NCBI GenBank assembly: GCA_020054865.1 | Contig: JAIHAR010000003.1 | Span: 39,645 to 103,644 of the forward strand | Direction: 5' to 3' | Source of the DNA: Deferribacteraceae bacterium | GTDB taxonomy: Bacteria > Chrysiogenota > Deferribacteres > Deferribacterales > Deferrivibrionaceae | Length of the DNA stretch: 64,000 nucleotides | Shown: piece after piece, positions 1-64,000 of the stretch | Layout of the letters: each line of letters opens with the position of its first letter | Numbering within the stretch: the stretch's first letter is position 1 | Position numbers and translations under genes: made by a program | The notes under the pieces: model-generated | The model's input: the letters and a program-made list of their open reading frames with translations, nothing else | Told to the model about the DNA's origin: nothing | Database searches by the model: none

Positions 1-32
1 TATTTTCCAATAAAAAATTATATGGGGTAATA

Positions 33-884
33 ATGAAAATTTCTGAAATTTTGAACAAAAAGGAGTTTATAGTTTCTTTTGAATTTTTTCCACCAAAAAA
101 GGAAGAGAATGAACATATTCTTTTTGAAACTATTGAGAAATTAAAACCTTTTAATCCTGATTTTGTTTCAATAACTTATGGGGCTGGTGGAAGTACAAGG
201 GATAAAACGGCTTACTGGACAAAACTTATAAAAAAAGATTTTGATATAAATGTTATGATGCACCTTACATGTATTGCAGCAACGAAATCTGATATAGATG
301 CTAACCTCAGTATGCTTGAACAGGAAGGTATTGAAAATATTCTGGCTTTGCGTGGAGACCCACCCAGGGACTTTCCTGAGGATAAAATAAAAAAAGAATT
401 CAGGTATGCTTATGAGCTTGTAAGTTTCATCAAAAATAGAGGGGATTTTTCTGTTGGTGTTGCGGGATATCCCGAAGGGCATATTGAATCTGAAAATCTT
501 GAAAAAGATATAGAACATCTTAAGCAAAAGGTTGATTGTGGAGCAGATTTTGTTGTTACCCAGCTTTTTTTTGATAATACCTATTTTTATGATTTTTTGG
601 ACAGGGCAGCTAAATATAATATTAATGTGCCAATTATACCTGGAATTATGCCTATAACAAATATAAATCAGGTGATAAAATTTACAGAGATGTGTGGTGC
701 AACTGTTCCAGAAACTTTAATTAAGGAAATGATTGATAAATCTGAAGAAGATATGTTTAAAATTGGTGTTGAATACGCAATTAAGCAATGTATAGATTTG
801 AAAAAAAATGGAGTTAGAGGACTTCATTTTTACACATTGAACAAGTCTGAGGCTACTAAATTGGTACTCGAGGGTTTATTGTGA
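33..884 (+). CDS. metF: 5,10-methylenetetrahydrofolate reductase
   Basis: 283-aa ORF with MTHFR-like motifs (ITYGAGGSTR, LRGDPP, HFYTLN); size typical of bacterial MetF. Confidence 0.85.
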   Translation: MKISEILNKKEFIVSFEFFPPKKEENEHILFETIEKLKPFNPDFVSITYGAGGSTRDKTAYWTKLIKKDFDINVMMHLTCIAATKSDIDANLSMLEQEGIENILALRGDPPRDFPEDKIKKEFRYAYELVSFIKNRGDFSVGVAGYPEGHIESENLEKDIEHLKQKVDCGADFVVTQLFFDNTYFYDFLDRAAKYNINVPIIPGIMPITNINQVIKFTEMCGATVPETLIKEMIDKSEEDMFKIGVEYAIKQCIDLKKNGVRGLHFYTLNKSEATKLVLEGLL

Positions 885-1774
885 TAATTGACTACGCTCC
901 TGACTACACTTATCCGCTTTATAGACCACCAAGTGAGGCTTATTCACTGATATTTCAGATAACTGAAGGCTGTTCATACAATAAATGTACGTTTTGCGGT
1001 ATGTATGTAGATAAGAAATTTTCATTAAAACCTTTTGAAAAAATCAAAATAGAAGTGGAGAGAATGCCTGAAAAATACCGACTTAATGTGCGGAGAATAT
1101 TTCTGGCTGATGGTGATGCTGTTTCTTATCCTACTGAAGGGCTTATCAAAATTCTGGACTATTTAAATGACAGATTTCCTTATGTTGAGAGAATCAGCTC
1201 TTATGCCGGTCCTCACGCGATAATGAAAAAAAGTATTGATGAGTGGGTAGAGTTTAAGAAAAGAAAGTTGAATCTTTTATATTTTGGGCTTGAGAGCGGG
1301 AATAATGAAGTGCTTGAATTAATGAATAAAGGGATGAAAAGTGATAAGGTAAAGCCTAAAGTTATTGATATTCAGGAAATAGGGATAAATTTTTCCGTGA
1401 TGATTATTTTGGGTGCAGGCGGAAAACTTTTGTCAGATGCCCATGTATGTGATACTGCCTTATGGATTTCTCAGGTTAATCCTAAATATTTAGGGATGTT
1501 GACGCTTTTTATCAGACGAAAAAAAGATTATTTTGACAAGATTCAAACCCCTACAGTTGGTGATTTGATTACAGAGTCAAGAAAGATTGTCGAAAATATA
1601 AATGGCAGCGGAATTATTTTCAGAAGCAACCATATTTCTAATTTTGTTACACTGAAAGGAGTGCTTAAAGAGGACAGAGACAGACTTTTAAATCAATTGG
1701 ATTATACTTTAGAATACATTAGAAAAAATGATCTCTTCGATAAATATCCTGATTATTACAGGGAAGAATTTTGA
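881..1774 (+). CDS. radical SAM protein with atypical CX4CX2C cluster motif (EGCSYNKCTFCG)
   Basis: 297-aa ORF; GTG start overlaps the metF stop (translational coupling); Cys triad near N-terminus followed by a glycine-rich SAM-binding-like region. Confidence 0.7.
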   Translation: MIIDYAPDYTYPLYRPPSEAYSLIFQITEGCSYNKCTFCGMYVDKKFSLKPFEKIKIEVERMPEKYRLNVRRIFLADGDAVSYPTEGLIKILDYLNDRFPYVERISSYAGPHAIMKKSIDEWVEFKKRKLNLLYFGLESGNNEVLELMNKGMKSDKVKPKVIDIQEIGINFSVMIILGAGGKLLSDAHVCDTALWISQVNPKYLGMLTLFIRRKKDYFDKIQTPTVGDLITESRKIVENINGSGIIFRSNHISNFVTLKGVLKEDRDRLLNQLDYTLEYIRKNDLFDKYPDYYREEF

Positions 1775-2418
1775 TGAAGCCTGTGAAATATATTTTTATT
1801 CCATCTATCAGGGAAGCAAGACTGATATTTGATTGTAATTTTGAACTGGATGAATACGGCTACTACATTGGAAAATTTAATGATTTTAAAATAATTGTTT
1901 CAGGTGTGAGTAAAACCAACATTTCAATTGTTGCCACAATTTATTTCTTAAAACAGAAACCTTCAGTTGCATATCTTGTGGGGATTGCTGGCTGTTATCG
2001 TTATTCAGGTGTTGGGATAGGTGATTTGGTTTCCATAAGATATGATTATTTTGTAGATGAAGGGATGGTATTTGAAGATAAGATTGTTTTCTTGAGTGAA
2101 ATGGGATTTCCTGTGTGTAAAGACAACAGGGTAAGTTTTTGTGAGTATGAAAAACTGAAAATTGTAGATTCCAATACGGTTTCTTTTTTAAGCAGCTCTG
2201 ATGATATTGCAAGGTTGTATTATGAGAAAACCGGTGCCTCAATAGAAAACATGGAAGGTGCAAGTTTCGGGCTTGTTTGTTCGGTGTTTGGGGTAAAATC
2301 TTATCACATCAGAGGTGTATCAAATTATTGTGGCAACCGTAATGAGCAATCGTGGGATACAAAAAAATCGACATCCTCATTAAAGAATTTTTTTTTGCAA
2401 TCAAATCCAGATATATAG
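1771..2418 (+). CDS. PNP/MTA-nucleosidase family protein (MTAN / futalosine hydrolase MqnB-like)
   Basis: 215 aa; ENMEGAS motif and overall PNP_UDP_1 pattern; start overlaps the stop of the radical SAM gene. Confidence 0.65.
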   Translation: MMKPVKYIFIPSIREARLIFDCNFELDEYGYYIGKFNDFKIIVSGVSKTNISIVATIYFLKQKPSVAYLVGIAGCYRYSGVGIGDLVSIRYDYFVDEGMVFEDKIVFLSEMGFPVCKDNRVSFCEYEKLKIVDSNTVSFLSSSDDIARLYYEKTGASIENMEGASFGLVCSVFGVKSYHIRGVSNYCGNRNEQSWDTKKSTSSLKNFFLQSNPDI

Positions 2419-2544
2419 TTAAGTAAATATAAAATACTATTTCATAACAGAATAATTGTTTTGTCTTATTAACTATTTCATAAACACGTTTTTTTAATTT
2501 ATTGTTTTGAGTTATTTATTATACTGCTTATTAAATTAATTTTA

Positions 2545-2575
2545 TTGACAACAAAAGTAAATTATGTTTTATTAT
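2545..2575 (+). promoter_or_regulatory. candidate sigma70 promoter of the methylmalonyl-CoA operon (TTGACA 2545-2550; TATTAT 2570-2575; 19-nt spacer)
   Basis: Consensus -35 hexamer and near-consensus -10 about 30 nt upstream of the RBS (GGGGGAAAG) of the 2605 gene; the spacer is long, so this is tentative. Confidence 0.3.
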
Positions 2576-2604
2576 TGCGACATAAGCTGATATAGGGGGA
2601 AAGT

Positions 2605-4149
2605 ATGGAAGAAAAAATCAAACAGTTGATGGAGCTTAATGAGAAAGCAGAGCTCGGTGGTGGTGTTGAGAGAATCAAAAAAATGCATGCTCAGGGGAAG
2701 CTTACTGCAAGGGAAAGAATTGATAAACTATTGGACAAAGGGACTTTTGTAGAGCTTGATAAGTTTGTTGTTCACAGATGTAATTATTTTGGAATGGAAA
2801 AAAATAAGATTTTAGGTGATGGTGTAGTTACAGGGTATGGAAAAATAAATGGTAGAACAGTTTTTGTTTTTGCTCAGGACTTTACTGTATTTGGTGGTTC
2901 ACTTTCAGAAATGTTTGCCAAAAAGATATGTAAAATTATGGACCTTGCCATGGAAGTTGGCGCTCCCGTAATAGGCCTTAATGACTCTGGAGGTGCAAGA
3001 ATTCAGGAAGGGGTGCTTTCGCTGGCAGGTTACGCTGATATTTTCCTGAGAAATAGTCTTGCAAGTGGAGTTGTTCCTCAAATTTCTGCAATTATGGGGC
3101 CTTGTGCCGGTGGTGCAGTTTATTCACCTGCCTTAACAGATTTTATCTTCATGGTTAAAGAAACAAGCTATATGTTTATTACCGGCCCTGAAGTTGTAAA
3201 AACAGTTACAAGTGAAGTCGTTACAAAAGAGGAGCTTGGTGGTGCTATGACCCACAACACCAAGAGTGGTGTAGCACATTTTGCAGCAGAAAATGATGAA
3301 GATTGTCTTCTTAAAATAAGAGAACTTATGAGCTATCTTCCAAATAACAATATGGAAGACCCTCCTGTTGTTCCTACAAAAGATGACCCCAACAGGACAG
3401 AGATGTCTTTAAGAGACCTTGTTCCTGTTGATCCAAATAAACCTTATGATATGAAAGAGATTATTACGAAGGTTGTTGATGATGGCAATTTCTTTGAAGT
3501 TCAGGAATTTTTTGCAAAAAATATAATTGTTGGCTTTGCAAGGCTTAACGGTAAAACTGTTGGTATTGTTGCTAACCAGCCTTCTGTACTTGCCGGAGCT
3601 CTTGATATAGATTCGTCCGTTAAAGGTGCAAGATTTGTAAGATTCTGTGATGCGTTTAATATTCCTCTTCTTACTTTTGTGGATGTTCCAGGGTTTATGC
3701 CTGGTGTTTCCCAGGAATATGGCGGTATTATAAAGCATGGTGCTAAACTGCTTTACGCCTACTGTGAGGCGACAGTTCCAAAAGTAACCGTAATTACGAG
3801 AAAGGCTTATGGTGGCGCTTATGACGTTTTGAGCTCCAAACATGTGCGTGGTGATATTAACTATGCATACCCTACTGCTGAGATTGCTGTAATGGGGCCA
3901 GATGGTGCAGTACAGATTTTGTTTGCAAAAGAGGTTGCAAATGCTGCTGATCCGGCTGCAAAAAAGAAAGAGTTGACCGACAGTTATAGAGAGACGTTTG
4001 CCAATCCATACAGGGCAGCAGAACTTGGATTTGTTGATGAGGTAATTCTTCCTGAAGATACCCGCCCAAGATTGATTCAGGCGTTTGAACTTCTGGCTAA
4101 CAAGCGTCAGTCTGTTCCACCTAAAAAACATGACAACTTGCCATTATAA
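2605..4149 (+). CDS. acyl-CoA carboxyltransferase (propionyl-CoA carboxylase beta / methylmalonyl-CoA decarboxylase alpha family)
   Basis: 514 aa; tandem crotonase-like carboxyltransferase domains with characteristic motifs ([20 protein letters not shown]). Confidence 0.85.
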
Positions 4150-4169
4150 AACGCTTATTGGAGGAAAAC

Positions 4170-5690
4170 ATGCCTGAGATAAAAAAAGTATTGGTTGCAA
4201 ATAGAGGAGAAATTGCGATTAGGGTTTTTAGAACTTGCAGGAAAATGGGGATTAAGACTGTTGCAATTTATACCCATGCTGACAGAAAGGCTCCTCATGT
4301 AAGATATGCTGATGAGGCCTATTGCATAACTGACAGTCCTGCTGATACAAGTTATTTAAAGCAAGATAGAATAATAGATATTGCCAAAAAGACAGGGGCA
4401 GCAATTCATCCGGGCTATGGATTTTACGCTGAGAATGCTGGGTTTAGAAGGGCTTGTGATGATGCAGGGGTAATATTTATAGGGCCTTCAGCCGAACATA
4501 TCGATATGATGGGTAGTAAAACCGGAGCAAGGGCAGTTATGGCTGAAGCCGGTGTGCCTACTGTTCCAGGGACAAAAAATCCTATTAGAGATATTGAGGA
4601 AGCAAGAAAGATTGCAAGGGAGATTGGTTATCCCATTATGCTTAAGGCAGTCTATGGTGGCGGCGGAAAAGGGATGAGATTGGTCCATAAGGAAGAGGAT
4701 TTTGAATCGTCTTTTAGAACAGCAAGCAGTGAGGCCTTAAACGCATTCGGCAATGGCGATGTATATATGGAAAAATTTATTATAGAGCCTCACCACGTAG
4801 AGGTTCAGGTTATCGGCGATATGCATGGAAATGCAATACACTTATTTGACAGAGAGTGTTCCATACAAAGAAGACATCAAAAAGTTATTGAAGAAGCACC
4901 TTCCCCTTTCATATCAGAAGAGACAAGGCAAAAGATGTGCAGTGTAGCTGCTGAGGCTGTAAAGAAAATTGGATATTTCAGTGCAGGTACGTTAGAGTTT
5001 ATAGTTGGTGCTGATCAAAATTTCTATTTTCTTGAAATGAATACGAGGTTGCAGGTCGAACATCCAGTAACTGAGCTTATTACGGGTATTGATATAGTCA
5101 GGGAAATGATTTTTGTTGCCGAGGGTAAACCATTAAATTATGCTCAAGAAGATGTACAACGAAACGGGCATGCTATAGAATGCCGTATCTATGCAGAAGA
5201 TCCTGCAAATAACTTTGCACCGTCTCCGGGTCTTTTGACAGTTTATCAGACCCCTGAAGGCCCTAATGTAAGGGTGGAAAGTGGTGCGTATCAAGGGTAT
5301 GAGATTCCGCTTTATTATGACCCAATGATAGCAAAGGTTTGTGCAAATAGTAAAACTCGCCAGGGTGCAATTGAAAACATGAAAAGGATACTTTCTGAAT
5401 ATATGGTGGCAGGTATTAAAACATCTATACCTTTCCACTTGAGCGTATTGAAAAATGAGACTTTCCTGAGCGGTGTTTATGATACAGGTTTCATTGATAA
5501 CAAGTTCGACATGGAAGAGATGAAAAGAAGAGAAAATGAGGATGTGACCGTACCTGTTATTGCAGCTGCAATCAAACAGCTTCTTTCTGAAAAGATTTCT
5601 GCTGCTCGTGCCGTTACAAGACCTGAAGTTGGGGATTCAAACTGGAAACGCTTTGGTAGAAGTGTAAACTTTGCAAAAACATTAGGATAA
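4170..5690 (+). CDS. biotin carboxylase subunit (AccC/PccA-type)
   Basis: ATP-grasp biotin carboxylase motifs (KVLVANRGEIA, MLKAVYGGGGKGMR, EMNTRLQVEHPVTE); ATG 4170 is preceded by GGAGG and is preferred over the ORF-track TTG at 4158. Confidence 0.8.
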   Translation: MPEIKKVLVANRGEIAIRVFRTCRKMGIKTVAIYTHADRKAPHVRYADEAYCITDSPADTSYLKQDRIIDIAKKTGAAIHPGYGFYAENAGFRRACDDAGVIFIGPSAEHIDMMGSKTGARAVMAEAGVPTVPGTKNPIRDIEEARKIAREIGYPIMLKAVYGGGGKGMRLVHKEEDFESSFRTASSEALNAFGNGDVYMEKFIIEPHHVEVQVIGDMHGNAIHLFDRECSIQRRHQKVIEEAPSPFISEETRQKMCSVAAEAVKKIGYFSAGTLEFIVGADQNFYFLEMNTRLQVEHPVTELITGIDIVREMIFVAEGKPLNYAQEDVQRNGHAIECRIYAEDPANNFAPSPGLLTVYQTPEGPNVRVESGAYQGYEIPLYYDPMIAKVCANSKTRQGAIENMKRILSEYMVAGIKTSIPFHLSVLKNETFLSGVYDTGFIDNKFDMEEMKRRENEDVTVPVIAAAIKQLLSEKISAARAVTRPEVGDSNWKRFGRSVNFAKTLG

Positions 5691-5700
5691 GAGGTGGAAT

Positions 5701-6234
5701 ATGGCTGTTAAAAGAAAATATTTTGCAAATGTAGAAGGGCACGAGGAAGAGCTTGTAGTTGATTTGACCGAGGTAAGCCCTTCAAACTATACAGTTGTTA
5801 TGGGGGAACAGGAATACAAAGTAGATTTTGAACAGATAAATGAAACAATATATTCAATTATCATAAATGGCAGGTCATATGCCATAGATATGAGTGAAAA
5901 AGGTGATAAGTTTGAAGTAATTGTTGATGGAGATAATTTTAATGTTGAAATCTTAGATGAGATGAAAAAGCTCATGAGGATGAGGACATCTTCAACAGTT
6001 GAGGGGAGACAGATCATAGAAGCACCTATGCCAGGCTATATCTGGAAAATGCTGAAAGAACCAGGTGATGAGGTCAAAGCTGGTGAGCCTATAATGATTC
6101 TTGTGGCGATGAAAATGGAGAATGAAATCAAGTCTCCAAAAGATGGTGTTGTTACAGAAATATTTGTCAAAGCCAGCGAAGACCCTAACGAAAGCACAGT
6201 CAAAATGGGTGATAAACTGGCAATAGTAGAATAA
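5701..6234 (+). CDS. biotin carboxyl carrier protein / biotinyl domain subunit
   Basis: 177 aa; C-terminal biotinyl-lysine motif (EAPMPG...VAMKMENEI). Confidence 0.8.
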   Translation: MAVKRKYFANVEGHEEELVVDLTEVSPSNYTVVMGEQEYKVDFEQINETIYSIIINGRSYAIDMSEKGDKFEVIVDGDNFNVEILDEMKKLMRMRTSSTVEGRQIIEAPMPGYIWKMLKEPGDEVKAGEPIMILVAMKMENEIKSPKDGVVTEIFVKASEDPNESTVKMGDKLAIVE

Positions 6235-6240
6235 ATTTAT

Positions 6241-6265
6241 GGGCCTGCTTAAACAGGCCCTTTTT
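6241..6265 (+). terminator. rho-independent terminator (GGGCCTG-cttaaa-CAGGCCC + T5)
   Basis: Perfect 7-bp GC stem followed by a T-tract directly after the BCCP stop codon. Confidence 0.75.
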
Positions 6266-6308
6266 ACAGATATTTGTATCTAATTTGTATTAAACAAAAG
6301 AGGTTTCT

Positions 6309-8471
6309 ATGAAAAAATATACTATTAAAGATTGGGAGAATCTCGCAAAAAAGGAAATTAAAAGTGACGATTTGTCAAAGCTTATATGGAATACCCCGGA
6401 GGGTTTCCCTGTAAAACCCCTTTATACGCTGGAAGATATTGAAAATCTTGAGACCATTAACACATTGCCAGGACTTGAGCCTTTTATAAGGGGTCCAAGA
6501 GCTACTATGTACACTGTAAAGCCATGGACAATAAGGCAGTATGCCGGGTTTTCTACTGCCGAAGAGTCCAATGCATTTTATAAAAAAAATCTTGCCGCAG
6601 GTCAGCAGGGGCTTTCTGTTGCTTTTGACCTTGCTACCCACAGAGGTTACGACTCAGACCATCCAAGGGTAGTAGGGGATGTGGGAAAGGCCGGAGTTGC
6701 TATTGATTCTGTTGAGGATATGAAAATTCTTTTTGACGGAATTCCGCTTGATAAAGTTTCTGTTTCTATGACAATGAATGGGGCAGTGATACCTATAATG
6801 GCAAATTTTATTGTTGCAGCAGAAGAGCAGGGGGTCAGTCAGGAAAAACTTGCGGGCACTATACAGAATGATATTTTAAAAGAATTTATGGTTAGAAATA
6901 CTTATATCTATCCGCCTGAGCCTTCAATGAGAATTGTGTCAGATATTATTGAATACACAAGCAAATATATGCCAAAGTTTAACTCTATCAGTATAAGCGG
7001 GTATCATATTCAAGAAGCAGGGGCAAATTGTGCGCTTGAACTTGCTTTTACTCTTGCTGATGGGCTCGAATATATCAGAGCTGCATTGTCAAAGAGTTTA
7101 AATATTGATCAGTTTGCGCCAAGACTGTCATTCTTTTTTGCTATCGGGATGAATTTTTTTATGGAAATTGCAAAGCTTAGAGCCGCAAGACTTTTGTGGT
7201 CTAAGATTGTAAACGAGTTTAATCCTAAGGATCCAAGATCGATGGCTCTAAGAACACACTGCCAGACATCAGGCTGGAGTCTGACCGAACAGGACCCTTA
7301 CAATAATGTTATAAGGACTACTATTGAAGCTATGGCTGCAGTCCTTGGTGGCACGCAGTCTCTTCATACAAATGCCCTGGATGAGGCAATCGCTCTACCT
7401 ACTGAATTTTCTGCAAGAATAGCAAGAAATACTCAGATTATTATTCAGGAAGAGACAAATATTTGTAATGTGATAGACCCTCTTGGAGGTTCATATTACA
7501 TTGAAACTCTTACCAATACGTTAGCTGAAAAGGCCTGGGAGATTATTGAAGAGGTTGAGGAGCTTGGAGGGATGACAAAAGCTATTGAAACAGGGATGCC
7601 AAAGCTCAGGATAGAGGAATCTGCTGCAAGAAAACAGGCAAGAATTGATGCAGGGCTTGATACTATTGTAGGTGTAAATAAATATAGACTTGAGAATGAA
7701 GTGCCAGTTGAAATCCTTGAGATTGACAATACTGCAGTGAGGGAAGCTCAAATCAGGCGTCTTAACAAGGTAAAGTCTGAAAGAAACAACGATGCTGTCA
7801 GAAATATACTTGAAAAATTGACAAAAGCTTGTGAAAATAAAAAAGAAAATCTTCTTGAAATTGCTGTTGAAGCAGCAAGACTTAGGGCAACTGTCGGTGA
7901 AATATCCGATGCTATGGAGAAGGTTTTTGGAAGGCATAAAGCTGAGGTAAGACTTCAATCAGGAGTATATATGAGTGAAGTTTCTGATAAAGAAGATTTT
8001 GTTCAGGTTAAAAATATTGTTGATAGTTTTGCCGAGGAGATTGGAAGAAGACCCAGAATACTTATTGCAAAGATGGGCCAGGATGGTCATGACAGAGGGG
8101 CAAAGGTTGTGGCCACAGGTTATGCTGATCTTGGTTTTGATGTAGATGTGGGGCCATTGTTTCAAACTCCTGAAGAAACTGCGAAAATGGCGGTCGAAAA
8201 TGATGTGCATGTGATAGGTGTGTCAAGTCTTGCAGCCGGACATAAGACACTTATTCCTCAACTTATAGAAGAATTGGAAAAACTTGGTGCTGATGATATC
8301 ATTGTAACAGCAGGTGGTGTAATTCCAAAGCAGGACTATGATTTTCTTTACAAAAGCGGTGTTGCATGTATTTTTGGCCCTGGCACTCCGATTCACAGGG
8401 CAGCAAAAGAGGTAGTTGAGGCAATAAAGGCAAAAAGATACCCAAAAGCAGTCAAAAATGCAAATAGATGA
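6309..8471 (+). CDS. methylmalonyl-CoA mutase, single-chain (catalytic barrel fused to C-terminal B12-binding domain)
   Basis: 720 aa; MCM catalytic-domain motifs; C-terminal cobalamin-binding DxHxxG ([12 protein letters not shown]). Confidence 0.85.
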
Positions 8472-9438
8472 AATAGTTAAAGGGGTGCTGTCTGGTAGCA
8501 GGCGGCACCTTGCCAAAGCTATAACTCTTATTGAAAGCAGAAGGGAAGAAGATTTCAGGAAGTCTCTTAAACTTCTTGATGCTATTGTACCATATTCGGG
8601 AAATTCTATAAGAATTGGGATAACAGGAACTCCCGGGGTTGGGAAAAGCACATTTATTGAATCATTTGGACTTTATCTGATTGATAAAGGTTACAAGGTC
8701 GCTGTTCTTGCAATTGATCCTTCTTCTCAAAAAACAGGTGGCAGCATTCTTGGTGACAAAACGAGAATGGAAGAACTCAGCAGACATGAGATGGCTTTTA
8801 TAAGGCCTTCTGCTTCCGGTAAAACGCTTGGTGGTGTTGCAAGAAAAACAAGGGAGTCCATGATAGCTTGTGAGGCAGCTGGTTACAATGCTATTTTGGT
8901 GGAAACAGTTGGAGTAGGTCAATCTGAGGTAGCGGTAGCAGATATGGTTGATGTTTTTACATTGCTTTTATTGCCAAATTCAGGTGATGAGCTGCAGGGG
9001 ATAAAGCGTGGGGTAATGGAGTTATCTGATATTATACTTGTGAACAAAGCAGAAGATGACAACCTTGATAAAGCAAAACTTGCAAAATCCCAAATTGAAA
9101 ACGCCCTGATGATGCTTTCCCAGAGGGATGACGGATGGAATGTGCCTGTAATACTGACAAGTGGGTTAAAAAAGTTTGGTTTTGATGATTATTTTGCTTC
9201 TTTAGTTGAGTTTTTTGATTTGATGAGAAAAAACGACTTTTTTCAAAAAAAAAGGCAATCTCAATATTTGTCCTGGATGTGGTCGATGGTTGATGACTAT
9301 ATAAAGGAAAAAATACATTCTGATAAACATATGAAAGAGATAATCGACAACTGTCAGGAAAAGATAGTTTTGAAGGAAGCATCCCCTTTTTCAGTGGCAG
9401 AAATTTTGATTGATAATCTGAAAAACATTTTTGAGTAG
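8458..9438 (+). CDS. meaB: methylmalonyl-CoA mutase-associated GTPase MeaB/ArgK
   Basis: 326 aa; P-loop [12 protein letters not shown]; overlaps the mutase stop, as in the conserved mcm-meaB arrangement. Confidence 0.8.
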
Positions 9439-9486
9439 ATTTATCAAATAGCTTGAATAGAAAAATCAAATAATTTCTAAAAAGTG

Positions 9487-9514
9487 TTGACAAAAGACAG
9501 TCATACTGTATATT
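9487..9514 (+). promoter_or_regulatory. strong sigma70-type promoter (TTGACA 9487-9492; 16-nt spacer; TGTATATT 9507-9514) with no downstream CDS
   Basis: Consensus -35, TG-extended near-consensus -10; the only downstream element is a short hairpin/C-tract/terminator unit. Confidence 0.5.
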
Positions 9515-9520
9515 CTCTAT

Positions 9521-9607
9521 TAGGTATTTGATAGAAATACCAAATACCCTCCTCCCCCCTCCTTAAAATATATGGAGATTGCCGGCTTCAACGAGGCCGG
9601 CTTTTTT
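9521..9607 (+). ncRNA. candidate ~85-nt small RNA with C-rich anti-Shine-Dalgarno tract
   Basis: Predicted TSS ~9521; 5' hairpin GGTATTT-gatag-AAATACC (9523-9541); single-stranded CCCTCCTCCCCCCTCCTT (9547-9564); intrinsic terminator 9581-9607; no ORF with an RBS. Confidence 0.4.
9581..9607 (+). terminator. rho-independent terminator (GCCGGC-N9-GCCGGC + T6), plus-strand only
   Basis: GC stem followed by TTTTTT; no A-tract on the 5' side, so it is not bidirectional. Confidence 0.8.
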
Positions 9608-9633
9608 AATGTTCAAATTTTGTTGGTTTATAT

Positions 9634-10545
9634 TTAGAAAGAGATTTTTATACAAAAGTCCTTAGTGGTGGATCGCCATTTTAGCTTGAATCTATTTTTA
9701 CTTAGGAGTTTTTCCGCAATGTTTAATCCAACGCCCAATCCCTTATGAACATCTTTAGAAGTATTAGAGTTGTTTATATTGTTTTTAATTAGAAGATATT
9801 TTAAATTTTTGTATAGCCCTGACTTTATTGTTATCCTATTTAAACCATAATTTTTTGTGTTATCGAATATCAAATAAAGGGCATTGTAGACTTCATCTTT
9901 TGTGCAGGTTGCATATATTTTTTTCCCATATTTTTTAATGTAAAATGAATTTTTTAAATCAAAATCCTCGATAATATTTTCAATTAGTTTAACAATATCT
10001 ACGTTTTCTTTGGAATATGAATTGATACTTAATTTTTCTGTTATTTTGCTAATGTTGTTCAGGTCGGTTTCAAGCATTTTGTTAATATTTACAAGTCTTG
10101 TGAGTGCGTCTTTTTTCCCTTTGTTTAATAGCTCAATATTTATTTTTGTGGTGGCGAGAAAGTTTCTCAACTTGTGTGAAAATACAAGGAATACTGCTTC
10201 GACAGTCTTTAAATACTGTTTTTCTCTGTCAAGTGTTCTATAAATTGTCAGATAATAAAGGATTGCTACAGAGAATATAATTATTATATCCCAGTATAAA
10301 AGAAGTAGCATTTTGTCCTTTATCTGATTTTTTATAAAATCTTCTTTAATATAGAAATAATTGGGTTTCTTGATTTCAAAAAGCACATAATTATTTTTTA
10401 TAGAACTATCGTTTACTATTTTTAAATAATCAGGTAGCGTAATTCTTATATTTTTTGATATAAGCTCCTGATACAGCATAATTTCTTTTTTTAAATTTTC
10501 TTCCGTCTGAAATTTAAAGGTTTGAATAAAAATAAAATTTATCAT
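9634..10545 (-). CDS. sensor histidine kinase
   Basis: 303 aa; one TM segment; H-box FSHKLRNFLA; C-terminal G-box GLGVGLNIA. Confidence 0.7.
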   Translation of the reverse strand: MINFIFIQTFKFQTEENLKKEIMLYQELISKNIRITLPDYLKIVNDSSIKNNYVLFEIKKPNYFYIKEDFIKNQIKDKMLLLLYWDIIIIFSVAILYYLTIYRTLDREKQYLKTVEAVFLVFSHKLRNFLATTKINIELLNKGKKDALTRLVNINKMLETDLNNISKITEKLSINSYSKENVDIVKLIENIIEDFDLKNSFYIKKYGKKIYATCTKDEVYNALYLIFDNTKNYGLNRITIKSGLYKNLKYLLIKNNINNSNTSKDVHKGLGVGLNIAEKLLSKNRFKLKWRSTTKDFCIKISF

Positions 10546-10601
10546 TGTTAGCCCTATGATAATTACGGTTATCAGAAAAAAGAAAAATTTTAATTCAAAT
10601 C

Positions 10602-11243
10602 TCAGGCTTTTAATTTATATCCCCTTCCTTTGTAGGTGATTATTGAATCTTCAGGGAGAATTTTACGTAAATTTTTTATATACGTTCTGATCGACTCTGT
10701 GCCAACGGGTTTGTCCCCCCAAACTCTTACAAGAATTTTTTCAAATTCGACAATTTCTCCCCTGTATCTGATTAATAGGCTCAGCAGTTCCCATTCAATT
10801 TTAGTAAGTGTAATCTCAATGTTATTTTTATAAAGTGTTTTTTCTTTTAGATTAATTTTTATATTGTCTATAGTTATGCAATCATCACAATAGACCCTTT
10901 TGGATAAAGCCTGTATTCTTAAAACAAGCTCCTTCGGGTCAAAAGGTTTTACGATATAGTCGTCACATCCGTTTTGGAAGCATATCTCCTTTGAGGCTAT
11001 GTCATCCTTAGCGGTAATAACTATTACCGGTATGTTAATGTTTTTATTCTTGAAAGTCCGAAGCAGGTTTTCACCTTTTTTGTCTTTAAGCATAAGATCA
11101 AGCAAAATAATGTCATAATTTTTAACTTCATAATATAAAGATTCATCAAAAGGGAAGCATATTTTCACTTCATACAATTCTTCCAGATACTCTTTCAATG
11201 ACTCAGCCAGTAAGATGTCATCTTCAATTATAGCTATTTTCAT
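10602..11243 (-). CDS. two-component response regulator, OmpR/winged-helix family
   Basis: 213 aa; receiver domain (IILLDLMLKDKKG) plus C-terminal winged-helix DNA-binding domain. Confidence 0.8.
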   Translation of the reverse strand: MKIAIIEDDILLAESLKEYLEELYEVKICFPFDESLYYEVKNYDIILLDLMLKDKKGENLLRTFKNKNINIPVIVITAKDDIASKEICFQNGCDDYIVKPFDPKELVLRIQALSKRVYCDDCITIDNIKINLKEKTLYKNNIEITLTKIEWELLSLLIRYRGEIVEFEKILVRVWGDKPVGTESIRTYIKNLRKILPEDSIITYKGRGYKLKA

Positions 11244-11533
11244 ATCTGTTTCATAACGGATTCTACTTTGTCAGACATTTTACCTGTTCTGTTTTTTCTG
11301 TAATCTATTTTTATGGAAATTGAAATTCTGTTGCAGTCATCAAGACTTTCAATGGCTTTATTAATAATATCAAATACTTGTGAAGTGTTTTCCCCTGCAA
11401 TGATTGTTCCCATAGGGGTCAATTGCCATTCAAGTCCGCTTTCTTTAATTACCTTTACTGCTTTTGAAACGTATTTGGAGACGCTTTCCCCCTTATCAAG
11501 TGGTGTTATACTTACATATGCCATAGCTTTCAT
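11240..11533 (-). CDS. MTH1187/YkoF (DUF77) family small protein
   Basis: 97 aa; family-typical size and pattern; 4-nt overlap with the response regulator start. Confidence 0.65.
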   Translation of the reverse strand: MKAMAYVSITPLDKGESVSKYVSKAVKVIKESGLEWQLTPMGTIIAGENTSQVFDIINKAIESLDDCNRISISIKIDYRKNRTGKMSDKVESVMKQI

Positions 11534-12289
11534 TTATGCCTCCTCATCTGTAAATAGTTTATCAAAATTTTTGTTATTTTTCCCGTTTATTTTTTGAAAA
11601 ATTGGCGGCTCGACTCTTAGTTCAATTTTCGCAGATTTTTTGAATTCAACAAAAACAAGTTTTGCCGGTTTGTCGATGTCAGGATGAAAAAACATTATTC
11701 TCTTCGGTTCAAGGTTGAAATTTCTGCAGTTTGCAAGAAGATTTTCTGTCAAGTCGGCATCATATGATATATAAAGGCTTCCTGAATTTTCAAGAAAGCT
11801 ATTGGAAAACCTGAATATATCATAAATATTCATCTCGGTATCAAATCTTGCTATGTTTTCATCAGTGCTGTTACAAACTTTACCAGTGTTAATTTTTCTG
11901 TAAGGTGGATTAGATATCATAAAGTCATATCTTTTTTCAGGTCTAAAGGACTTAATGTCTTCCCGAACAGGTTTTATAACATTTTTGCATTGATTTAATT
12001 CTATTGTTTTATTTAAACAGTAATACATACTCTGTTGGTACTCAAGTGCATCTATATTTTGAAATTGATGAATTTTGTGGAGTAGTAATGAGATAACTCC
12101 ACTGCCAGCGCCGATATCAAGTGCATTATTTATATTTTTCTTTTTAACAAACCTCACAAGAAGAACAGAGTCAAGGGAAAATCTGAATCCGTTTTTGGGC
12201 TGACAAATTTTATATTCATTATTTAAAATAGTATCTATTGTTACATCTGCCATAATGATATTAAATATATTATGGGTGAAAAATGACAA
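11534..12289 (-). CDS. N6-adenine-type SAM-dependent methyltransferase (YfiC/TrmN6-like tRNA m6A MTase)
   Basis: 251 aa; SAM motif LDIGAGSGVISL; catalytic NPPY motif (MISNPPYRK). Confidence 0.65.
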   Translation of the reverse strand: MSFFTHNIFNIIMADVTIDTILNNEYKICQPKNGFRFSLDSVLLVRFVKKKNINNALDIGAGSGVISLLLHKIHQFQNIDALEYQQSMYYCLNKTIELNQCKNVIKPVREDIKSFRPEKRYDFMISNPPYRKINTGKVCNSTDENIARFDTEMNIYDIFRFSNSFLENSGSLYISYDADLTENLLANCRNFNLEPKRIMFFHPDIDKPAKLVFVEFKKSAKIELRVEPPIFQKINGKNNKNFDKLFTDEEA

Positions 12290-12335
12290 GCAAAATTTTA
12301 AAAAAGCCCAGAATTCAAATTATCGCCAACATTGG

Positions 12336-12364
12336 TTGACCTTGTCGTAAATTTAATATATAGT
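12336..12364 (+). promoter_or_regulatory. candidate sigma70 promoter for tkt (TTGACC 12336-12341; 17-nt spacer; TATAGT 12359-12364)
   Basis: Good -35/-10 with optimal spacing 25 nt upstream of the tkt RBS. Confidence 0.4.
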
Positions 12365-12389
12365 TTCAGCAAAAAAATAAGGGGAAAAC

Positions 12390-14309
12390 ATGAAAAATAG
12401 AGGCTTTAGCGGTAAATTGAGCTTAGAAGAAAAAGAATCTTTGCAAAGACTTGCCACTGTTTGCAGAGGAGATATTTTAAAGATGACGACTCTTGCAGGA
12501 AGTGGCCATCCTGGCGGTTCAATGTCTTCAATTGACCTTTATCTTACAGTTTACAAATTTGCAAACATAACTCCTGAAAATTTTCGTATGATTGACCGTG
12601 ATAGGGTTGTGGTTTCGCATGGGCATACTTCACCCGGTGTTTATTCAGCTCTCGGGCGTAGTGGTTTTTTTAATATTGATGATGCAATTGCCTATTTCAG
12701 GCTTGCAGGCAGTATTTACGAAGGTCACATAGAAAGGATGGTTAACGGTGTTGAGTGGACTACGGGTAATTTAGGCCAGGGGCTTTCTGCAGCGTGCGGT
12801 ATGGCTATTGCGGGCAGGGCAAATAAACTTGATTACAATATCTATGTTTTTATGGGGGACGGTGAACAGCAGAAGGGGCAAATCAGTGAGGCAAGGCGAT
12901 TTGCGGTGAAGTATAATTTAAATAATATTACTGCAGTGGTTGATTACAACCGCCTTCAGATAAGTGGTGATATCGAAAAGGTTATGCCTCAAAATATCAA
13001 AGATGAATATATTGCTGATGGTTGGGTAGTTATAGAAATTGACGGGCACAATTTTGATGAAATATATGATGCATTTGTAAGGGCAAAGTCTATTGACAGA
13101 CCGGTACTTATTCTTGCCAATACCACAATGGGTAAAGGTGTGTCATTTATAGAAAATATTGCTGATTATCATGGTAAGCCCTTGAGTTTGGAACAGCTTG
13201 ATTTGGCTCTTAAAGAGCTTGGCGTTGAAAATGATATTGAAAAATATGCTAAAAAGAGAAAAGAGTTTGTTTATAATAAAGAAGAGCATAAAATTTTCCG
13301 ATACGACACTAAAATTCAAAAAGGGATGCCAAAAGTTTACCCGGCTGATGTAAAAACAGATAATAGGTCTGCTTTTGGTAATGCAATAGCGGACCTTATC
13401 CAACTTGCATCAATAAGTAAGGACTCAACTCCAATCGTTACATTTGACTGCGATCTTGCCGGCTCTGTAAAGCTTGATAAGGTAATGAAAGACTTTCCTG
13501 AGAACTTTATTCAGTCAGGTATTCAGGAGCACCATACTGCTGTTGCTGCCGGAGCTGCAAGTGTAAATGGGGTAATATCTGTTTTTGCAGATTTTGGAGT
13601 GTTTGGGGTTGATGAAACATATAACCAGCAAAGGTTAACCGATATTAATGATGGAAATTTGAAATTGGTAACGACTCATGTGGGCATTGATGTGGGGGAA
13701 GATGGGAAGACACATCAATGTATCGATTATGTGGGTGCAATGAGGAACATTCCCAACTTTAAAGTACTTGTCCCTGCCGATCCAAACCAAACAGACAGGC
13801 TTGTAAGATATGCAGTTGGTGAATATGGAAACTTTCTCGTGGCAATGGGGAGGTCAAAAATACAGGTTATTACAAAAGATGATGGCAGTGTATTTTTTGA
13901 TGAAGATTATGAATATTCTTACGGTAAAATTGATATTATTAGAGATGGAAAATATCCTTTGATTACATATGGTACTATGACTAACTATGCTTTAAAGGTC
14001 AGAAAAATTCTTTTGGATAAGGGGATTGAGCTTGCAGTTATCAATATTGCTTCCCCACTTGAGTTTGACATTCTGAGCCTTAAAAAATATATCGATAGCG
14101 GATACGTTTTTACGTATGAAGATCACCTCATTTTAAGTGGTGTTGCTGCTACTTTATCTATGAAAGCTATGGAGCAAGGTATTAGTTTTAAATTGAAGGC
14201 ATTTGGACCTTCAAACTATGCTTACTCAGGTAAACCGGATGATATATTCAAGTTGTTAAAACTTGATCCTGAAAGTGTAGCTAAATCAATTTTAGAAGTT
14301 TTAAAATAA
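12390..14309 (+). CDS. tkt: transketolase (single-polypeptide, short form)
   Basis: 639 aa; ThDP-binding motifs (GSGHPGGSMS, GDGEQQKG). Confidence 0.85.
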   Translation: MKNRGFSGKLSLEEKESLQRLATVCRGDILKMTTLAGSGHPGGSMSSIDLYLTVYKFANITPENFRMIDRDRVVVSHGHTSPGVYSALGRSGFFNIDDAIAYFRLAGSIYEGHIERMVNGVEWTTGNLGQGLSAACGMAIAGRANKLDYNIYVFMGDGEQQKGQISEARRFAVKYNLNNITAVVDYNRLQISGDIEKVMPQNIKDEYIADGWVVIEIDGHNFDEIYDAFVRAKSIDRPVLILANTTMGKGVSFIENIADYHGKPLSLEQLDLALKELGVENDIEKYAKKRKEFVYNKEEHKIFRYDTKIQKGMPKVYPADVKTDNRSAFGNAIADLIQLASISKDSTPIVTFDCDLAGSVKLDKVMKDFPENFIQSGIQEHHTAVAAGAASVNGVISVFADFGVFGVDETYNQQRLTDINDGNLKLVTTHVGIDVGEDGKTHQCIDYVGAMRNIPNFKVLVPADPNQTDRLVRYAVGEYGNFLVAMGRSKIQVITKDDGSVFFDEDYEYSYGKIDIIRDGKYPLITYGTMTNYALKVRKILLDKGIELAVINIASPLEFDILSLKKYIDSGYVFTYEDHLILSGVAATLSMKAMEQGISFKLKAFGPSNYAYSGKPDDIFKLLKLDPESVAKSILEVLK

Positions 14310-14314
14310 AAAAA

Positions 14315-14339
14315 GCGGCAGTATAAACTGCCGCTTTTT
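14315..14339. terminator. bidirectional rho-independent terminator (GCGGCAG-tataaa-CTGCCGC flanked by A5/T5)
   Basis: Perfect 7-bp GC stem between the convergent tkt (+) and NCS2 permease (-) genes, with an A-run and a T-run on either side. Confidence 0.8.
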
Positions 14340-15636
14340 AATTATTCAGATATAAAAATCTTAATATAAAAAGTAATGCCAGAATCCAGACAGGTGTGCT
14401 TACATCCCTGTATCTGCCGCTAAGAAGTTTTATAATGGGGTAAAATATAAATCCCAGTGATATTCCGGTAGCAATACTGTATGTAAAAGGCATTGAAACT
14501 ATAACAACAAAGGCTGGCAGACTTTCCGTAAAGTCATTCCAGTTAATCTGTACAACAGATTTTAACATCAGTGCACCAACAATAATAAGTGCTGGAGCTG
14601 TTGCAAACACGGGAATGGACTCTGCAAGTGGGGATATAAACATTGACAGTAAAAAGAGTGTACCGGTAACTACAGCTGTAAGCCCTGTTCTGCCACCGGC
14701 AGCAATTCCAGATGCACTTTCTATGTAAGTTGTAACTGTTGAAGTTCCTAAAACACTACCTCCAACAGTACCTATTGCATCGACGGTAAGTGCCTTATTG
14801 ACATTTGGAAATTCGTTGTTTTCCTTGATAAAACCTCCCTGCTTGGCTACACCTACAAGAGTCCCGGTAGTATCAAAAAGATCAACAAATAAGAAAGCAA
14901 ATATAATACCGAATATTCCAATATTGAGAGCACCTTTTATATCAAGATGCATAAGCACGGGTGTGATGTCAGGTGGAGTCCCTATTATACCTTTGAAATT
15001 GCTGAGTCCTGACAAAATTCCAATTAACCACATTATTAGCATTCCTATTAGAATGGCTCCCTTTATTTGTCTTGCCATAAGAGCGCCAATTAAGATTACC
15101 CCAACAAGTGATAAAAATGCATCAGGTGTAGTGATATTACCAAGCGATACAAGCGTTGCGGGGTTATCCACAATTATTTTTGCCTCTTGCATTCCGATTA
15201 ATGTTATAAACAGACCTATTCCACCTGCTGTGGCGATTTTTAGATTTTCAGGTATGGAGTAAACTATGACTTGTCTGACCTTGATAAATGTCAACAGCAA
15301 GAAAATTAATCCTGAAATAAATACAGCACCAAGGGCTGTTTGCCATGGATAGCCCATTTGCATAACTACCGTATAGGTAAAATAAGCGTTTAACCCCATG
15401 CCCGGTGCAAGCGCAAAAGGGTAGTTTACCAAAAAACCCATGAGAATAGTGGTAAGACCTGCAGAAAGAACAGTTGCCATCATTACAGCCTTGAAATCCA
15501 TACCTGTTTTTGACAAAATGGCGGGGTTGACAAATATAATGTATGCCATTGTCATAAATGTAGTAATTCCAGCAATAATCTCAGTTTTTACATCCGTTTT
15601 ATTTTCTTTAAGTTTAAATAAATTATCAAGCATCAT
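14338..15636 (-). CDS. NCS2-family nucleobase permease (AzgA-like purine permease)
   Basis: About 12 TM helices with xanthine/uracil permease family pattern; start trimmed to ATGATG at 15636 preceded by AAGGAG (ORF-track start 15681 has no RBS). Confidence 0.8.
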   Translation of the reverse strand: MMLDNLFKLKENKTDVKTEIIAGITTFMTMAYIIFVNPAILSKTGMDFKAVMMATVLSAGLTTILMGFLVNYPFALAPGMGLNAYFTYTVVMQMGYPWQTALGAVFISGLIFLLLTFIKVRQVIVYSIPENLKIATAGGIGLFITLIGMQEAKIIVDNPATLVSLGNITTPDAFLSLVGVILIGALMARQIKGAILIGMLIMWLIGILSGLSNFKGIIGTPPDITPVLMHLDIKGALNIGIFGIIFAFLFVDLFDTTGTLVGVAKQGGFIKENNEFPNVNKALTVDAIGTVGGSVLGTSTVTTYIESASGIAAGGRTGLTAVVTGTLFLLSMFISPLAESIPVFATAPALIIVGALMLKSVVQINWNDFTESLPAFVVIVSMPFTYSIATGISLGFIFYPIIKLLSGRYRDVSTPVWILALLFILRFLYLNN

Positions 15637-15720
15637 TACTCCTTTGATTTTTTTTGAACGAAGTAGCACAATTTGCGACAAAATTAAACAAAAAAAATCG
15701 TAATTGAGTATTGGATAGGT

Positions 15721-15746
15721 TATGAATCGAGATTCATACTTTTTTT
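15721..15746 (+). terminator. orphan terminator-like hairpin (TATGAAT-cgag-ATTCATA + T7) with no upstream plus-strand gene
   Basis: Perfect 7-bp stem with 4-nt loop followed by TTTTTTT; located in the 5' region of the minus-strand permease gene. Confidence 0.3.
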
Positions 15747-16158
15747 GCCAAAAGTGACGTATTTTTTAAACTAATAGTTAAATAAAAATGCCTGTTAAAT
15801 TGAGATGGAACTTACTGAAACAGTTATTTTTTTAATAATTGTGATAATAAACCAATTATTATGAAAAATCAATCATAATAAATTGAAAAAATATATAAAA
15901 ATGAAAATATCAACAAATTTAACAGTATAAAATTAATAAATACAAATCAATGATATTTTTAAATTAGTATATTAAAATTTATTATTACCAATATCTTATA
16001 ATTTATAAAATATCAATTATTATTGGCCTGTTGTGTAAACTATAAAAATATATCAATATAGGTATCTAATGAAAATTAAAATAATATTGATAGCATTATT
16101 GAATAAATCTATTAAATCTTTTGTTAATCGTATTGGAGATATAATTTGAAATTTTCTG

Positions 16159-16187
16159 TTTACAAGATATTAAAGTTGATTTATAGT
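16159..16187 (+). promoter_or_regulatory. candidate sigma70 promoter for maeB (TTTACA 16159-16164; 17-nt spacer; TATAGT 16182-16187)
   Basis: Correctly spaced hexamers about 35 nt upstream of ATG 16222 (RBS GGAGG 16213-16217). Confidence 0.4.
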
Positions 16188-16221
16188 TTATTATCTATTG
16201 AATAACAATATGGAGGACATT

Positions 16222-18516
16222 ATGTCAAAAAAATCAAAATTTACCAAAGAAGATGCACTTTTATACCATTCAATGGGCAGGAAGGGTAAAATTGAGGTAG
16301 TGCCTACAAAGCCTTGTTTTACACAGAAAGACCTTTCTCTTGCTTATAGCCCGGGAGTTGCTTTTCCATGTCTTGAAATTGAACAAAACCCTGAACTTGT
16401 TTACGAATATACAGCCAAAGGTAATCTTGTAGCCGTAGTTTCAAACGGTACCGCAGTTTTAGGGCTTGGAAATATAGGTGCTCTTGCAGGTAAGCCAGTT
16501 ATGGAAGGGAAGGGTGTTCTTTTTAAAAGATTTGCCGATGTGGATGTTTTTGATATTGAAGTTAATTCTCAAAATCCTGATGATGTGATTAAAGCCTGTG
16601 AGCTTTTGGAGCCAACTTTTGGTGGGATTAATCTTGAAGATATCAAGGCTCCAGACTGTTTCTATATTGAAGAGACATTAAAAGAAAAGCTTGATATTCC
16701 AGTATTCCACGATGATCAGCATGGTACTGCTATTATATGTGCTGCCGCACTTTTGAATTCTCTTGAAATTGTAAATAAGAAAATTGAAAATGTTAAGGTT
16801 GTGATAAACGGAGCTGGTGCAGCAGGAATTGCCATTGCAAATCTTATAGTTGCATTAGGTGTCAAGAAGGAAAACTTAATCCTTTGTGACACAAAAGGGA
16901 TTGTTTATAAAGGGCGAACAGAAGGGATGAATAAATATAAGGAGTTGTTTGCTTTAGACACAAATCTCAGGACTCTTGAAGAGGCTATGGAAGGTGCTGA
17001 TATATTCCTTGGGCTTTCTGTGAAAGGTGCTGTTACCAAAAAAATGGTACAGTCTATGGCGAGGAATCCAATTATTTTTGCTATGGCCAATCCTGACCCT
17101 GAAATTACTCCTGAAGAAGTGGCTGAAGTCAGGGGGGACGCTATAATGGGTACAGGACGTTCCGATTATCCTAATCAGGTAAATAACGTGTTGGGATTCC
17201 CATTTATTTTTAGAGGTGCACTTGATGTAAGGGCAAGGAAAATCAATGAAGAGATGAAAATTGCGGCAGTAAAGGCACTTGCTGAGCTTGCAAAAGAAGA
17301 GGTACCTGAGTCTGTATGTAAGGCTTATGGACTTAAAAAAATAGAATTTGGAAAAGATTATGTTATACCAAAACCATTTGACCCAAGAGCATTGACGAGA
17401 GTTGCTCCTGCTGTTGCAAAAGCTGCTATAGAAACAGGGGTTGCAAGGGTAACAATAACAGATTGGGACGCATATAAGGCTTATCTTGAGTCAAGACTTT
17501 CAATAGCAAAAGAGTTTACAAGGCAAATTATAAACAATGCCAAAGAAACACCTAAAAAAATCGTTATGCCTGAAGGTGAATATGATAAGGTTCTTGTCGC
17601 TGCACATAAAATTGTTGAAGAAGGAATTGGTACTCCTATACTTTTAGGAAATGAAGAGGTAATAAAAGCCAAGGCCAAAAAACATAATCTTTCTCTTGAG
17701 GGGATTGAAATAATAAATCCTGAAAAATCCGATAAACTTACCCAATACACAGAGTATCTGTTTAATTTAAGACAGAGAAAGGGGATGACCTATATTGAAG
17801 CTGAAAGAAGGCTTGTGAAAATATTCAACTATTTTGGCGCAATGATGCTTCTCAATGGTGATGCGGATTGTCTTTTGACAGGATATTCGAGGAGTTATGC
17901 TGATTCAGTAAAACCTCTTCTTGAAACTATTCCTCTTAAAAAAGGGTACAAAGTTCCATCTGGTGCATATTTTATGGTATTTAAAAACAGGGTAGTTCTG
18001 TGTGCTGATACCACTGTAAATATTGAACCTGATGCCGAAGCACTTTCTCAGATTGCTATTCAATCTGCAGAAACATGTAAAAAGTTTGATATAGAACCTA
18101 AAATTGCAATGCTTTCATTTACTAACTTTGGTAGTGTAAAGATTCCAAGGACTATGAAGGTTGCAGAAGCTATGAGGCTTGTAAAAGAGAAGGATCCGAC
18201 ACTTGTTGTTGATGGAGATATGCAGGCTGATACTGCTACATATCCTCCAATAGCTGAAGAAGCATTTCCATTCTCTGCTATTAAAGGGGATGCAAATGTC
18301 CTTATTTTCCCAAATCTTGAAGCAGGGAACATTGCTTATAAACTCCTTTACAGGTTGGGAAATGGTACTGCAATAGGACCTATTTTGCAGGGTTTCTGTT
18401 ATTCAGCTCACGTGTTGCAAAGAGGAAGCGATGTGGATGAAATAGTTAATATGGCTGCAATTGCTGTAGTTGATGCAGAATATAAGAGGGTAAACAAAGA
18501 TAAGCTCTGTAAATAG
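16222..18516 (+). CDS. maeB: NADP-dependent malic enzyme (malic enzyme domain + C-terminal phosphotransacetylase-like domain)
   Basis: 764 aa from the RBS-supported ATG; malic enzyme NAD(P)-binding motif ([11 protein letters not shown]); C-terminal PTA-like domain. Confidence 0.85.
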
Positions 18517-18527
18517 GAGTGTATAAA

Positions 18528-18552
18528 GGGCAGGTTATCCTGCCCTTATTTT
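18528..18552. terminator. rho-independent terminator (GGGCAGG-ttat-CCTGCCC + T-tract)
   Basis: 7-bp GC stem followed by TTATTTTTTT, between convergent maeB and bioY. Confidence 0.7.
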
Positions 18553-19070
18553 TTTATATTTATTTTATTTGCAATTATACAGGCTATTATTAGTTTTATA
18601 AAATCAAAGCCGACAGGCAAGAGAAAACCCACCTTTAAAGCAGTAGTAAGTGGAAATGTTTTGTTTTGTATATGGTTTATATTGAAATATAGATATAAAA
18701 CGCCGATTGTGTAGATAACTACAAGTCCAATTAGCCCACCTAAAAGCTTCCCTTTTAATCCGCTGACTTTTTCTGAAATGAGACTTATAGGAATTGTGGC
18801 AAGCAGAAAACCAATGAGATATCCGAAAGTCGGCTGCAAAAAGTAAGACAAACCTCCGCCATTGGCAAATACAGGAAGACCAATAAGACCTAGCAGAATA
18901 TAGGTAAAAATTCCAGTAAATGATATTTTCAGACCAAAAATCATAGGTATAATGAGAACTATGAATGGCTGTAGAGTAATAGGTACGGGTTGAAATGGAA
19001 ATTTGATAAACGTACTTATTATCATTAGTGCTGTTGCAATGCCTGAATAGGCAATTCTTCTGTTATCCAA
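18546..19070 (-). CDS. bioY: biotin transporter BioY
   Basis: 174 aa; 5-6 TM helices; BioY-like pattern. Confidence 0.7.
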   Translation of the reverse strand: MDNRRIAYSGIATALMIISTFIKFPFQPVPITLQPFIVLIIPMIFGLKISFTGIFTYILLGLIGLPVFANGGGLSYFLQPTFGYLIGFLLATIPISLISEKVSGLKGKLLGGLIGLVVIYTIGVLYLYFNINHIQNKTFPLTTALKVGFLLPVGFDFIKLIIACIIANKINIKK

Positions 19071-19941
19071 GGCCTGCCTCCTTAATAATTTTTATCCCTT
19101 CTTTATAGCCAATTTCTACAATTTCTTTAGCTTTTGTAAAATCTGTTAACTTGTAATCATCAAGGTCTGGTTTTATCTCGATTATATTTTTCAAACCCTT
19201 AATTTTATATTCGTAAATACTTTCCTGCATAATTGCAATTGTTTGCACAAGTGTTTCCAGCATATTGGGGTATTTTATTTCTTCACTGTTATTCAGTTTA
19301 AATAATTGCTTAATCATTGAGTTAAAAGATTCGTTAATATTTTTCTTTTGGGATTGCTGTTTATTTATGAAATATTTTTTTATAAGTTTGTCTTTTATTA
19401 CAAATGGACCTACGTTTACAGCTATCTTTATATCACAATCTGATGGGAGAAGGTCAACTGGTACAGGGTTTTTTACGCCGCCATCTATCAGAAACATCCC
19501 TTCATGATACACCGGGATGAACACTCCCGGAAAGGATATACTTGAACGTATTGCTTTGATAATGTCCCCTTTGTTGAAGATTACTTCAAGACCGGTAAGA
19601 GAGTCTGTTGCCACACAGGCAAATTTTATTTTTAGTTCACTTATTTCTCTATTTTCGACAATTGATTCAAGGAAATCTTCTATCTTTTTGCCATCTACTA
19701 TACCAGCCCTTGAAAGCTTGAAGTCTACAAAATTTTTAAAAACAGAAAAATCAAGATTCAAGATAAAATCTTCAATGTTTTTTATCGGGTATCCTGAAGC
19801 GTATATACCACCTATAAGTGCTCCCATACTACTTCCGGTGATAGCATATGGCTGTAACCCGACTTCTTCAAATGCCTTTAAAATGCCAACATGCGCAAAT
19901 CCTCTTGCGGCACCGCTACCAAGAGCAAGCCCTATTTTCAT
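19063..19941 (-). CDS. patatin-like phospholipase
   Basis: 292 aa; oxyanion hole GSGAARG; nucleophile elbow GSSMG; catalytic DGG. Confidence 0.8.
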   Translation of the reverse strand: MKIGLALGSGAARGFAHVGILKAFEEVGLQPYAITGSSMGALIGGIYASGYPIKNIEDFILNLDFSVFKNFVDFKLSRAGIVDGKKIEDFLESIVENREISELKIKFACVATDSLTGLEVIFNKGDIIKAIRSSISFPGVFIPVYHEGMFLIDGGVKNPVPVDLLPSDCDIKIAVNVGPFVIKDKLIKKYFINKQQSQKKNINESFNSMIKQLFKLNNSEEIKYPNMLETLVQTIAIMQESIYEYKIKGLKNIIEIKPDLDDYKLTDFTKAKEIVEIGYKEGIKIIKEAGLG

Positions 19942-19987
19942 AAAATAAACCCCTACATTTTACTGAAGGATAATTTATAAATATGTT

Positions 19988-20638
19988 ATGTACGAACATC
20001 TATTATCCTTGCAAAATAAGTTAGCAAAAAAAGTGATAATTTGTCCATATAAAAATAATATAAGACTTATTGGGGGTGTTGACGTTTCTTTTGAAAGGTT
20101 TTCAAATACGGGGTTTTGTTCTTTTGTTGTTTTGAATAAAAAATTTGAAATAGTTGAGGTTAAAAATGTAAAATTAACAGTAAAAATGCCTTATGTCCCC
20201 GGGCTTTTATCTTTCAGGGAGTTGCCTTTGATTTATCAGGCATACAAGAAATTGTCTTTTAAGCCGGATATAGTTTTTTGTGATTCGCAAGGGATAGCCC
20301 ATTCAAGAGGGTTAGGTCTTGCAAGTCATCTTGGAGTGGTATTAAACATTCCTGTTGTAGGTTGTGCCAAATCAAGGCTTGTAGGTGAGTATAACATACC
20401 GGGCAATAAAAAAGGAAATTACACATACTTGAAATACAGAGGGGAAAATGTGGGAGCAGTTTTGATAACCAAAGATAATTGCAAGCCAATGTTTATATCG
20501 CCAGGGCATTTAATTGATATAAAAACATCAATATTGACTGTATTAAAGTTTACAAAAAAATATAAAATACCTGAGCCTACAAGGGTAGCACATATTTTAT
20601 CAAATAGCTTCAGGCGTGAAGATTCAAATTTTTATTAG
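19988..20638 (+). CDS. nfi: endonuclease V (deoxyinosine 3' endonuclease)
   Basis: 216 aa; Nfi family pattern (GGVDVSF, FRE, GLASHLGV). Confidence 0.8.
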   Translation: MYEHLLSLQNKLAKKVIICPYKNNIRLIGGVDVSFERFSNTGFCSFVVLNKKFEIVEVKNVKLTVKMPYVPGLLSFRELPLIYQAYKKLSFKPDIVFCDSQGIAHSRGLGLASHLGVVLNIPVVGCAKSRLVGEYNIPGNKKGNYTYLKYRGENVGAVLITKDNCKPMFISPGHLIDIKTSILTVLKFTKKYKIPEPTRVAHILSNSFRREDSNFY

Positions 20639-21388
20639 TTAATTCAAGTCGTTTTCCTGAGTAGTATATTCAAAGGGCAAATCACAACCTTCAGGAATTT
20701 GAAATGGAATAGGGTATCTAATTCCTGCTTTGTGCGTAGCCTTAAGCCCATTGATTATTTCATCCTTCATTTTATAGGGGAATCCGACGGCAAGCTCGAA
20801 GTCCTGCGTCATAGCAAATCTTCTGTCCCCCAAACAGGGTATTTCGATTACAGGTTTGCCTTTTATGTATGTTTCTGCAACGGCTCGTGAGCAAACCCCG
20901 GCATCACCAGAAGAGCTGAAATCAAATTGTCCACCTTTTTCATATAAAAAAGCCTGTACCATTCTCATTGCCTGAGCAGTATTACAATAAAATACTACTA
21001 CGTCAGGCTCAATTCCTTCAATCGGTCTATTTAAAGGGTAGGTTAATACAGCCTTAATATCTTCATTTATTCTTGGCATATTTTGTTGCATATATTTTGC
21101 TGCATCTTTATCTTTTTGATAAATATTGCAATTGACTGTGCCTTCGATTACTCTTTCAGGTGTTTTTATCAAACCGGCACAGGATGCTCCCAACACACAG
21201 TAACTAAACTCTTTTGTTGCGATAGTCGACCACCCATAATATCTGGAATAAGCAATTTGCTGGCATACAGTTAACTTTTTATCTTTGACCTTTACTTTTA
21301 ATTCAGGTAATTCTTTTAAAAGATTTACTCCTACAGGGATAGTTTGAAGCCTTAAATATTTGTTTAATTCCTCAAATAAGTTTATCAT
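20639..21388 (-). CDS. DUF169-family protein
   Basis: 249 aa; recalled resemblance to DUF169; no catalytic motif recognised. Confidence 0.45.
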   Translation of the reverse strand: MINLFEELNKYLRLQTIPVGVNLLKELPELKVKVKDKKLTVCQQIAYSRYYGWSTIATKEFSYCVLGASCAGLIKTPERVIEGTVNCNIYQKDKDAAKYMQQNMPRINEDIKAVLTYPLNRPIEGIEPDVVVFYCNTAQAMRMVQAFLYEKGGQFDFSSSGDAGVCSRAVAETYIKGKPVIEIPCLGDRRFAMTQDFELAVGFPYKMKDEIINGLKATHKAGIRYPIPFQIPEGCDLPFEYTTQENDLN

Positions 21389-21801
21389 AATTTTACCTCA
21401 CTAAAAGCTTTTAAAACATCGCCCAATGAAACAATACCAACAAGCTTACCGTTATCTACAACAGGGACGCGGTGAATATATTTTTCCAGGAAAATTTTTG
21501 CTACATTTCTGATATCTTCATCGCTTGTAACGACAATTGGAGGTTTGCCCATTACTGTTGAAACAGGAGGTGATGTTAATTCCTGAACATCTATCATAGG
21601 TATTTTTTCTGCTTCTTCCAGTATGTCAGGCAATTTGTCAAGGATATCCGTTTCACTAAAAACCCCTACAACATTTTCATCCGAATCAAGGACAGGGACT
21701 CCTGAGATTTTGTGCCTTCTTAGAATAATAACAGCATCTTTAATGGATTGATCAGCTTTAACAGAAATAACATTTTTAGTCATAATCTCTTTTACTTTCA
21801 T
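21385..21801 (-). CDS. CBS-pair domain protein
   Basis: 138 aa; two CBS repeats; 4-nt overlap with the downstream gene. Confidence 0.8.
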   Translation of the reverse strand: MKVKEIMTKNVISVKADQSIKDAVIILRRHKISGVPVLDSDENVVGVFSETDILDKLPDILEEAEKIPMIDVQELTSPPVSTVMGKPPIVVTSDEDIRNVAKIFLEKYIHRVPVVDNGKLVGIVSLGDVLKAFSEVKL

Positions 21802-21879
21802 ATTTTCTCCCTATTAATAAAAATTTTGTTTGTAAATATAACATTATTTCAATTTTGTAAAGCTTTATTTGTGTATTTT

Positions 21880-23802
21880 TTAAAGCCCTACAATTTTTGC
21901 AAAATGTCTTCGTGTTGTATCTTGCAGTTTATCAGCTACTTTAAATGCTTCTTTTAAAAGCTCCTGTTCATTTTTTGGGAGTGTATATGGGTCTAAATAA
22001 TGAGACGGCTTTTTGTTTTCATCTAATAGTTTTATCTCATTTTTCAGCCTTATATACGTAAAAAACTCAAAAGCGGCCTTAATATGCTCCAATGTGGCTG
22101 AATTAAAGATTCCTAATTCATGTAATTTGTCCAGTCTTTCCATTGTGTTAGTTTGCGGTAGACCATGTTCAAGGCAATACATTCTTATGCAGTCGACTAT
22201 AAAAATACTACCATTTTCCTTTACAGAAAGCTCACCTTTATGTTCTTCTTGATCAGAAGTAATAAATCTATTTAGAAGCCCCAGTGGGACTTTGTGTTTG
22301 TAGTCAAGCTCCATCATTTTAAATAAGAATAGCATATTATTTTTAATTTCTTCAAATATATGTTCTTTTAACTGCATGCAAAGTTTAGGTTCTCCCACCA
22401 GAGAAAAAAGGTCAAAAAATATTGTTGAATACCTGACACGTTGAGGCTCAGGAACTCTTATCCATTTGCTAACTCTCTTTTTCCATTCGGATATTTTGCC
22501 TCTCCATAATGGATTATTTGCCATAACTTTACCATTACAAAGAGGGTATCCTACTTCATTCAAGGCGTTTACCAGATATTCTGCAAAGGGTACAAAAAAG
22601 TTACTTACTTCGCCTTCCATTTCATTAGGGTAGTCTTCAAAAATCAGCCCATTATCCTGATCAGGGCCTAAAAGCATCTCCCTTCGGCCGCCACTACCCA
22701 TTATTATAAAGGAGTATTTGATATCTGGCAAAACACAGCCCTCTGAAAGACGTTTCTCCATAACAATTTCAAAGCACCTTTTTATGATATTGTGGTGAAT
22801 ATATGAAATTATCTCCATGGTTTCTACATGAGACCTGTTTTCCATCAAAAGAACTTTAGCAACCGAGGTTATTTCGTTTTTAACATTTTTTAATTCCTTG
22901 ATTGATGTTGCCTCTTTAACTTTTCCTACCAGAAGTACCGTTTTCTGACTTCTGAATTTCATCAGGTCTCTTACAGTTACAATTCCTATGATTTTATCAT
23001 TTTCCAGTACCGGAAGATGTCTTATGTTGTGGCTGATCATAAATGCTGCAACTTCATACATATATGATTCAGGGGATACGTAAAAAGGATCGGGAGTCAT
23101 TACCTCTTTTGCTTTCATATCTTTAAGGCATACCCCGGTATCTCTTGCCAAAACTTTTGTCACTAAATCCCTTTCCGTAATTATCCCTTTTAATTTTCCA
23201 TTACTATCACAAACAAGAAGCGAGCCTACCCCTTTTACAGTCATTATTTTTGCTATCTTACCTACTGTGGTATCCTCACTGCATACTTCTACAGGTGAAG
23301 ACATTATCTCTCTCACCTGCTTTTGGAAAGGGTATGCTTCAATTTGAGCTATAGGGTCAGAAGATTGTGACTTTACTACATCATGGTATAATTTCCTGAT
23401 TTTGGAAAAAACTGCCTTACTGAAAAATCTGGTAATTTCCGGGTACGATTGTGCCAGGTTGAGAATAACTTCTTTGGGAATCAAGATGCATTCTGTTTTA
23501 TCTACAGTCCTGGCACCTGCAGAGTAACCGCCATCAGTAAATATAGGTGTCCAGCCAAAGAATTCTCCATCTTTCCTGTAATCGACGACTATTTCTACCC
23601 CTTCTTCAGTTTCAGATATGATTTCCACTGCCCCTTTGTGAATAAAATAAAGGTAACCTGTAGGAGTGTCTTTTTGAGAAAATATTAATGTGTCAGCATC
23701 ATATGTTTTAAAAAGGCAGGTATCTTGGATTATTTTAAAATTATCTTCAGATATTACGTTGAAAGGTTTAACTGTTTTTAAGAAATCCAACATTGGTATC
23801 AT
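21880..23802 (-). CDS. cNMP-binding + tandem CBS + DUF294 nucleotidyltransferase signalling protein
   Basis: 640 aa; N-terminal CAP-like cNMP-binding fold, two CBS domains, NTase core GSGGRREMLLGPDQDNGLIFED, DUF294_C-like tail. Confidence 0.75.
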   Translation of the reverse strand: MIPMLDFLKTVKPFNVISEDNFKIIQDTCLFKTYDADTLIFSQKDTPTGYLYFIHKGAVEIISETEEGVEIVVDYRKDGEFFGWTPIFTDGGYSAGARTVDKTECILIPKEVILNLAQSYPEITRFFSKAVFSKIRKLYHDVVKSQSSDPIAQIEAYPFQKQVREIMSSPVEVCSEDTTVGKIAKIMTVKGVGSLLVCDSNGKLKGIITERDLVTKVLARDTGVCLKDMKAKEVMTPDPFYVSPESYMYEVAAFMISHNIRHLPVLENDKIIGIVTVRDLMKFRSQKTVLLVGKVKEATSIKELKNVKNEITSVAKVLLMENRSHVETMEIISYIHHNIIKRCFEIVMEKRLSEGCVLPDIKYSFIIMGSGGRREMLLGPDQDNGLIFEDYPNEMEGEVSNFFVPFAEYLVNALNEVGYPLCNGKVMANNPLWRGKISEWKKRVSKWIRVPEPQRVRYSTIFFDLFSLVGEPKLCMQLKEHIFEEIKNNMLFLFKMMELDYKHKVPLGLLNRFITSDQEEHKGELSVKENGSIFIVDCIRMYCLEHGLPQTNTMERLDKLHELGIFNSATLEHIKAAFEFFTYIRLKNEIKLLDENKKPSHYLDPYTLPKNEQELLKEAFKVADKLQDTTRRHFAKIVGL

Positions 23803-23808
23803 AAGATA

Positions 23809-24183
23809 TCAGTCAATTTCCTTTTTTTTCCCAAATATAGGATGAGCTTGTGATTTAATTATAAAATCACCGAAAATTTTAAACCATATTGTTACCCCGG
23901 CAATGCCTGTCCACTTTTGATAAGGGTAAGCCAGAAACAAGACGCCTATTATCGCCCATAATGTGGCAATTCCTGCCCCAAGATTGAGGATTCCAACAAA
24001 AGGAGCCCATTTTTTGGGGTTTTTGGGTGGCTCTCCTCTTTTTAAAGCCACATTCGAGTAATCTTTTTTTATAAAGATTGTGTAAGCCCTCCTAAGCCAG
24101 ATAAATGCCAACGGGAAAAGCGCAATAAATAAAATCCAAGTCACAGCCATATTGGTATCAATTATTAAATTATCCATATTCAC
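23809..24183 (-). CDS. small 2-TM membrane protein of unknown function
   Basis: 124 aa; two hydrophobic helices and a lysine-rich C-terminus; 6-nt gap to the downstream gene. Confidence 0.45.
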   Translation of the reverse strand: MNMDNLIIDTNMAVTWILFIALFPLAFIWLRRAYTIFIKKDYSNVALKRGEPPKNPKKWAPFVGILNLGAGIATLWAIIGVLFLAYPYQKWTGIAGVTIWFKIFGDFIIKSQAHPIFGKKKEID

Positions 24184-24241
24184 CTCTTAATTTAATTATA
24201 ACAAAGGTATGAAAAAAATTAAAGATATTTTATAATAAAAA

Positions 24242-24266
24242 AGCCTCCGACTAACGGAGGCTTTTA
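24242..24266 (-). terminator. rho-independent terminator after actP (AGCCTCCG-N5-CGGAGGCT; T-tract on minus strand)
   Basis: 8-bp stem; A6 on the plus strand gives a U-tract in the minus-strand transcript, 16 nt after the actP stop. Confidence 0.6.
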
Positions 24267-24281
24267 TGATTTTATTAATTT

Positions 24282-26087
24282 TTAGTGATCTACAGCGGCA
24301 CCAGCACCTTTAGGATAGCGAACGCTTTCTACCATTTCAGCTATATCATGAGGAACAGGTGTAGTCATGTTTTTCACAGCAAAGGCAACTATGAAGTTTA
24401 CAATTGCTCCTATTGTACCAAATGCATTTGGTTCAATACCAAGGAAGAAGTTTGGTTTGCCACCAAAAAGGCCAAGGAATTCAGTCCCTTTGATAAAGAA
24501 GATACCTTTGTGGGCAAAAACGTATAGCATTGTTACACCAATACCAGCTATCATACCGGCAATTGCACCCTGCCTATTCATAGTCTTGCTGAAGATACCC
24601 ATCATAAGTGCAGGGAATATTGAGCTTGCTGCAAGTCCAAATGCTATTGCAACGGTACCGGCAGCAAAGTCAGGAGGGTTCATACCAAGATAACCAGCAA
24701 CTACAATAGCACAAGCCATTACAATTCTTCCTGCCATAAGCTCCCCTTTTTCGGAAAGATCTTTCATGAACATGTTTTTCAACAGGTCATGTGAGATCGC
24801 TGATGATATTGCAAGCAAAAGACCAGCAGCAGTTGAAAGAGCAGCCGCAAGACCACCGGCAGCAACAAGGCCAATTACCCAGTTAGGAAGTTTAGCGATT
24901 TCAGGGTTAGCAAGAACCATAATATCGTTATTAACTGAAAGTTCGTTCCCTTTCCAGCCTGCAGCTTCTGCCTTTGCCAGGAAGTCTTTATCTTTGGATT
25001 TGTCATTGTAATACTGGATACGTCCATCTCCATTTTTGTCAGTAAACTTAAGCAAGCCAGTTACTTCCCAGCGCTTCATCCAGTTTGGACGTTCATCAAT
25101 CAGAATGCTTGATTCTGGAGCAAAAACATCTCCACCCTTAACAACAGCCTTGTTAACAGTTGCATGAAGATTAAGTCTTGCCATAGCAGCAACAGAAGGA
25201 GCTGTTGTGTAAAGGATAGCTATGAATACAAGAGCCCAACCGGCGGAGCTTCTTGCATCCCTTACCTTTGGTACAGTAAAGAAGCGTATAATAACGTGAG
25301 GAAGCCCCGCAGTACCAATCATCAAAGACATGGTGTAAACAAACATATTCAGTTTACTTAATCTTGGGGTATTAACGTAAGAAGCAAAGCCAAGATCTTT
25401 TACAATATGGTCAAGTTTTTCAAGAAGATACATGTCTGAGCCTTCAAACCCTGAGCTAAGGCCAAACTGAGGAATAGGGTTGCCGGTAAGATGTAAAGAT
25501 ATGAAAATCGCTGGAATAGTGTAAGCTAAAATTAATACACAGTACTGTGCTACCTGAGTGTATGTAATTCCTTTCATACCACCAAAAACTGCATATACAA
25601 AAACTATTGCCATACCAATTAAGACACCAAGGTTATTAGAAACGCCCAAGAATCTTGAAAAGGCAACACCAACGCCTGTCATCTGACCAATAATATAAGT
25701 GGTGGAAGCAATAAGAAGACAAATAACAGCAACAATAGCTGCTCCATCAGAATAATATCTTGTCTTAAAAAACTCTGGTACAGTGTATTTCCCAAATTTT
25801 CTCAAATATGGGGCAAGAAGAAGGGCAAGAAGAACATATCCACCTGTCCAACCCAGCAAAAACACTGCTCCACCATATCCCATAAATGCAATAAGACCCG
25901 CCATAGAGATGAAAGACGCTGCTGACATCCAGTCTGCACCAGTTGCCATACCATTAACTACAGGGTGAACACCACCACCTGCTACGTAAAACTCTTTAGT
26001 GCTACCAGCACGAGACCAGATAGCAATACCGATATAAAGTGCAAAAGTAAGACCAACAATTATATACGTTGTAACCTGTAAACTCAT
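24282..26087 (-). CDS. actP: cation/acetate symporter ActP (sodium:solute symporter family)
   Basis: 601 aa; 13-14 TM helices; SSS family pattern; preceded by a DUF485 gene as in the yjcH-actP arrangement. Confidence 0.85.
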   Translation of the reverse strand: MSLQVTTYIIVGLTFALYIGIAIWSRAGSTKEFYVAGGGVHPVVNGMATGADWMSAASFISMAGLIAFMGYGGAVFLLGWTGGYVLLALLLAPYLRKFGKYTVPEFFKTRYYSDGAAIVAVICLLIASTTYIIGQMTGVGVAFSRFLGVSNNLGVLIGMAIVFVYAVFGGMKGITYTQVAQYCVLILAYTIPAIFISLHLTGNPIPQFGLSSGFEGSDMYLLEKLDHIVKDLGFASYVNTPRLSKLNMFVYTMSLMIGTAGLPHVIIRFFTVPKVRDARSSAGWALVFIAILYTTAPSVAAMARLNLHATVNKAVVKGGDVFAPESSILIDERPNWMKRWEVTGLLKFTDKNGDGRIQYYNDKSKDKDFLAKAEAAGWKGNELSVNNDIMVLANPEIAKLPNWVIGLVAAGGLAAALSTAAGLLLAISSAISHDLLKNMFMKDLSEKGELMAGRIVMACAIVVAGYLGMNPPDFAAGTVAIAFGLAASSIFPALMMGIFSKTMNRQGAIAGMIAGIGVTMLYVFAHKGIFFIKGTEFLGLFGGKPNFFLGIEPNAFGTIGAIVNFIVAFAVKNMTTPVPHDIAEMVESVRYPKGAGAAVDH

Positions 26088-26099
26088 ATTATCCCCTCC

Positions 26100-26360
26100 T
26101 TAATCTTCTTCTACGTCAAATTCTTTGTCAATTTTACCAATAAGTTTTGCGTAGATAAATATCAATGCTACGAAAACATAGATAGAGCCCTGATGCGCAA
26201 ACCAAAATCCGAGAGGGGTTCCACCCAGTTTAATATTGTTGAGAGGCTCAACAAAAATAATGGCTAAAACATAACCGAATATAAACCAGATTATTAAAAT
26301 GTTACGAATTAGAGCCAAATTTTTTTTCCAATAGGCTTCGAGTCTTTCCTTGTCTACCAT
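26100..26360 (-). CDS. DUF485 (YjcH-like) small membrane protein
   Basis: 86 aa; two TM helices; 12 nt upstream of actP; RBS GTGAGGTG. Confidence 0.75.
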   Translation of the reverse strand: MVDKERLEAYWKKNLALIRNILIIWFIFGYVLAIIFVEPLNNIKLGGTPLGFWFAHQGSIYVFVALIFIYAKLIGKIDKEFDVEED

Positions 26361-26561
26361 AAAAACACCTCACTTAAATATTAAGTTAAAAAAAAGTGTA
26401 CCTTCGTTGCCTTGGCACCTGCCCGACCGCTTCTTTTCATCACCTCCTTATTATTTTTGCAAAGCAGGTAATGTATCTTCATAAAATCCCCCTATGTGGA
26501 AATTAATATAATATTGTTTTATTAATGTCAATAATTAATTTGAGATAAATATTTGAATTTA

Positions 26562-26599
26562 AGTGTACTTGGTATACTGTACACTGGATACTGTATACA
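26562..26599. promoter_or_regulatory. cluster of TGTAYAC-type palindromes / tandem 14-mers (candidate operator) between divergent actP operon and acs-like gene
   Basis: AGTGTAC-N10-GTACACT inverted repeat (26562-26585), palindrome TGTATACA (26592-26599), direct repeat TGG(T)ATACTGTAYAC x2. Confidence 0.4.
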
Positions 26600-26781
26600 A
26601 TATTTTATAAAATATTGATTAATTTATTTAAAAATATAATAAAATATCTAACAGTGTTATAGATATGCGATTATTTCTAAAAAAAATATATAACATTTTT
26701 TTATTTTAATTTTGATTAATTATAAAAAATGCTATTGATTGTTATTTTGGTTCAAAAATAAGCAAATTTTCAAAATTTTAT

Positions 26782-26809
26782 TTTACAACCTTGCCGAAAT
26801 ATATAAAAT
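26782..26809 (+). promoter_or_regulatory. candidate sigma70 promoter for acs-like gene (TTTACA 26782-26787; 16-nt spacer; TAAAAT 26804-26809)
   Basis: Hexamers about 40 nt upstream of ATG 26847 (RBS AGGGGGA). Confidence 0.35.
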
Positions 26810-26846
26810 ACCAATGGGGAAAACTCAAACTATAGGGGGATGTGAT

Positions 26847-28721
26847 ATGGTTTACGAGCTTATTAATGAGGCAAATAAAAAGTATAAGAGGCATTTTCTT
26901 ACACCTGAAGATATTGATAATCTGAAAAAGATGCCGTATATGGATGTGGCTGATTATGTCGGGAAGAATTTTATCGAGTGGGAAGAGCAATATAGTCAGG
27001 TATTTGAATACAACAAGCCGCCAAGGTATACATTTTTTAAAGGTGGAAGACTCAATCCATTTTATAATATCCTCGAAAAACATCTTTATAGTAAAAATAA
27101 AAACAAGGCTGCAATAATATGGAGGGGCTCTGACTATACCGAAAAAATATTTACATATCAGTCTATCGCATTTGAGGCTTCAAAACTTGCTTACGCGTTC
27201 AAAAAATTAGGGGTTAAAAAAGGGGATAGGGTACTGATTTATTTACCCAATATTCCTGAAGCAGTAATTACAATGCTTGCTTGTGTAAGAATAGGCGCTG
27301 TCCATGCCCTGTATCATTATAGCTATTCTGCCGAGGCTTTGAAGGAGAGGATAGAAGACTGTGAGCCCTCTATAATTGTTACAACAAATTATAGTCTTAC
27401 AGGTAATGAGCTTGATGTTAAGACTAAAGTGGATGAAGCCTTGAAAAAATCAAATTATCAGCCAAAACATGTTGTTGTAGTGGAAAGGATTCCTAAAAAA
27501 GCACATATGAAGCCACTGAGGGATTTATGGTATCACGATTTACTAAGTGATACCGATTTTAAAGAAGCAATGACACTTGAGCCCACAATCTTAAACAGTG
27601 ATGAACCTTTATTTATAATGATTACCACCACTCATTTTGTTGAACCAAAAGGGCTTGCCTACAGTATTGCGGGGTTTCTTGCCTGGGCACATTTTACTTT
27701 TAAACTAATTTTTGACCCAAAAGATGAAGATACAATCTGGAATATGTCTGATGTGGCCTGGATGAATAGCCACAACTATAAAATTTATGGTCCTCTGATG
27801 GCAGGAACCACTTCAGTTATGTTTGAAGACTCGATACATATGCAAAATGCAAGAAGGTTTTATGGTATTGTGGAAAGGTATAATGTAAACAAATGTTATA
27901 CTTCTCCCAGAGTTATAAGGGCACTAATGAGTGCGGATATGAGAAAAAGGGTATTTGAACGTCTTGATAATCTCGAGCTTTTTTTTCTGGGCGGTGAACA
28001 GATTGATGAGGAGCTTTTGAACTGGCTATTTAAAAAACTTGGTAAGAGTAAAATGCCTGTATTAAATGTGTATTCTGCAACTGAGCTTGGTTCGGCGATA
28101 ACTGCTCAGTTACCAGGGTATTCTGAAGTTAAACAAAACTCGGTTGGTCAGCCTTTGCCAGGTGTTGATCTTGGCATTTATGACAGCATCACCAAGACAA
28201 AAATAAAATGTCATAACGAAAAGGGGCTTGTATCTATTGAAAAACCACTGATGTCAATGTGCAGCAAACTTTGTCATGGAGAAGAATTGTTTTATAAGAC
28301 TTTTTGGAAAAATTTTGACGGTAAGTATGTTTTCAGAATAGGTGACGCAGGATATTTTGATGAAGAGAGTCATTTTTATCTCACGGGAAGAATTGATGAC
28401 GTCATACACGTCGGTGGAAAGAGGATCAATTTGCAACAGGTTGAAGATGCCATCAATAAACATAAGCTTATAAAAGAATCTGCTATTATTATACTAAATG
28501 ATGAGAAAAAAGGGGATTCTATTATTGCATTTTGTGTTTTAAAGAAAAATGTGGATGAAAGTTCATACAGCTTGATAATAGATGAAATAAATGAGGTTAT
28601 TATAGAAGAGCTTGGTGAGTCGGTGCTGCCTCAGGAAATAAAATTTGTGAGAGTATTGCCAAAAGGGGCGGAAGGGAATATTTTGAAAGATTTGCTAAAA
28701 GAGATAGCTATGCAAATGTAA
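26847..28721 (+). CDS. acetyl-CoA synthetase-family (AMP-forming) paralog with degenerate P-loop and Lys->Asn at the catalytic position
   Basis: 624 aa from the RBS-supported ATG; Acs-like A7/A8 block (GDAGYFDEESHFYLTGRIDDVIHVGGKRI); degenerate motifs detailed in findings. Confidence 0.75.
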   Translation: MVYELINEANKKYKRHFLTPEDIDNLKKMPYMDVADYVGKNFIEWEEQYSQVFEYNKPPRYTFFKGGRLNPFYNILEKHLYSKNKNKAAIIWRGSDYTEKIFTYQSIAFEASKLAYAFKKLGVKKGDRVLIYLPNIPEAVITMLACVRIGAVHALYHYSYSAEALKERIEDCEPSIIVTTNYSLTGNELDVKTKVDEALKKSNYQPKHVVVVERIPKKAHMKPLRDLWYHDLLSDTDFKEAMTLEPTILNSDEPLFIMITTTHFVEPKGLAYSIAGFLAWAHFTFKLIFDPKDEDTIWNMSDVAWMNSHNYKIYGPLMAGTTSVMFEDSIHMQNARRFYGIVERYNVNKCYTSPRVIRALMSADMRKRVFERLDNLELFFLGGEQIDEELLNWLFKKLGKSKMPVLNVYSATELGSAITAQLPGYSEVKQNSVGQPLPGVDLGIYDSITKTKIKCHNEKGLVSIEKPLMSMCSKLCHGEELFYKTFWKNFDGKYVFRIGDAGYFDEESHFYLTGRIDDVIHVGGKRINLQQVEDAINKHKLIKESAIIILNDEKKGDSIIAFCVLKKNVDESSYSLIIDEINEVIIEELGESVLPQEIKFVRVLPKGAEGNILKDLLKEIAMQM

Positions 28722-28722
28722 T

Positions 28723-29598
28723 TTAAATAAATGGACAAAAATCAGCTTCATTACATTTATTACATTTTAGCGAGCTTGAATAATTACAGCCGCCTGTTAT
28801 CCCAAGTCTTGTTATGGGGAAATCATACTTTAAGGGGTCAGCAGGCTCAATATTCTTAAAAAAATTTGTCACCGAAACAGCATTTTTGTGAGTGCCTGAG
28901 GAGGAACTGATTAGTTTTAAATTTCTTGAAAATCTTATTATATGTGTATCAAGTGGAAACAAGAGTTCAGATTTGTCAAATTTTTTCCATAGTCCAAAAT
29001 CGATGTCGGTGTCTCTTACCATCCACCTTAAAAACATTCTCATTCTTTTTAGCGCAGATTTACCGTAAACAGGAAAAAGAAAAAAATAGCCGTTGCCTGC
29101 ATTGTTATTTATTCCAAAATTATGCGCTTTATTGATAAAATGTTTCAAACCCTCTTCAAGATTTTCTGATAAAGAGAAAAAGCAGTTTTCAATACTTCCG
29201 TAATCTTTGTAGATATTAGCAAGAAACTTTACTAAAATGTAAATGTCATTACCTGTTTGGAATCTGTAGTACAACTTTTTCTTGATAATATTTTTTTTAA
29301 CAGGAATACTTCCATATTGCTCAAAAAATTCGTTCAAAAATTTTTGAATAAGCGGCACTCTTCCATATGCAAACAAAGAAGAGATAAATGCAATATATTC
29401 CGTATCCCCTTTATAGGTTTTCGGATAAATAATTGGGTCAGTGCCGAGATATTCGTCGGCACTGAACTTTTGATAGATATTTTCTAAAAATATTTTAAGG
29501 TTATTGTTTTTTGTCAAAACTGTTGGATTGGCCACATTGAGGACATTTTCTTGGTTTGCATCTTCCTTCTTTTTCATAGCCGCATTTTGAGCATACAA
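28723..29598 (-). CDS. HhH-GPD-like protein with EndoIII-type Fe-S cluster loop (DUF2400/TIGR02757-like)
   Basis: 291 aa; HhH-like GKSALKRMRMFLRWMVR; LDTHIIRF resembling the EndoIII VDTHV motif; C-terminal C-X7-C-X2-C-X5-C. Confidence 0.4.
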   Translation of the reverse strand: MYAQNAAMKKKEDANQENVLNVANPTVLTKNNNLKIFLENIYQKFSADEYLGTDPIIYPKTYKGDTEYIAFISSLFAYGRVPLIQKFLNEFFEQYGSIPVKKNIIKKKLYYRFQTGNDIYILVKFLANIYKDYGSIENCFFSLSENLEEGLKHFINKAHNFGINNNAGNGYFFLFPVYGKSALKRMRMFLRWMVRDTDIDFGLWKKFDKSELLFPLDTHIIRFSRNLKLISSSSGTHKNAVSVTNFFKNIEPADPLKYDFPITRLGITGGCNYSSSLKCNKCNEADFCPFI

Positions 29599-29607
29599 AA
29601 ACTGCCA

Positions 29608-30045
29608 TCAGTTACCCCCTTTTAAACATTTTTCACATATACCAAAAAGATTTAGCTGATATTCTTCTACTTTTCCCTTTAATTCATTAAAATTTATATC
29701 AATATCAAAAATGTCGTAAACGGCACCACACTTATTGCAGTAAAAATGTCCATGGTTTGATAAATCCGGGTCAAACCTGCTGCATTTAGGGTCTGTTGAA
29801 ATCTGTCTGACAATCCCAGATTTTACAAGTACATCAAGTGTGTTATAAACTGTTGCAAAAGAGAAACTTTTATCTTTTGACCTGAGCTGCTCATAGATTT
29901 CAACTGCAGATGGGTGGGATGTGTTGTTTTCAAGAAATTCAACAATCCATTTTCTTGGTTTTGTTATTTTAAAACCCTCTTTTTTCAATGCTTCAATGGC
30001 TCTTTGCGAAAACATGCTCATCTCCTTAAGGTTTATTAAGTCCAC
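29608..30045 (-). CDS. Fur-family metalloregulator (Fur/Zur/PerR)
   Basis: 145 aa; winged-helix N-terminus; HGHFYC and two CxxC pairs (CNKC, CEKC). Confidence 0.8.
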   Translation of the reverse strand: MDLINLKEMSMFSQRAIEALKKEGFKITKPRKWIVEFLENNTSHPSAVEIYEQLRSKDKSFSFATVYNTLDVLVKSGIVRQISTDPKCSRFDPDLSNHGHFYCNKCGAVYDIFDIDINFNELKGKVEEYQLNLFGICEKCLKGGN

Positions 30046-32407
30046 TTACAGGGGTTATTTGCTTTCTTGTAATTCTTATTTTAGAAATATTATATTTTAA
30101 AAATTTAAAAAATTCAACAAAATTAAATGTGCCTGTATTGGAAACTTTTAATTTTAGTGTGTTACAGGAAATTTCAGTTATATAGTTTTTTAAGTCTATT
30201 CTTTTGATAAGATTATTTTTTCCGGTTTTTTCATAGTAAGCGGTATCGTTTTCGATATGCGATTTGATTATATTAAAATATTCATTATCAAACTCATATT
30301 CTGCAATAAAATCTTTACTTAAATCAATTTTTGATGCTTCAAATATAGTTTTTATTCCAAGTCCTAAAGGTAAAATTGAGTTTAATTTTTTTATCTTTTC
30401 CTCAATATGCTCCAATTTGATATTTGCAATCAATATTTCATTTTCCCCTTCAACACCGACTGGCAGAGGATATAAATAACTTAATTTGGGTTGCGGGTTA
30501 AATCCTCTGGAATATGCCACATCAATCTCTGCGATGTTAAATGAATGAATAAAAATTCTGTTTAAATCTATTGCAGAAAAGAGAGTGCTGATATTTTGTT
30601 TTGTAAAGATTAGTCCTGTTTTGTTAAATGATTCACTTTCTGATAGCTGGATATTAAAATGAGTATTTAATGTGGCATTTATATTTTTGATTTCTTTAAA
30701 ATCACATATTCCACATCCTGTACACCCTTTTTCTCTGCAGTCGAAAGTAATCTTTTCATTTTTTGATTTTTCGTATTCACTCCATAAAAATTCTTTTGAA
30801 ACACCCACATCTACATTATCCCAGGGGAGAATGTCATCCTTTGCAAAAGGTTTTGATGCAAAATCTTCTATTTTATATCCCGATATCTCAAAACATTTTT
30901 TCCATTTTTCAAAATCAAAGTATTCGCTCCAGCCATCAAAAATACTTCCATTTTTAAGAGCATTGATAAATATGCTGCTTAATCGTTTGTCACCTCTTGA
31001 AATGGCACCCTCAATTATGCTCTGGTATGGGTCGTGAAACTTGTATTTGATTTTTGTATTTTTCAGGATTTCTTTTATTATGTTTTGTTTTCTTATCAAT
31101 TCATTTACACTGTCCTGGGGGTACCATTGAAACGGTGTAAAAGGCTTTGGTACAAAGTTGGAAACGGAAACAGTTATATTAAAACTTTTTCTTACATTTC
31201 GTTTTATTTTGGAGGCAAGATAAGCTATATGTGCAACATCTTCGTCATTCTCAAATGGAAGACCTATCATAAAGTAAAGCTTTGCGCCATTAAATCCGTT
31301 ATTGGAAGCACAGACTACAGCATTAATAATTTCTTCTTCACTCAAATCTTTGTTGATAATATTTCTCATTCTTTGACTACCTGCCTCTGGGGCAATTGTA
31401 AAACCTGATTTTCTTACCTTTTTTAGTTCTCTGAATATATAATCTTTTACCCTGTCAGCCCTTATTGAAGGAAGGCTAAGTGAGATTTTACTTTCAGATA
31501 AAGAAGATGCAAGTTTTATCAAAAGCTCTTCAAGACATGAATAGTCTGCTGCAGACAGGGATAACAATGATACCTCGAGATATCCTGTATTTTTTATCTG
31601 GTCAAGTGCATTTTTCAGTATGTCTTCTATATTTCTTTCCCTTGAGGGTCTGTAAATCATACCGGCCTGACAAAACCTGCACCCTCTGGTACAACCTCTT
31701 GAAATTTCAACAGTAACTCTATCCTGTACTACAGGCATTAATGGCACAAGGGGTTTTTCAAGAGTTATATCCTGATGAAAATTTTTATATACGTTTCTTT
31801 TAACAGTTTTTTCAGGTTCAACAAAAGGCACATATGTAAATGGGAAAGAGTTTAGAAAATTGAGGCTATCAACTCTGTTAAGATTTTTATCCTTTAATTC
31901 ATTTAATATTTGAGTAATCTCTTCTTCCATTTCACCTATGAAAAACACGTCGATAAATTCGGAAATAGGGGCTGGATTGACGGTGCACGGTCCACCTGCT
32001 ATTATTAATGGATGACGGTTATTTCTGTCTTTTGAAAACAGTGGGATATTTGACTTTTCTATTATTTTGAGCATATTTGTATATGACAGCTCATATTGAA
32101 GCGAAAAACCAAGTATGTCAAATTCTGATAGATGGGTTCCTGATTCAAGTGAGATGAATATTTCTGAATCAAACTCATTGATTGCATCAACCCACGGCAT
32201 AAAAAATCTTTCACAAACTATATCTTTGCTTTTATTTAACCTTTCATAGAGGATTTTTAATCCAAGGTGGGACATACCCACTTCATACACATCAGGAAAA
32301 ATCAGGCACATTTTGAGTAGATTTTCTCTGTCTTTATGGTACGAATTAAACTCGTTATTGATATATCTTAGCGGTTTGCTTAATTTCAGAAGATTTAAAT
32401 AGTCCAT
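30026..32407 (-). CDS. B12-binding radical SAM protein fused to DUF2344 (TIGR03960 + TIGR03936-like)
   Basis: 793 aa; canonical CX3CX2C (RGCTRGCRFCQAG) after a B12-binding-like N-terminus; C-terminal ~230 aa DUF2344-like region. Confidence 0.7.
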   Translation of the reverse strand: MDYLNLLKLSKPLRYINNEFNSYHKDRENLLKMCLIFPDVYEVGMSHLGLKILYERLNKSKDIVCERFFMPWVDAINEFDSEIFISLESGTHLSEFDILGFSLQYELSYTNMLKIIEKSNIPLFSKDRNNRHPLIIAGGPCTVNPAPISEFIDVFFIGEMEEEITQILNELKDKNLNRVDSLNFLNSFPFTYVPFVEPEKTVKRNVYKNFHQDITLEKPLVPLMPVVQDRVTVEISRGCTRGCRFCQAGMIYRPSRERNIEDILKNALDQIKNTGYLEVSLLSLSAADYSCLEELLIKLASSLSESKISLSLPSIRADRVKDYIFRELKKVRKSGFTIAPEAGSQRMRNIINKDLSEEEIINAVVCASNNGFNGAKLYFMIGLPFENDEDVAHIAYLASKIKRNVRKSFNITVSVSNFVPKPFTPFQWYPQDSVNELIRKQNIIKEILKNTKIKYKFHDPYQSIIEGAISRGDKRLSSIFINALKNGSIFDGWSEYFDFEKWKKCFEISGYKIEDFASKPFAKDDILPWDNVDVGVSKEFLWSEYEKSKNEKITFDCREKGCTGCGICDFKEIKNINATLNTHFNIQLSESESFNKTGLIFTKQNISTLFSAIDLNRIFIHSFNIAEIDVAYSRGFNPQPKLSYLYPLPVGVEGENEILIANIKLEHIEEKIKKLNSILPLGLGIKTIFEASKIDLSKDFIAEYEFDNEYFNIIKSHIENDTAYYEKTGKNNLIKRIDLKNYITEISCNTLKLKVSNTGTFNFVEFFKFLKYNISKIRITRKQITPVSGLNKP

Positions 32408-32421
32408 TTATTATATCCTTT

Positions 32422-33537
32422 TTAATATTCAGAAGGGGAGTTATATTTTCTCATGCTGACGGAATTTACAAGCCCCATCATCCCCATAAAAGTAATCATT
32501 GATGAGCCACCATAACTTATAAAAGGCATGGGGATTCCAACTACAGGCATAAGCGAGACTGTCATAGCAGAATTTACAAATACCTGAAAAAAAGTTACGG
32601 ATGCTACAGCAACGCACAATATCTTGCCACTTGCTTCTTTGGTTTCTATAGAAATTTGTAATATTCTATAAATTAAAATCACGAACAATAGAAGGATGAT
32701 TCCTCCTCCTAAAAGTCCAAACTCTTCATTTATTAGTGAGAATATAAAGTCAGTATGTCTTTCTGGAAGAAATTTCAGGTGAGTTTGTGTACCATGCATA
32801 AATCCTTTGCCAAACAATCCTCCTGAACCAATTGCAACTTTTGATTGAATTACATGATATCCGCTACCAAAAGGGTCCCTTTCAGGATTTAAAAAAGTCA
32901 GCACTCTATTTTTTTGATATTCTTTGAGATTAAACCATAACACAGGTAAAATAGCCAAAAAACTTACCAACGAGACAATGAAAGTTCTTTTGGTTATACC
33001 CCTGTATAGCAACACCATACCCCATGTGGCAAGAAATATTGTTGCTGTTCCAAGATCAGGTTGAAAAAAAATCAGTAAGAAAGGTATTATCATGATTAAA
33101 GATTTTTTTATAATATCAATGAAAGTAAGTTTATTTTCATTTAAATCCCTAAAGCTGTATGCAAGGATTATTACAAATACGATTTTAAATATTTCAGAAG
33201 GTTGGAGTTTGAATCCACCTAAGTTTATCCATCTTTGAGCGCCCATTCCTACATGACCGATGAATAAAACAAGCAAGAGGAGAATAATCCCTGATAAGTA
33301 CAATAAAGGTGCAAACTCAATCAATCTTTTGTAGCTTATTGCTGAAAATGTAAAAAATGTAACTAATCCTGCAAAAAACCATACAATTTGTTTTTTGTAG
33401 AATGGATCAAAAATACCATCTGTCATATCATAAGATGCGCTGTATATGGCAATAATCCCACATATAGATATTACTACAACAATAGTCAGCAATATAATGT
33501 CAAAATTTTTAAGTTGTCTTTTATCAATTTGAAACAT
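32422..33537 (-). CDS. rodA: rod shape-determining protein RodA (SEDS family)
   Basis: 371 aa; 10 TM helices; FtsW/RodA pattern; immediately downstream of mrdA. Confidence 0.85.
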   Translation of the reverse strand: MFQIDKRQLKNFDIILLTIVVVISICGIIAIYSASYDMTDGIFDPFYKKQIVWFFAGLVTFFTFSAISYKRLIEFAPLLYLSGIILLLLVLFIGHVGMGAQRWINLGGFKLQPSEIFKIVFVIILAYSFRDLNENKLTFIDIIKKSLIMIIPFLLIFFQPDLGTATIFLATWGMVLLYRGITKRTFIVSLVSFLAILPVLWFNLKEYQKNRVLTFLNPERDPFGSGYHVIQSKVAIGSGGLFGKGFMHGTQTHLKFLPERHTDFIFSLINEEFGLLGGGIILLLFVILIYRILQISIETKEASGKILCVAVASVTFFQVFVNSAMTVSLMPVVGIPMPFISYGGSSMITFMGMMGLVNSVSMRKYNSPSEY

Positions 33538-35338
33538 AACCTAAATCCACCATTTTATTAATTAACGCTCCTGCAAGTGCTGCTGCGCTCTGGCTACCTG
33601 AACCACCGTGTTCAACCATAGAAATCAGTGCATATTGTGGATTTTTTGCAGGAAATATTGCGCCAAACCAGGAATGGTCTCTGAATTTTTCAGGGATTTT
33701 ATCGTCGTCGTACTTTTCGGTTTTTTTAAGACTTACTACCTGTGCTGTTCCGGTTTTTCCGGCAACGGTGATTGATTCTACTCTTGCCCTGTATGAAGTG
33801 CCGTGAGTTCCATATACTGCCTCTTTCATCCCTTCAATAATAGCTTTTTTTATCCATTCCGGTATGGAAATGTCAGCATACATTTCCGTTTTGAGATTAA
33901 GTTCCTGCTGTCCATCAATAATTGATTTGACCACATGTGGTTTTAATATCTTTCCTCCATTAAAAGTACCTGCTAGCATATTTACCATCTGAATTGGAGT
34001 AAGACTTACGTAACCCTGACCTATTGAGGCAATAATAGTTTCCCCAGGAAACCATATCTGTTTTAAAACATCTTTTTTCCACTGTCTGCTTGGGAATACC
34101 CCCTTTTTCTCGTTTGGCAGATCAACTCCTGTATATTGTCCAAGCCTGAAGAGGTCTGCATATTCTGAAATCTTGTCTATCCCAAGCAGAAGACCAACAT
34201 TATAAAAATAAACATCACATGATTCGGCAATAGCTTTTTTTAAATCTACGTTGCCATGACCACCTTTTTTCCAGCATTTGTAGTTGTAATTTCTGTAACT
34301 AAGTTCACCGTTGCAAAAAAATTCTGTCCTGGGAGTAATTACTTTTTCATTTAATCCAGCATAAGCCATAAGTATTTTAAATACTGAACCCGGGGCATAA
34401 TGACTTTCTATCGCTCTGTTTAAAAGTGGTTTCTTTTTATCCTCGACTAGTTTTTTCCAGTCTTCCACAGATATATAAGGGATAAAATCGTTCAAATTAT
34501 ATGACGGAGATGAAAACATTGTAATAATCTCTCCTGTGTGGATATCTTCAACAATTACAGAGCCCTGTTTTTTTTCGAATAGTTTTTCCGCAAATTCCTG
34601 AAGTCGATAGTCTATTGACAGTTTTATTGTTTTGCCTGGTATAGGTTTTTTATAGTCAAAAGTGTTTATGACCTGGCCAAGGCTGTCTACTTCCACATAT
34701 TTTTTACCATCGCTTCCCTTTAAAATATCTTCGTAAAAATATTCTACGCCTGTTTTGCCAATTAAATCCCCACCAGTATAACCTTCTTTTGTCTTTAAGT
34801 CATTTTCAGTAACTTCACCTAAATAACCTACTATATGGCTTATGGAAGTACTATCCAGGTAATCCCTCACAGGTTCAAGCTTAATTTTTATCCCCTGTAG
34901 TTCTTCTATGTTCTCACTGAAGTATGATAGTTCTTCAAAAGTAAGCCCTCTATATGCCAGTACTTCCTGGTAAAAGTAGGCCTTTTTCAATCTTTTTTCT
35001 ATCAATTCTCTGTCAAACTTGAGTTTTTTTTCCAGAGTTTCAAACAATGTATCTTTGTCCTCTATATCTTCTCTGACAAGATATAAATTATAACTTGGCT
35101 TATTTTTGACCAATACGTTGTCATTCCTGTCAAGAATAAAACCTCTGTTGGCTTTTACTCTAATTACTCTTACTCTATTATTGTCAGAAATTTTCTTGTA
35201 TTTTTCGTAGTTTATAATTTGAAGATAGATTAATCTGCAAAATATTATAAAGATGCCGGATAACAAAAATGAGAAAAATATTATTGTCTTTTTGTTGTAT
35301 ATTGATAAAATCTTATCCTCAAGTTTGCGAAATAACAA
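33524..35338 (-). CDS. mrdA: penicillin-binding protein 2 (elongasome transpeptidase)
   Basis: 604 aa; N-terminal TM anchor; transpeptidase SxxK (SVFK), SxN and KTGT (KTGTAQV) motifs. Confidence 0.85.
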   Translation of the reverse strand: MLFRKLEDKILSIYNKKTIIFFSFLLSGIFIIFCRLIYLQIINYEKYKKISDNNRVRVIRVKANRGFILDRNDNVLVKNKPSYNLYLVREDIEDKDTLFETLEKKLKFDRELIEKRLKKAYFYQEVLAYRGLTFEELSYFSENIEELQGIKIKLEPVRDYLDSTSISHIVGYLGEVTENDLKTKEGYTGGDLIGKTGVEYFYEDILKGSDGKKYVEVDSLGQVINTFDYKKPIPGKTIKLSIDYRLQEFAEKLFEKKQGSVIVEDIHTGEIITMFSSPSYNLNDFIPYISVEDWKKLVEDKKKPLLNRAIESHYAPGSVFKILMAYAGLNEKVITPRTEFFCNGELSYRNYNYKCWKKGGHGNVDLKKAIAESCDVYFYNVGLLLGIDKISEYADLFRLGQYTGVDLPNEKKGVFPSRQWKKDVLKQIWFPGETIIASIGQGYVSLTPIQMVNMLAGTFNGGKILKPHVVKSIIDGQQELNLKTEMYADISIPEWIKKAIIEGMKEAVYGTHGTSYRARVESITVAGKTGTAQVVSLKKTEKYDDDKIPEKFRDHSWFGAIFPAKNPQYALISMVEHGGSGSQSAAALAGALINKMVDLGYVSN

Positions 35339-35789
35339 CTTTATGCCTCACTATAAAAGTCTCTATCATATAGTATATGAATAAATTTCCAATTATTGAC
35401 AAAATTAATTTTATAAGAGCTAAGTTTGCAACTTCTTGAATTAAAAGTATGAAAAGCAATTTGTATAAAATTACAGCTAAAATGACAAAAATTACATATC
35501 CGCTTTCGCTATCTTTGATAAAAAATTTTTCATAGATGAGTTTAAATATGAAGATTGAATAGAATATCAAAAATCCTGTTCCAATATATTTACTGAAAAG
35601 ATAATCAAAGAAAACTCCTGCTATTACAGAGTAAATTATACTTTGTTTATGAGTATGTTGCCCTGTTATACCAATCAAAAAAATCACAAGAAAGATATCA
35701 AATAACCCCATAAATCTGTTGTATTGGAGATAAAAAATTGTGGCAAGGAAGCAGAAAATAGTAAATCTAAGGTATTTATTTCTTAGCAT
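35319..35789 (-). CDS. mreD: rod shape-determining protein MreD
   Basis: 156 aa polytopic membrane protein between mreC and mrdA. Confidence 0.6.
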   Translation of the reverse strand: MLRNKYLRFTIFCFLATIFYLQYNRFMGLFDIFLVIFLIGITGQHTHKQSIIYSVIAGVFFDYLFSKYIGTGFLIFYSIFIFKLIYEKFFIKDSESGYVIFVILAVILYKLLFILLIQEVANLALIKLILSIIGNLFIYYMIETFIVRHKVVISQT

Positions 35790-36576
35790 TTTTAATTATT
35801 AAAGCATTTTCTATTTTATTAAAATTAACGATAGGTTTTAAAATAATTTTTTGAAACAAGTTATTTTCGGCATCTTCTATTTTATCTACTGTTCCAACAG
35901 GTATTCCTTTTGGATAAATTCCGCCAAGTCCTGTTGTTACAAACAGATCACCTTCATTTACAGGTTCAAATTTATCATAATAGTCAACAAATACACCACC
36001 GTTGCCATCCCCTTTTAGTATGCCTGTTGATCTTGTTTCGAAATTCATCACACTCACGTTGTTAGTTACATCAAGAATTATTTTAACAAGAGAAGAGGAT
36101 ATGTAAACATCGTCTACTTTGCCAACAAGCCCGCTATGCCCAACAATCGTGTCATTTTTTTCAACCCCATCTCTTCTTCCTTTATCTATAATTATGTAGC
36201 CTGGAAATGTGTTTATATTTTTACCAATTACGTTGCAAGCAATAGTTTCAAAATTATATGCGTCCTTAAAGTTTAGCAGAAGTTTTAGTCTTTCGTAATC
36301 AGTAAGTTTTTCTTTTAATAAACTTATTTCAAATTTATAATTTTCTATTTCACTCCTGAGTTTTAAATTTTCCTTTTTTACATTGATAAGAAAAAGGTAA
36401 TTGGTAAATATGTCTTCTAAATAGTTTGAAGTAGAATTGTAAAGGTAGACGAAGGGGTTTATTAAATTTCCCAGCAACCCCTTAAAGGGACCAGATATTT
36501 TTGGATTTTTTACCTGAATCAATATCAACGCAAATACTATGGCGAATATTAAAATCAGGTACTTTCGCTTCAACAT
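35776..36576 (-). CDS. mreC: rod shape-determining protein MreC
   Basis: 266 aa; N-terminal TM, coiled-coil region, beta-rich C-terminus; directly downstream of mreB. Confidence 0.75.
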   Translation of the reverse strand: MLKRKYLILIFAIVFALILIQVKNPKISGPFKGLLGNLINPFVYLYNSTSNYLEDIFTNYLFLINVKKENLKLRSEIENYKFEISLLKEKLTDYERLKLLLNFKDAYNFETIACNVIGKNINTFPGYIIIDKGRRDGVEKNDTIVGHSGLVGKVDDVYISSSLVKIILDVTNNVSVMNFETRSTGILKGDGNGGVFVDYYDKFEPVNEGDLFVTTGLGGIYPKGIPVGTVDKIEDAENNLFQKIILKPIVNFNKIENALIIKNAKK

Positions 36577-36581
36577 CTAAT

Positions 36582-37661
<1,080 letters not shown>

Positions 37662-37692
37662 TCAATGAATATTATTTTAAATTTGTAATTTT

Positions 37693-38250
37693 TTACCCCA
37701 TAAGCGTATCTTCTATTTCAGAAAGTGAATTTATAACAAATTGTATGTGTTCGTCTCTATCGACTCCAAGCTCTTCAATACCTTTTTCAATGTCTTCCCT
37801 GTTAACACCTCTTGCAAATGATTTATCTTTGAGCTTTTTTTTGACGCTTTTAAGCTCAATATTTGAAATTTTCCTGTCTGGCCTGACATATCCACAAGCC
37901 ATTATAAAACCGCACAACTCGTCTACTGCAAAAAGTGTTTTTGCCATAAGCGAGTCTCTGGGAGAATTGGTATAATCAGCATGGCCTAAAATTGCTTTTA
38001 AAATATCCTCTTCTACTCCTTTTTCTTTAAGTATCTCCACACCTTTATATGGGTGCTCTGATGAAGAAGGGAACATTTCATAATCAAAATCGTGCAAAAG
38101 CCCTGTAACTGACCATTTTTCAATATCTTCACCAAATTTTTGTGCATATGACTTCATTGCCTGCTCTACTGCAAATGCATGTTTTAAAAGGGATTCAGAT
38201 TTTGTATATTCTGTCAAGATGCCCAGTGCTTGTTTCCTGTCCAGTTTCAT
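37693..38250 (-). CDS. HD-domain phosphohydrolase
   Basis: 185 aa; HD motif residues (H...HD...H...D). Confidence 0.65.
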   Translation of the reverse strand: MKLDRKQALGILTEYTKSESLLKHAFAVEQAMKSYAQKFGEDIEKWSVTGLLHDFDYEMFPSSSEHPYKGVEILKEKGVEEDILKAILGHADYTNSPRDSLMAKTLFAVDELCGFIMACGYVRPDRKISNIELKSVKKKLKDKSFARGVNREDIEKGIEELGVDRDEHIQFVINSLSEIEDTLMG

Positions 38251-39194
38251 TTTGCCTCCCTTTTTAAATTTAATATAATTATACCGATTATAACCATAAT
38301 AATACTGGCAAGGTGCGGTGCCCTGAGTAATCCTATCATTAAATCATCTGCTCTGAATGTGGTAACAAAACCTCTTATGAGTCCGTAAAAAATAAGGTAA
38401 AGTCCTGTTATTTTGCCCCGCCCAATATTATTATCATTTTTCCATAAATATATTAAAAAAGCTGCTGCTATAAAGTTTAATATCATCTCATAAAAAAATG
38501 TAGGATGCACAGGTAGTCTGCCAAATTCTTGGTATGCCGGAGGAAAATATTTTTCAGGAAAACTTATGCCCCATGGGACATAATATTTTAATTCATAAAT
38601 TTTATTTTCAAATAAAATTGTAATTTTTTTTCCGCTTTCAACCATTTCTTTTAACGACGAGATTGATGAAGGGTTATTTTTGAGATTAAGCGTGCCTAAA
38701 ACTGTTGACCAAAATTCAGGGAATTTGTTTTTTAGTGAAAATATTATTGATGGTGGTGTGATTGTGGGTACTCCGTGTGCTTCACCGTTAGCAAAGTTTC
38801 CAAATCTCCCTATCCCCTGGGCAAGAAGAAGAAAGGGGAGTATCAAATCTCCAAACAACAATGCTCTTATTTTTTTGAGTTTTGAAAATAGCAGGAAAGT
38901 GATGAATCCTCCAATAATTCCTCCATGGATTGCAAGTCCGCCGTGCCATATTGCAAACATTTCAAAAGGGGTGTTTTTATAAAAATCCCACCTGAAAAGT
39001 ACATAATATATCCTTGCTCCAAGTATTCCACCTATAAATGTAAAAAGTATCAGATTTTCTATCTCTTCAGGATTCAGACCTAATTTTTTTGCTTTTTTTT
39101 TCGTAAAGAATAAGGTCAGTAGAATACCTATAAGATACATCAAACTATAATATCTGATTTCAAAATTTCCAATTTTAAAAATATAGGGAAACAT
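38247..39194 (-). CDS. lgt: prolipoprotein diacylglyceryl transferase
   Basis: 315 aa; Lgt signature (YGLMYLIG-like N-terminus, HGGL, G-rich motif); multiple TM helices. Confidence 0.8.
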   Translation of the reverse strand: MFPYIFKIGNFEIRYYSLMYLIGILLTLFFTKKKAKKLGLNPEEIENLILFTFIGGILGARIYYVLFRWDFYKNTPFEMFAIWHGGLAIHGGIIGGFITFLLFSKLKKIRALLFGDLILPFLLLAQGIGRFGNFANGEAHGVPTITPPSIIFSLKNKFPEFWSTVLGTLNLKNNPSSISSLKEMVESGKKITILFENKIYELKYYVPWGISFPEKYFPPAYQEFGRLPVHPTFFYEMILNFIAAAFLIYLWKNDNNIGRGKITGLYLIFYGLIRGFVTTFRADDLMIGLLRAPHLASIIMVIIGIIILNLKREAK

Positions 39195-40075
39195 TATTTT
39201 GCTCCTTTTTTTGAAGCTGTTATAATTGCTATAAAAATTAGAATTATTCCTATAAATTGAAACTTGTCAATAGTTTCTCTGAAAAAAAAGTATGCAAGTA
39301 TTGCTGAGCCTATGGGCTCACCCAATGTTGTTATGGCAACCATACTGCTTTTTAGATGTTTTAGAGCCCAATTCAAAGAAGTATGGCCTATAAGTTGGGG
39401 TATAACTGCGAGCATAAGCATAAATAAGTATGAAGATGGCTGATACGTAAAAAACTTTTGATTTGTTAAGAGAGCTACAAATAAAAGGGTTATTGCACTT
39501 GATGTGTATGTAATTGTTATATAAGGGACTATATCGACTCTTTCCCTGACTTTACTCCCTATCATAATATAAATAGCTGCAGCAATTGCACCTATAATTG
39601 CAAACATATCTCCAATTAATGCTTTTTCGTTTATATCAAAAGTGTTTGCGATATTTATGTCACCTAAAGTCAGTATAACGCTTCCAAGTATGGAAAAGAT
39701 TATACCGAAGATAATAGATGCATTTTGTTTTTCCTTTAAGAAAATATAAGAAAAGATGCCTACAAAAATAGGGCTTGTAGTTACAAGTACTACACTGCTT
39801 GCAACAGATGTAAGCTTTATTGAGGTAAACCAGGTATAAAAATGAACTGATAAAACGATTCCGGAAATTATTGACAAGATAATATCTTTTTTTTCTATCT
39901 TTTTAATTGAGTGCTTCCTGATTTTAAATATTGCAATTATTATAATACTTGCAAATATTAGTCTGTATGTAGCTATCATAAGTGGCGGGACGTCATAACA
40001 AAATCTTACGAAAATAGCTGCAAATGAAATTGATATTACACCTGAAAGCAAAATGAAAAATATCTTTAATTTCAT
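39194..40075 (-). CDS. EamA/DMT-superfamily transporter (paralog 3 of 3)
   Basis: 293 aa; 10 TM helices; two EamA repeats; shares YRLIFASI motif with the two upstream paralogs. Confidence 0.75.
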   Translation of the reverse strand: MKLKIFFILLSGVISISFAAIFVRFCYDVPPLMIATYRLIFASIIIIAIFKIRKHSIKKIEKKDIILSIISGIVLSVHFYTWFTSIKLTSVASSVVLVTTSPIFVGIFSYIFLKEKQNASIIFGIIFSILGSVILTLGDINIANTFDINEKALIGDMFAIIGAIAAAIYIMIGSKVRERVDIVPYITITYTSSAITLLFVALLTNQKFFTYQPSSYLFMLMLAVIPQLIGHTSLNWALKHLKSSMVAITTLGEPIGSAILAYFFFRETIDKFQFIGIILIFIAIITASKKGAK

Positions 40076-40968
40076 TTTTTGACTCCTATGATGGCACTGC
40101 CTATTTCACTTGTCAGCATTGCAAGGATTATTATCAATGCTCCGACGTATTGATTAAATGTAAGTATTTCTTTGCCGATAAAATATCCGAAAAATGCTGC
40201 AGACACAGGCTCTAATGTAAATAAAATAGCAGCTTTTGTGGGTGTGGTATATTTTTGCATTGCTGTTTGTATGAAAAATGCCAGTACTGTTGCAAAAAAA
40301 CCTGTCAGAATAAACGCAAATATTGTTTCATTGTTTAATTGTATATAAATATTTTTATTTGTTGCAAAAGATACAAATGTTGATAACAAAGCCGTTACAG
40401 TTATCTGTATAACGGTTAAAATCATTGCATCATATTTTCTTGAATAAAAATCGGTTAAAATTATGTGTATTGCAATCCCTATGGCATTCAAAAGAATCAA
40501 AAACTCCCCTTTGCCAAAATTTACTTTTCCTTTAAATGATATAAAATACAGCCCGATAATTGATAAAATGACCCCTATTATTGAAGTAGGGTAGGGTTTT
40601 TTCTTTAAAAAAAGGAATGAAAAGAGTGGTACAAATACAATATAAAGACCTGTCAGAAATCCTGTTTTGGAAGCAGATACATACATCAGTCCGACAGTTT
40701 GCAGATAAAATACCAAAAACATAACAAAACCCATAACCAGACCTGCATAAACTGACGAAAGTGATATTTTATTTTTTCTTAAAAACAGAAAAGGAAAAAG
40801 TAGTAATGACGCAAAGAAAAATCTGTAGCTTAAAAATACTACCGGGTCAATTTTATTCACTGCCTCTTTAACTATTATAAAAGTACTGCCCCAGATAATT
40901 GAAATAAAAAGCAGTGAAATATCTGCTGAGTATTCAAGTAATCTTCTGTTCATAATTTGCAAACTCAA
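40072..40968 (-). CDS. EamA/DMT-superfamily transporter (paralog 2 of 3)
   Basis: 298 aa; 10 TM helices; YRFFFASL motif. Confidence 0.75.
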   Translation of the reverse strand: MSLQIMNRRLLEYSADISLLFISIIWGSTFIIVKEAVNKIDPVVFLSYRFFFASLLLFPFLFLRKNKISLSSVYAGLVMGFVMFLVFYLQTVGLMYVSASKTGFLTGLYIVFVPLFSFLFLKKKPYPTSIIGVILSIIGLYFISFKGKVNFGKGEFLILLNAIGIAIHIILTDFYSRKYDAMILTVIQITVTALLSTFVSFATNKNIYIQLNNETIFAFILTGFFATVLAFFIQTAMQKYTTPTKAAILFTLEPVSAAFFGYFIGKEILTFNQYVGALIIILAMLTSEIGSAIIGVKK

Positions 40969-41815
40969 TTTTTTTTATTTGGGGAAGCATTATAGATATT
41001 AATATCAACGCCATTCCTGATATTTGAATATAATCAACCTTCTCTGAAAGGATTAAACCTGAGGCAATGACTGTTATAACAGGCTCAATGGATGAAAATA
41101 TTGATGCATACATGCTTCCTATTTTTTCGATAGACAGGTATAGCAGTGTAATGGCAAGAAAAGTGGAAATAAAAGACAGGCCTGTGATAAGCAGTATTGC
41201 ATTTTTATCAAACTTAAAAGAAAAATCGGCCTTCAATGAAAATGAGAGCGCAGCAAAAAGCATTACATAAAAGCTAAAAGTAAGCGGTTTTTGAGTTTTC
41301 AAGGAGTACTGTATAAAAATAATGTAGCAAGAAAATACCATTGAAGCGCCAAGTGCAAATGCGATGCCTGTCAATGAATATCTGTTATAAAAAGCATTAT
41401 AGAATATCAGGCAGCTGCCAATCGCAATGAATATCAGTGAAAAAATGGTTACATTATTTAGTTTTTGTTTATAAATAAATACAGACAATATTGTGACAAA
41501 CAGGGGGTATAAGTAGAGGATTAATGATGCAGTTGAAACTGAAGTGTTTTTGATTGCCAGAAAAAATAAATTGCTCTGCAAAAAATATAAAATGCTTCCT
41601 GCAAACATTGCTTTTAGAAGGTTTATCCTTTTTATTACAAAAAGTTTCGGGTTTTTTAATGCAAAATAAATAGCAAAGATTAAAGATGCAAAGAAGAATC
41701 TGTAAAACAACATATTTGACGTAGATATATCCATATTATAACCCTGTTTGGCAAAAATTGCCAGGAAGGCAAAGCATGTTGCTGACAGAAGAGCGTATAT
41801 AATTCCAGTTGACAT
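40934..41815 (-). CDS. EamA/DMT-superfamily transporter (paralog 1 of 3)
   Basis: 293 aa; 10 TM helices; YRFFFASL motif; 35-nt overlap with the next paralog. Confidence 0.75.
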   Translation of the reverse strand: MSTGIIYALLSATCFAFLAIFAKQGYNMDISTSNMLFYRFFFASLIFAIYFALKNPKLFVIKRINLLKAMFAGSILYFLQSNLFFLAIKNTSVSTASLILYLYPLFVTILSVFIYKQKLNNVTIFSLIFIAIGSCLIFYNAFYNRYSLTGIAFALGASMVFSCYIIFIQYSLKTQKPLTFSFYVMLFAALSFSLKADFSFKFDKNAILLITGLSFISTFLAITLLYLSIEKIGSMYASIFSSIEPVITVIASGLILSEKVDYIQISGMALILISIMLPQIKKIEFANYEQKIT

Positions 41816-41922
41816 TTAATCACCTATAAAAAAATTAAGTATTAATAATCGATTATTTTTATAAAATCAAATATAATCTGATAGTTTATTAAAGTTTAGT
41901 TATATTTTAATATTGTTAAAAA

Positions 41923-41937
41923 CAACTTGACAAGTTG
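41923..41937. promoter_or_regulatory. perfect inverted repeat CAACTTG-A-CAAGTTG overlapping a TTGACA -35 hexamer upstream of pta-ackA
   Basis: 7-bp arms, 1-bp spacer; the embedded TTGACA (41927-41932) lies about 50 nt upstream of the pta ATG. Confidence 0.35.
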
Positions 41938-41983
41938 TAGTTATTTATTAAAATAAAATATCATTCTATTTTAGGGGGACATT

Positions 41984-42970
41984 ATGTCTTTGATGGAAAA
42001 GTTTTGGCAAATGGCAAAAGAAAAACAGGGGACAGTTGTATTGCCCGAAGGTGTTGACGAAAGAACAATTGATGCTGCACACACTATTTCAAAAAATGGT
42101 CTGGCTAAGGTAATTGTTTTAGGTGAAGAAGAAAAGGTAAAGAATCTTTTTAAGTCAAAAGGATACCCTGTGGATTGTGAAATAATTGAGCCTGAAAAGA
42201 GCAAGTATTATGAAGAATTTGTAACGGAGTATTATGAAAAAAGAAAGTCAAAAGGGATGACTCTTGATGAGGCGAGAGCTTCCATGAAAGATGTTAATTA
42301 CTTCGGTTGTATGCTTGTTGAAAAAGGGGTTGCAAATGGTGCAGTTACGGGCGCCTGCCATACAACTGCAGACGTGTTGAGGGCTGCTATAAGGGTAATC
42401 GGTACAAAGCCTGGGATGAAAACGGTTTCAAGTTGTTTCATTATGGTGACTCCCAAAAAAGAATTTGGGAAAGATGGCGCAGTATTGTTTGCTGACTGTG
42501 CTGTAAACCCCAATCCGGATGCAAGAACTTTGGCAGAAATTGCTCTTGCCACAGCTGATAGCTGTAAAGCCTTTTTGGGGGTTGAGCCTAAGGTTGCAAT
42601 GTTGTCGTTTTCAACCAAAGGGAGTGCGAGTCACCCTGATGTTGATAAGGTTCTTGAGGCGTTAAAAATTTCAAAAGAGATGGCTCCTGAACTAAAAATT
42701 GACGGTGAATTGCAGGCAGATGCAGCACTTTTAAAAAGTGTCGGGGAGAGAAAAGCGCCTGGTAGCGATGTCGCCGGAAGTGCAAACGTATTGATATTCC
42801 CTGATCTTGATGCAGGAAATATAGGGTACAAGCTTGTAGAAAGGGTTGCTTCTGCAGAAGCGATAGGCCCTATTATTCAGGGTTTGAAAAAACCTGTCAA
42901 TGATTTGTCAAGGGGTTGCAAGTATATGGATATTGTTAATGTAGCTGCCATCACGATGGTACAATCTTAA
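41984..42970 (+). CDS. pta: phosphate acetyltransferase (short PTA form)
   Basis: 328 aa; PTA_PTB fold pattern; immediately upstream of ackA. Confidence 0.85.
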
Positions 42971-42983
42971 AGGGGGATTAGTT

Positions 42984-44228
42984 ATGAAAATTCTTGCGCT
43001 TAATTGCGGTAGTTCATCAGTAAAATATCAACTTTTTGATTGGGAAGAAAAAAAGGTTGTGGCAAAAGGTGTTGTTGAAAGAGTTGGTATAGGGGACTCT
43101 TTTATTATACATGAAGTTCCTGGCAGGGATTCTTATAGAAATGAGTATGAATGTCACGATCATAATACTGCTATAAATCTTGTTGTTAATACTCTTGAAA
43201 GTAAGGAAAATGGTGTTATTGAGAAAATTAGCGAAATTTCTGCCGTAGGTCATAGGGTCGTTCATGGAGGGGAAAGGTTCAAAAGTAGTGTGCTTATCGA
43301 TGATAAGGTTATAAAGGCGATAGAAGATGTTCAGAATCTTGCACCACTGCATAATCCACCAAACCTTGCGGGGATAAGAGCTGCTAAAGCTGTTTTACCT
43401 GATGTTCCTCATGTGGCAATATTTGATACGGCTTTTCATCAATCAATGCCTGATTATGCTTATACATATGCCATTCCTTATGAATGGTACAAAGAGTACG
43501 GCGTAAGAAGATACGGTTTTCATGGCACAAGCCATCTGTACGTATCAAAGAGGGCGGCAGTACTTCTGGGGAAAGATCCTAAAGATTGTAATATAATTAC
43601 AATGCATATAGGAAACGGTGTATCCCATACTGCAATAAAAAATGGGAAGTCTGTTGACACGTCAATGGGCCTGACGCCACTTGAAGGTGCTGTGATGGGG
43701 ACCAGGTGCGGAGACCTTGATCCGGCTGTCCCACTGTTTATGCAGCAGCAACTCAATGTTGGACCAAAAGAAATGGACAGCTTGCTTAACAAGAAATCAG
43801 GTATTCTTGGTATTACAGGTAAATATACGGACAGAAGGGATGTGCTGGAACACGTGGATACAGATGAGAGGTGCAGACTTGCTATCGAAATAGAGGCGTA
43901 TAGGCTTAAAAAATATATTGGCGCTTATTATGCTGTTCTTGGCAGAGTAGATGCTATTGTGTTTACTGCAGGTGTTGGCGAAAACGCAGGTATTATTAGG
44001 CAAAAGGCCTTAGAAGGGCTTGAGGAACTTGGTATAAAAATTGATAAAGATAAAAATCTTAAAACATTCAGCAAGTCGGGAGAAACTGAAATTTCCACTC
44101 CTGACTCAAAGGTTAAGGTTTTTGTGATTCCTACAAACGAAGAACTCGTCTTCGTGGAGGATGTGGTTGCAATATTGCAAAATACCTACAAAGATCACAC
44201 AGAATATCCATACTCATTTCTAAAATAA
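42984..44228 (+). CDS. ackA: acetate kinase
   Basis: 414 aa; characteristic AckA motifs (LNCGSSSVKYQLF, VHGGE, HLGNG, EGxxMGTRxGDLDP). Confidence 0.9.
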   Translation: MKILALNCGSSSVKYQLFDWEEKKVVAKGVVERVGIGDSFIIHEVPGRDSYRNEYECHDHNTAINLVVNTLESKENGVIEKISEISAVGHRVVHGGERFKSSVLIDDKVIKAIEDVQNLAPLHNPPNLAGIRAAKAVLPDVPHVAIFDTAFHQSMPDYAYTYAIPYEWYKEYGVRRYGFHGTSHLYVSKRAAVLLGKDPKDCNIITMHIGNGVSHTAIKNGKSVDTSMGLTPLEGAVMGTRCGDLDPAVPLFMQQQLNVGPKEMDSLLNKKSGILGITGKYTDRRDVLEHVDTDERCRLAIEIEAYRLKKYIGAYYAVLGRVDAIVFTAGVGENAGIIRQKALEGLEELGIKIDKDKNLKTFSKSGETEISTPDSKVKVFVIPTNEELVFVEDVVAILQNTYKDHTEYPYSFLK

Positions 44229-44231
44229 TAA

Positions 44232-44255
44232 AGCCCCAAAAATGGGGCTTTTTTT
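44232..44255. terminator. rho-independent terminator (AGCCCCA-aaaa-TGGGGCT + T7)
   Basis: 7-bp stem and T-tract directly after the ackA stop; overlaps the 3' end of the convergent SPFH gene. Confidence 0.7.
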
Positions 44256-44997
44256 ATTCGTTTTTTATAAAACTTTTAAGCATTTCAACAGGTAATGGAA
44301 ATACTATTGTAGAATTTTTTTCCGATGCTATTTCATTTAGCGTCTGAAGATAACGTAATTGAATAGTGATAGGGTTTTTGGACATTATTTCACTTGCCTG
44401 AGATAATTTTTCTGCTGACTGCAATTCCCCTTCGGCGTGAATAATTTTAGAGCGCCTTTCCCTTTCTGCCTCAGCCTGTTTTGCCATTGCCCTTTGCATT
44501 TCCTGTGGCAAATCGATGTGCTTTATTTCCACTGCAGTAACTTTTACACCCCACGGATCTGTTTGTTTGTCTATTACATCCTGTAATTCAAGGTTTATCT
44601 TCTCTCTATTGGAAAGCAGGTCATCCAATTCAAATTGGCCCAGGATACTTCTTAAGGTAGTTTGTGATAACTGACTTGTAGCATAATAAAAATCTTCGAC
44701 TTCCAGAACGGCTTTCTCCGGTGAAACAACCCTGAAGTATACTACCGCATTCACTTTGACGGAAACATTGTCTTTGGTTATAACATCCTGTGGAGGGACA
44801 TCCATTACAACTGTTCTTAAATTAATTTTAACCATCTTTTCAATACCAGGGATAAGTATAATTAAACCAGGGCCACGGACAGAAACATACCTTCCAAGCC
44901 TGAATATAACCCCTCTTTCATATTCTTTCAGAATTTTTACCGTATTGAAAATTATAACAAGTATTAGAATAAAAATGATTGCAGGCAAACTAAACAT
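44254..44997 (-). CDS. SPFH/band-7 (stomatin-like) membrane protein
   Basis: 247 aa; N-terminal TM helix; SPFH domain pattern; C-terminal coiled coil. Confidence 0.8.
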
Positions 44998-45085
44998 ATT
45001 GACCTCCTTTATTTATTTATGTATTATTCACCTCAATTTTACATTAAAATGTACACTACTTCAAAATAATTTAAAAGAGGAATTT

Positions 45086-45955
45086 ATGATAGTAAGTATG
45101 ACAGGGTACGGGAGTGTTACAAGGCACTTTGATTTGTTTGATATTACGGTATCTATAAAATCTGTAAACAGCAAATATTCAGATATCAAAATAAAATTGC
45201 CGAAGTTTTTATATTTAAGAGAGGTAGAGTTTATAAATATTGTCAAAAATGAACTGTTAAGAGGAAAAATTGATGTAATAATAGATGTTTTTCTAAGAAA
45301 ACCTATCAAAAAGGCAAGGCTCAATACCGAATATTTCAACATGTATATGGATGTTCTAAGAGAGGTTCAGATTAGAAGTGAAATACTTGATGACATTAAG
45401 ATAGAGCATATATTACAATTTGAAAATATAATAGATTTTGTTGATGAATCGGATATGACAGAATTTATTGATAGGGAGGTTGTGGCAGTTTTAAGAGAAT
45501 GCTTGTCTGAAGTAAAAAGGATGAGAGAAATTGAAGGCAAGCATTTGCAAGATGTTATAACAGAATCCCTGAAAAAGTTGCAGGCTATGAATGATGAGAT
45601 TTCAAATTTAAAGGATGAAGTTTACAATATTAATCTTGATAAATATAGAAAGAGAATTGAAGAGCTTGTTTTAAAATTTGATGAGGATAGAATAATTACG
45701 GAAGCTGGAATAATTTCGGAGCGCCTTGACATTTCTGAGGAAGTAAACCGTATAAATTCCCATATCAGGCAGGTAATAAATGTAATTAACAATGAGTTTC
45801 CATGTGGCAAAAAGCTTGATTTCTTTTGTCAGGAATTAAACAGGGAATTTAATACAATAGGTTCAAAATCATCACAGATTGAAGTTATAAATTATGTGGT
45901 TAGTGCTAAAAGTGAAATTGACAAAATAAGGGAACAGGTACAGAATATCATATGA
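45086..45955 (+). CDS. yicC: YicC-family protein
   Basis: 289 aa from ATG 45086 (RBS AAAGAGG); N-terminus MIVSMTGYGS...SVNSKY...RGK matches the YicC pattern; the ORF-track extension from 44756 is antisense to the SPFH gene and has no RBS. Confidence 0.75.
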   Translation: MIVSMTGYGSVTRHFDLFDITVSIKSVNSKYSDIKIKLPKFLYLREVEFINIVKNELLRGKIDVIIDVFLRKPIKKARLNTEYFNMYMDVLREVQIRSEILDDIKIEHILQFENIIDFVDESDMTEFIDREVVAVLRECLSEVKRMREIEGKHLQDVITESLKKLQAMNDEISNLKDEVYNINLDKYRKRIEELVLKFDEDRIITEAGIISERLDISEEVNRINSHIRQVINVINNEFPCGKKLDFFCQELNREFNTIGSKSSQIEVINYVVSAKSEIDKIREQVQNII

Positions 45956-46563
45956 ATGATTTGGGTAAACTTTTTGTAATAAGTGCACCTAGCGGGGCAG
46001 GTAAGACTTCACTTTGTAATGAGCTTTTGAAAACTTATGGCAATCTGGAGTATTCAATATCTTATACTACGCGTGAGCCCAGAGCGGACGAGGTTGACGG
46101 GAAAGACTACTTTTTTGTGAGTGAGAAAGTGTTTAGAAAAATGATAGAAAATGATGAGTTTATAGAATGGGCTGAGGTTCATGGGAATTTTTACGGTACA
46201 CCGAAGAAATTTATAGAAGACAAGTTGAAATCAGGGGTTAATATTTTGCTTGATATCGACCCCCAGGGCGCAAGGCAGCTAAGGAAGAGACTTAATTTTG
46301 GTATTTATGTGTTTGTTATAGCACCAAGTATCAAGGAATTGGAAGAGAGGCTAAGAAAAAGAAGGAGTGAGTCGGAGGAGAAGCTTCGTCTCCGGCTTGA
46401 GAATGCAAGAAAAGAGGTTCAGTTTTACAAGGATTATGATTATATTATAATTAATAAAAACTTTGAAAAAGCATTCAATGAGCTCAATGCAATATATATT
46501 GCCGAGCATTTAAGGTCGAAAGATGTAAAAAAAATAGAAGATATTGTGAATTTGGAGGTTTGA
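45952..46563 (+). CDS. gmk: guanylate kinase
   Basis: 203 aa; P-loop ISAPSGAGKTSL; Gmk pattern (SYTTREPR); overlaps the yicC stop. Confidence 0.85.
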   Translation: MNDLGKLFVISAPSGAGKTSLCNELLKTYGNLEYSISYTTREPRADEVDGKDYFFVSEKVFRKMIENDEFIEWAEVHGNFYGTPKKFIEDKLKSGVNILLDIDPQGARQLRKRLNFGIYVFVIAPSIKELEERLRKRRSESEEKLRLRLENARKEVQFYKDYDYIIINKNFEKAFNELNAIYIAEHLRSKDVKKIEDIVNLEV

Positions 46564-46564
46564 A

Positions 46565-46786
46565 GTGGCACTTATTGATATTGAAAAGTTGGTTAAACGA
46601 GAAGATATTAAGGGGAAGTACAGGCTCAACAGGATATTAAGCCTGAGAGCAAGGGAGATTGTTGATGCCAAAGAAGGGACACTACCTCCTCAGGTAAATG
46701 AAGGGAGCAAACCTACAACCAAAGCGATTTTTGAGCTTGTTAAAGGAAAAATAAGGGTGGAAAAGATAGAAGAGGGCGATGAGTAA
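46565..46786 (+). CDS. rpoZ: DNA-directed RNA polymerase subunit omega
   Basis: 73-aa ORF with GTG start directly after gmk (conserved gmk-rpoZ synteny); RpoZ-like N-terminal pattern. Confidence 0.6.
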   Translation: MALIDIEKLVKREDIKGKYRLNRILSLRAREIVDAKEGTLPPQVNEGSKPTTKAIFELVKGKIRVEKIEEGDE

Positions 46787-47972
46787 TATTTTAATAGGGG
46801 TTTCAGGGGGGATTGCTGCATACAAAATCCCCATTCTTTGTAGAAAATTTATACAAGCAGGCGATAGTGTCAAAGTAATTTTGACTGAGAATGCTGCTAA
46901 GTTTGTTACCCCTCTTACTCTTGAAACTTTGACAAAAAACAGGGTATATCTCGATGACTTTTTGACAGATATAAGTCCGAGAGATATTGAGCATATTGAC
47001 CTTGCTGAGTGGGCGGATATTTTCATAATCGCACCTGCCACTGCAAATACAATCGCCAAGATGGCATGTGGCATAGCCGATAATCTTTTGACTTCAACAT
47101 ATCTTGCCTACAAAACTGAAAAACCTTTATTCATTTGCCCTGCGATGAATACCAATATGTATCAGAATCCTGCAACAGTAGATAATTTAAACAAAATTGC
47201 ACAAAGAGGCGTTAATATTATAAGCCCTATTGAAGGTGAACTTGCATGTAAAGATGTGGGCATTGGAAAGATGCAGGAGCCGGAGATTATCTTCGAGGCA
47301 GTTAAAGATAAACTCAGTGCTTGCAATGTGCTAAATGGATTAAAAGTGATAGTGACAGCCGGCCCTACCATAGAGGATATTGACCCTGTAAGATACATTT
47401 CAAACAGAAGTAGTGGGAAGATGGGTTATGCTATTGCAGAAATGGCAAAAAAGATGGGGGCTGATGTTACTTTAATTTCAGGTCCTTCTAATTTAAAAAC
47501 TTCCCTAAATGTAACAAAGGTTAAAAGCGCAATAAATATGTTGAATGTATTAAAGCAAAAGGTTGAAGACTGTGATATTTTGATTATGGCTGCAGCAGTG
47601 GCAGATTATCGGGTAGAAAATATAAGTGATATTAAGATTAAAAAGAGTAGCAATGAACTTCATTTAAAGCTTATCAAAAATCCTGATATACTTTTTGAGC
47701 TTTCAAAAGTAAAAAGAGAAGGGCAAGTTTTTGTAGGTTTTGCTGCAGAGTCTAATGACCTTGAGGAAAATGCCGTCTTAAAGTTAAAAATGAAGAATCT
47801 TGATATGATAGTTGCCAATGATATCAAAAGAGAAGATATAGCCTTTGATTCTGACTACAATGAGGTAATTGTTTTCAATAAAAAGGGTTCAAAGTTAACT
47901 ATTAAGAAAGATAAAAAGGAAGTAATTGCAGAAAAAATATTGAAAGAGATCAAAGCTTATATAAATGGGTAA
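46779..47972 (+). CDS. coaBC: bifunctional phosphopantothenoylcysteine decarboxylase / phosphopantothenate-cysteine ligase
   Basis: 397 aa; N-terminal flavoprotein motif (ILIGVSGGIAAYK); C-terminal CoaB domain. Confidence 0.85.
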   Translation: MSNILIGVSGGIAAYKIPILCRKFIQAGDSVKVILTENAAKFVTPLTLETLTKNRVYLDDFLTDISPRDIEHIDLAEWADIFIIAPATANTIAKMACGIADNLLTSTYLAYKTEKPLFICPAMNTNMYQNPATVDNLNKIAQRGVNIISPIEGELACKDVGIGKMQEPEIIFEAVKDKLSACNVLNGLKVIVTAGPTIEDIDPVRYISNRSSGKMGYAIAEMAKKMGADVTLISGPSNLKTSLNVTKVKSAINMLNVLKQKVEDCDILIMAAAVADYRVENISDIKIKKSSNELHLKLIKNPDILFELSKVKREGQVFVGFAAESNDLEENAVLKLKMKNLDMIVANDIKREDIAFDSDYNEVIVFNKKGSKLTIKKDKKEVIAEKILKEIKAYING

Positions 47973-48600
47973 GTTTATTAAAGAAAATTTTCTAAATGAT
48001 GTTTATGGGGTTTCTGAAATACTGATTGACAGCTGTTTAAATAGTGAAAGTGACCCTTTTATGGAATTAAAGGATGCAGTTGAAAACTGTAAGAAGTGTC
48101 AGCTTTCAAATTATAGAAGCAATGTTGTTTTTGGTGAAGGTGATATAAATGCTGGTTTGATGTTTGTTGGCGAAGGGCCGGGAGCTGAGGAGGATAGGCA
48201 AGGGAGGCCTTTTGTGGGCCGGGCAGGGCAACTTTTGACCAAAATGATTGAAGCTATGGGACTAAAAAGAGAAGAGGTATATATAGCAAACATTGTCAAG
48301 TGCAGGCCGCCTGACAATAGAAACCCTTTCATGGAAGAGGCTACAGCATGTATTGATTATCTAAAAAAGCAGATTGAGCTGGTCAGTCCAAAAGTTATTG
48401 TTTGTCTTGGAAGTGTTGCTGCAACTTATCTTCTTAATACTGAGAAACAAATTTCAAAACTTAGGGGTGAATTTGTTGATTTTAATGGAATAAAGGTTAT
48501 GCCTACATTTCACCCTGCATATCTTCTTAGAAATCCTTCCAAAAAGAAAGAAGCATGGGAAGATTTAAAAAAAGTTATAAATTTTTTAAATTTGAAATGA
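47965..48600 (+). CDS. uracil-DNA glycosylase, family 4 (Fe-S containing)
   Basis: 211 aa; family-4 motifs (CKKCQLS, GEGPGAEED, PFVGRAGQLL, HPAYLLR). Confidence 0.8.
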   Translation: MGKFIKENFLNDVYGVSEILIDSCLNSESDPFMELKDAVENCKKCQLSNYRSNVVFGEGDINAGLMFVGEGPGAEEDRQGRPFVGRAGQLLTKMIEAMGLKREEVYIANIVKCRPPDNRNPFMEEATACIDYLKKQIELVSPKVIVCLGSVAATYLLNTEKQISKLRGEFVDFNGIKVMPTFHPAYLLRNPSKKKEAWEDLKKVINFLNLK

Positions 48601-48615
48601 TTTTTTTGAATTTAG

Positions 48616-48624
48616 TGGTATAAT
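48616..48624 (+). promoter_or_regulatory. extended -10 promoter (TGgTATAAT) for the CsgG-like/LPP20 operon
   Basis: Perfect TGnTATAAT about 40 nt upstream of ATG 48663 (RBS TAGGGGG). Confidence 0.45.
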
Positions 48625-48662
48625 ATTTTAAGGTCTTAAATTATTAACTTTAGGGGGTTTAG

Positions 48663-49850
48663 ATGAAATCTTTGAAATTATTAGCTTTAGTTGTTAGTTT
48701 ATCCTTGGTTCTTTTCGCCTGTGCTCCACCAAAAATTGACCCGATGAGTATGCAGGTTACGCCTGCCGATACTGAGCAGGTTAATATCCCTCAGATTTGT
48801 ATGGCCCAATACGAAAGCAAAAAAATAAGTGTTGCTGTACTTCCTTTTACCAACAATACTACTTTTGGAAAAATGGAAGGGGTTAATACAAATATTCAGG
48901 GTGAGGCTACCAGGACTCATACTTCTGCAGGTGTTGCAGGTGTTGTTGCTGCGCCGGGTGCAGTTGGAATAGGTTATGCAGGTGCCAGTAAAACAAATGT
49001 TAAGTACTCAAAAGATATTAACACTTTTTACAGACAGATTTCACCTCAGCTTGGTGAGTTTGCTCAGTCAGCAGTTGAGGATACTATTGTTAACATTGGT
49101 GGTGTGAATGTTTTTAGCCGTGCTCAAATGGAAAAAATACTCCAGGAGCAAGGATTTCAGATGAATGTGGCTGATCCTAATACTGTTGCTCAGTTTGGCA
49201 AAATTGCCGGTGTAAGTTATGTAATCACAGGTACTGTTGACAATATAAATGCAAAATATGTTCCTAAATCAGATACCAATACAGGAAATGTCTGGGTCAA
49301 CCTTGCCCTTACTGTTGGAAAATCTATGGTTGATGGATGGAATGTTACCACTGATATGACAGTACAGCTTATTGATGTATCCACAGGACAGATTTTGCTT
49401 TCCAAAAAGGTAAGCGGACGTGAACTTGGGGGGACACAACCAGGCTTTAACCCTGAGCTAGTAGTTACTGCTGCCAAGAAGGCTATGCAGGAGTCTGTTG
49501 ATGATATAAAACCTGTTTTTTCAGAGCATTTTTCTGCAAAAGCGTATATCAATCAACTTAGAGGAAATAAGTCTGCGGCAATGGTTTCCATGGGAAGAAA
49601 AGATGGAATAAAGCCAGGTGACAAGCTTGAAGCTTATGAATTTTTGGAAGTGCAGGATTTTATGACAAAAAAATCAAATTGTACAAAATCCAAAATTCCT
49701 GTTGAGTTGATAGTAAGTGACCAGGTGGATGAATCAACTTCGTGGGTTGTAGTTGAGGGTGAGCCTAATTCAAAAATGAGACTTAAACTGGGTACTCTGG
49801 TCAAAAGGGCACCAATGTCAGGGCAAAGTGTGATAAAAAAATTGTGGTAA
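48663..49850 (+). CDS. CsgG-like outer-membrane lipoprotein (curli-secretion-channel family) with a ~60-aa N-terminal insertion
   Basis: 395 aa; lipobox LFAC; CsgG-like blocks (ISVAVLPFTNNT; VFSRAQMEKILQEQGFQMN...FGKIAGVSYVITGTVDNI). Confidence 0.6.
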   Translation: MKSLKLLALVVSLSLVLFACAPPKIDPMSMQVTPADTEQVNIPQICMAQYESKKISVAVLPFTNNTTFGKMEGVNTNIQGEATRTHTSAGVAGVVAAPGAVGIGYAGASKTNVKYSKDINTFYRQISPQLGEFAQSAVEDTIVNIGGVNVFSRAQMEKILQEQGFQMNVADPNTVAQFGKIAGVSYVITGTVDNINAKYVPKSDTNTGNVWVNLALTVGKSMVDGWNVTTDMTVQLIDVSTGQILLSKKVSGRELGGTQPGFNPELVVTAAKKAMQESVDDIKPVFSEHFSAKAYINQLRGNKSAAMVSMGRKDGIKPGDKLEAYEFLEVQDFMTKKSNCTKSKIPVELIVSDQVDESTSWVVVEGEPNSKMRLKLGTLVKRAPMSGQSVIKKLW

Positions 49851-49856
49851 CTGGTT

Positions 49857-50969
49857 ATGTGTAAAAAGATATTTATAACTGCTATTATACTGTTAGCGGC
49901 ATTCTCTGCACAGTTATATGCTGCATCTGTAGAGGCTGTCGGTGAAGCATTGATAGCAAATAACGATATTGGTGCTGCCAAAAATCAGGCGATAGCGCGA
50001 GCAAAATGGGCAGCTCTTGAAAAGGCTGCTCAGGTAAATGTGAAGGTTGAGACAATTGTTCAAAATGCGCTTTTGGTTGATGAATCTATTAAATCAGAAG
50101 TATCAGGAGCTATTAAGGATTTTTCGGTTATTGACGAAGGTAAAGATGGGGATACATATTGGGTAAAGATTAAAGCCAATGTAGAGCAAAAAGATGCGGT
50201 TAAAACAGTAAGTCTTTTTGCAAAAAATACTTCGGTATCTGTGCTTTTGCCTGTGGTATTCCCTGATGGAAGAGTGCTTGAAACATCTCCATTGTCTGAA
50301 AAAATCATTAATGAACTTTTGCTGCAAAATTTTGAGGTTGTGGATGTTGCTTCCCTTGGCAACCCCTATTCAATTGAACAGCTCAGCAATGCTATGCAGA
50401 ATAATGATTTTTTGCTTCTTAGAAGTCTGGCTTACAGGTCTCTTTCAGGGGTATTGCTTGTTGGTAAAGTTGAAAGCATTGCCACTGCAAAAGAGGGTAA
50501 AAATATTGGATATGGGATTAATCTCCCTTTTAATATTGTAAATGGTAAACTGACTTATAGACTTATAGGAAGTAAAGACGGACAGAAAATTATTCTTGAT
50601 AGTGGCTATGTTTCGGCAAGAGGTCAGGCTGCTTCTGTTGATGATGCAGTTTATAATATGCTTGAAACCCTCAGCTATGAAGTAACAAACAGAATTATAT
50701 CAAAAATCTCTGAAAAGATCAGGGGGATTGAAAACAGAAAGGTGGAAATTGTTTTGGCGGGGAATACCGACGTAAACAAGCTGTTGCAGTTAAAGGGTGA
50801 CCTTCAGTATATTGCCTGGGTACTAAATATTGAAACTCAAGGTACTGACAAACTTGTCCTTGATTATCCGGAAAAAGTAATTTATCTTGCCAATGCTATT
50901 GAGCAGAAGAGGATATACAGTATAAAAAAGATTGATGACAGACGAATAGTCCTTGAGTCAAACAGATAA
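49857..50969 (+). CDS. secreted LPP20/FlgP-like domain protein
   Basis: 370 aa; cleavable signal peptide (LYA-AS); LPP20-like N-terminal pattern (VEAVGEALIANNDIGAAKNQAIARAKWAALEKA); 6 nt after the CsgG-like gene. Confidence 0.45.
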   Translation: MCKKIFITAIILLAAFSAQLYAASVEAVGEALIANNDIGAAKNQAIARAKWAALEKAAQVNVKVETIVQNALLVDESIKSEVSGAIKDFSVIDEGKDGDTYWVKIKANVEQKDAVKTVSLFAKNTSVSVLLPVVFPDGRVLETSPLSEKIINELLLQNFEVVDVASLGNPYSIEQLSNAMQNNDFLLLRSLAYRSLSGVLLVGKVESIATAKEGKNIGYGINLPFNIVNGKLTYRLIGSKDGQKIILDSGYVSARGQAASVDDAVYNMLETLSYEVTNRIISKISEKIRGIENRKVEIVLAGNTDVNKLLQLKGDLQYIAWVLNIETQGTDKLVLDYPEKVIYLANAIEQKRIYSIKKIDDRRIVLESNR

Positions 50970-50975
50970 TCAGAA

Positions 50976-51007
50976 GAGCCGCATAATTTAAGCGGCTCTT
51001 TTATTTT
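50976..51007 (+). terminator. rho-independent terminator (GAGCCGC-N9-GCGGCTC + TTTTATTTT)
   Basis: 7-bp GC stem with T-tract directly after the 50969 stop. Confidence 0.7.
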
Positions 51008-51049
51008 ACCATTTGAAATATATCTGATTTAAATAAAATCATACCTCTA

Positions 51050-51078
51050 TTGACATTTGGTTTAAATAAGACTAATAT
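51050..51078 (+). promoter_or_regulatory. near-consensus sigma70 promoter for the Rrf2 gene (TTGACA 51050-51055; 17-nt spacer; TAATAT 51073-51078)
   Basis: Optimal spacing; predicted TSS ~51085; RBS AAGAGG 51096-51101; ATG 51111. Confidence 0.55.
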
Positions 51079-51110
51079 TGTCTAAATTAAGTTTGCAAGA
51101 GGTATTAGTT

Positions 51111-51512
51111 ATGAAAATAACCAGAGCAGGGGATTATGCTTTAAAAGTTATGGCTTATATTGGTTCGCAGGATAAAAATAAGTTATTTATGCGTAATGAG
51201 TTATCGGAAATTTGTGGCATTCCTGATAGTTTTTTGGGCAAAATTTTACAGTCCCTTGCAAGAAACAATATTTTGTATTCCGAGAGGGGTAAAAACGGTG
51301 GTTTTAAGTTTGTTAAAGAGCCTCAGGAGATAACATTGTACGACATAATAAAGGCTGTTGAGGGGGAAATAAAGATAAATGATTGTCTTGTTGACCCGGA
51401 TTTTTGTTCAGGTCTGACTTCTTGCAATATCCATAATGTGCTTGGTAAAATCAGGGAATCATTTATAGATGAGCTCAAAAAATATACCCTTGAAAATATT
51501 ATCCAAGGTTAA
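51111..51512 (+). CDS. Rrf2-family transcriptional regulator with three-Cys cluster/redox motif (IscR/NsrR-like)
   Basis: 133 aa from ATG 51111 (the ORF-track start 51078 lies inside the promoter -10); N-terminal wHTH MKITRAGDYALKVM; CLVDPDFCSGLTSC = C-X6-C-X5-C. Confidence 0.8.
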   Translation: MKITRAGDYALKVMAYIGSQDKNKLFMRNELSEICGIPDSFLGKILQSLARNNILYSERGKNGGFKFVKEPQEITLYDIIKAVEGEIKINDCLVDPDFCSGLTSCNIHNVLGKIRESFIDELKKYTLENIIQG

Positions 51513-51518
51513 AGTAGT

Positions 51519-51538
51519 TTACATATTATTAAATGTAA
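51519..51538. promoter_or_regulatory. inverted repeat TTACAT-N8-ATGTAA between the Rrf2 gene and nrdJ
   Basis: Perfect 6-bp arms starting 7 nt after the Rrf2 stop; shares the TACAT/ATGTA half-site with the palindrome at 45040-45053. Confidence 0.3.
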
Positions 51539-51680
51539 CTTATTGATAGTAAATGTAAAAATATATTGTTTTTATTACCATAAGGTTATAGGTTTTTAGA
51601 TTATTTGCTATTGAAATTAAAAAAATATAGGTTAAAATCCTACAGCTAATTTTCAAATAAGTTATCCTGGAGGAATTTTA

Positions 51681-53987
51681 ATGATTAAAACAGATTTATT
51701 AGAAAAACTAAATAAAGAGCCAAAACTTTCAGCTAATGCTGTCACGGTTTTAAAGAAAAGGTATCTCAAGAAAGATGAGGATGGAAATGTAGTTGAGACA
51801 CCTCAGGGTATGTTTCAAAGAGTAGCTTTGAATATTGCAAATGCTGAATTAAAATATGGCTCTGAATCAAAATACGAAGAATACGCCGTGAAGTTTTATG
51901 ATATGATGGTAGACTTAAAATTTCTTCCAAATTCGCCCACACTTATGAATGCTGGTAAGGAGCTGCAGCAGCTTTCAGCCTGTTTTGTGCTTCCTGTTGA
52001 GGATTCTCTGGAAAAAATATTTGAGGCTGTAAAACATACTGCTCTTATTCACAAGTCGGGTGGCGGGACAGGGTTTTCTTTTTCAAGGCTAAGGCCCAAA
52101 GATGATGTTGTGAGGACTACAAAAGGGGTTTCAAGTGGCCCTGTTTCATTTATGAGTGTTTTTGATTCTGCTACTGAGACTATCAAGCAGGGGGGCACAA
52201 GACGAGGCGCAAATATGGGTATATTGAGGGTTGATCATCCCGATATAATGGAGTTTATCTATGCAAAACAGGATAAAACCAAATTGACAAATTTCAATCT
52301 TTCGGTTGCTATTACTGAAGAGTTTATGGAAAAGGCGCTGAAAAATGAAGAATACGAGCTAAGAAATCCGAAAACTGGTAAAGTTGTAAAAAAACTAAAT
52401 GCCAAAGAAGTTTTTGACCAGATGGTTAAACTTGCTTGGGAGGGTGGCGACCCAGGGATAGTTTTTATTGACAGAATTAATAAATTTAACCCTACCCCTA
52501 ATGAAGGTGAAATAGAAAGTACCAATCCATGTGGGGAGCAACCACTTTTGCCATATGAATCTTGCAACTTAGGCTCAATAAACCTTGGTAAATTTGTAAA
52601 AGGTAATGATATAGATTGGGATGACTTAAGATATGTTATTCAAACCGGAGTGAGATTTCTTGATAATGTTATCGATATGAATTGTTATCCTATTGAAGAA
52701 ATCGATAAAATGACCAAGAAAAATCGCAAAATTGGGCTTGGTGTGATGGGTTTTGCTGACATGCTTGCTTTGCTTGATATCCCTTATAACTCTGAAGAAG
52801 CTATTGAAATGGCAGAGATGGTGATGAAATTTATTCAGGATGAGGGAAGAATAGCTTCCGGAGAGCTGGCAAAAGAGAGGGGTAATTTCCCTAACTTTGA
52901 AGAAAGTATATACCCTGATATGGGGTTTGAATATATGAGAAATGCAACAGTTACCACCATTGCTCCTACAGGTACAATATCTATAATTGGAGGTTGTTCG
53001 AGCGGTGTTGAGCCTTATTTTGCAATTGCTTTTTACAGAAATGTTATGGACAACAATAAGCTTGTGGAAGTAAACCCTATATTTAAGGAGAGAGCTAAAA
53101 AGGATGGATTCTTTACGAAAGAGCTTATGGATAAAATTGCTGAGAAAGGCACATTGCATGACATTGATGAGATTCCTTCTCATATAAAGAATGTTTTTGT
53201 TACTGCTCACGAGATTTCGCCTATATGGCATGTGAGGATGCAGGCGGCTTTTCAGAAATATACAGATAATGCGGTAAGTAAAACCGTGAATTTTCCAAAT
53301 GAAGCTACGATTGATGATGTAAGGGAAGTTTATATACTTGCTTATAAGCAGGGGTGTAAAGGGATTACAATTTACCGGGATGGAAGCCGTGATGCCCAGG
53401 TTATAAACCTTGGAACAAAAGAAAAAGATGCCAAGGAACAGGCTGCTCAGGAATACCACGCTATTTTCAGACCAAGGCCAAGGCCAAAAGTATTGTTTGG
53501 AAAAACTCTTGAGATGATGACAGGTTGTGGGAAACTTTATGTTACTATTAATTTTGATGAAAATAATGAGCCTTTTGAAGTTTTTACAAGTATGGGTAAA
53601 GCTGGCGGATGTGCCCAAAGTCAGTGTGAAGCAATAGGGAGGTTAATTTCCCTTGTTTTCAGAAGTGGTGGTGACTATGATATTGTGGTCAAACAGCTTA
53701 AAGGTATTTCTTGCCATATGAGATATGGTTTTGGACAAAATCAGATATTAAGCTGTGCTGATGCAGTTGGAAAAGCCATTGAAAAAGCAATAATGATGGG
53801 CTCTGAGTTTAAGGTAATCAATCAGGAAAAACTTACCGTCGATAAACTTCTTGAAGAAGCAGAAAAAAAGTCAGGAAGTCTTAACGAGCAAATCAGAAAC
53901 GGAGCTTGTCCTGAATGTGGCGGACCGATACAATATGTAGAAGGGTGCGATGTCTGCCATTCTTGTGGTTATTCTCACTGCAGTTAG
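51681..53987 (+). CDS. nrdJ: adenosylcobalamin-dependent (class II) ribonucleotide reductase
   Basis: 768 aa; class II RNR pattern; catalytic Cys region (NPCGEQPL); C-terminal Cys-rich Zn-ribbon tail (CPECGG...CDVCHSCGYSHC). Confidence 0.85.
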   Translation: MIKTDLLEKLNKEPKLSANAVTVLKKRYLKKDEDGNVVETPQGMFQRVALNIANAELKYGSESKYEEYAVKFYDMMVDLKFLPNSPTLMNAGKELQQLSACFVLPVEDSLEKIFEAVKHTALIHKSGGGTGFSFSRLRPKDDVVRTTKGVSSGPVSFMSVFDSATETIKQGGTRRGANMGILRVDHPDIMEFIYAKQDKTKLTNFNLSVAITEEFMEKALKNEEYELRNPKTGKVVKKLNAKEVFDQMVKLAWEGGDPGIVFIDRINKFNPTPNEGEIESTNPCGEQPLLPYESCNLGSINLGKFVKGNDIDWDDLRYVIQTGVRFLDNVIDMNCYPIEEIDKMTKKNRKIGLGVMGFADMLALLDIPYNSEEAIEMAEMVMKFIQDEGRIASGELAKERGNFPNFEESIYPDMGFEYMRNATVTTIAPTGTISIIGGCSSGVEPYFAIAFYRNVMDNNKLVEVNPIFKERAKKDGFFTKELMDKIAEKGTLHDIDEIPSHIKNVFVTAHEISPIWHVRMQAAFQKYTDNAVSKTVNFPNEATIDDVREVYILAYKQGCKGITIYRDGSRDAQVINLGTKEKDAKEQAAQEYHAIFRPRPRPKVLFGKTLEMMTGCGKLYVTINFDENNEPFEVFTSMGKAGGCAQSQCEAIGRLISLVFRSGGDYDIVVKQLKGISCHMRYGFGQNQILSCADAVGKAIEKAIMMGSEFKVINQEKLTVDKLLEEAEKKSGSLNEQIRNGACPECGGPIQYVEGCDVCHSCGYSHCS

Positions 53988-54000
53988 GATTATAAAAGAC

Positions 54001-54022
54001 GGGGGCCAAAGCCCCCTTCTTT
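54001..54022. terminator. rho-independent terminator (GGGGGC-caaa-GCCCCC) between convergent nrdJ and SSS transporter
   Basis: 6-bp G/C stem, 4-nt loop, flanked by AAAAGA and TTCTTT. Confidence 0.65.
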
Positions 54023-55283
54023 AAATCATATAAAAGATAATTGCTGCAAATGTAATATAAAAAAATATTTCTATTTTTCTAAGATCGATTTTTTCATTTA
54101 AATATAAAGCTGCAATAAGAGGTAAAAAGACAATTGAGCCCCTTATCCCCATAGAAAGATAGCTCCATTTTAAAATTTTTGATTCAAATCCTAATGCAAC
54201 AATAAGATAAGAAGATGATACAACGGTTAAGTTTATTAGTCTGATAGCAGATATTTCATTTTTTATTTTGAGCTTTGAAATAAAATCTTTGTAGATGTTT
54301 GTAGTAACTCCTACCACCAATCCTGACGCAGTTCCTAATACTATAAATAGTATGAAAGAGAGAATAATTGATGTTATGAGCGGTGAAAAATGAGAATTGA
54401 TAAAATATGGGAAGACTTCCGCTCCGGTTTTGGTGACGAAACCGGAGGCTCTGACATACATTCCGATATACACACCTAAAAAACCTACCGGAGGGATTAA
54501 TGCAGCGCTTAAAATACTCCCCCAGACAGCATCTTTTTTGCTTTTAGCAGAGAATATGGCCTGGAGATACACCTGGGTTGACAGGACACCTATTATCATA
54601 AAAATAAGATCAAATGTTGCCTTTTTTTTCCCGTAACTGAATAGACTAAACCAGTTAATATTATCTGGCAAACTGTCAAAGATGTATAAGCCGCCAGCTT
54701 TGAAGGCTTCAAAAAAACAGACCAGCATAACGATATAAATAACAAATATTTTTATTTTACCTATAACTGATGAGCCTTTGACACCTCCATACACAGAGTA
54801 AAGTAAAATGATGAGGGATGATATAAAGGAGCCGTTTATTAATTTTAAACCGAAAAAATGTGATATGATAGCACCTGACGCGATAATTTGTGCAATTATA
54901 TGTATGTAGATTCCAAGTGTACTGAAAAAACTACTGACTTTTCTAAATCTTTGTCCAATGTATCTTCCAAGGAATTCTGTAATTGTGGTAATATTACTTA
55001 CATATAACTTATCAGTGAGAATAAGGCCTAAAATGATGCAGGCTATCCCTGAGCCAAGGGTGAAAATTACACCGGCCAATCCGTAGAAGTAAGCCATCTG
55101 TACAGTACCTAATGTGGATGCTCCCCCTACGAGCGTGCCGATAATAACACCAGCTACACCGAAATAGCTTAAGTTTTTTCCAGCCAATAAAAAATCGTTG
55201 CTGTTTTTTGCTTTGTTTTTTGTGAGAAATACCTGGAAACTTAAAATTAATGTTACTGAAATAAATAGGATTTTATATATCAT
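54021..55283 (-). CDS. sodium:solute symporter (SSS) family transporter
   Basis: 420 aa; 11-12 TM helices; SSS-like N-terminal pattern (DFLLAGKNLSYFGVAGVIIGTLVGGAST). Confidence 0.65.
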   Translation of the reverse strand: MIYKILFISVTLILSFQVFLTKNKAKNSNDFLLAGKNLSYFGVAGVIIGTLVGGASTLGTVQMAYFYGLAGVIFTLGSGIACIILGLILTDKLYVSNITTITEFLGRYIGQRFRKVSSFFSTLGIYIHIIAQIIASGAIISHFFGLKLINGSFISSLIILLYSVYGGVKGSSVIGKIKIFVIYIVMLVCFFEAFKAGGLYIFDSLPDNINWFSLFSYGKKKATFDLIFMIIGVLSTQVYLQAIFSAKSKKDAVWGSILSAALIPPVGFLGVYIGMYVRASGFVTKTGAEVFPYFINSHFSPLITSIILSFILFIVLGTASGLVVGVTTNIYKDFISKLKIKNEISAIRLINLTVVSSSYLIVALGFESKILKWSYLSMGIRGSIVFLPLIAALYLNEKIDLRKIEIFFYITFAAIIFYMI

Positions 55284-55795
55284 TTATTGTTTAGCATCTC
55301 ATAAGTTTTACTAAATATGTCGAAATCATTTTTTGTAAAGAGGCATATATAACAGTTTTTGATTTTATTGGATAAATTTTCTTTGAAATCAATCATAGCT
55401 TTTAAGATAACGTGTGATGCCTCTTTTATTGGATAACCGAAAATCCCGGTGGAAATAGCAGGGAAAGCAATAGTTTTGATGTTGTATCTATCAGCCAAGC
55501 TTAAAGAATTGTATATTGCATTGTATAAAAGTTTGTCCGGGTTTTTATCAATGTTATATCTTGGACCTACTGCATGGATGACATACTTTGCCTTTAAATT
55601 TCCTCCTGAAGTTATAACAGCGCCCCCTATATCGCAATGACCTATTTTGTTGCATTCTTCCTGAATTATGTCGCCACCTTTTTTTCTGATTGCACCAGCA
55701 ACGCCACTTCCAAGTATCAGATCAGAATTGGCAGCATTTACAATACAGTCTACATCAAGCTCTGTAATGTCTCCGGTTAATAACTTAACTTCCAT
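55280..55795 (-). CDS. macro-domain protein (O-acetyl-ADP-ribose deacetylase/YmdB-like)
   Basis: 171 aa; macro-domain motifs (DCIVNAANSDLILGSGVAGAIRKKGG; GIFGYP). Confidence 0.8.
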   Translation of the reverse strand: MEVKLLTGDITELDVDCIVNAANSDLILGSGVAGAIRKKGGDIIQEECNKIGHCDIGGAVITSGGNLKAKYVIHAVGPRYNIDKNPDKLLYNAIYNSLSLADRYNIKTIAFPAISTGIFGYPIKEASHVILKAMIDFKENLSNKIKNCYICLFTKNDFDIFSKTYEMLNNK

Positions 55796-55940
55796 ATAAG
55801 ATTAATAACATCTTTTTGTCAGAAATTCATCAAAAAATTTTCCAATTTAACATATAGAAAATTTATATCCATAAGTATTAAAACATAAATCTTGACAATT
55901 TAGAAATATTGTTTTAAAAAGAGAGTAATAAGGAAAGGCT

Positions 55941-56735
55941 ATGAAAATAGGATGTTCACAACGAATTATAAAAACTGGTAACCTGGAAGAAAATTTGAAT
56001 CATTTTGTTAATGATTTAATGTTATATGCTGATAAAGGTGTTGACATTGTTGTTTTTCCTGAAATGTGGGCAACCGGGTTTGATTATAAAAATATATTGG
56101 AACACTCAAGGAAGACCGAAGCTATTATTGAAGAAGTGTCCAAAAAGCTTAAAAACTTTCAGCTTGCTATTTTGTCTCTTCCAGAAAATGATAATAATGA
56201 AGTGTACAATACGATTTTTGCTGTTGACAGTTCCGGGGTTATTGCCAGATATCGAAAGATTTTTCTTTTTTCCCCTTTGAAGGAGGATGTTTACTTTAAA
56301 AAAGGGGACTTTGAAATATCTGTTTTTACCTTTAATTCTGTAAAAATTTCACTTCATACATGTTATGAAATAAGATTCCCAGAATTATTTAGAATTGCAG
56401 CTTATAATGGATCACAATTAATGATTGTTCCTGCTATCTGGCCTGATTTTAAAAAATACCATTGGCTTACGCTTTTAAGGGCAAGGGCTATAGAAAATCA
56501 GACGTTTGTTGTGGGTTGCAACGCTTATGAAGTGTATAACAATGGAAAAACTATAAAATGTGGACATTCGGCTGTATTTGACCCCTGGGGTGAGTCAGTT
56601 GCTTATATAGAAAATGTATCTGATTTAATGATTGCTGAGATGGATTTAAGCAAATTGTTGGAGGTAAGACAGGCCATACCAAGCCTGAAAGATGCAAGTG
56701 GTTATTTTAAAATAGATAAAATTAAAAGCCTATAA
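55941..56735 (+). CDS. carbon-nitrogen hydrolase (nitrilase superfamily) protein
   Basis: 264 aa; E-K-C catalytic triad context (FPEMW; RKIFLF; CYEIRFPE). Confidence 0.8.
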
Positions 56736-56755
56736 AGGCAAATAAGGAGGAATGT

Positions 56756-58321
56756 ATGTCAGAATTAGAAAAGCGTATTAGAAAGAAAAGTCTTTTATCC
56801 AAAGTAATGAAACCGGAAGATATTGTTAAGCTTTTTGCTGAGGCTGGTGCTGGTAAAAAAGTTTTAAACCTTGGTTGGTCAGGTTTTACTCCTGTTGGTT
56901 ATCCGAAAGTAGTTCCAATTGCTTTGGCTGATTATGTGGAGCAAAACGGTTTGCAGGGGAAATGGAAATTCAATCTATTTATAGGTGCATCTGTTGGTGT
57001 AGAAACTGAAGACAGATGGGCTACTCTTGATATGATTGATAGAAGATGGCCATATCAAACTGGTAAGAATATACAGAAATCTATTAACTCTGGTAAAATT
57101 AGGTTTGGTGACAAACACTTATCAATGTTTGCTCAGGATTTAAAATACGGTTTTTATACAAAAGATGAAGGTGGGAAGCTTGATTTTGCTTTGATAGAAG
57201 CTTCTGCTATTACTGAAGATGGTGGGATAGTTCTTGCTGGATCTATCGGAGCTGCTCCTGAAATTATTGATGTTGCTGATAAAATAATAGTTGAAATAAA
57301 TACTGGTGTGCCATCTTTTGAAGGTATTCACGATATAGTTTCTACTGATTTGCCGCCTAACAGAAAGCCTTACCTAATTACTAAGGTTACTGACAGGATT
57401 GGTACAACATATGTTCCTGTTGATGATAAGAAAATAGTTGCAATTATAGAATCAAAAATGCCTGATAACGGTAGAGCTCTTACTGAACCTGATGACCTGT
57501 CCAACACTATTGCTGGTCATATTATGGAATTCTTTAAGCATGAAATCAAAATGGGAAGATTACCAGAAAACCTTTTACCACTCCAATCGGGGGTTGGTAA
57601 TATTGCAAATGCAGTTGTTGGTGGACTTGTTAATGGTGACTTTAAAAACCTTTTAGTATTTACTGAAGTATTACAGGATACAATGCTTGACCTTTTTGAC
57701 AGTGGAAAGCTTGATTTTGCAAATGCGACTTCACTTTCTCTTTCTGCGAAAGGTTTTGAGAGATTCTTTGCAAAATTTGATGAGTACACAAAGAAAATAA
57801 TACTCAGACCTCAACAAATTTCAAATAACCCTGAGTGTATCAGAAGACTTGGTGTTATAGGTATGAATACACCTGTGGAGTTTGACATCTATGCACATGC
57901 TAACTCTACTTGTGTTGGCGGAACAAGAATGATTAATGGTCTTGGTGGTTCTGGTGACTTTGAAAGAAATGCATATATTTCTATCATGCATACACCTTCA
58001 TGCAGACCATCCAAAACTGATGAGTTTGGTATTTCTGCCGTTGTGCCTAAGGCTCCGCATGTTGACCATACTGAGCATGATATTGATGTTCTTGTTACTG
58101 AGCAAGGACTTGCAGATCTTAGAGGTATGGCACCTAAGGAAAGAGCTCGTGAAATTATTAAAAAGTGTGCTCATCCAGCTTACAAAGATTATCTTATGGA
58201 TTATCTTGAAAGAGCTGAAAAAGCTACCGGCTATGCTCATGAACCACAACTTCTCGATGAATGTTATAAAATGCATTTAAGTTTGGCTGAAAACGGAACT
58301 ATGAGGTTCTGGAATAAATAA
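56756..58321 (+). CDS. acetyl-CoA hydrolase/transferase family enzyme (possible succinyl/propionyl-CoA:carboxylate CoA-transferase)
   Basis: 521 aa; AcetylCoA_hydro N- and C-terminal domains; size and pattern similar to YgfH/Cat1-type CoA-transferases. Confidence 0.75.
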
Positions 58322-58330
58322 CAAATTTAG

Positions 58331-58356
58331 ACCCGCCGAAAAGGCGGGTTTTTTTA
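58331..58356 (+). terminator. rho-independent terminator (ACCCGCC-gaaaa-GGCGGGT + T8)
   Basis: Perfect 7-bp GC stem followed by TTTTTTTT, 10 nt after the CoA-transferase stop. Confidence 0.8.
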
Positions 58357-58455
58357 TACACGGCAGTAGGCAGAATACCGCGTATTTATGCGTGGGTGAA
58401 TGAGCTTTTTAGTGGTACACTTTTAGATGGAGTATACAAAAACATCATATAGTGT

Positions 58456-60393
58456 TTATAAGAAGAAATAAGGATCTACATCAATTTTGAATCCGAGTGT
58501 AGTGAGTTTTAATTTTTCGAATTCAACTTTTAGCAAATTTATTGATTTGTTAATTTCAGTATAATTTTCTGATTTTATTACAATATGAAATCTGTATCTG
58601 TTTTTTATTTTGTAAACTGGTGCAGGTACAGCAGGAAGAATTTTTATGTTTAAATGAGAATTTTTTAAAATCGATTCTATTTTTTTTGCAACTTCTTTTA
58701 CAGTTTGCTCTTTAAAATGAGAAAAAATAAATCGAACAATTCTATAATATGGTGGGTAAGAGAAAGTTTTTCTCATTTGCAACTCATAAGTGTAAAAACC
58801 ATTGCTTGTAAGAAAGGTAAAAACAGGCATATCCGGATTGTATGTCTGAATTATTACCTCACCTTTCTTTTTGAAACGGCCAGCCCTACCTGCAACCTGA
58901 GTTAGAAGCTGATAAGCCCTTTCATTGTTTCGAAAGTCAGGCAAGGAAAATATGTTGTCAATATTAAGTATTCCTACAAGGGTTACATTTGGAAAGTTTA
59001 ACCCTTTTGCAATAAGCTGTGTACCAAGCAGAATTTTAAATTTATTTTTTTCAAAATCGGTTAAAATTTCTGATATTTTTTTTTGTGAAGACACTGTATC
59101 GGCATCAATTTTTATTACTTCGCCAGGGAATAATTTTTCGAGAATCAAATAAGCTTTTTCTGTGCCTATGCCAAAATCAAGAAAATCATGACTACCACAT
59201 TTGCATTTAAGATATTTGATCTTTTCTCCGCAGTAATGGCATCTGGCTGTTTCGTCACTTTTGTAGTAGGTCATTGTAACAGCACAATTTTTGCAAAAAA
59301 GTGTTTCACCGCAAGACTGGCATATGAGTTGGGAAGAATAACCTTTTCTGTTTAGAAAAAGTATTGTTTGCTCACCATTTAAAATTCTTTTTTTTATGGC
59401 ATCATATAGTTGAAGGGATAAAATGCCAGAAATTTTGTCTTCTGTTTTTAAATCAATAATTTTGATATCAGGGCTTGAATCATTGTGAAATCTTCTATCA
59501 ATTTTAAAATATTTGTATTTTCCTGTTATTGCATTGTAATAAGATTCAAGTGACGGTGTTGCACTTCCCAGAACTACAGGAATATTATAAATTTTTGCCT
59601 TGAAAATAGCCGCATCTCTAAGGTTATAACAGGGCACTTCTTCCTGTTTAAAACTGTTTTCGTGCTCTTCATCCACTATAATTATACCAAGGTCATTGGA
59701 AGGAATAAAAAGGCTGCTTCTTGCGCCTATTATTACCGGTATTTTCCCTTTTTTAAAGCCTGATACAACCTTCTCTCTTTTTTGAGGTGTAAGTTTGCTG
59801 TGGTATGTTTCTACAACGATACCAAGTCTGTCCGAAACCCTTTTAACTAACTGTGGAGTTAGAGATATTTCGGGAACAATAAATATTGCCTGTTTTCCTT
59901 GCAGGATACAATTTTTGATAAGTTCAATATATACTTCTGTTTTTCCGCTGCCTGCAACACCATGAATCAAGAAACATTGAAAATCTTTTTGTTGTGAAAT
60001 TTCATTGTAAATAATTTGCTGTTCATTATTTAGGTTTGCAAGTTTTGATAAATTTGATATGCTGTTTTCGTAATCTATTATTTTAGTGTTTAAAATTTTT
60101 CTTGAAATAATCCCGGATAAAACTGCCCCTAAACTGTATCCGTAATAGTTGGAAACAGTTTCCAGAAATTTCAAATCCTTTTTGTTGAAAAAAGGTTTGT
60201 CATCGATTATTTCACATATTTCTCTTACTTCATACTCGAATTCTTCTTTTTGTGAAATATTGTAAATAACCCCTGTAACAATCTTTTTACCGAGAGGAAC
60301 ATTGACCCTCATTCCAATTTCAAGAGCAGATTCAGTTTTATAAGTCAAAATGTAACTTTTTGGTATGGGCAGCAAAATATCGTAATAATTCAT
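58456..60393 (-). CDS. priA: primosomal protein N' (replication restart helicase PriA)
   Basis: 645 aa; Walker A GVAGSGKTEVY; DEEH box; Cys-rich zinc-binding region (CQSCGETLFCKNC...CHYCG). Confidence 0.85.
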   Translation of the reverse strand: MNYYDILLPIPKSYILTYKTESALEIGMRVNVPLGKKIVTGVIYNISQKEEFEYEVREICEIIDDKPFFNKKDLKFLETVSNYYGYSLGAVLSGIISRKILNTKIIDYENSISNLSKLANLNNEQQIIYNEISQQKDFQCFLIHGVAGSGKTEVYIELIKNCILQGKQAIFIVPEISLTPQLVKRVSDRLGIVVETYHSKLTPQKREKVVSGFKKGKIPVIIGARSSLFIPSNDLGIIIVDEEHENSFKQEEVPCYNLRDAAIFKAKIYNIPVVLGSATPSLESYYNAITGKYKYFKIDRRFHNDSSPDIKIIDLKTEDKISGILSLQLYDAIKKRILNGEQTILFLNRKGYSSQLICQSCGETLFCKNCAVTMTYYKSDETARCHYCGEKIKYLKCKCGSHDFLDFGIGTEKAYLILEKLFPGEVIKIDADTVSSQKKISEILTDFEKNKFKILLGTQLIAKGLNFPNVTLVGILNIDNIFSLPDFRNNERAYQLLTQVAGRAGRFKKKGEVIIQTYNPDMPVFTFLTSNGFYTYELQMRKTFSYPPYYRIVRFIFSHFKEQTVKEVAKKIESILKNSHLNIKILPAVPAPVYKIKNRYRFHIVIKSENYTEINKSINLLKVEFEKLKLTTLGFKIDVDPYFFL

Positions 60394-60474
60394 GATGAAA
60401 TTATTACTAATCTAAAAATCTAAGTCAACGTATAAGTGATATTTTTAATTTTTATTACTTTCCATTAGAAAATC

Positions 60475-60502
60475 TTGATATTTGCCAGAATACAGGTATA
60501 AT
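60475..60502 (+). promoter_or_regulatory. candidate sigma70 promoter for the FecR-domain gene (TTGATA 60475-60480; 16-nt spacer; TATAAT 60497-60502) with flanking TGCCA/TGGCA inverted repeat
   Basis: Consensus -10; a 5-bp inverted repeat TGCCA...TGGCA brackets the -10; RBS GGGGG; ATG 60519. Confidence 0.5.
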
Positions 60503-60518
60503 TTGGCAGGGGGACTAT

Positions 60519-61232
60519 ATGAAGAATATAATTTTCTTTTTGTTAATTGTATTTTTTTCTTTTTCTGCTTATTCTGCACAAAATCTTGACAATGAGTCTT
60601 GTGTAGGTTGGATTATAGACTTCAAAGGGATTGTAAAAATTTACAAAGAAAACGATTTCAGAGGGTCTGTTGTAAAAGATAACAATACCGGTATTTTAAA
60701 GGGGTTTGCCATTAAAACCGGTCTAAAGTCCGAAGCAAAGGTAGATTTAATTGATGATACAAAAATTATTTTAACTGAAAAATCTTCTGCAATCTTTCCC
60801 AAATATAATGATATTTTAACAGATAACGGAACTGTTTTGTTCAAAGTAACAAAAAGGGATGAAATTCAGGGTTTTACTGTTAAAACTAAGACAGCAACTA
60901 TTGGTGTAAAAGGGACACAATTTGCCGTTACAGTTGACAACAGTAGTGTTAAAGTTTTTTGCAAAGATGGTAGTGTTTCTGTGAAGTCCTTGAAAGGGGA
61001 ATTTAAAAGGTATGTCAAAAAAGAGCTTGATGATTATAGTCAGTTTTTGAAGGATCAATTTAAGGACTACAGTAAATACAAAAAGGAACTGAAAGAGGAG
61101 TTTATAAAATTTGTGAAGGAATTTGATATGAAGCCTGATATGGCAGTAGTCATTTCTGATACCAATGAGGTGAAAAATATTGATTTTCCAGAGAATATAA
61201 ATGAACTTTTTGAAGAGTTAAATAAATTTTAG
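60519..61232 (+). CDS. FecR-domain periplasmic protein
   Basis: 237 aa; signal peptide; FecR-like beta region (TIGVKGTQFAVTV); charged/coiled C-terminal tail. Confidence 0.6.
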   Translation: MKNIIFFLLIVFFSFSAYSAQNLDNESCVGWIIDFKGIVKIYKENDFRGSVVKDNNTGILKGFAIKTGLKSEAKVDLIDDTKIILTEKSSAIFPKYNDILTDNGTVLFKVTKRDEIQGFTVKTKTATIGVKGTQFAVTVDNSSVKVFCKDGSVSVKSLKGEFKRYVKKELDDYSQFLKDQFKDYSKYKKELKEEFIKFVKEFDMKPDMAVVISDTNEVKNIDFPENINELFEELNKF

Positions 61233-63305
61233 TTATTTTGTTTTTGCGATGTATGCCCCATTCCAAGGCATATCTGGCGGATTTGAAATAAAGTATTTGC
61301 ATCTTTCGGCGAATATAATGGATGTCTCATCCTGAAACTTTTTGTAAATTTCTTCAAAATGCTGTAGTGCAATATAAAAATCAGTTGAAAAATATTTGTT
61401 GATTGCTTCATTAAATTCTTTTGTTAAATTTCTGTTATTTTGATTATCTTCAAGGAGTTGATAAATAGTGACCGGTTTTTCTTTACCCTTGACCACAACT
61501 TTATCAAGAAGCCTCAGGCAATAATCGTCATTTAATTTTTCCTTGACAAATTCACTGATGATTATGTGTGTTTTGTATAATTTATTAAGCCCTTCCAATC
61601 TCGAAGCGAGATTAACTGAATCTCCTATAGCAGTATAATCAAATCTTACATCACTGCCTATATTCCCTACGGTCGCTATACCCGTATTTATCCCAATACC
61701 AATATCTACGGAAGGCAGATTTTCAGACTTAAATTTATTATTAACGTCTTTTATGATATTAAGCATTTCAAGTGAAGCCTTGCATGCCATATCTGGATGA
61801 TTTTCAATATTTACAGGTGCATTGAATATGGCCATAATTGCATCCCCAATATATTTATCGAGCAGCCCCTTATTGTTTAGTATTGCATGGGTGAGTGGTG
61901 TGTTGAGCTGATTAAGCATATATACAACCTTTTCTGAATCAAGCCCCTCAGAAAGGGTAGTAAAGCCCCTTATATCTGTAAACAAAATCGTAATTTCCCT
62001 TGTTTCACCACCAAGCTTTAGTTTATCAGGATGCTCAGTCATTATTTCTACTACATCCGGCGAAACATAAGATGAGAAAGCTTTTTTAATTCCAATAGCT
62101 TTCAGGTCTGTAAATACAAACAAAACAAGCTCAGTTAAAATAATACCTATTGCAAATGAAAAAAGAAAATAAAAGTCATTTATCCACAAATTGTACTTAA
62201 TAAACAGGAAAATACTTGTTGTGTAAATCAACATAAAGGATAAAAAGTATGCCGCAATACGTTTGTATATTTTTTTGAAAAAACTGACAAAAAATATTAT
62301 TAAGCAGGAAAAAATGATAAAAAGTATATCAGTTTTGTTATTTTCCTCAATCAATACATTGTCTAAAAAGTTTGAAATAAATGTTGCATGAAGGGAAACA
62401 CCAGGCGTTATTGGATTTATAGGGGTGGGTCTTAAATCGAATATTCCTGTTTCTGTAATCCCAACAATTACAATTTTATTTTTCAGTTTAGATGTATCAT
62501 ATTCACCTGAAATTATGTCATATGCTGAAATGTAGTGTACTTTATTGTAAAAATTGAGTTTGAGATGATTTGAGTCTTTGTATTGCAAATTACCTAATTT
62601 GAATTCCACAAGACCTTTCTTATTAAATGTCGCTTCAATATCTGAGTTTAAATAAAATCTTAAAATCTGGAGTCCTAAAGATGGAAAAATTAATCCTTTG
62701 TGCAGATAAAAAAATGGATAATTTCTGTAGAGTCCGTCAATGTCAGGCTCGATGGTGAAAAATGCTGATGCGGCAAGACTTTCTGTAATTTCATAAATGT
62801 TGGGTTCGATATATTCAAATTCTTTTAGTCCTATAGTTTTATCAAGGAGTTTTATCCTGAAAATAGCTGAATCAGAGAGTATATCAATCAGCGACTCGTC
62901 AGCATTTTCTGTTGCCTGACTTCTAAAAAAAACACCGCCTATTACATTTCCATTTTCCATTATAGTCTGGCTAAGCTGGTTATCGTCTTCGGGATTGGAA
63001 TACTCTGAAAATACAATATCAAGACCTATTACAGATGCCGGTCTTAATTTGGAAAAAAGCTCAGCAATTTTTTTTCTATTCCAGGGCCACCTGCCAAGTT
63101 TGTTTATGCTTTTTTCATCAACTTCCACAATTATGACATTATCATTTATTTCTTGTTGTTTTACCAGAAATTTAATTTTGTATTTGTAATCATTTACACT
63201 GAGTGCGAATTTTTCAAAAAAGTAAAAATGGCTATTGTACAAAAACAATGTTAAAATCAATAAAATGTAAATTGCGACTGATTTATACGTTAATACACTT
63301 TTCAT
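61233..63305 (-). CDS. CHASE2-domain sensor class III adenylate/guanylate cyclase
   Basis: 690 aa; N-terminal TM, ~300-aa extracytoplasmic CHASE2-like region, 3-4 TM helices, C-terminal cyclase domain (FTDIRGFTTLSE...GDAIMAIF). Confidence 0.8.
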   Translation of the reverse strand: MKSVLTYKSVAIYILLILTLFLYNSHFYFFEKFALSVNDYKYKIKFLVKQQEINDNVIIVEVDEKSINKLGRWPWNRKKIAELFSKLRPASVIGLDIVFSEYSNPEDDNQLSQTIMENGNVIGGVFFRSQATENADESLIDILSDSAIFRIKLLDKTIGLKEFEYIEPNIYEITESLAASAFFTIEPDIDGLYRNYPFFYLHKGLIFPSLGLQILRFYLNSDIEATFNKKGLVEFKLGNLQYKDSNHLKLNFYNKVHYISAYDIISGEYDTSKLKNKIVIVGITETGIFDLRPTPINPITPGVSLHATFISNFLDNVLIEENNKTDILFIIFSCLIIFFVSFFKKIYKRIAAYFLSFMLIYTTSIFLFIKYNLWINDFYFLFSFAIGIILTELVLFVFTDLKAIGIKKAFSSYVSPDVVEIMTEHPDKLKLGGETREITILFTDIRGFTTLSEGLDSEKVVYMLNQLNTPLTHAILNNKGLLDKYIGDAIMAIFNAPVNIENHPDMACKASLEMLNIIKDVNNKFKSENLPSVDIGIGINTGIATVGNIGSDVRFDYTAIGDSVNLASRLEGLNKLYKTHIIISEFVKEKLNDDYCLRLLDKVVVKGKEKPVTIYQLLEDNQNNRNLTKEFNEAINKYFSTDFYIALQHFEEIYKKFQDETSIIFAERCKYFISNPPDMPWNGAYIAKTK

Positions 63306-63354
63306 ATTCTCTCCGATATGCTATAGTATAACATAAAATATCAAAGGGGGAAAA

Positions 63355-63993
63355 ATGTTTTCTAAATTATTTTTATGTATTATTGCATCGGCGTTTTTGT
63401 TTTCCGGGTGTTCATTTACAAAGCCTTCTGTTACAAAGCAAAATTCTGCTGCTCACCAGCAGGCTGAGGCAAAAAAGGCGTTTGAAGAGCTTGATAAAGA
63501 AACAGGCGAGCCAAAGCTTGATGATCCAATGATTGAGAAAGAAGTAGTTAAACCTGAAGCGCACAAACCAGATGTAGTTGAAGAAAAAAAATCTCCATTA
63601 AACAATGGTGAGAAAAAAATGGAAAATCAAACAAAATTTCCATTAAAAGATGGCAGACCGGTTTGGTTTTATGATGCAAACTATGACGGTTATTTTGGTG
63701 CAATCGGTATTGCAAGAAAGTCAGCCACAAGGGATGGTTATGCTACACAAAAAAGACTTGCCAAGACACTTGCGCAGGCTGAGCTCGCCAAGCAGATAAA
63801 GGTATTTGTTAATACTGAGCTTGAAACAGAAAGGGTAAGAATTTTGACTAAAATAAGTGATACTTACACAAGCAAGCTGACTACTCTGTCCGTACACCAA
63901 TCTGAAGAGTTGATTAAAAATGCTGTAATACTTGATGAATGGACTGATCCAAATAACGGAGATTTATATGTATGGCTGGTAATTGAAAAATAG
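63355..63993 (+). CDS. LPP20-family lipoprotein
   Basis: 212 aa; lipobox LFSGC; LPP20-like region (YFGAIGIARKSATRDGYATQKRLAKTLAQAELAKQIKVFV). Confidence 0.5.
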   Translation: MFSKLFLCIIASAFLFSGCSFTKPSVTKQNSAAHQQAEAKKAFEELDKETGEPKLDDPMIEKEVVKPEAHKPDVVEEKKSPLNNGEKKMENQTKFPLKDGRPVWFYDANYDGYFGAIGIARKSATRDGYATQKRLAKTLAQAELAKQIKVFVNTELETERVRILTKISDTYTSKLTTLSVHQSEELIKNAVILDEWTDPNNGDLYVWLVIEK

Positions 63994-64000
63994 TAAATTT

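What the first reader, a model, noticed from the sequence alone, without database searches (positions are those of the whole stretch)
9487..9607. Self-contained promoter / hairpin / C-rich tract / terminator unit: candidate anti-Shine-Dalgarno small RNA
This unit sits between convergent meaB (+, ends 9438) and the histidine-kinase gene (-, ends 9634). A consensus TTGACA -35 (9487-9492) and TG-extended -10 TGTATATT (9507-9514) lie 16 nt apart, with no protein-coding gene downstream. The predicted ~85-nt transcript has three parts: a perfect hairpin GGTATTT-gatag-AAATACC (9523-9541); an 18-nt single-stranded tract CCCTCCTCCCCCCTCCTT (9547-9564); and a GC hairpin + T6 terminator (9581-9607). The terminator has no A-tract on its 5' side, so it serves only this strand. 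The C-tract is the exact complement of the G-rich ribosome-binding sites used in this window (AGGGGGA before the acs-like gene, TAGGGGG before the csgG-like gene, AGGGGGA before pta, AGGGGGA before the fecR-like gene, GGAGG elsewhere). It also mimics the 16S 3' tail (CCUCCUUA). This is the architecture of a trans-acting sRNA that represses translation by occluding SD sequences, or an rRNA anti-SD mimic. The only ORF in the transcript (21 codons from ATG 9571) lacks an RBS.
Basis: seen in the sequence. Interest (0 to 1): 0.75.

Follow-up and report, generated by a model that had tools for sequence, protein, structure and literature searches.

The report
Conserved C-rich small RNA of Deferribacterota
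This intergenic unit is a real, previously uncatalogued small-RNA gene found in three Deferribacterota lineages; its invariant C-rich stretch looks like the ribosome's anti-Shine-Dalgarno sequence, so it probably blocks ribosome-binding sites on mRNAs, but no experiment has tested that.

Summary
Window 9487-9607 carries a near-consensus sigma-70-type promoter, an 18-nt C-rich tract found nowhere else in the window, and a one-directional intrinsic terminator.

Comparative data show it is a gene. The same unit occurs in three Deferribacterota lineages:
- the window's MAG species and Deferribacterales bacterium Es71-Z0220;
- Calditerrivibrio, including assemblies that encode the exact C. nitroreducens DSM 19672 AhcY;
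- Flexistipes.

The TTGACA and TATATT boxes are identical everywhere. The promoter spacer, flanks, 5' segment and terminator top have diverged to 33-62% identity between clades. A 40-nt core (9546-9585, ACCCUCCUCCCCCCUCCUUAAAAUAUAUGGAGAUUGCCGG) is invariant apart from one C deletion in Flexistipes. The 5' hairpin is lineage-specific.

No Rfam family reaches its threshold, and I found no paper describing it.

Best reading: a 76-86-nt trans-acting sRNA whose exposed CCUCCUCCC-containing seed pairs with G-rich ribosome-binding sites. That makes it an analogue, not a homologue, of the alphaproteobacterial 'cuckoo'/CcsR/NfeR1 sRNAs and of RoxS/RsaE.

The mechanism is inferred. Start sites do pair better with the tract than gene interiors do, but shuffled C/U tracts pair equally well. 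The invariance of the non-C-rich half of the core is unexplained.

The parts
9487..9492 (+). -35 box, TTGACA
   Evidence: Perfect consensus. Identical in all 10 full-length homologues, while the upstream 40 nt are only 45-62% identical between clades.
9509..9514 (+). -10 box, TATATT, 16 nt after the -35 box
   Evidence: Identical in all homologues. The spacer is 16-17 nt long and only 44-62% identical between clades. The TG at 9507-9508 abuts the hexamer and is not conserved.
9522..9545 (+). Lineage-specific 5' segment, from the inferred transcription start (about 9519-9522). It holds two alternative hairpins: 9523-9529 with 9535-9541, or 9523-9530 with 9541-9548.
   Evidence: Identical in L091, but 45-58% identical to the Flexistipes and Calditerrivibrio 5' segments, which fold differently or not at all. 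The start site is inferred from promoter geometry, not measured.
9546..9585 (+). Invariant 40-nt core, ACCCUCCUCCCCCCUCCUUAAAAUAUAUGGAGAUUGCCGG
   Evidence: 97-100% identical across the three clades. The only change is C6 to C5 in Flexistipes.
9547..9564 (+). C-rich tract, the putative seed. It contains CCUCCUCCC (9548-9556) and CCUCCUUA (9558-9565), both resembling the anti-Shine-Dalgarno sequence.
   Evidence: Unique in the window. Its central part has a predicted unpaired probability of 0.8-0.9 in all clades. The 9-mer is the 'cuckoo' motif (PMC4615179).
9565..9580 (+). Invariant A/U-rich linker AAAAUAUAU, then GGAG (9574-9577), then AUU. GGAG is predicted to pair with CUCC 9559-9562.
   Evidence: Both sides of the 4-bp helix never vary, so covariation can neither support nor refute it.
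9581..9607 (+). Intrinsic terminator: stem 9581-9589 with 9593-9601, loop 9590-9592, T6 at 9602-9607
   Evidence: + strand only. The lower stem GCCGG/CCGGC is invariant. The upper stem differs between clades with pairing kept: 4 pairs change on both sides and 96.9% of cells are paired, against 31-57% when partners are slid.

Best explanation
The unit is the gene for a small non-coding RNA, about 86 nt in the window lineage and about 76-78 nt in Calditerrivibrio and Flexistipes. It is conserved in the phylum Deferribacterota.

It is transcribed from its own strong sigma-70-type promoter and ended by its own intrinsic terminator. No terminator-like site was found between the upstream gene and the unit in the window, so the same terminator probably also ends the upstream operon (meaB in the window lineage; by the same arrangement ahcY in Calditerrivibrio). 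The RNA sequence would then also sit in that mRNA's 3' UTR.

The most likely function is trans-acting riboregulation. The exposed C-rich seed (CCUCCUCCCCCC, followed by CCUCCUUAA) has the polarity and sequence of the 16S anti-Shine-Dalgarno tail. It would pair with G-rich Shine-Dalgarno (SD) regions (UAAGGAGG(GG), AGGGGGA) and compete with the 30S subunit for them, repressing translation and possibly destabilising the mRNA. The A/U-rich stretch, terminator hairpin and U-tail would form the stability or chaperone-binding module.

Shown here: sequence anatomy, conservation pattern, non-coding nature, terminator covariation, absence from Rfam.
Inferred: expression, transcription start site, single-strandedness, targets, direction of regulation.
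For: 1. Homologues found by neighbouring proteins, so with no bias toward the RNA sequence. L091 is Deferribacterales bacterium Es71-Z0220 (MeaB 82% identical). L221, L222, L224, L226, L227 and L228 are Calditerrivibrio (MeaB about 55-58% identical to the window's; AhcY 92-100% identical to C. nitroreducens). All carry the full 40-nt core unchanged.
2. The metagenome pattern scan added Flexistipes copies (L108, L162, L194; ProA 93-94% identical to Flexistipes sp.) and further Calditerrivibrio-type copies (L208, L178).
3. Identity by segment between clades: -35 box 100%, -10 box 100%, core 97-100%, terminator base 100%. Against that: spacer 44-62%, 5' segment 45-58%, terminator top 33-55%, flanks 42-62%. 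This is the signature of a promoter plus a functional RNA.
4. The terminator upper stem changes with pairing preserved.
5. Genomic context differs between clades: meaB then the sRNA in the same direction; ahcY then the sRNA, convergent with meaB; and between a TPR gene and a thioesterase-like gene. There is no conserved downstream gene, so the unit stands alone.
6. Candidate ORFs are not conserved, and the C6/C5 indel shifts the reading frame.
7. The central C-tract is predicted to be accessible in all clades.
8. The window contains matching sites exactly at ribosome-binding sites: UUAAGGAGGGG 5 nt before the SSF symporter start (-21.7 kcal/mol), UUAAGGAGG before bioY, and UAAGGAGG before an acetyl-CoA hydrolase/transferase gene.
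9. Known sRNAs with the same CCUCCUCCC motif are described as anti-SD-like (PMC4615179).
Against: - There are no expression data.
- The pairing enrichment at start sites (median -9.7 against -5.3 kcal/mol, p = 3e-12) is matched by shuffled C/U tracts (-9.46 +/- 0.30 against -9.81). My choice of start codons also favoured sites with an SD. The target analysis is therefore non-specific.
- Seed-type sRNAs rarely keep 40 consecutive nucleotides invariant across families. The invariance of AAAAUAUAUGGAGAUU is not explained by SD occlusion.
- GGAG is predicted to sequester the 3' CCUCC.
- A near-consensus promoter with no recognisable conserved operator suggests high constitutive expression. That is unusual for a repressor of strong-SD mRNAs.
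- The Flexistipes copies were found with a pattern that fixed 19 bases of the tract. Invariance of those bases in that clade is partly an ascertainment effect.
- The unit is missing from the meaB-downstream position in five other relatives (L092-L103). Whether those genomes carry it elsewhere is unknown.
Confidence: 0.55

Rival explanations
1. Mimic or decoy of the 16S rRNA 3' tail. The RNA is an abundant housekeeping molecule that presents CCUCCUUA, the sequence at the 16S 3' end. It would not regulate a few mRNAs. Instead it would titrate a conserved partner that normally recognises the anti-SD tail (for example an Era-type KH protein, a 16S 3'-end maturation factor, or S1/S21/IF3), or it would buffer all strong SDs globally.
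For: - The 40-nt invariance across clades with about 55% MeaB identity fits contact with a highly conserved macromolecule better than it fits a short seed.
- CCUCCUUA is present exactly (9558-9565).
- The promoter is near-consensus, has an A/T-rich upstream region and shows no conserved operator.
- The best predicted mRNA partners are simply the strongest canonical SDs, UAAGGAGG.
- Pairing is not order-specific.
Against: - There is no direct evidence for any protein partner.
- The 16S 3' end of these organisms was not available to compare.
- The tract is much longer and richer in C than the rRNA tail.
- Known CCUCCUCCC sRNAs act on specific mRNAs (literature).
Confidence: 0.12
2. A cis-acting 3'-end element of the upstream operon. 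The conserved sequence would work as part of the meaB or ahcY mRNA 3' UTR (terminator plus stabiliser, or a sponge site), and the promoter-like boxes would be incidental or secondary.
For: No terminator-like site lies between the meaB stop (9438) and the unit. In Calditerrivibrio the -35 box starts about 30 nt after the ahcY stop codon. Upstream transcripts therefore probably end at this terminator. The Rhodobacter CcsR sRNAs with the same motif are co-transcribed with an upstream gene (own knowledge; PMC8034643 is listed).
Against: - Both promoter hexamers and their spacing are perfectly conserved in three clades while the spacers diverge.
- In Flexistipes the upstream gene is divergent, so the unit cannot be anyone's 3' UTR there.
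- The upstream gene differs between clades.
Confidence: 0.1
3. A cis-antisense regulator, or a sponge for a G-rich RNA. The RNA would pair with read-through transcripts of the convergent gene (the 303-aa ORF/response-regulator operon in the window; meaB in Calditerrivibrio), or would sequester a G-rich sRNA.
For: The terminator works in one direction only, so convergent transcription would produce a perfect antisense RNA. Linkage to the 3' end of meaB is kept in two clades.
Against: The convergent partner differs between the window and L091, and there is none in Flexistipes. The orientation relative to meaB flips between clades. A cis-antisense role would not require an invariant sequence.
Confidence: 0.06
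4. The unit encodes a micro-protein: either the 21-codon ORF from 9572, or a Leu/Pro-rich peptide read through the C-tract.
For: ORFs exist: 9572-9637, 21 aa. A UUG-initiated reading through the tract ends ...TLLPPP* in the window (read from the sequence).
Against: - The 9572 ORF keeps only MEIAG before it diverges inside the variable terminator, and it has no SD.
- The C6/C5 indel in Flexistipes shifts the tract frame.
- Calditerrivibrio has no start codon in that frame.
Confidence: 0.02

Closest known systems
'Cuckoo' RNA family of Alphaproteobacteria (alpha-r14 / Rfam RF02344, RSs0680a-d = CcsR1-4 of Rhodobacter sphaeroides, NfeR1 and SmelC397 of Sinorhizobium)
   Same: - Carries exactly the motif CCUCCUCCC (window 9548-9556), which PMC4615179 describes as resembling an anti-SD sequence.
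- It is a small RNA with an intrinsic terminator.
- It can lie directly behind, and probably be co-transcribed with, an upstream gene.
- The presumed mode of action is pairing with ribosome-binding regions.
   Different: - Cuckoo RNAs are defined by 2-4 adjacent hairpins (helix of at least 6 bp), each carrying the motif in its loop. Here there is one extended tract in a linker, with no such hairpins.
- The Rfam ar14 model scores 13.7 bits against a gathering threshold of 58.8.
- Cuckoo RNAs are restricted to Rhizobiales and Rhodobacterales and are often multicopy. Here the RNA is in Deferribacterota and occurs once in the 64-kb window.
- Cuckoo stems are highly variable. Here 40 nt are invariant.
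- Most likely convergence, not homology.
RoxS / RsaE of Bacillota (Rfam RF01820)
   Same: A widely conserved trans-acting sRNA with C-rich regions that pair with G-rich SD regions of central-metabolism mRNAs (PMC4409812 and PMC6158497, listed; details from my own knowledge). The predicted targets here are likewise carboxylate and CoA-metabolism genes.
   Different: No match to the RsaE model even at E <= 10. RoxS has several short C-rich regions, mostly in loops. Different phylum. No shared sequence beyond C-runs.
Other sub-threshold Rfam look-alikes: anti-hemB (Burkholderia RNA 7, RF02837) and SorX (RF02784)
   Same: The anti-hemB consensus has CUCCUCCC in a hairpin loop followed by two hairpins and a terminator. 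The SorX alignment rests mainly on the GC-rich terminator.
   Different: Scores are 21.7 against a threshold of 49.5, and 23.4 against 46.6. These hits appear only with the Calditerrivibrio copy, not with the window or Flexistipes copies.
Streptococcal csRNAs and Helicobacter RepG (recalled from my own knowledge, not tested here)
   Same: csRNAs carry stretches complementary to the SD and the start codon. RepG uses a C/U-rich loop to bind a G-repeat in an mRNA leader. Both are sRNAs whose pyrimidine-rich seeds target G-rich translation-initiation regions.
   Different: Unrelated sequences and phyla. In RepG the seed lies in the terminator loop. Neither has a long invariant core.

Membership tests
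Cuckoo RNA / alpha-r14 (RF02344) | Presence of the CCUCCUCCC motif | tested here: met
   Window 9548-9556, read from the sequence. The motif definition comes from PMC4615179.
Cuckoo RNA / alpha-r14 (RF02344) | 2-4 adjacent hairpins (helix of at least 6 bp), each with the motif in its loop | tested here: not met
   The individual folds and the consensus fold place the tract in a linker. The only nearby helix is the 4-bp CUCC/GGAG pairing, and there is one tract, not 2-4 modules.
Cuckoo RNA / alpha-r14 (RF02344) | Score at or above the Rfam gathering threshold | tested here: not met
   13.7 bits against 58.8. Not listed at all for the Flexistipes or Calditerrivibrio copies.
Cuckoo RNA / alpha-r14 (RF02344) | Taxonomic range: Rhizobiales and Rhodobacterales | tested here: not met
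   The hosts are Deferribacterota: names attached to MeaB, AhcY and ProA homologues.
RoxS / RsaE (RF01820) | Match to the family covariance model | tested here: not met
   No hit at E <= 10 in three searches of three clade representatives.
Trans-encoded base-pairing sRNA (generic class) | Own promoter | tested here: inconclusive
   Consensus -35 and -10 boxes are perfectly conserved while the spacers diverge. The transcription start site was not measured.
Trans-encoded base-pairing sRNA (generic class) | Rho-independent terminator at the 3' end | tested here: met
   (pairing kept through changes on both sides).
Trans-encoded base-pairing sRNA (generic class) | Conserved, accessible seed region | tested here: met
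   Invariant tract with predicted unpaired probability 0.8-0.9 over its central 10-12 nt. This is a prediction only.
Trans-encoded base-pairing sRNA (generic class) | Specific mRNA targets regulated through the seed | tested here: inconclusive
   Complementary RBSs exist, but the enrichment is not specific to the real tract order. Experiments are needed.
Trans-encoded base-pairing sRNA (generic class) | Detectable discrete transcript; chaperone (Hfq/ProQ) dependence | not testable with these tools
   No transcriptome data were available, and no paper on sRNAs of Calditerrivibrio or Flexistipes was found.

The most novel reading that the evidence does not exclude
The RNA is not an ordinary gene-specific riboregulator. 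It is a phylum-wide, constitutively made mimic of the 16S rRNA 3' tail that also carries an SD-like GGAG pairing back on it. It would act on the translation apparatus itself, either by competing with 30S subunits for all strong SD sequences or by titrating a factor that recognises the anti-SD tail. That would explain why 40 consecutive nucleotides, not just a seed, are frozen across Flexistipes, Calditerrivibrio and the window lineage.
Probability: 0.1. Interest if true: 0.85.

Novelty: new variant of a known kind. Interest (0 to 1): 0.55.

Why it matters
- No RNA regulator from Deferribacterota turned up in Rfam 15 or in the literature searches run here. This would give the phylum a conserved sRNA family, with a testable gene in a strain available in culture (Calditerrivibrio nitroreducens DSM 19672, ahcY-meaB spacer).
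- The CCUCCUCCC anti-SD motif, known from Alphaproteobacteria, would be shown to have arisen again in an unrelated phylum and a different architecture. That supports the idea that anti-SD mimicry is a recurrent solution for translational control.
- The invariance extends well beyond a seed. This is unusual, and it could point to a partner other than mRNAs.
- The family could be added to Rfam. Covariance model R1, built here, separates true copies (98-110 bits full length; 68 bits for a copy cut by a contig end) from everything else (28 bits or less).

Tried and rejected
- **Ten contigs of the same species.** They are 99.1-100% identical and the unit is identical in all. Uninformative: about one substitution would be expected in the unit by chance.
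- **Rfam, at gathering threshold on the whole window and at E-value threshold on three clade representatives.** Nothing reached threshold. The rseX, L10-leader, SorX, anti-hemB and STnc480 hits rest on the terminator or on C-runs.
- **Coding hypotheses.** Rejected by the comparative data.
- **Riboswitch or leader of a downstream gene.** Rejected: the downstream genes are convergent in two clades.
- **Mobile or phage origin.** No exact core match in IMG/VR and no blastn match in the plasmid or phage collections.
- **Additional or divergent copies.** Model R1 was searched over 38 sources (the window plus 37 loci, 311 kb). Only the known copies scored 68-110 bits; the next best was 28 bits, an unrelated palindrome in L196.
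- **The metagenome pattern hits.** About 110 of the 117 are chance C/U-rich sequences.
- **Target enrichment as support for the mechanism.** Rejected as non-specific after the shuffled-tract control.
- **Helix CUCC/GGAG.** It cannot be tested by covariation because it never varies.
Full report
**1. What is in the window**

The sequence elements sit at the stated coordinates:
- TTGACA at 9487-9492, a 16-nt spacer, and TATATT at 9509-9514. This matches 11 of 12 consensus positions and is the best promoter-like site in 8500-10500.
- A 5' hairpin, GGTATTT/AAATACC (9523-9541).
- CCCTCCTCCCCCCTCCTT at 9547-9564.
- A terminator, GCCGGCTTC-AAC-GAGGCCGGC (9581-9601) followed by T6 (9602-9607). The scan detects it on the + strand only.

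The C-tract is unique in the 64 kb even with three mismatches allowed (0.02 expected). It is the longest C-rich run in a sequence that is 35% G+C and 16% C. The putative RNA 9521-9608 folds at -28.6 kcal/mol, z = -4.5.

The unit lies between meaB (8458-9438, Pfam MeaB E = 2e-100) and a convergent 303-aa ORF (9634-10545). That ORF has no Pfam domain, so the 'histidine kinase' label is not supported. A response-regulator gene lies upstream of it on the same strand.

Minor corrections:
- The TG abuts the -10 hexamer, so this is not a canonical extended -10.
- The small ORF starts at 9572.
- AAATACC is tandemly duplicated (9535-9548), which gives two alternative 5' hairpins.

Promoter-like matches alone are not above chance in this AT-rich region (11 found against 8.3 +/- 2.9).

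**2. Organism and close relatives**

The window's MeaB is named 'MAG: Deferribacteres bacterium' by NCBI. Ten contigs of the same species from different samples are 99.1-100% identical, and the unit is identical in all of them. That is uninformative.

The next relative is Deferribacterales bacterium Es71-Z0220 (L091). Its MeaB is 82% identical, and its upstream carboxylase and mutase genes are 93-94% identical. It has the unit at the same place. From the hairpin to the T-run it is 100% identical, with identical TTGACA and TATATT boxes. The promoter spacer, the upstream flank and the downstream flank have all diverged. The downstream genes also differ: an AbiEii-like pair replaces the 303-aa ORF and response regulator.

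Five other meaB relatives (70-81% identical) have no such unit downstream of meaB. Only about 4 kb on each side was visible, so those genomes may carry it elsewhere.

**3. More distant homologues**

One metagenome scan with ACCCTCCTCCN{0,8}CCTCCTTAA returned 117 stretches. Most are chance matches. Five carry the same downstream sequence, AAAATATATGGAGATTGCCGG, plus a terminator, and the same promoter boxes upstream.

Neighbouring proteins place them as follows:
- L208 has a convergent meaB and mutase. Its MeaB is 55% identical to the window's and 73-87% identical to P0014, P0029 and P0015.
- Looking up those three proteins is a route blind to the RNA sequence. It gave L221, L222, L224 and L226, and every one has the unit between ahcY and the 3' end of meaB.
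- The AhcY of L221 is 92% identical to that of Calditerrivibrio nitroreducens DSM 19672.
- Assemblies encoding that exact protein (L227, L228) have the unit too.
- L108, L162 and L194 are Flexistipes: their ProA is 93-94% identical to Flexistipes sp.. There the unit lies between a divergent TPR gene and a co-directional thioesterase-like gene.
- Deferribacteraceae bacterium V6Fe1 has only a plain terminator after ahcY.

**4. Conservation pattern**

In the alignment of eight distinct copies, a 40-nt core is invariant except for C6 becoming C5 in Flexistipes. The core is window 9546-9585, ACCCUCCUCCCCCCUCCUUAAAAUAUAUGGAGAUUGCCGG.

| Segment | Identity between clades |
|---|---|
| -35 box | 100% |
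| -10 box | 100% |
| Core | 97-100% |
| 3' base of the terminator | 100% |
| Promoter spacer | 44-62% |
| 5' segment | 45-58% |
| Terminator top | 33-55% |
| 40-nt flanks | 42-62% |

The flank values are roughly what a global alignment of unrelated AT-rich sequence gives.

The terminator upper stem changes with pairing preserved. Four pairs change on both sides. 96.9% of cells are paired, against 31-57% when the partners are slid by one to three columns.

Calditerrivibrio has a different small hairpin that also reaches into the first ACC(CUC) of the core. Flexistipes has none.

One caveat on ascertainment. The Flexistipes copies were found with a pattern that fixes 19 bases of the tract, so invariance of those bases in that clade is partly built in. 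The remaining 20 nt of the core, and all copies found through proteins, are free of this bias.

**5. What it is not**

- **Not a known RNA family.** No Rfam 15 family reaches its gathering score on the window. Sensitive scans of three clade representatives give only sub-threshold hits that rest on the terminator or on C-runs: rseX 23 bits, ar14 13.7, SorX 23.4, anti-hemB 21.7.
- **Not coding.** The 21-codon ORF keeps only MEIAG before entering the variable terminator. The C-run indel shifts any frame read through the tract.
- **Not a leader.** The downstream genes are convergent in two clades.
- **Not mobile or viral, as far as could be checked.** There are no matches in IMG/VR, plasmids or phages.
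- **Not multicopy in the DNA examined.** Covariance model R1 finds the known full-length copies at 98-110 bits (68 bits for one cut by a contig end) and nothing else above 28 bits in 311 kb.

**6. How it probably works**

Partition-function folding of all clades leaves the central tract (CUCCUCCCCCC) largely unpaired, with unpaired probability 0.8-0.9. GGAG (9574-9577) is almost always paired with a CUCC of the tract, and the A/U-rich loop stays open.

The tract contains CCUCCUCCC (9548-9556) and CCUCCUUA (9558-9565). Both have the sequence and polarity of the anti-Shine-Dalgarno (anti-SD) tail. The natural model is competition with 30S subunits for G-rich Shine-Dalgarno (SD) regions.

The window offers plausible sites, each positioned 5-6 nt before a start codon:
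- An 11-nt perfect match, UUAAGGAGGGG, at the intercistronic ribosome-binding site (RBS) of a two-subunit sodium:solute symporter that lies divergent from acs (-21.7 kcal/mol).
- UUAAGGAGG before bioY.
- UAAGGAGG before an acetyl-CoA hydrolase/transferase gene.
- AGGGGGA-type sites before acs and a fecR-like gene.

This support is weak, however. Translation-initiation regions do pair better than gene interiors (median -9.7 against -5.3 kcal/mol, p = 3e-12). But thirty shuffled C/U tracts do as well as the real one (-9.46 +/- 0.30 against -9.81), and my choice of start codons favoured SD-bearing sites. The mechanism therefore remains an inference from anatomy and from analogy.

**7. Comparison with what is known**

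The exact 9-mer CCUCCUCCC defines the alphaproteobacterial 'cuckoo' RNAs (alpha-r14, RSs0680/CcsR, NfeR1). In those RNAs it sits in the loops of 2-4 adjacent hairpins and is described as resembling an anti-SD sequence (PMC4615179).

The present RNA shares the motif and the presumed logic. It fails the family's defining architecture, the covariance-model threshold and the taxonomic range. It is therefore an analogue, most likely convergent.

RoxS/RsaE of Bacillota work on the same principle with C-rich regions (papers listed; details from my own knowledge), but they show no model match.

No paper on sRNAs of Calditerrivibrio, Flexistipes or Deferribacteres was found.

**8. What remains odd**

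- Forty consecutive invariant nucleotides between lineages whose MeaB proteins are about 55% identical is far more than a seed needs.
- The A/U linker, GGAG and AUU are as frozen as the C-tract.
- The promoter is near-consensus with no recognisable conserved operator.
- The gene stays next to the 3' end of meaB in two clades, but in opposite orientations.

These points keep alive a less ordinary reading: a mimic of the 16S 3' tail acting on the translation apparatus or on a tail-binding factor. I put its probability at about 0.1.

**9. Verdict**

It is a conserved, uncatalogued sRNA gene family of Deferribacterota. The proposed anti-SD mechanism is the best available explanation (about 0.55) but is untested. 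In kind it is a new variant of the known class of C-rich, anti-SD-like riboregulators. Interest is moderate.

Noticed in passing
L112 288-355 (-), contig AAUQ01054362.1: The identical 21-mer ACCCTCCTCCCCCCTCCTTAA sits in the loop of a terminator-like hairpin (GCCCCTGTTTGTTTT ... AAACAAACAGGGC followed by T6) in an unrelated low-GC contig. Model R1 scores it only 18.6 bits. It may be an independent sRNA that presents a C-rich loop.
   Followed up: partly
L125 / L215 (GC about 0.55) and L211 / L214 (GC about 0.35), at the pattern-match positions listed: C/U-rich anti-SD-like tracts (ACCCTCCTCCTTCCTCCTTAA and ACCCTCCTCCTTAACTCCTCCTTAA) are directly followed by a GC hairpin and a T-run, in unrelated organisms. 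These are further candidates for sRNA 3' ends of the same kind.
   Followed up: no
L196 689-767 and 1872-1963 (+): A C-rich tract is immediately followed by its G-rich complement, forming long palindromic hairpins inside what reads like coding sequence. These were the best non-family hits of model R1 (28 and 24 bits).
   Followed up: partly
window 9535-9548: AAATACC is tandemly duplicated. The 5' arm GGTATTT(G) can therefore pair with either copy. The outer pairing sequesters the first ACC of the invariant core.
   Followed up: partly
window 9634-10545 (-): This 303-aa ORF lies downstream of a response-regulator gene (10602-11243). It has no Pfam domain at all (best E = 0.014, noise). It is not recognisable as a histidine kinase.
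   Followed up: partly
window 24282-26360 (-) and 26847-28721 (+): An 86-aa small membrane ORF and a 601-aa sodium:solute symporter lie divergent from an acetyl-CoA-synthetase-like gene. The symporter's RBS, UUAAGGAGGGG, overlaps the stop codon of the small ORF. It is the longest perfect complement to the sRNA tract in the window.
   Followed up: partly
window 9608-11243 compared with L091 5160-6340: Synteny breaks exactly at the sRNA terminator. Upstream, the operons are 82-94% identical at protein level. Downstream, the window has the 303-aa ORF and response regulator, while Es71-Z0220 has an AbiEii-like gene pair.
   Followed up: no
L108 about 525-590, L162 and L194 (equivalent positions): Upstream of the Flexistipes promoter there is a conserved stretch, CCCCATT(T/A)CACTATA(T/A)TAACG. 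It loosely resembles the 3' end of ahcY (..CCATTACACTATAGGTATTAA) that precedes the unit in Calditerrivibrio. It may be a remnant of an ancestral ahcY-sRNA arrangement. Not verified.
   Followed up: no

Follow-up and report, generated by a model that had tools for sequence, protein, structure and literature searches.

The window, which is the whole 64-kb stretch of DNA that was analysed, contains an intergenic region of 486 bp between a minus-strand operon and a plus-strand gene for an Acs-like protein. The first operon gene (26100..26360, minus strand) encodes a small symporter subunit of the DUF4212/TIGR03647 family (PF13937). It is followed on the same strand by the large subunit, a VC_2705-family sodium:solute symporter (24282..26087), by a small hydrophobic membrane protein of 122-124 aa that is conserved within this operon type (23809..24183), and by a putative nucleotidyltransferase of the COG2905 type with cNMP-binding, CBS and DUF294 domains (21880..23802). 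The latter is the last of four conserved operon genes, after which CBS and DUF169 genes follow. The divergent neighbour encodes an Acs-like AMP-forming ligase (26847..28721, plus strand), with its start at 26847 or 26814. This protein scored under the equivalog cut-offs of the profile models and shared 81% identity with the homologue of 'Deferribacterales bacterium Es71-Z0220' and 64% with a protein of Calditerrivibrio.

The initial annotation had read the transporter genes as DUF485-ActP. In this study, we found that the small protein matched PF13937 (DUF4212)/TIGR03647 instead, and that the permease matched TIGR03648 at 814.6 bits, with the ActP models reaching 145-178 bits against cut-offs of 750-1099. 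The DUF4212-SSF-DUF294 transporter operon is widespread and poorly understood. Fitness data showed that homologues of the DUF4212 transporter are required for the use of lactate or D-alanine and not specifically of acetate, and that COG2905 (DUF294-type) homologues show cofitness with this transporter (bioRxiv 10.1101/072470). Since the fitness of the homologues is linked to lactate and D-alanine, acetate as the transported substrate is suggested by the adjacent gene only. The locus is not DUF485-ActP, and its substrate is not necessarily acetate.

The intergenic region carries a core array of four contiguous 7-bp units (26572..26598, no strand assigned). On the plus strand it reads GTATAC(26572) T GTACAC(26579) T GGATAC(26586) T GTATAC(26593), and in operon orientation GTATAC A GTATCC A GTGTAC A GTATAC. 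The simplest description of this array is a 7-bp periodicity in which each unit combines a palindromic hexamer resembling GTATAC with a single spacer base. The same stretch had previously been described as an inverted repeat, AGTGTAC-N10-GTACACT, with GTATAC in its spacer, an adjacent 8-bp palindrome and a direct repeat. All of these are present in the DNA. The arms of the inverted repeat lie at 26562-26568 and 26579-26585, GTATAC at 26572-26577, the palindrome TGTATACA at 26592-26599, and the direct repeat, of 14/15 bp, at 26570-26584 and 26585-26598. The 14-mer of this direct repeat corresponds to two heptads taken together.

As a functional unit, the inverted repeat fared less well than as a sequence. 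Its left arm, AGTGTAC (26562..26568, no strand assigned), is species-specific and aligns to unconserved sequence in all relatives; the conserved element is instead the array of three to four GTATAC heptads. The whole stretch from 26562 to 26599 reads AGTGTAC tt GGTATAC TGTACAC TGGATAC TGTATAC A, and its extra fifth unit, GTGTAC at 26563-26568, is 3 nt off the 7-bp register. A perfect 20-bp palindrome, CAATATTTTATAAAATATTG (26598..26617, no strand assigned), abuts the distal edge of the array. At this position, the alignment showed that the relatives retain just a looser ACAATAT(A)TTGT-like word.

The frequency of TGTAYAC, for which the initial annotation had proposed a genome-wide check, was determined in the 64-kb window. 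The word was found 9 times against 8.98 expected; it is not enriched, and its clustering alone is unusual. The three-unit pattern GTATACNGTATACNGTATAC, with up to 3 mismatches allowed, gave two overlapping matches at the array against 0.01 expected. Runs of at least three units with a 7-bp period, each unit matching at least 5 of 6 positions, were seen in none of 200 simulated 64-kb sequences. When sequence of intergenic composition was simulated, such runs of three or more units occurred at 1.6e-4 per 486 bp, and there were zero four-unit runs in 3 Mb. These results demonstrate that the array is a non-random sequence.

GTATAC belongs to a known type of restriction-modification target. The cluster might thus be an epigenetic switch, in which targets of a GTATAC- or GTAC-specific methyltransferase modulate the binding of a regulator. 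Consistent with this, GTATAC is mildly rare in the 64-kb window, where 5 copies were observed against 9.2 expected and two of the five fall within the array. However, this depletion is weak, no methyltransferase gene was seen nearby, and the array is kept in lineages for which a common restriction-modification system is improbable. We consider such a switch very unlikely.

Orthologous loci were then compared. L085, L086 and L087 were found via homologues of the Acs-like protein, and L091, L092, L093-95, L096 (Deferribacter desulfuricans SSM1) and L097/98 (Seleniivibrio) via the small membrane protein. A look-up of the SSF protein returned same-species contigs only. A search of genome contigs with the SSF protein gave, among the matches listed, Proteobacteria and Desulfobacterota only, at 62-80% identity and in high-GC DNA that was unusable for footprinting. 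Seven Deferribacterota lineages bear the array, namely the window, L085, L086, L087, L091, L093 and L096, and the units of the window are kept in register in the other six. In operon orientation, the four-unit arrays read GTATAC T GTATAC A GTACAC T GTATAC in L085, GTATAC T GTATAC A GTGCAC T GTATAC in L086, GTATAC T GTATAC A GTGTAC T GTATAC in L091 and GCATAC T GTATAC A ATATAC A GTATGC in L096. The last of these forms an almost perfect palindrome of 27 bp, in which the substitutions of the outer units mirror each other (GCATAC...GTATGC). The arrays of L087 (GTATAC A GTATGC A GTATAC) and L093 (GTATAC A ATATAC A GTATAC) have three units and are without the promoter-proximal one, with the register kept.

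Among the 26 units, the hexamer hardly varies (G24 T25 A23 T24 A23 C26), and the 1-bp spacers differ (A15/T10/C1). This conservation of the hexamer beside a variable spacer indicates that the hexamers, and not the spacer, are under selection. When the 330 bp upstream of the DUF4212 gene were searched for 8-mers common to all seven lineages, only the array and a block around a TTGACA hexamer were recovered. The array is the best-conserved intergenic block in these lineages. The comparative footprinting that had been suggested for the orthologous intergenic regions thus yielded a clear outcome, in that the alignments showed an array conserved in 7 lineages while its flanks diverge. Across 1.15 Mb of retrieved DNA, arrays of at least three units were present solely at the operon position. 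Within ~120 kb of Deferribacterota sequence, no further site came to light, which leaves the motif without regulon support.

Tandem (GTATACN)n repeats of up to ~40 units are common in metagenomes. They dominated a metagenome pattern scan with GTATACNGTNNNCNGNNNACNGTATAC, which recovered no further Deferribacterota loci. Such repeats would fit a functionless heptanucleotide microsatellite that arose via replication slippage. The comparison of lineages makes this hardly credible for the present array. Its copy number is fixed at 3-4 units in all array-bearing lineages, and the spacers are mixed A/T within arrays that keep their hexamers. Strains L081-L083, which share 99.8% overall identity and differ elsewhere, also have identical arrays, and the position relative to the promoter is fixed across lineages in which Acs is just ~42-81% identical.

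The TTGACA hexamer (26526..26531, minus strand) is invariant in all seven array-bearing lineages and probably represents the -35 element of the operon promoter. Its spacer and a -10-like region (..ATAAAACAATATTATATTAA; 26503..26525, minus strand) form a conserved alignment block. The candidate -10 hexamers are TATATT, with a 15-nt spacer, and TATTAA, with a 17-nt spacer. A consensus promoter scan did not call the TTGACA-associated promoter, whose -10 is poor. The presumed 5' UTR contains a conserved Shine-Dalgarno-like sequence, AAGGAGGTGAT (26439..26449, minus strand), followed by AGGTCGG and a T-run. In all seven lineages, 66-67 bp separate the distal array edge from the first base of TTGACA. 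This spacing is fixed although the ~40 bp between the array and TTGACA are poorly conserved, and the distance from TTGACA to the ATG varies from 150 to 171 bp. If TTGACA is the -35 box, the array would occupy roughly positions -76 to -103. A position ~40 bp upstream of a -35-like box is not the classic spot for an occluding operator.

Other elements were considered for the leader. We rejected a 5' UTR leader peptide or attenuator, because the reading frame is unconserved and a consensus fold is lacking. A sigma-54-type promoter combined with an upstream activating site was rejected as well, since inspection of the leader by eye revealed no -24/-12 element. The intergenic region gave no Rfam match at the gathering threshold or at E<=1, and the 5' UTR showed no conserved fold, with a consensus fold energy of -0.55 kcal/mol.

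The array might also act through the structure of the nucleic acid itself, either as a DNA cruciform or, if transcription began further upstream, as an RNA hairpin. The whole array is palindromic, the L096 array could fold into a stem of 12 bp and a loop of 3 nt, and operon-directed extended -10-like words lie ~100 bp upstream in L085 and L091. However, the two spacers facing each other in such a stem are not complementary (A/A or T/T) in 4 of the 5 four-unit arrays, the three-unit arrays break the symmetry, and no U-tract follows the array. A role for such a structure seems most improbable.

Since the array lies between two divergent genes, either could be its target. In a model based on the initial annotation, a dimeric or tetrameric repressor of the GntR, IclR or Rrf2 type would bind AGTGTAC-N10-GTACACT and co-regulate the transporter and the acs-like gene, which would couple uptake to activation. 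The divergent arrangement is kept in five or six lineages, and acs-directed extended -10-like words are found 5-57 bp past the array in L085, L086, L087 and L091, so that a bound complex could also affect acs in those genomes. The evidence against such coordinate control came from loci in which the two genes are separated. In D. desulfuricans (L096), the divergent neighbour is hsp20 instead of acs, and the array is at the same place. Conversely, no array was found upstream of the unlinked acs genes of L088-L090 (Calditerrivibrio-like) or of the unlinked acs of D. desulfuricans (L219). The acs-oriented extended -10 words, TGTTATAAT and TGCTATTAT, are at a variable distance from the array, in contrast to the fixed distance of the transporter promoter, and the left arm of the dyad is unconserved, as described above. 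Because the array persists without acs and is absent at unlinked acs genes, its conserved target is the transporter operon and not acs. A bidirectional operator of this kind is unlikely, and the array may nevertheless influence acs where the two are divergent.

Natural variants of the operon were also found. The Seleniivibrio loci L097 and L098 contain the operon, and the array is absent from them. In contig L092, the promoter block is kept from ~20 bp upstream of TTGACA, and an unrelated gene replaces the array and acs. This natural variant indicates that the array is not essential to the existence of the operon. It also indicates, as the promoter remains without the array, that the array is an upstream modulatory element and not part of the core promoter.

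Similar arrays were found in other bacteria and in viruses. In three contigs of the Patescibacteria type (L145, L186 and L104), a four-unit array covers the promoter and start of a gene for a wHTH-PRTase protein. This array, GTATAC A GTATAC A GTRWAC T GTATAC, resembles that of the operon in its four units, its 7-bp period and its degenerate third unit. It differs in that it overlaps the gene's own promoter and start codon, a geometry expected of autorepression. The wHTH-PRTase family was of the Patescibacteria type throughout the best 120 matches, and no homologue was found in the Deferribacterota DNA examined. Three high-GC contigs (L172, L106 and L205) carry arrays 37-170 bp upstream of GntR/FCD genes. 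Twenty viral contigs carry arrays of 4-6 units in intergenic regions, and the ORFs beside them gave no Pfam matches. The recurrence of contiguous GTATAC heptads suggests an operator design shared by winged-helix regulators. The arrays near GntR/FCD and wHTH-PRTase genes elsewhere do not identify the Deferribacterota regulator.

Taken together, the array is probably a conserved protein-binding regulatory array of the DUF4212-SSF operon. The operator-type reading of the initial annotation holds in so far as the footprint and the fixed spacing to a promoter-like box fit a protein-binding site; its repeat unit, its gene names and its conserved target were wrong. We propose that the array serves as an upstream cis-regulatory element for the promoter of the DUF4212-SSF-membrane protein-DUF294 operon, and that one regulator dimer would bind per palindromic hexamer. 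Adjacent dimers would bind cooperatively and assemble into a higher-order complex whose two-fold axis runs through the array centre. The two-fold symmetry of this complex is suggested by the L096 array, with its near-perfect palindrome and mirrored outer units. Since its distance and helical phase relative to TTGACA would be fixed, the complex could modulate the recruitment of RNA polymerase in the manner of a class-I-like upstream activating site. The signal would be the availability of the transported carboxylate, and the regulator would be encoded elsewhere in the genome. Activation is slightly favoured over repression by nucleation or looping, because a strict spacing that is kept across divergent sequence fits contact-dependent activation.

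Looping between the operators O1 and O2 is reportedly used by LldR. In a comparable manner, the array could be an upstream repressor site, from which a nucleated regulator would oligomerise over the AT-rich tract into the promoter or reach a weak second site by looping. The core promoter combines a perfect TTGACA with an AT-rich UP-like tract, as is typical of repressed strong promoters, and GntR/FCD and RHH proteins are mostly repressors. The near-identical array of the Patescibacteria contigs overlaps a promoter, and the tetramer of the GntR/FCD protein Atu1419 loops DNA (PMC7797058), which we also counted for repression. Neither the promoter nor the 5' UTR, however, contains a conserved second GTATAC unit, and a spacing kept so strictly, at 66-67 bp, fits contact-dependent activation better. 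Repression from upstream is a less likely possibility. The combination of a perfect -35 box and AT-rich upstream DNA suits a strong promoter in need of repression and is thus a point against activation.

We also looked for genes that could encode the regulator. No regulator gene adjoins the operon in the window or at any orthologous locus. Transcription factors of the window are limited to a response regulator of the OmpR type (10602-11243), a PerR-like member of the Fur family (29608-30045) and an Rrf2 protein (51078-51512), and all three are unlinked to the operon. There was no GntR-domain gene among the annotated window ORFs, which cover most of the window up to ~55.8 kb, and tblastn with a GntR/FCD protein gave no match in the window or in the Deferribacterota loci. 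The operon is not flanked by any small RHH-like ORF. Among the papers searched, none described a motif for regulators of Deferribacterota.

The regulator is most likely a GntR/FCD-type winged-helix protein or a ribbon-helix-helix (RHH) protein. A GntR/FCD-like protein would be the leading candidate, at somewhat under an even chance. A protein of some other family is possible, an RHH protein rather less so, and a winged-helix protein of another type would be the least probable. Winged-helix dimers with a footprint of ~10 bp or more could clash at a 7-bp spacing, which counts against the proposed binding. The 122-aa operon protein was rejected as a candidate regulator since it is a hydrophobic membrane protein. 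A Fur-family 7-1-7 reading was set aside and kept as a low-probability idea: the PerR-like gene is syntenic two genes away, but D. desulfuricans has the array without that synteny. The motif is unlike the Fur, PerR or Zur boxes known to us.

Deferribacterota are acetate- and lactate-oxidising anaerobes of vents, oil reservoirs and guts, and we know of no work on transcriptional control in this phylum. The conserved 27-bp array would offer a precise bait for capturing the regulator of the DUF4212-SSF-DUF294 operon. Near-identical arrays beside regulator genes in unrelated bacteria suggest a common, undescribed operator architecture of contiguous palindromic heptads. An architecture with one dimer per contiguous heptad has so far been documented for plasmid RHH proteins only. 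As a speculation that we think rather unlikely, chromosomal metabolite-sensing regulators across distant phyla might share an undescribed DNA-binding mode with one dimer on each contiguous 7-bp palindrome and a helical tetramer of dimers. In Deferribacterota, such a regulator might act jointly with the operon-encoded cNMP-CBS-DUF294 nucleotidyltransferase. If true, this mode would span the Deferribacterota operon, the wHTH-PRTase genes of Patescibacteria, the GntR/FCD genes of high-GC contigs and phage intergenic regions.

Several known systems were compared with the array. In Vibrio and Pseudomonas, acs and acetate uptake are controlled by CrbS/CrbR (MxtR/ErdR), a two-component system with a LuxR-type response regulator. 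The likeness to this system lies in the regulated uptake and activation of a carboxylate involving SSF-type proteins. No CrbS/CrbR-type genes flank the operon, and to our knowledge the CrbS/CrbR motif is unrelated to that of the array.

The sequence of the unit itself is found in GntR/FCD operators. DipR of Alcaligenes faecalis, a GntR/FCD protein, binds GTATAC or GWATAC (PMC11472048), and a dimer of Atu1419 of Agrobacterium fabrum covers ATGTATACAT (PMC7797058). Proteins of this type respond to carboxylic acids and regulate genes of catabolism and transport (PMC11472048, PMC7797058). The array shares with these operators the same 6-bp palindromic core, and a palindrome of the (A)TGTATACA(T) type with a GT..AC core lies at 26592-26599. 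The GntR family proposed by the initial annotation is thus in line with documented GTATAC-core operators (PMC11472048, PMC7797058), but a GntR gene is missing from the neighbourhood. Known sites of these proteins consist of one palindrome, or of two that are 109-190 bp apart, and overlap promoters, whereas the array consists of 3-4 contiguous 7-bp palindromes ~40 bp upstream of the -35-like box.

The contiguous arrangement is found in RHH systems of plasmids. The heptad bound by the omega protein is WATCACW. Omega (ParB-pSM of pSM19035, an RHH protein) occupies contiguous 7-bp heptads with one dimer on each, binds cooperatively and tolerates either orientation, and at least four contiguous heptads are required for full partition activity (PMC9499535). 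The array shares these contiguous 7-bp units. Omega heptads, however, are non-palindromic, overlap plasmid promoters in groups of 7-10 units and serve as a centromere, whereas the array has the unit GTATAC + W, belongs to a chromosomal metabolic operon and has no RHH gene nearby. CcdA, the RHH antitoxin of the F plasmid, nucleates on three GTATAC palindromes and gains its affinity from multivalency (PMC5389731). Its operator differs in that it is 113 bp long with eight sites, overlaps the promoter and autoregulates a toxin-antitoxin module with the toxin CcdB as a bridge; CcdA alone hardly discriminates between hexamer sequences. Because each of the three classes departs from the array in at least one feature, be it the adjacent cognate gene, the position or the sequence of the unit, the array falls outside the GntR/FCD, CcdA and omega classes. 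We infer from these comparisons that it would work like a multi-site operator or upstream activating site.

The array upstream of the transporter operon is directly abutted by a perfect 20-bp palindrome, CAATATTTTATAAAATATTG (window 26598-26617). At the matching position, the relatives carry ACAATAT(A)TTGT-like words, and the version in Deferribacter desulfuricans is a perfect 12-bp palindrome. The promoter spacer also contains AACAATAT, and given this recurrence the 20-bp palindrome may be a second binding site. Perfect extended -10 words oriented toward acs, TGTTATAAT and TGCTATTAT, were found in the intergenic regions of relatives (L085, L086, L087, and L091), where they precede the acs ATG by 38-58 nt and 133-203 nt. 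The acs-oriented -10 words of the window are degenerate (TGTTATAGA and TGCTATTGA, 26655-26663 and 26729-26737). L085 and L091 also have TGTTATAAT/TGTTATACT in the operon orientation, about 320 nt ahead of the DUF4212 start. A natural variant of this region was found in another relative (L092:1924-2137). Its match to L091 begins about 20 bp upstream of TTGACA and takes in the core promoter and the operon, but a divergent SMC_N/AAA_21 ATPase gene takes the place of the array and acs.

The presumed 5' leader of the operon contains a strong Shine-Dalgarno-like sequence, AAGGAGGTGAT (window 26439-26449, minus strand), which all relatives share. About 80-90 nt separate it from the true DUF4212 start downstream, and AGGTCGG and then a T-run come after it in the stretch down to window 26361. 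No ORF frame after AAGGAGGTGAT was conserved among the relatives: the leader ORF has 33 codons in the window, and the one called in D. desulfuricans encodes 40 aa in a different frame. The leader showed neither an Rfam match nor a conserved fold.

The SSF large subunit (window 24282-26087) shares 75-80% identity with proteins of Desulfuromonadales and Rhodoferax among the matches listed (L001-L080), and these belong to different phyla. The GC content of the gene is 0.40, compared with 0.33-0.36 in its surroundings. This cross-phylum identity and locally raised GC suggest that the transporter module has either been very strongly conserved or been transferred laterally.

Gene order was shuffled between genera. 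In D. desulfuricans (L219:3293-7114), endonuclease V is followed by acs, CBS, and DUF169 in that order, whereas in the window (19988-23802) the DUF294 gene is followed by CBS and DUF169, with endonuclease V just past these. CBS and DUF169 thus accompany acs in D. desulfuricans and the transporter operon in the window. Genes of short-chain acid metabolism are abundant in the window, including propionyl-CoA carboxylase-like subunits, methylmalonyl-CoA mutase with MeaB, a malic enzyme-PTA fusion, and pta-ackA. An Rrf2 regulator gene immediately precedes a class II-like ribonucleotide reductase gene. Jointly, these short-chain acid and Rrf2/ribonucleotide reductase regions occupy window 2605-9438, 16198-18516, 41984-44228, and 51078-53987.

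Metagenomes commonly contain long (GTATACN)n heptanucleotide tandem repeats, in which the spacer base is uniform and the number of units reaches about 40 (L109, L114, L155, L158, L167, and L206, among others). These repeats saturated the metagenome pattern scan for GTATAC arrays. Intergenic heptad arrays of 4-6 units each were also present in 20 IMG/VR viral contigs (L220-L239), where the adjoining small ORFs had no Pfam match. One viral group (L222, L226, and L239) shares the flank GGTGGGGCGCATGA with a metagenome locus (L133).

GntR/FCD-family regulator genes are preceded, at a distance of 37-170 bp, by GTATAC heptad arrays in three high-GC metagenomic contigs that are unrelated to one another (L172:9187-9213, L106:3924-3950, and L205:1077-1103), and L172 has another GTATAC cluster about 35 bp farther upstream. 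A near-identical 4-unit array, GTATAC A GTATAC A GTRWAC T GTATAC, was found in three low-GC Patescibacteria-type contigs (L145:1642-1668, L186:3083-3109, and L104:1159-1185), directly covering the promoter and start codon of homologous genes. Each encodes a winged-helix plus PRTase (ComF-like) protein of about 325 aa, from a family of more than 3500 members, and all named matches among the best 120 of these came from Patescibacteria. In L186, a TTGACA box precedes the array by 2 bp and the ATG follows it by 1 bp. This arrangement suggests that the L186 gene is leaderless and autoregulated.

Follow-up and report, generated by a model that had tools for sequence, protein, structure and literature searches.

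In ANL enzymes the Gly-rich A3 loop grips the β and γ phosphates, and Lys-to-Ala mutants of characterised members (Acs, PrpE and luciferase) have adenylation activities reduced by orders of magnitude. PtmA2 from Streptomyces and the myxobacterial AuaE are natural non-adenylating ANL proteins of secondary metabolism, in which the thioester/acyl-transfer step is kept. A comparable case is HisZ, a paralogue of histidyl-tRNA synthetase without catalytic activity, whose role is to regulate ATP-phosphoribosyltransferase. The acyl pocket can also change: a small residue at the Trp414-equivalent position enlarges it, as in medium-chain acyl-CoA synthetases and in Trp-to-Gly variants of acetyl-CoA synthetase (Acs). 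One preprint (bioRxiv 10.64898/2026.07.06.736331) presents the A3 and A10 loops as indispensable in all ANL enzymes. The A10 Lys is the catalytic, acetylation-controlled residue (PMC11910552), and PtmA1 and PtmA2 appear to divide the two half-reactions between them (PMC6594144). A literature search turned up no account of Acs homologues that lack the A10 Lys.

Here we analyse an Acs-like protein encoded in a 64,000-nucleotide stretch of DNA from a Deferribacteraceae bacterium (the window). Its sequence places it in a conserved Acs-derived branch found in two phyla of anaerobic acetate-oxidising bacteria. We refer to the Lys-less Acs offshoot to which it belongs as clade A, and to the sister group from Desulfuromonas as clade B. 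Judged from the alignments, two adenylation-specific elements, the Gly-rich A3 loop and the A10 Lys, are lost. On balance, we lean towards reading the protein as a selected, ligand-binding descendant of Acs that would no longer form acyl-AMP from ATP.

A full-length Acs homologue with altered A3 and A10 motifs

The Acs-like protein has the overall architecture of Acs. The start Met of its open reading frame is the same in independently called orthologues. Pfam detects ACAS_N, AMP-binding (PF00501, 191 bits) and AMP-binding_C (PF13193, 54 bits), all above their gathering cutoffs, and phmmer aligns residues 17–621 with residues 18–619 of S. enterica Acs (2p20; E = 7e-99), which bears out the full-length alignment with AMP-forming Acs proposed in a first-pass annotation. 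It scores below both curated Acs cutoffs (501 bits vs 725 for TIGR02188, and 507 vs 657 for NF001208). The two-domain fold, the AMP and ribose ligands and the hinge Asp of the ANL superfamily are all present, as shown by Pfam, the alignment and an AF2 model (pLDDT 88.5) that matches Acs best among PDB entries (1PG3/1PG4, TM 0.82). The domain arrangement of the model has an rmsd of about 5 Å to S. enterica Acs and to AMP/CoA-bound entries, and of about 10 Å to the C. neoformans enzyme; it was not used as evidence, because AlphaFold reproduces conformers from its training.

The A3 loop is degenerate (Table 1). Thr replaces G266 and Glu replaces K270, the T268 position is occupied by a hydrophobic residue and the G269 position varies; T264, P271 and K272 are retained. 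PROSITE PS00455 matched none of the 50 clade A and none of the 5 clade B sequences, compared to 61 of 66 canonical Acs sequences. The A10 loop retains P603, K604 and G608 in clade A, while R606, S607 and R613 are replaced clade-wide by Pro, Asp and Asp, and the charge of the loop is inverted. At position 609 itself neither Lys nor Arg ever occurs in the 50 clade A sequences (V 13, S 8, E 7, A 5, N 4, I 4, Q 3, T 2, G 2, D 1, H 1). The position is hypervariable, yet the flanking P603, K604 and G608 are invariant.

A shifted alignment was ruled out as the cause of the missing Lys. Concordant alignments came from phmmer, Pfam and two MAFFT runs; they are gap-free near both motifs, with P603, K604, G608, I610 and R612 as the A10 anchors. 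phmmer pairs 'plfimittthfvepkg' with 'plfilytsgstgkpkg' and 'lpkgaegnilkdllkeia' with 'lpktrsgkimrrilrkia', and the AMP-binding_C match ends at profile position 75 of 76, which is protein residue 610. The first-pass annotation had read both motifs correctly by eye: a degenerate P-loop lies exactly at 27621–27653 and an Asn codon at 28677–28679 replaces that of the A10 Lys, and neither the Lys nor a canonical P-loop reappeared in the profile and pairwise alignments. A 99%-identical protein is present in an independent assembly, and orthologues at 81–42% identity have the same motif changes. Since this independent copy and the orthologues carry identical changes, a sequencing artefact is excluded.

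Table 1. Features of the locus and of the Acs-like protein, in window coordinates
Feature	Position	Strand	Remarks
DUF169 protein	20639..21388	-	4-nt overlap with the CBS-pair gene
Stand-alone CBS-pair protein, 138 aa	21385..21801	-	Accompanies the Acs-like gene more constantly than any other
Putative signalling nucleotidyltransferase (cNMP-binding, two CBS, DUF294, DUF294_C)	21880..23802	-	Domain search
Small predicted membrane protein, 124 aa	23809..24183	-	No family match; 84% identity to a protein in the same place in Deferrivibrio
VC_2705-family sodium/solute symporter	24282..26087	-	TIGR03648, 815 bits vs cutoff of 321
DUF4212 symporter small subunit	26100..26360	-	TIGR03647
Divergent intergenic region	26361..26846	.	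RBS, weak -35/-10 match, conserved GTATAC block
Acs-like gene (clade A)	26847..28721	+	624 aa; ATG at 26847, stop ends at 28721
Degenerate A3 phosphate-binding loop, ITTTHFVEPKG	27621..27653	+	Residues 259-269, from alignments; canonical YTSGSTGKPKG
Gly382, at the acyl-pocket V386 position	27990..27992	+	Gly in 50/50 clade A and all clade B
A5 motif, VYSATELG	28068..28091	+	Canonical TWWQTETG; W414 to Ser; T416/E417 (phosphate, Mg ligands) in 50/50
A8/hinge block, GRIDDVIHVGGKR	28386..28424	+	R515, D517 (hinge), G524 and R526 kept
A10 loop, PKGAEGNILKD	28659..28691	+	Canonical PKTRSGKIMRR; Asn611 at the catalytic/acetylated Lys609 position

Conservation of the clade and of the remaining active site

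The first-pass annotation had described a single divergent protein. Its divergence stands, but it is no isolated oddity: both elements are absent from all 50 close relatives in the Deferribacterota and from the Desulfuromonas sister group, and phylogeny places the Lys-less sequences of this conserved subfamily in one monophyletic clade (100/100 NJ bootstrap) with a long stem. A profile scan of genome contigs with the clade alignment retrieved mostly canonical Acs, through the motif NKAA[IL]IWxG, and only 2 clade members; it also supplied the canonical acs loci used for the synteny comparison below. A protein of 1273 residues, considered as a variant fusion, was rejected, as it consists of tandem PrpE-like and Acs-like modules and has the A10 Lys.

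The Acs-like protein is under strong purifying selection. Between the window and Deferrivibrio dN is 0.12 with dS saturated, two Deferribacter species give a dN/dS of 0.08, and the C-terminal domain is constrained at least as strongly as the remainder. More than 50 clusters, drawn from genomes of cultured strains and from independent assemblies, contain intact full-length open reading frames. That the gene is decaying, or is an artefact of assembly or sequencing, is suggested by the missing motifs themselves and by nothing else. We give this reading practically no credence, as it is refuted by the conservation and the dN/dS: the frames are intact, synonymous sites are saturated with dN low, and the AF2 model is confident. 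The loss of canonical catalytic residues together with purifying selection is the pattern that marks a pseudoenzyme at the level of sequence.

Most of the remaining nucleotide site is retained. E388, T416, E417, D500, R515, D517, G524 and R526 are kept in 49–50 of the 50 clade A sequences. Among these residues are the ligands of AMP, ribose and Mg, Asp517 at the hinge and Gly524 of the A8 hairpin, the last of which is replaced by Ala or Ser in the Desulfuromonas group. The acyl pocket differs from that of canonical Acs, where V386 and W414 are each found in 66 of 66 sequences. The Acs-like protein has neither of these two residues of an acetate-sized pocket, and the W414 column holds Ser or Thr in every clade A sequence (50/50; the window protein has Ser410); the Desulfuromonas group has Gly there. 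CoA-nucleotide contacts are also altered (F163 to His, G165 to Ser, R191 deleted), and A8 has the clade-specific changes N521 to His and H525 to Lys. New conserved basic residues have appeared at four positions, namely K599 and R602 immediately ahead of A10, K525 within A8, and K554. K599 and R602 are common to all three Lys-less lineages, whereas K525 is absent from the Desulfuromonas group.

These patterns bear on whether the protein binds anything at all. A structural pseudoenzyme that keeps the Acs fold as a scaffold and binds no ligand would be consistent with the loss of the catalytic Lys and P-loop, and with neighbours of a signalling type (the CBS-pair protein and the cNMP/CBS/DUF294 protein, Table 1). 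We nevertheless regard such a scaffold as improbable: the nucleotide-site and pocket residues are invariant at about 42–48% identity across two phyla, which is unexpected without a ligand, and dN/dS is about 0.08.

Genomic context and host physiology

The gene is divergent from the symporter genes, as the first-pass annotation had noted, although the identification as actP did not hold. ActP models score 145–178 bits on the symporter against cutoffs of 750–1099, compared to 815 bits for TIGR03648, so that it is related to ActP but is no ActP equivalog; its small partner is DUF4212/TIGR03647 and not DUF485 (YjcH). Similarly, of the promoter and RBS proposed for the Acs-like gene, the RBS is present (AGGGGGA at 26834–26840, ahead of the ATG), whereas the -35/-10 match at 26782–26809 is weak, and such consensus matches are no commoner here than in shuffled sequence. 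Deferrivibrio shares a conserved 27-nt block, GTATAC...GTATAC (26572–26598 in the window), that may serve as an operator. An Rfam scan of the intergenic region gave no match. A 19-codon open reading frame with a strong Shine-Dalgarno sequence upstream of the DUF4212 gene was rejected, as it is not conserved and its ATG is ATA in Deferrivibrio.

The Acs-like gene holds the genomic slot of a canonical acs, next to the VC_2705 symporter and the DUF294 protein. The DUF294 protein adjoins the Acs-like gene in Denitrovibrio and in a Desulfuromonas-type locus, and adjoins canonical acs in four other loci. One of these, from a member of the Desulfovibrionaceae, has canonical acs beside a VC_2705 symporter, and in Denitrovibrio the Acs-like gene lies inside an operon with the symporter. 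The Acs-like gene is also co-inherited with the small CBS-pair protein: orthologues of the latter (48–86% identity) lie 12–30 nt downstream of it in six loci, and in Deferribacter the order is Acs-like, CBS, then DUF169. tblastn found no second ANL gene in the 64-kb window, in agreement with the first-pass statement that it holds no canonical Acs, and there was none within 8–10 kb of the gene in eight related loci. A literature search returned no papers on DUF294 together with Acs.

The term 'paralog' used in the first pass was not borne out. The orthologue in Deferribacter desulfuricans (BAI80330, at about 0.85 Mb), recorded originally as acetyl-CoA synthetase, may be the only Acs-type gene there. 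The D. desulfuricans genome paper names one Acs only, with AckA-Pta also annotated and growth on acetate and propionate. DEFDS_0854, cited as the acetate/propionate-activating acetyl-CoA synthetase of this species, is very probably a member of the clade, as is probably one of the two genes so cited for D. autotrophicus. RefSeq names family members 'AMP-binding protein' and UniRef 'acetate--CoA ligase', and the Deferrivibrio and Deferribacter papers are silent on the Acs-like gene. From the motif changes, the label 'acetyl-CoA synthetase' in genome papers is probably wrong as to function. AMP-forming activation costs two ATP equivalents (PMC9768450). Loss of this costly reaction is physiologically plausible, because at least Desulfuromonas acetoxidans activates acetate by succinyl-CoA:acetate CoA-transferase (PMC9768450) and the hosts are anaerobic acetate oxidisers.

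Could the protein be a complete AMP-forming acyl-CoA synthetase with a new substrate, such as a C3–C6 or polar short-chain acid delivered by the symporter? In that case basic residues at new positions, together with a non-canonical phosphate loop, would have restored catalysis. The slot of a working acs, within the transporter operon in Denitrovibrio, fits this idea, the simplest reading being that an imported acid is trapped as its CoA thioester. So do the invariant T416, E417, D500, R515 and hinge D517, the conserved G382 and S/T410 (as a real substrate site predicts), the new conserved K599/R602, K525 and K554, and the apparently sole annotated Acs in D. desulfuricans, a user of acetate and propionate. 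We consider a complete synthetase possible but rather unlikely. Both adenylation-specific elements are gone at once, the Lys position is hypervariable with no other fixed residue in its place, and K525 is missing in the Desulfuromonas group. Moreover, Lys-to-Ala ANL mutants lose adenylation by orders of magnitude, and the hosts have cheaper routes of acetate activation.

Proposed function and comparison with known systems

Under the reading we favour, a selected Acs descendant that does not adenylate, the protein would still bind an adenine nucleotide or an acyl-adenylate-like ligand, together with an acyl group that exceeds acetate in size or polarity, without activating it with ATP, and would work with its CBS-pair partner. 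It could act as the nucleotide- and acyl-sensing regulatory unit of a carboxylate-uptake module, following the logic of HisZ, or it could perform the thioester half-reaction alone, as PtmA2 does. Sensing is slightly favoured over the half-reaction, given that the surroundings of the gene encode no further ANL enzyme. The half-reaction also lacks a known acyl-AMP donor, and the altered CoA-nucleotide contacts and the Ala or Ser at G524 in the Desulfuromonas group speak against it. The first-pass annotation had offered catalytic impairment or altered chemistry; the description of an Acs-family protein without P-loop and A10 Lys stands, and both alternatives are still compatible with the data.

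Several observations weigh against a non-adenylating protein as the best explanation. The gene occupies the place of a functional acs; E417, an Mg ligand mainly relevant to ATP chemistry, is invariant; and K599, R602, K525 and K554 could compensate for the lost Lys. In addition, acetate- and propionate-grown D. desulfuricans apparently has no other Acs-type gene, though AckA-Pta is annotated.

A more radical option, which we think unlikely, is that carboxylate activation has been re-wired in Deferribacterota and Desulfuromonas, with an Acs descendant that makes acyl-CoA non-canonically without the P-loop and A10 Lys. It might use a single-conformation mechanism with relocated basic residues. 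Alternatively, it might receive an activated acyl group (acyl-AMP or acyl-phosphate) from a protein of the module, for example the DUF294 nucleotidyltransferase; the CBS-pair protein would be a nucleotide-dependent gatekeeper. If true, either scheme would add a novel route of short-chain acid activation, which might also consume less ATP.

If members of the clade cannot adenylate, metabolic reconstructions of acetate-oxidising respirers need revising. A strongly selected lineage without the A3 loop and A10 Lys is a natural experiment on the ANL fold without adenylation. The lineage is also an entry point to an uncharacterised module in which Acs is combined with a VC_2705 symporter and with DUF294 and CBS proteins.

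The Acs-like protein resembles canonical Acs in its three domains, in its length, which is equal up to residue 621, in sequence (31–39% identity) and in predicted structure (TM 0.82). It keeps the AMP-site residues, the hinge Asp and the A8 Gly and Arg, and shares the genomic partners, VC_2705 symporter and DUF294 protein, that canonical acs has in other bacteria. In contrast to canonical Acs it has no Gly-rich A3 loop and no Lys609, its A10 charge is inverted, and the acetate pocket is opened (V386 to Gly, W414 to Ser). R191 is deleted, F163 is His, and a C-terminal tail of roughly 30 residues is absent. As Lys609 is the site acetylated by Pat/AcuA, control by these enzymes is impossible. The small residue at W414 (Ser/Thr in clade A, Gly in the Desulfuromonas group) is shared with medium-chain synthetases and Trp-to-Gly variants of Acs, but these keep A3 and A10 and are complete ligases.

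By analogy with HisZ, the protein may stem from an adenylate-forming enzyme, have lost catalysis but not the ligand site, and owe its retention under selection to a role as a sensing subunit. HisZ differs in fold and family (class II aminoacyl-tRNA synthetase rather than ANL) and in having an identified enzyme that it regulates. Clade A also appears to resemble PtmA2, as that protein is described, in lacking the A3 and A10 determinants while keeping A5, A7, A8 and the hinge. The likeness is less close in the Desulfuromonas group, which has Ala or Ser in place of G524. PtmA2 has a dedicated adenylating paralogue in its cluster, and none lies near the Acs-like gene in the loci examined. Unlike PtmA2, the protein is an Acs derivative with a place in central metabolism, not in secondary metabolism, and it is associated with a transporter and with CBS and DUF294 proteins.

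Sequence and extent of the Lys-less Acs family

The Acs-like gene is an intact open reading frame of 624 codons' worth of protein (624 aa), with an AGGGGGA ribosome-binding site 6 nt 5' of its ATG, and its Deferrivibrio orthologue was independently called with identical start and length. Pfam assigned ACAS_N, AMP-binding and AMP-binding_C domains, the last match ending at profile position 75 of 76 (residue 610). The top NCBIfam models were two for acetate--CoA ligase, each scoring under its cutoff (507 against 657 and 501 against 725), with PrpE and other ANL family models below them. In a phmmer search of PDB sequences, residues 17-621 aligned with residues 18-619 of S. enterica Acs (E = 7e-99). 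This alignment was gap-free around the A3 and A10 motifs, placing TTTHFVEPKG opposite TSGSTGKPKG and PKGAEGNILKD opposite PKTRSGKIMRR. Profile and pairwise alignment thus bear out the degenerate P-loop and missing A10 Lys reported in the first-pass annotation, with the positions of both the loop (27621-27653) and Asn611 opposite the catalytic Lys (28677-28679) exact. As that annotation also reported, the 64-kb window holds no canonical Acs elsewhere: tblastn with canonical Acs as query found no second homologue. The protein stops three residues past the 'KEIA' helix, and the roughly 30-residue tail of canonical Acs is missing. Deferrivibrio, a Calditerrivibrio-like MAG and Denitrovibrio share its extreme C-terminus, LLKEIAMQM (28692-28718), without a change.

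Across the 5.8 billion proteins searched, relatives fell along a gradient of identity. The closest (P0001-P0049, 99-42% identical) include Deferrivibrio, Calditerrivibrio, Denitrovibrio acetiphilus, Seleniivibrio, Deferribacter desulfuricans, D. autotrophicus and D. abyssi; a later search added Flexistipes to this Deferribacterota group. P0050-P0054 (37-39%) are from Desulfuromonas, including D. acetoxidans DSM 684, and other Desulfuromonadaceae, and from P0055 onward the matches are canonical Acs (34-39%). Aligned with MAFFT, the first two groups lacked both the Gly-rich loop and the Lys in all their members, whereas all canonical sequences had YTSG[ST]TGKPKG, TWWQTETG and PKTRSGKIMRR. The PROSITE AMP-binding signature matched 0/50 sequences of clade A (the Deferribacterota relatives), 0/5 of the Desulfuromonas group and 61/66 canonical sequences. 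A neighbour-joining tree placed all Lys-less sequences in a single clade (100/100 bootstraps), with a long stem (0.35) and faster evolution overall (root-to-tip 1.72 vs 1.13). Judged from these alignments, the missing motifs are a family trait and not a lesion of one gene. The family is narrow, since among 1.84 billion cluster representatives a profile search turned up a single extra Lys-less one outside the two clades (P0133), and clustering at 50% left three representatives only (P0047, P0132 and P0133).

Beside the Lys-less clade in the neighbour-joining tree branch P0137 and P0131. The latter is a 1273-aa protein that joins, in tandem, a canonical PrpE-like module to a second, Acs-like module, whose P-loop is partly degenerate (YTAEASGNPKG) and whose A10 Lys is retained. 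Because of where it branches, P0131 may represent an intermediate state towards the Lys-less form.

Comparison with the Deferrivibrio orthologue gave saturated synonymous sites (pS = 0.84) and a dN of 0.12, and comparison of two Deferribacter species gave a dN/dS of 0.08. Constraint on the C-terminal domain, which bears A10, is no weaker than on the remainder of the protein. That the gene is a pseudogene or an artefact is hardly credible. From the family alignment, AlphaFold2 gave a confident model (mean pLDDT 88.5, pTM 0.83), with low confidence confined to the hinge/A8 hairpin (517-525) and loop 552-556, and its top PDB matches were S. enterica Acs structures (TM 0.82).

Active-site residues lost, changed and kept

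Residue numbers here are those of S. enterica Acs unless marked as query (the window protein). In the A3 loop of clade A, G266 is Thr (50/50), T268 is Met, Phe or Leu, G269 is variable and K270 is Glu in 37/50. The K609 column is hypervariable (V13 S8 E7 A5 N4 I4 Q3 T2 G2 D1 H1) and never holds K or R in clade A. R606, S607 and R613 are replaced by Pro, Asp and Asp, which turns the A10 loop from strongly basic to neutral or acidic. By alignment, then, the elements specific to ATP-dependent adenylation are absent. The most economical reading, which we favour with some reserve, is that the family would not perform canonical ATP-dependent adenylation, because both elements are lost and the Lys position varies without restriction while its neighbours stay invariant.

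Other sites are retained: T264, P271, K272, W309, H313, G387, E388, T416, E417, D500 and R515, the hinge residue D517 together with G524 and R526, and P603, K604 and G608 in A10. Residues that hold AMP, and in clade A those of the thioester conformation, are evidently under constraint. In the acetate pocket of clade A, V386 is Gly and W414 is Ser or Thr (both 50/50; mostly Gly at W414 in the Desulfuromonas group), which predicts a wider and more polar acyl pocket than in canonical Acs. Contacts to the CoA nucleotide are altered (F163 to His in 50/50, G165 to Ser, R191 deleted), as are N521 (His, 50/50) and H525 (Lys or Arg, 50/50). Conservation of the AMP site and pocket argues that the protein would still bind nucleotide and an acyl ligand.

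On the main rival reading, which we consider rather doubtful, the protein would be a full ligase acting on a short-chain acid that is larger or polar, its catalysis reconstructed around relocated basic residues. In its favour, Mg-binding E417 is invariant, the operon position is retained, and novel basic residues are conserved in all three Lys-less lineages (query K599 and R602, just ahead of A10, and query positions 366-367). A pure scaffold is improbable.

Gene neighbourhood

Divergent from the Acs-like gene, a row of minus-strand genes begins with a DUF4212 small subunit and a VC_2705-family symporter; the first-pass label of ActP/YjcH for this neighbour did not hold.

Coordinates of the Acs-like gene, its neighbours and CBS-pair orthologues in compared loci (L-numbers)
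Feature	Locus	Position	Strand	Remark
Endonuclease V	window	19988-20638	+	beside cluster
DUF169	window	20639-21388	-	4-nt overlap with CBS-pair gene
CBS-pair protein	window	21385-21801	-	stand-alone
cNMP/CBS/DUF294 protein	window	21880-23802	-	
Predicted membrane protein, 124 aa	window	23809-24183	-	no family match; between symporter and DUF294
VC_2705-family symporter	window	24282-26087	-	
DUF4212 small subunit	window	26100-26360	-	
Acs-like gene	window	26847-28721	+	
CBS-pair orthologue	L001	11905-12306		
CBS-pair orthologue	L003	11915-12322		
CBS-pair orthologue	L004	11910-12314		
CBS-pair orthologue	L007	11888-12292		
CBS-pair orthologue	L008	9886-10290		
CBS-pair orthologue	L009	9802-10203		

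The arrangement is identical in Deferrivibrio. In Denitrovibrio, DUF4212, SSF, a small ORF, DUF294, Acs-like and CBS genes lie on one strand, and in Deferribacter the order is EndoV, Acs-like, CBS, DUF169. As DUF169 and endonuclease V flank the Acs-like/CBS pair there too, the neighbourhood predates the window's local inversion. Calditerrivibrio-like, Deferribacterales-MAG and Seleniivibrio loci showed just the Acs-like and CBS pair. Deferrivibrio has a counterpart of the 124-aa membrane protein (84% identity), and Denitrovibrio has a 75-aa ORF in the corresponding position.

The CBS-pair protein (136-141 aa) is the most constant partner, since it recurs beside the Acs-like gene across loci: no clade-A lineage examined has Lys-less Acs without it, its identity between loci is 48-86%, and in six loci it follows the Acs-like gene at a distance of 12-30 nt. 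Against Deferribacter desulfuricans it is 63% identical, compared with 42% for the Acs homologue. It was not seen beside canonical acs in 78 other loci. In a Desulfuromonas-type contig (L005, 2286-4870), the start of the Lys-less gene has a 4-nt overlap with an RNase_T (DnaQ-like exonuclease) gene, and there is a DUF294 gene 2 kb away.

A Desulfovibrionaceae locus (L041, 8001-14109) carries a canonical acs, P-loop and Lys intact, followed in the row by DUF4212, a VC_2705 symporter (SSF, 56% identity) and DUF294, and canonical acs adjoins DUF294 in three other Desulfobacterota loci (L017, L019 and L026). The DUF294 nucleotidyltransferase thus recurs as a partner of normal and Lys-less Acs alike, and the canonical gene in the same module indicates that the Lys-less family derives from, and still occupies, the acs slot of a carboxylate-uptake module.

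Between the divergent genes, a 27-nt block, GTATACTGTACACTGGATACTGTATAC (26572-26598), has two GTATAC palindromes around a TGTACA-like core and is conserved in Deferrivibrio essentukiensis, whose intergenic region has otherwise diverged; this block is a possible operator of the divergent promoters. Upstream of DUF4212 (~26400-26450, minus strand), a perfect SD-like AAGGAGGTGAT is followed by GC-rich GGTCGGGCAGGTGCC, both conserved in Deferrivibrio. This stretch has no Rfam match and may be a leader or regulatory RNA of the symporter operon. A 19-codon ORF after the SD in the window was rejected as not conserved (its ATG is ATA in Deferrivibrio).

Host physiology and possible function

The hosts belong to lineages of anaerobic, acetate-oxidising respirers. 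The D. desulfuricans genome paper describes a single Acs (DEFDS_0854) plus AckA-Pta (PMC2885270). Its orthologue here (P0047, BAI80330) is recorded as 'acetyl-CoA synthetase', and its gene lies at 0.85 Mb of 2.23 Mb, a position compatible with that locus tag. Two D. autotrophicus genes carry an Acs annotation (PMC6896113). Acetate activation by succinyl-CoA:acetate CoA-transferase is classically known from Desulfuromonas acetoxidans; this route is one ATP equivalent cheaper than AMP-forming Acs and is deemed optimal for anaerobic acetate oxidisers (PMC9768450). Because this route is cheaper, a weaker need for the ATP-costly Acs reaction in these hosts is plausible.

The A10 Lys is both the catalytic residue and the acetyltransferase target for switching Acs off (PMC11910552). 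If the protein does not adenylate, we would slightly favour its acting with the CBS-pair protein as a sensor or regulator, because no second ANL enzyme able to supply acyl-AMP was found in the window or in neighbouring regions of related loci. Alternatively, the non-adenylating protein might carry out the thioester step only, for which PtmA2 is a precedent (PMC6594144).

We found no description of a Lys-less Acs subfamily in the literature searched. Members are named 'AMP-binding protein' or 'acetate--CoA ligase' in databases, and the latter is wrong or at least premature. Their interest lies in the Acs ancestry, the spread over two phyla of acetate oxidisers, and the tie to an uncharacterised module of transporter and signalling genes. 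ANL enzymes that do not adenylate are already known from nature; what is new here is an Acs-derived variant, not a new category.
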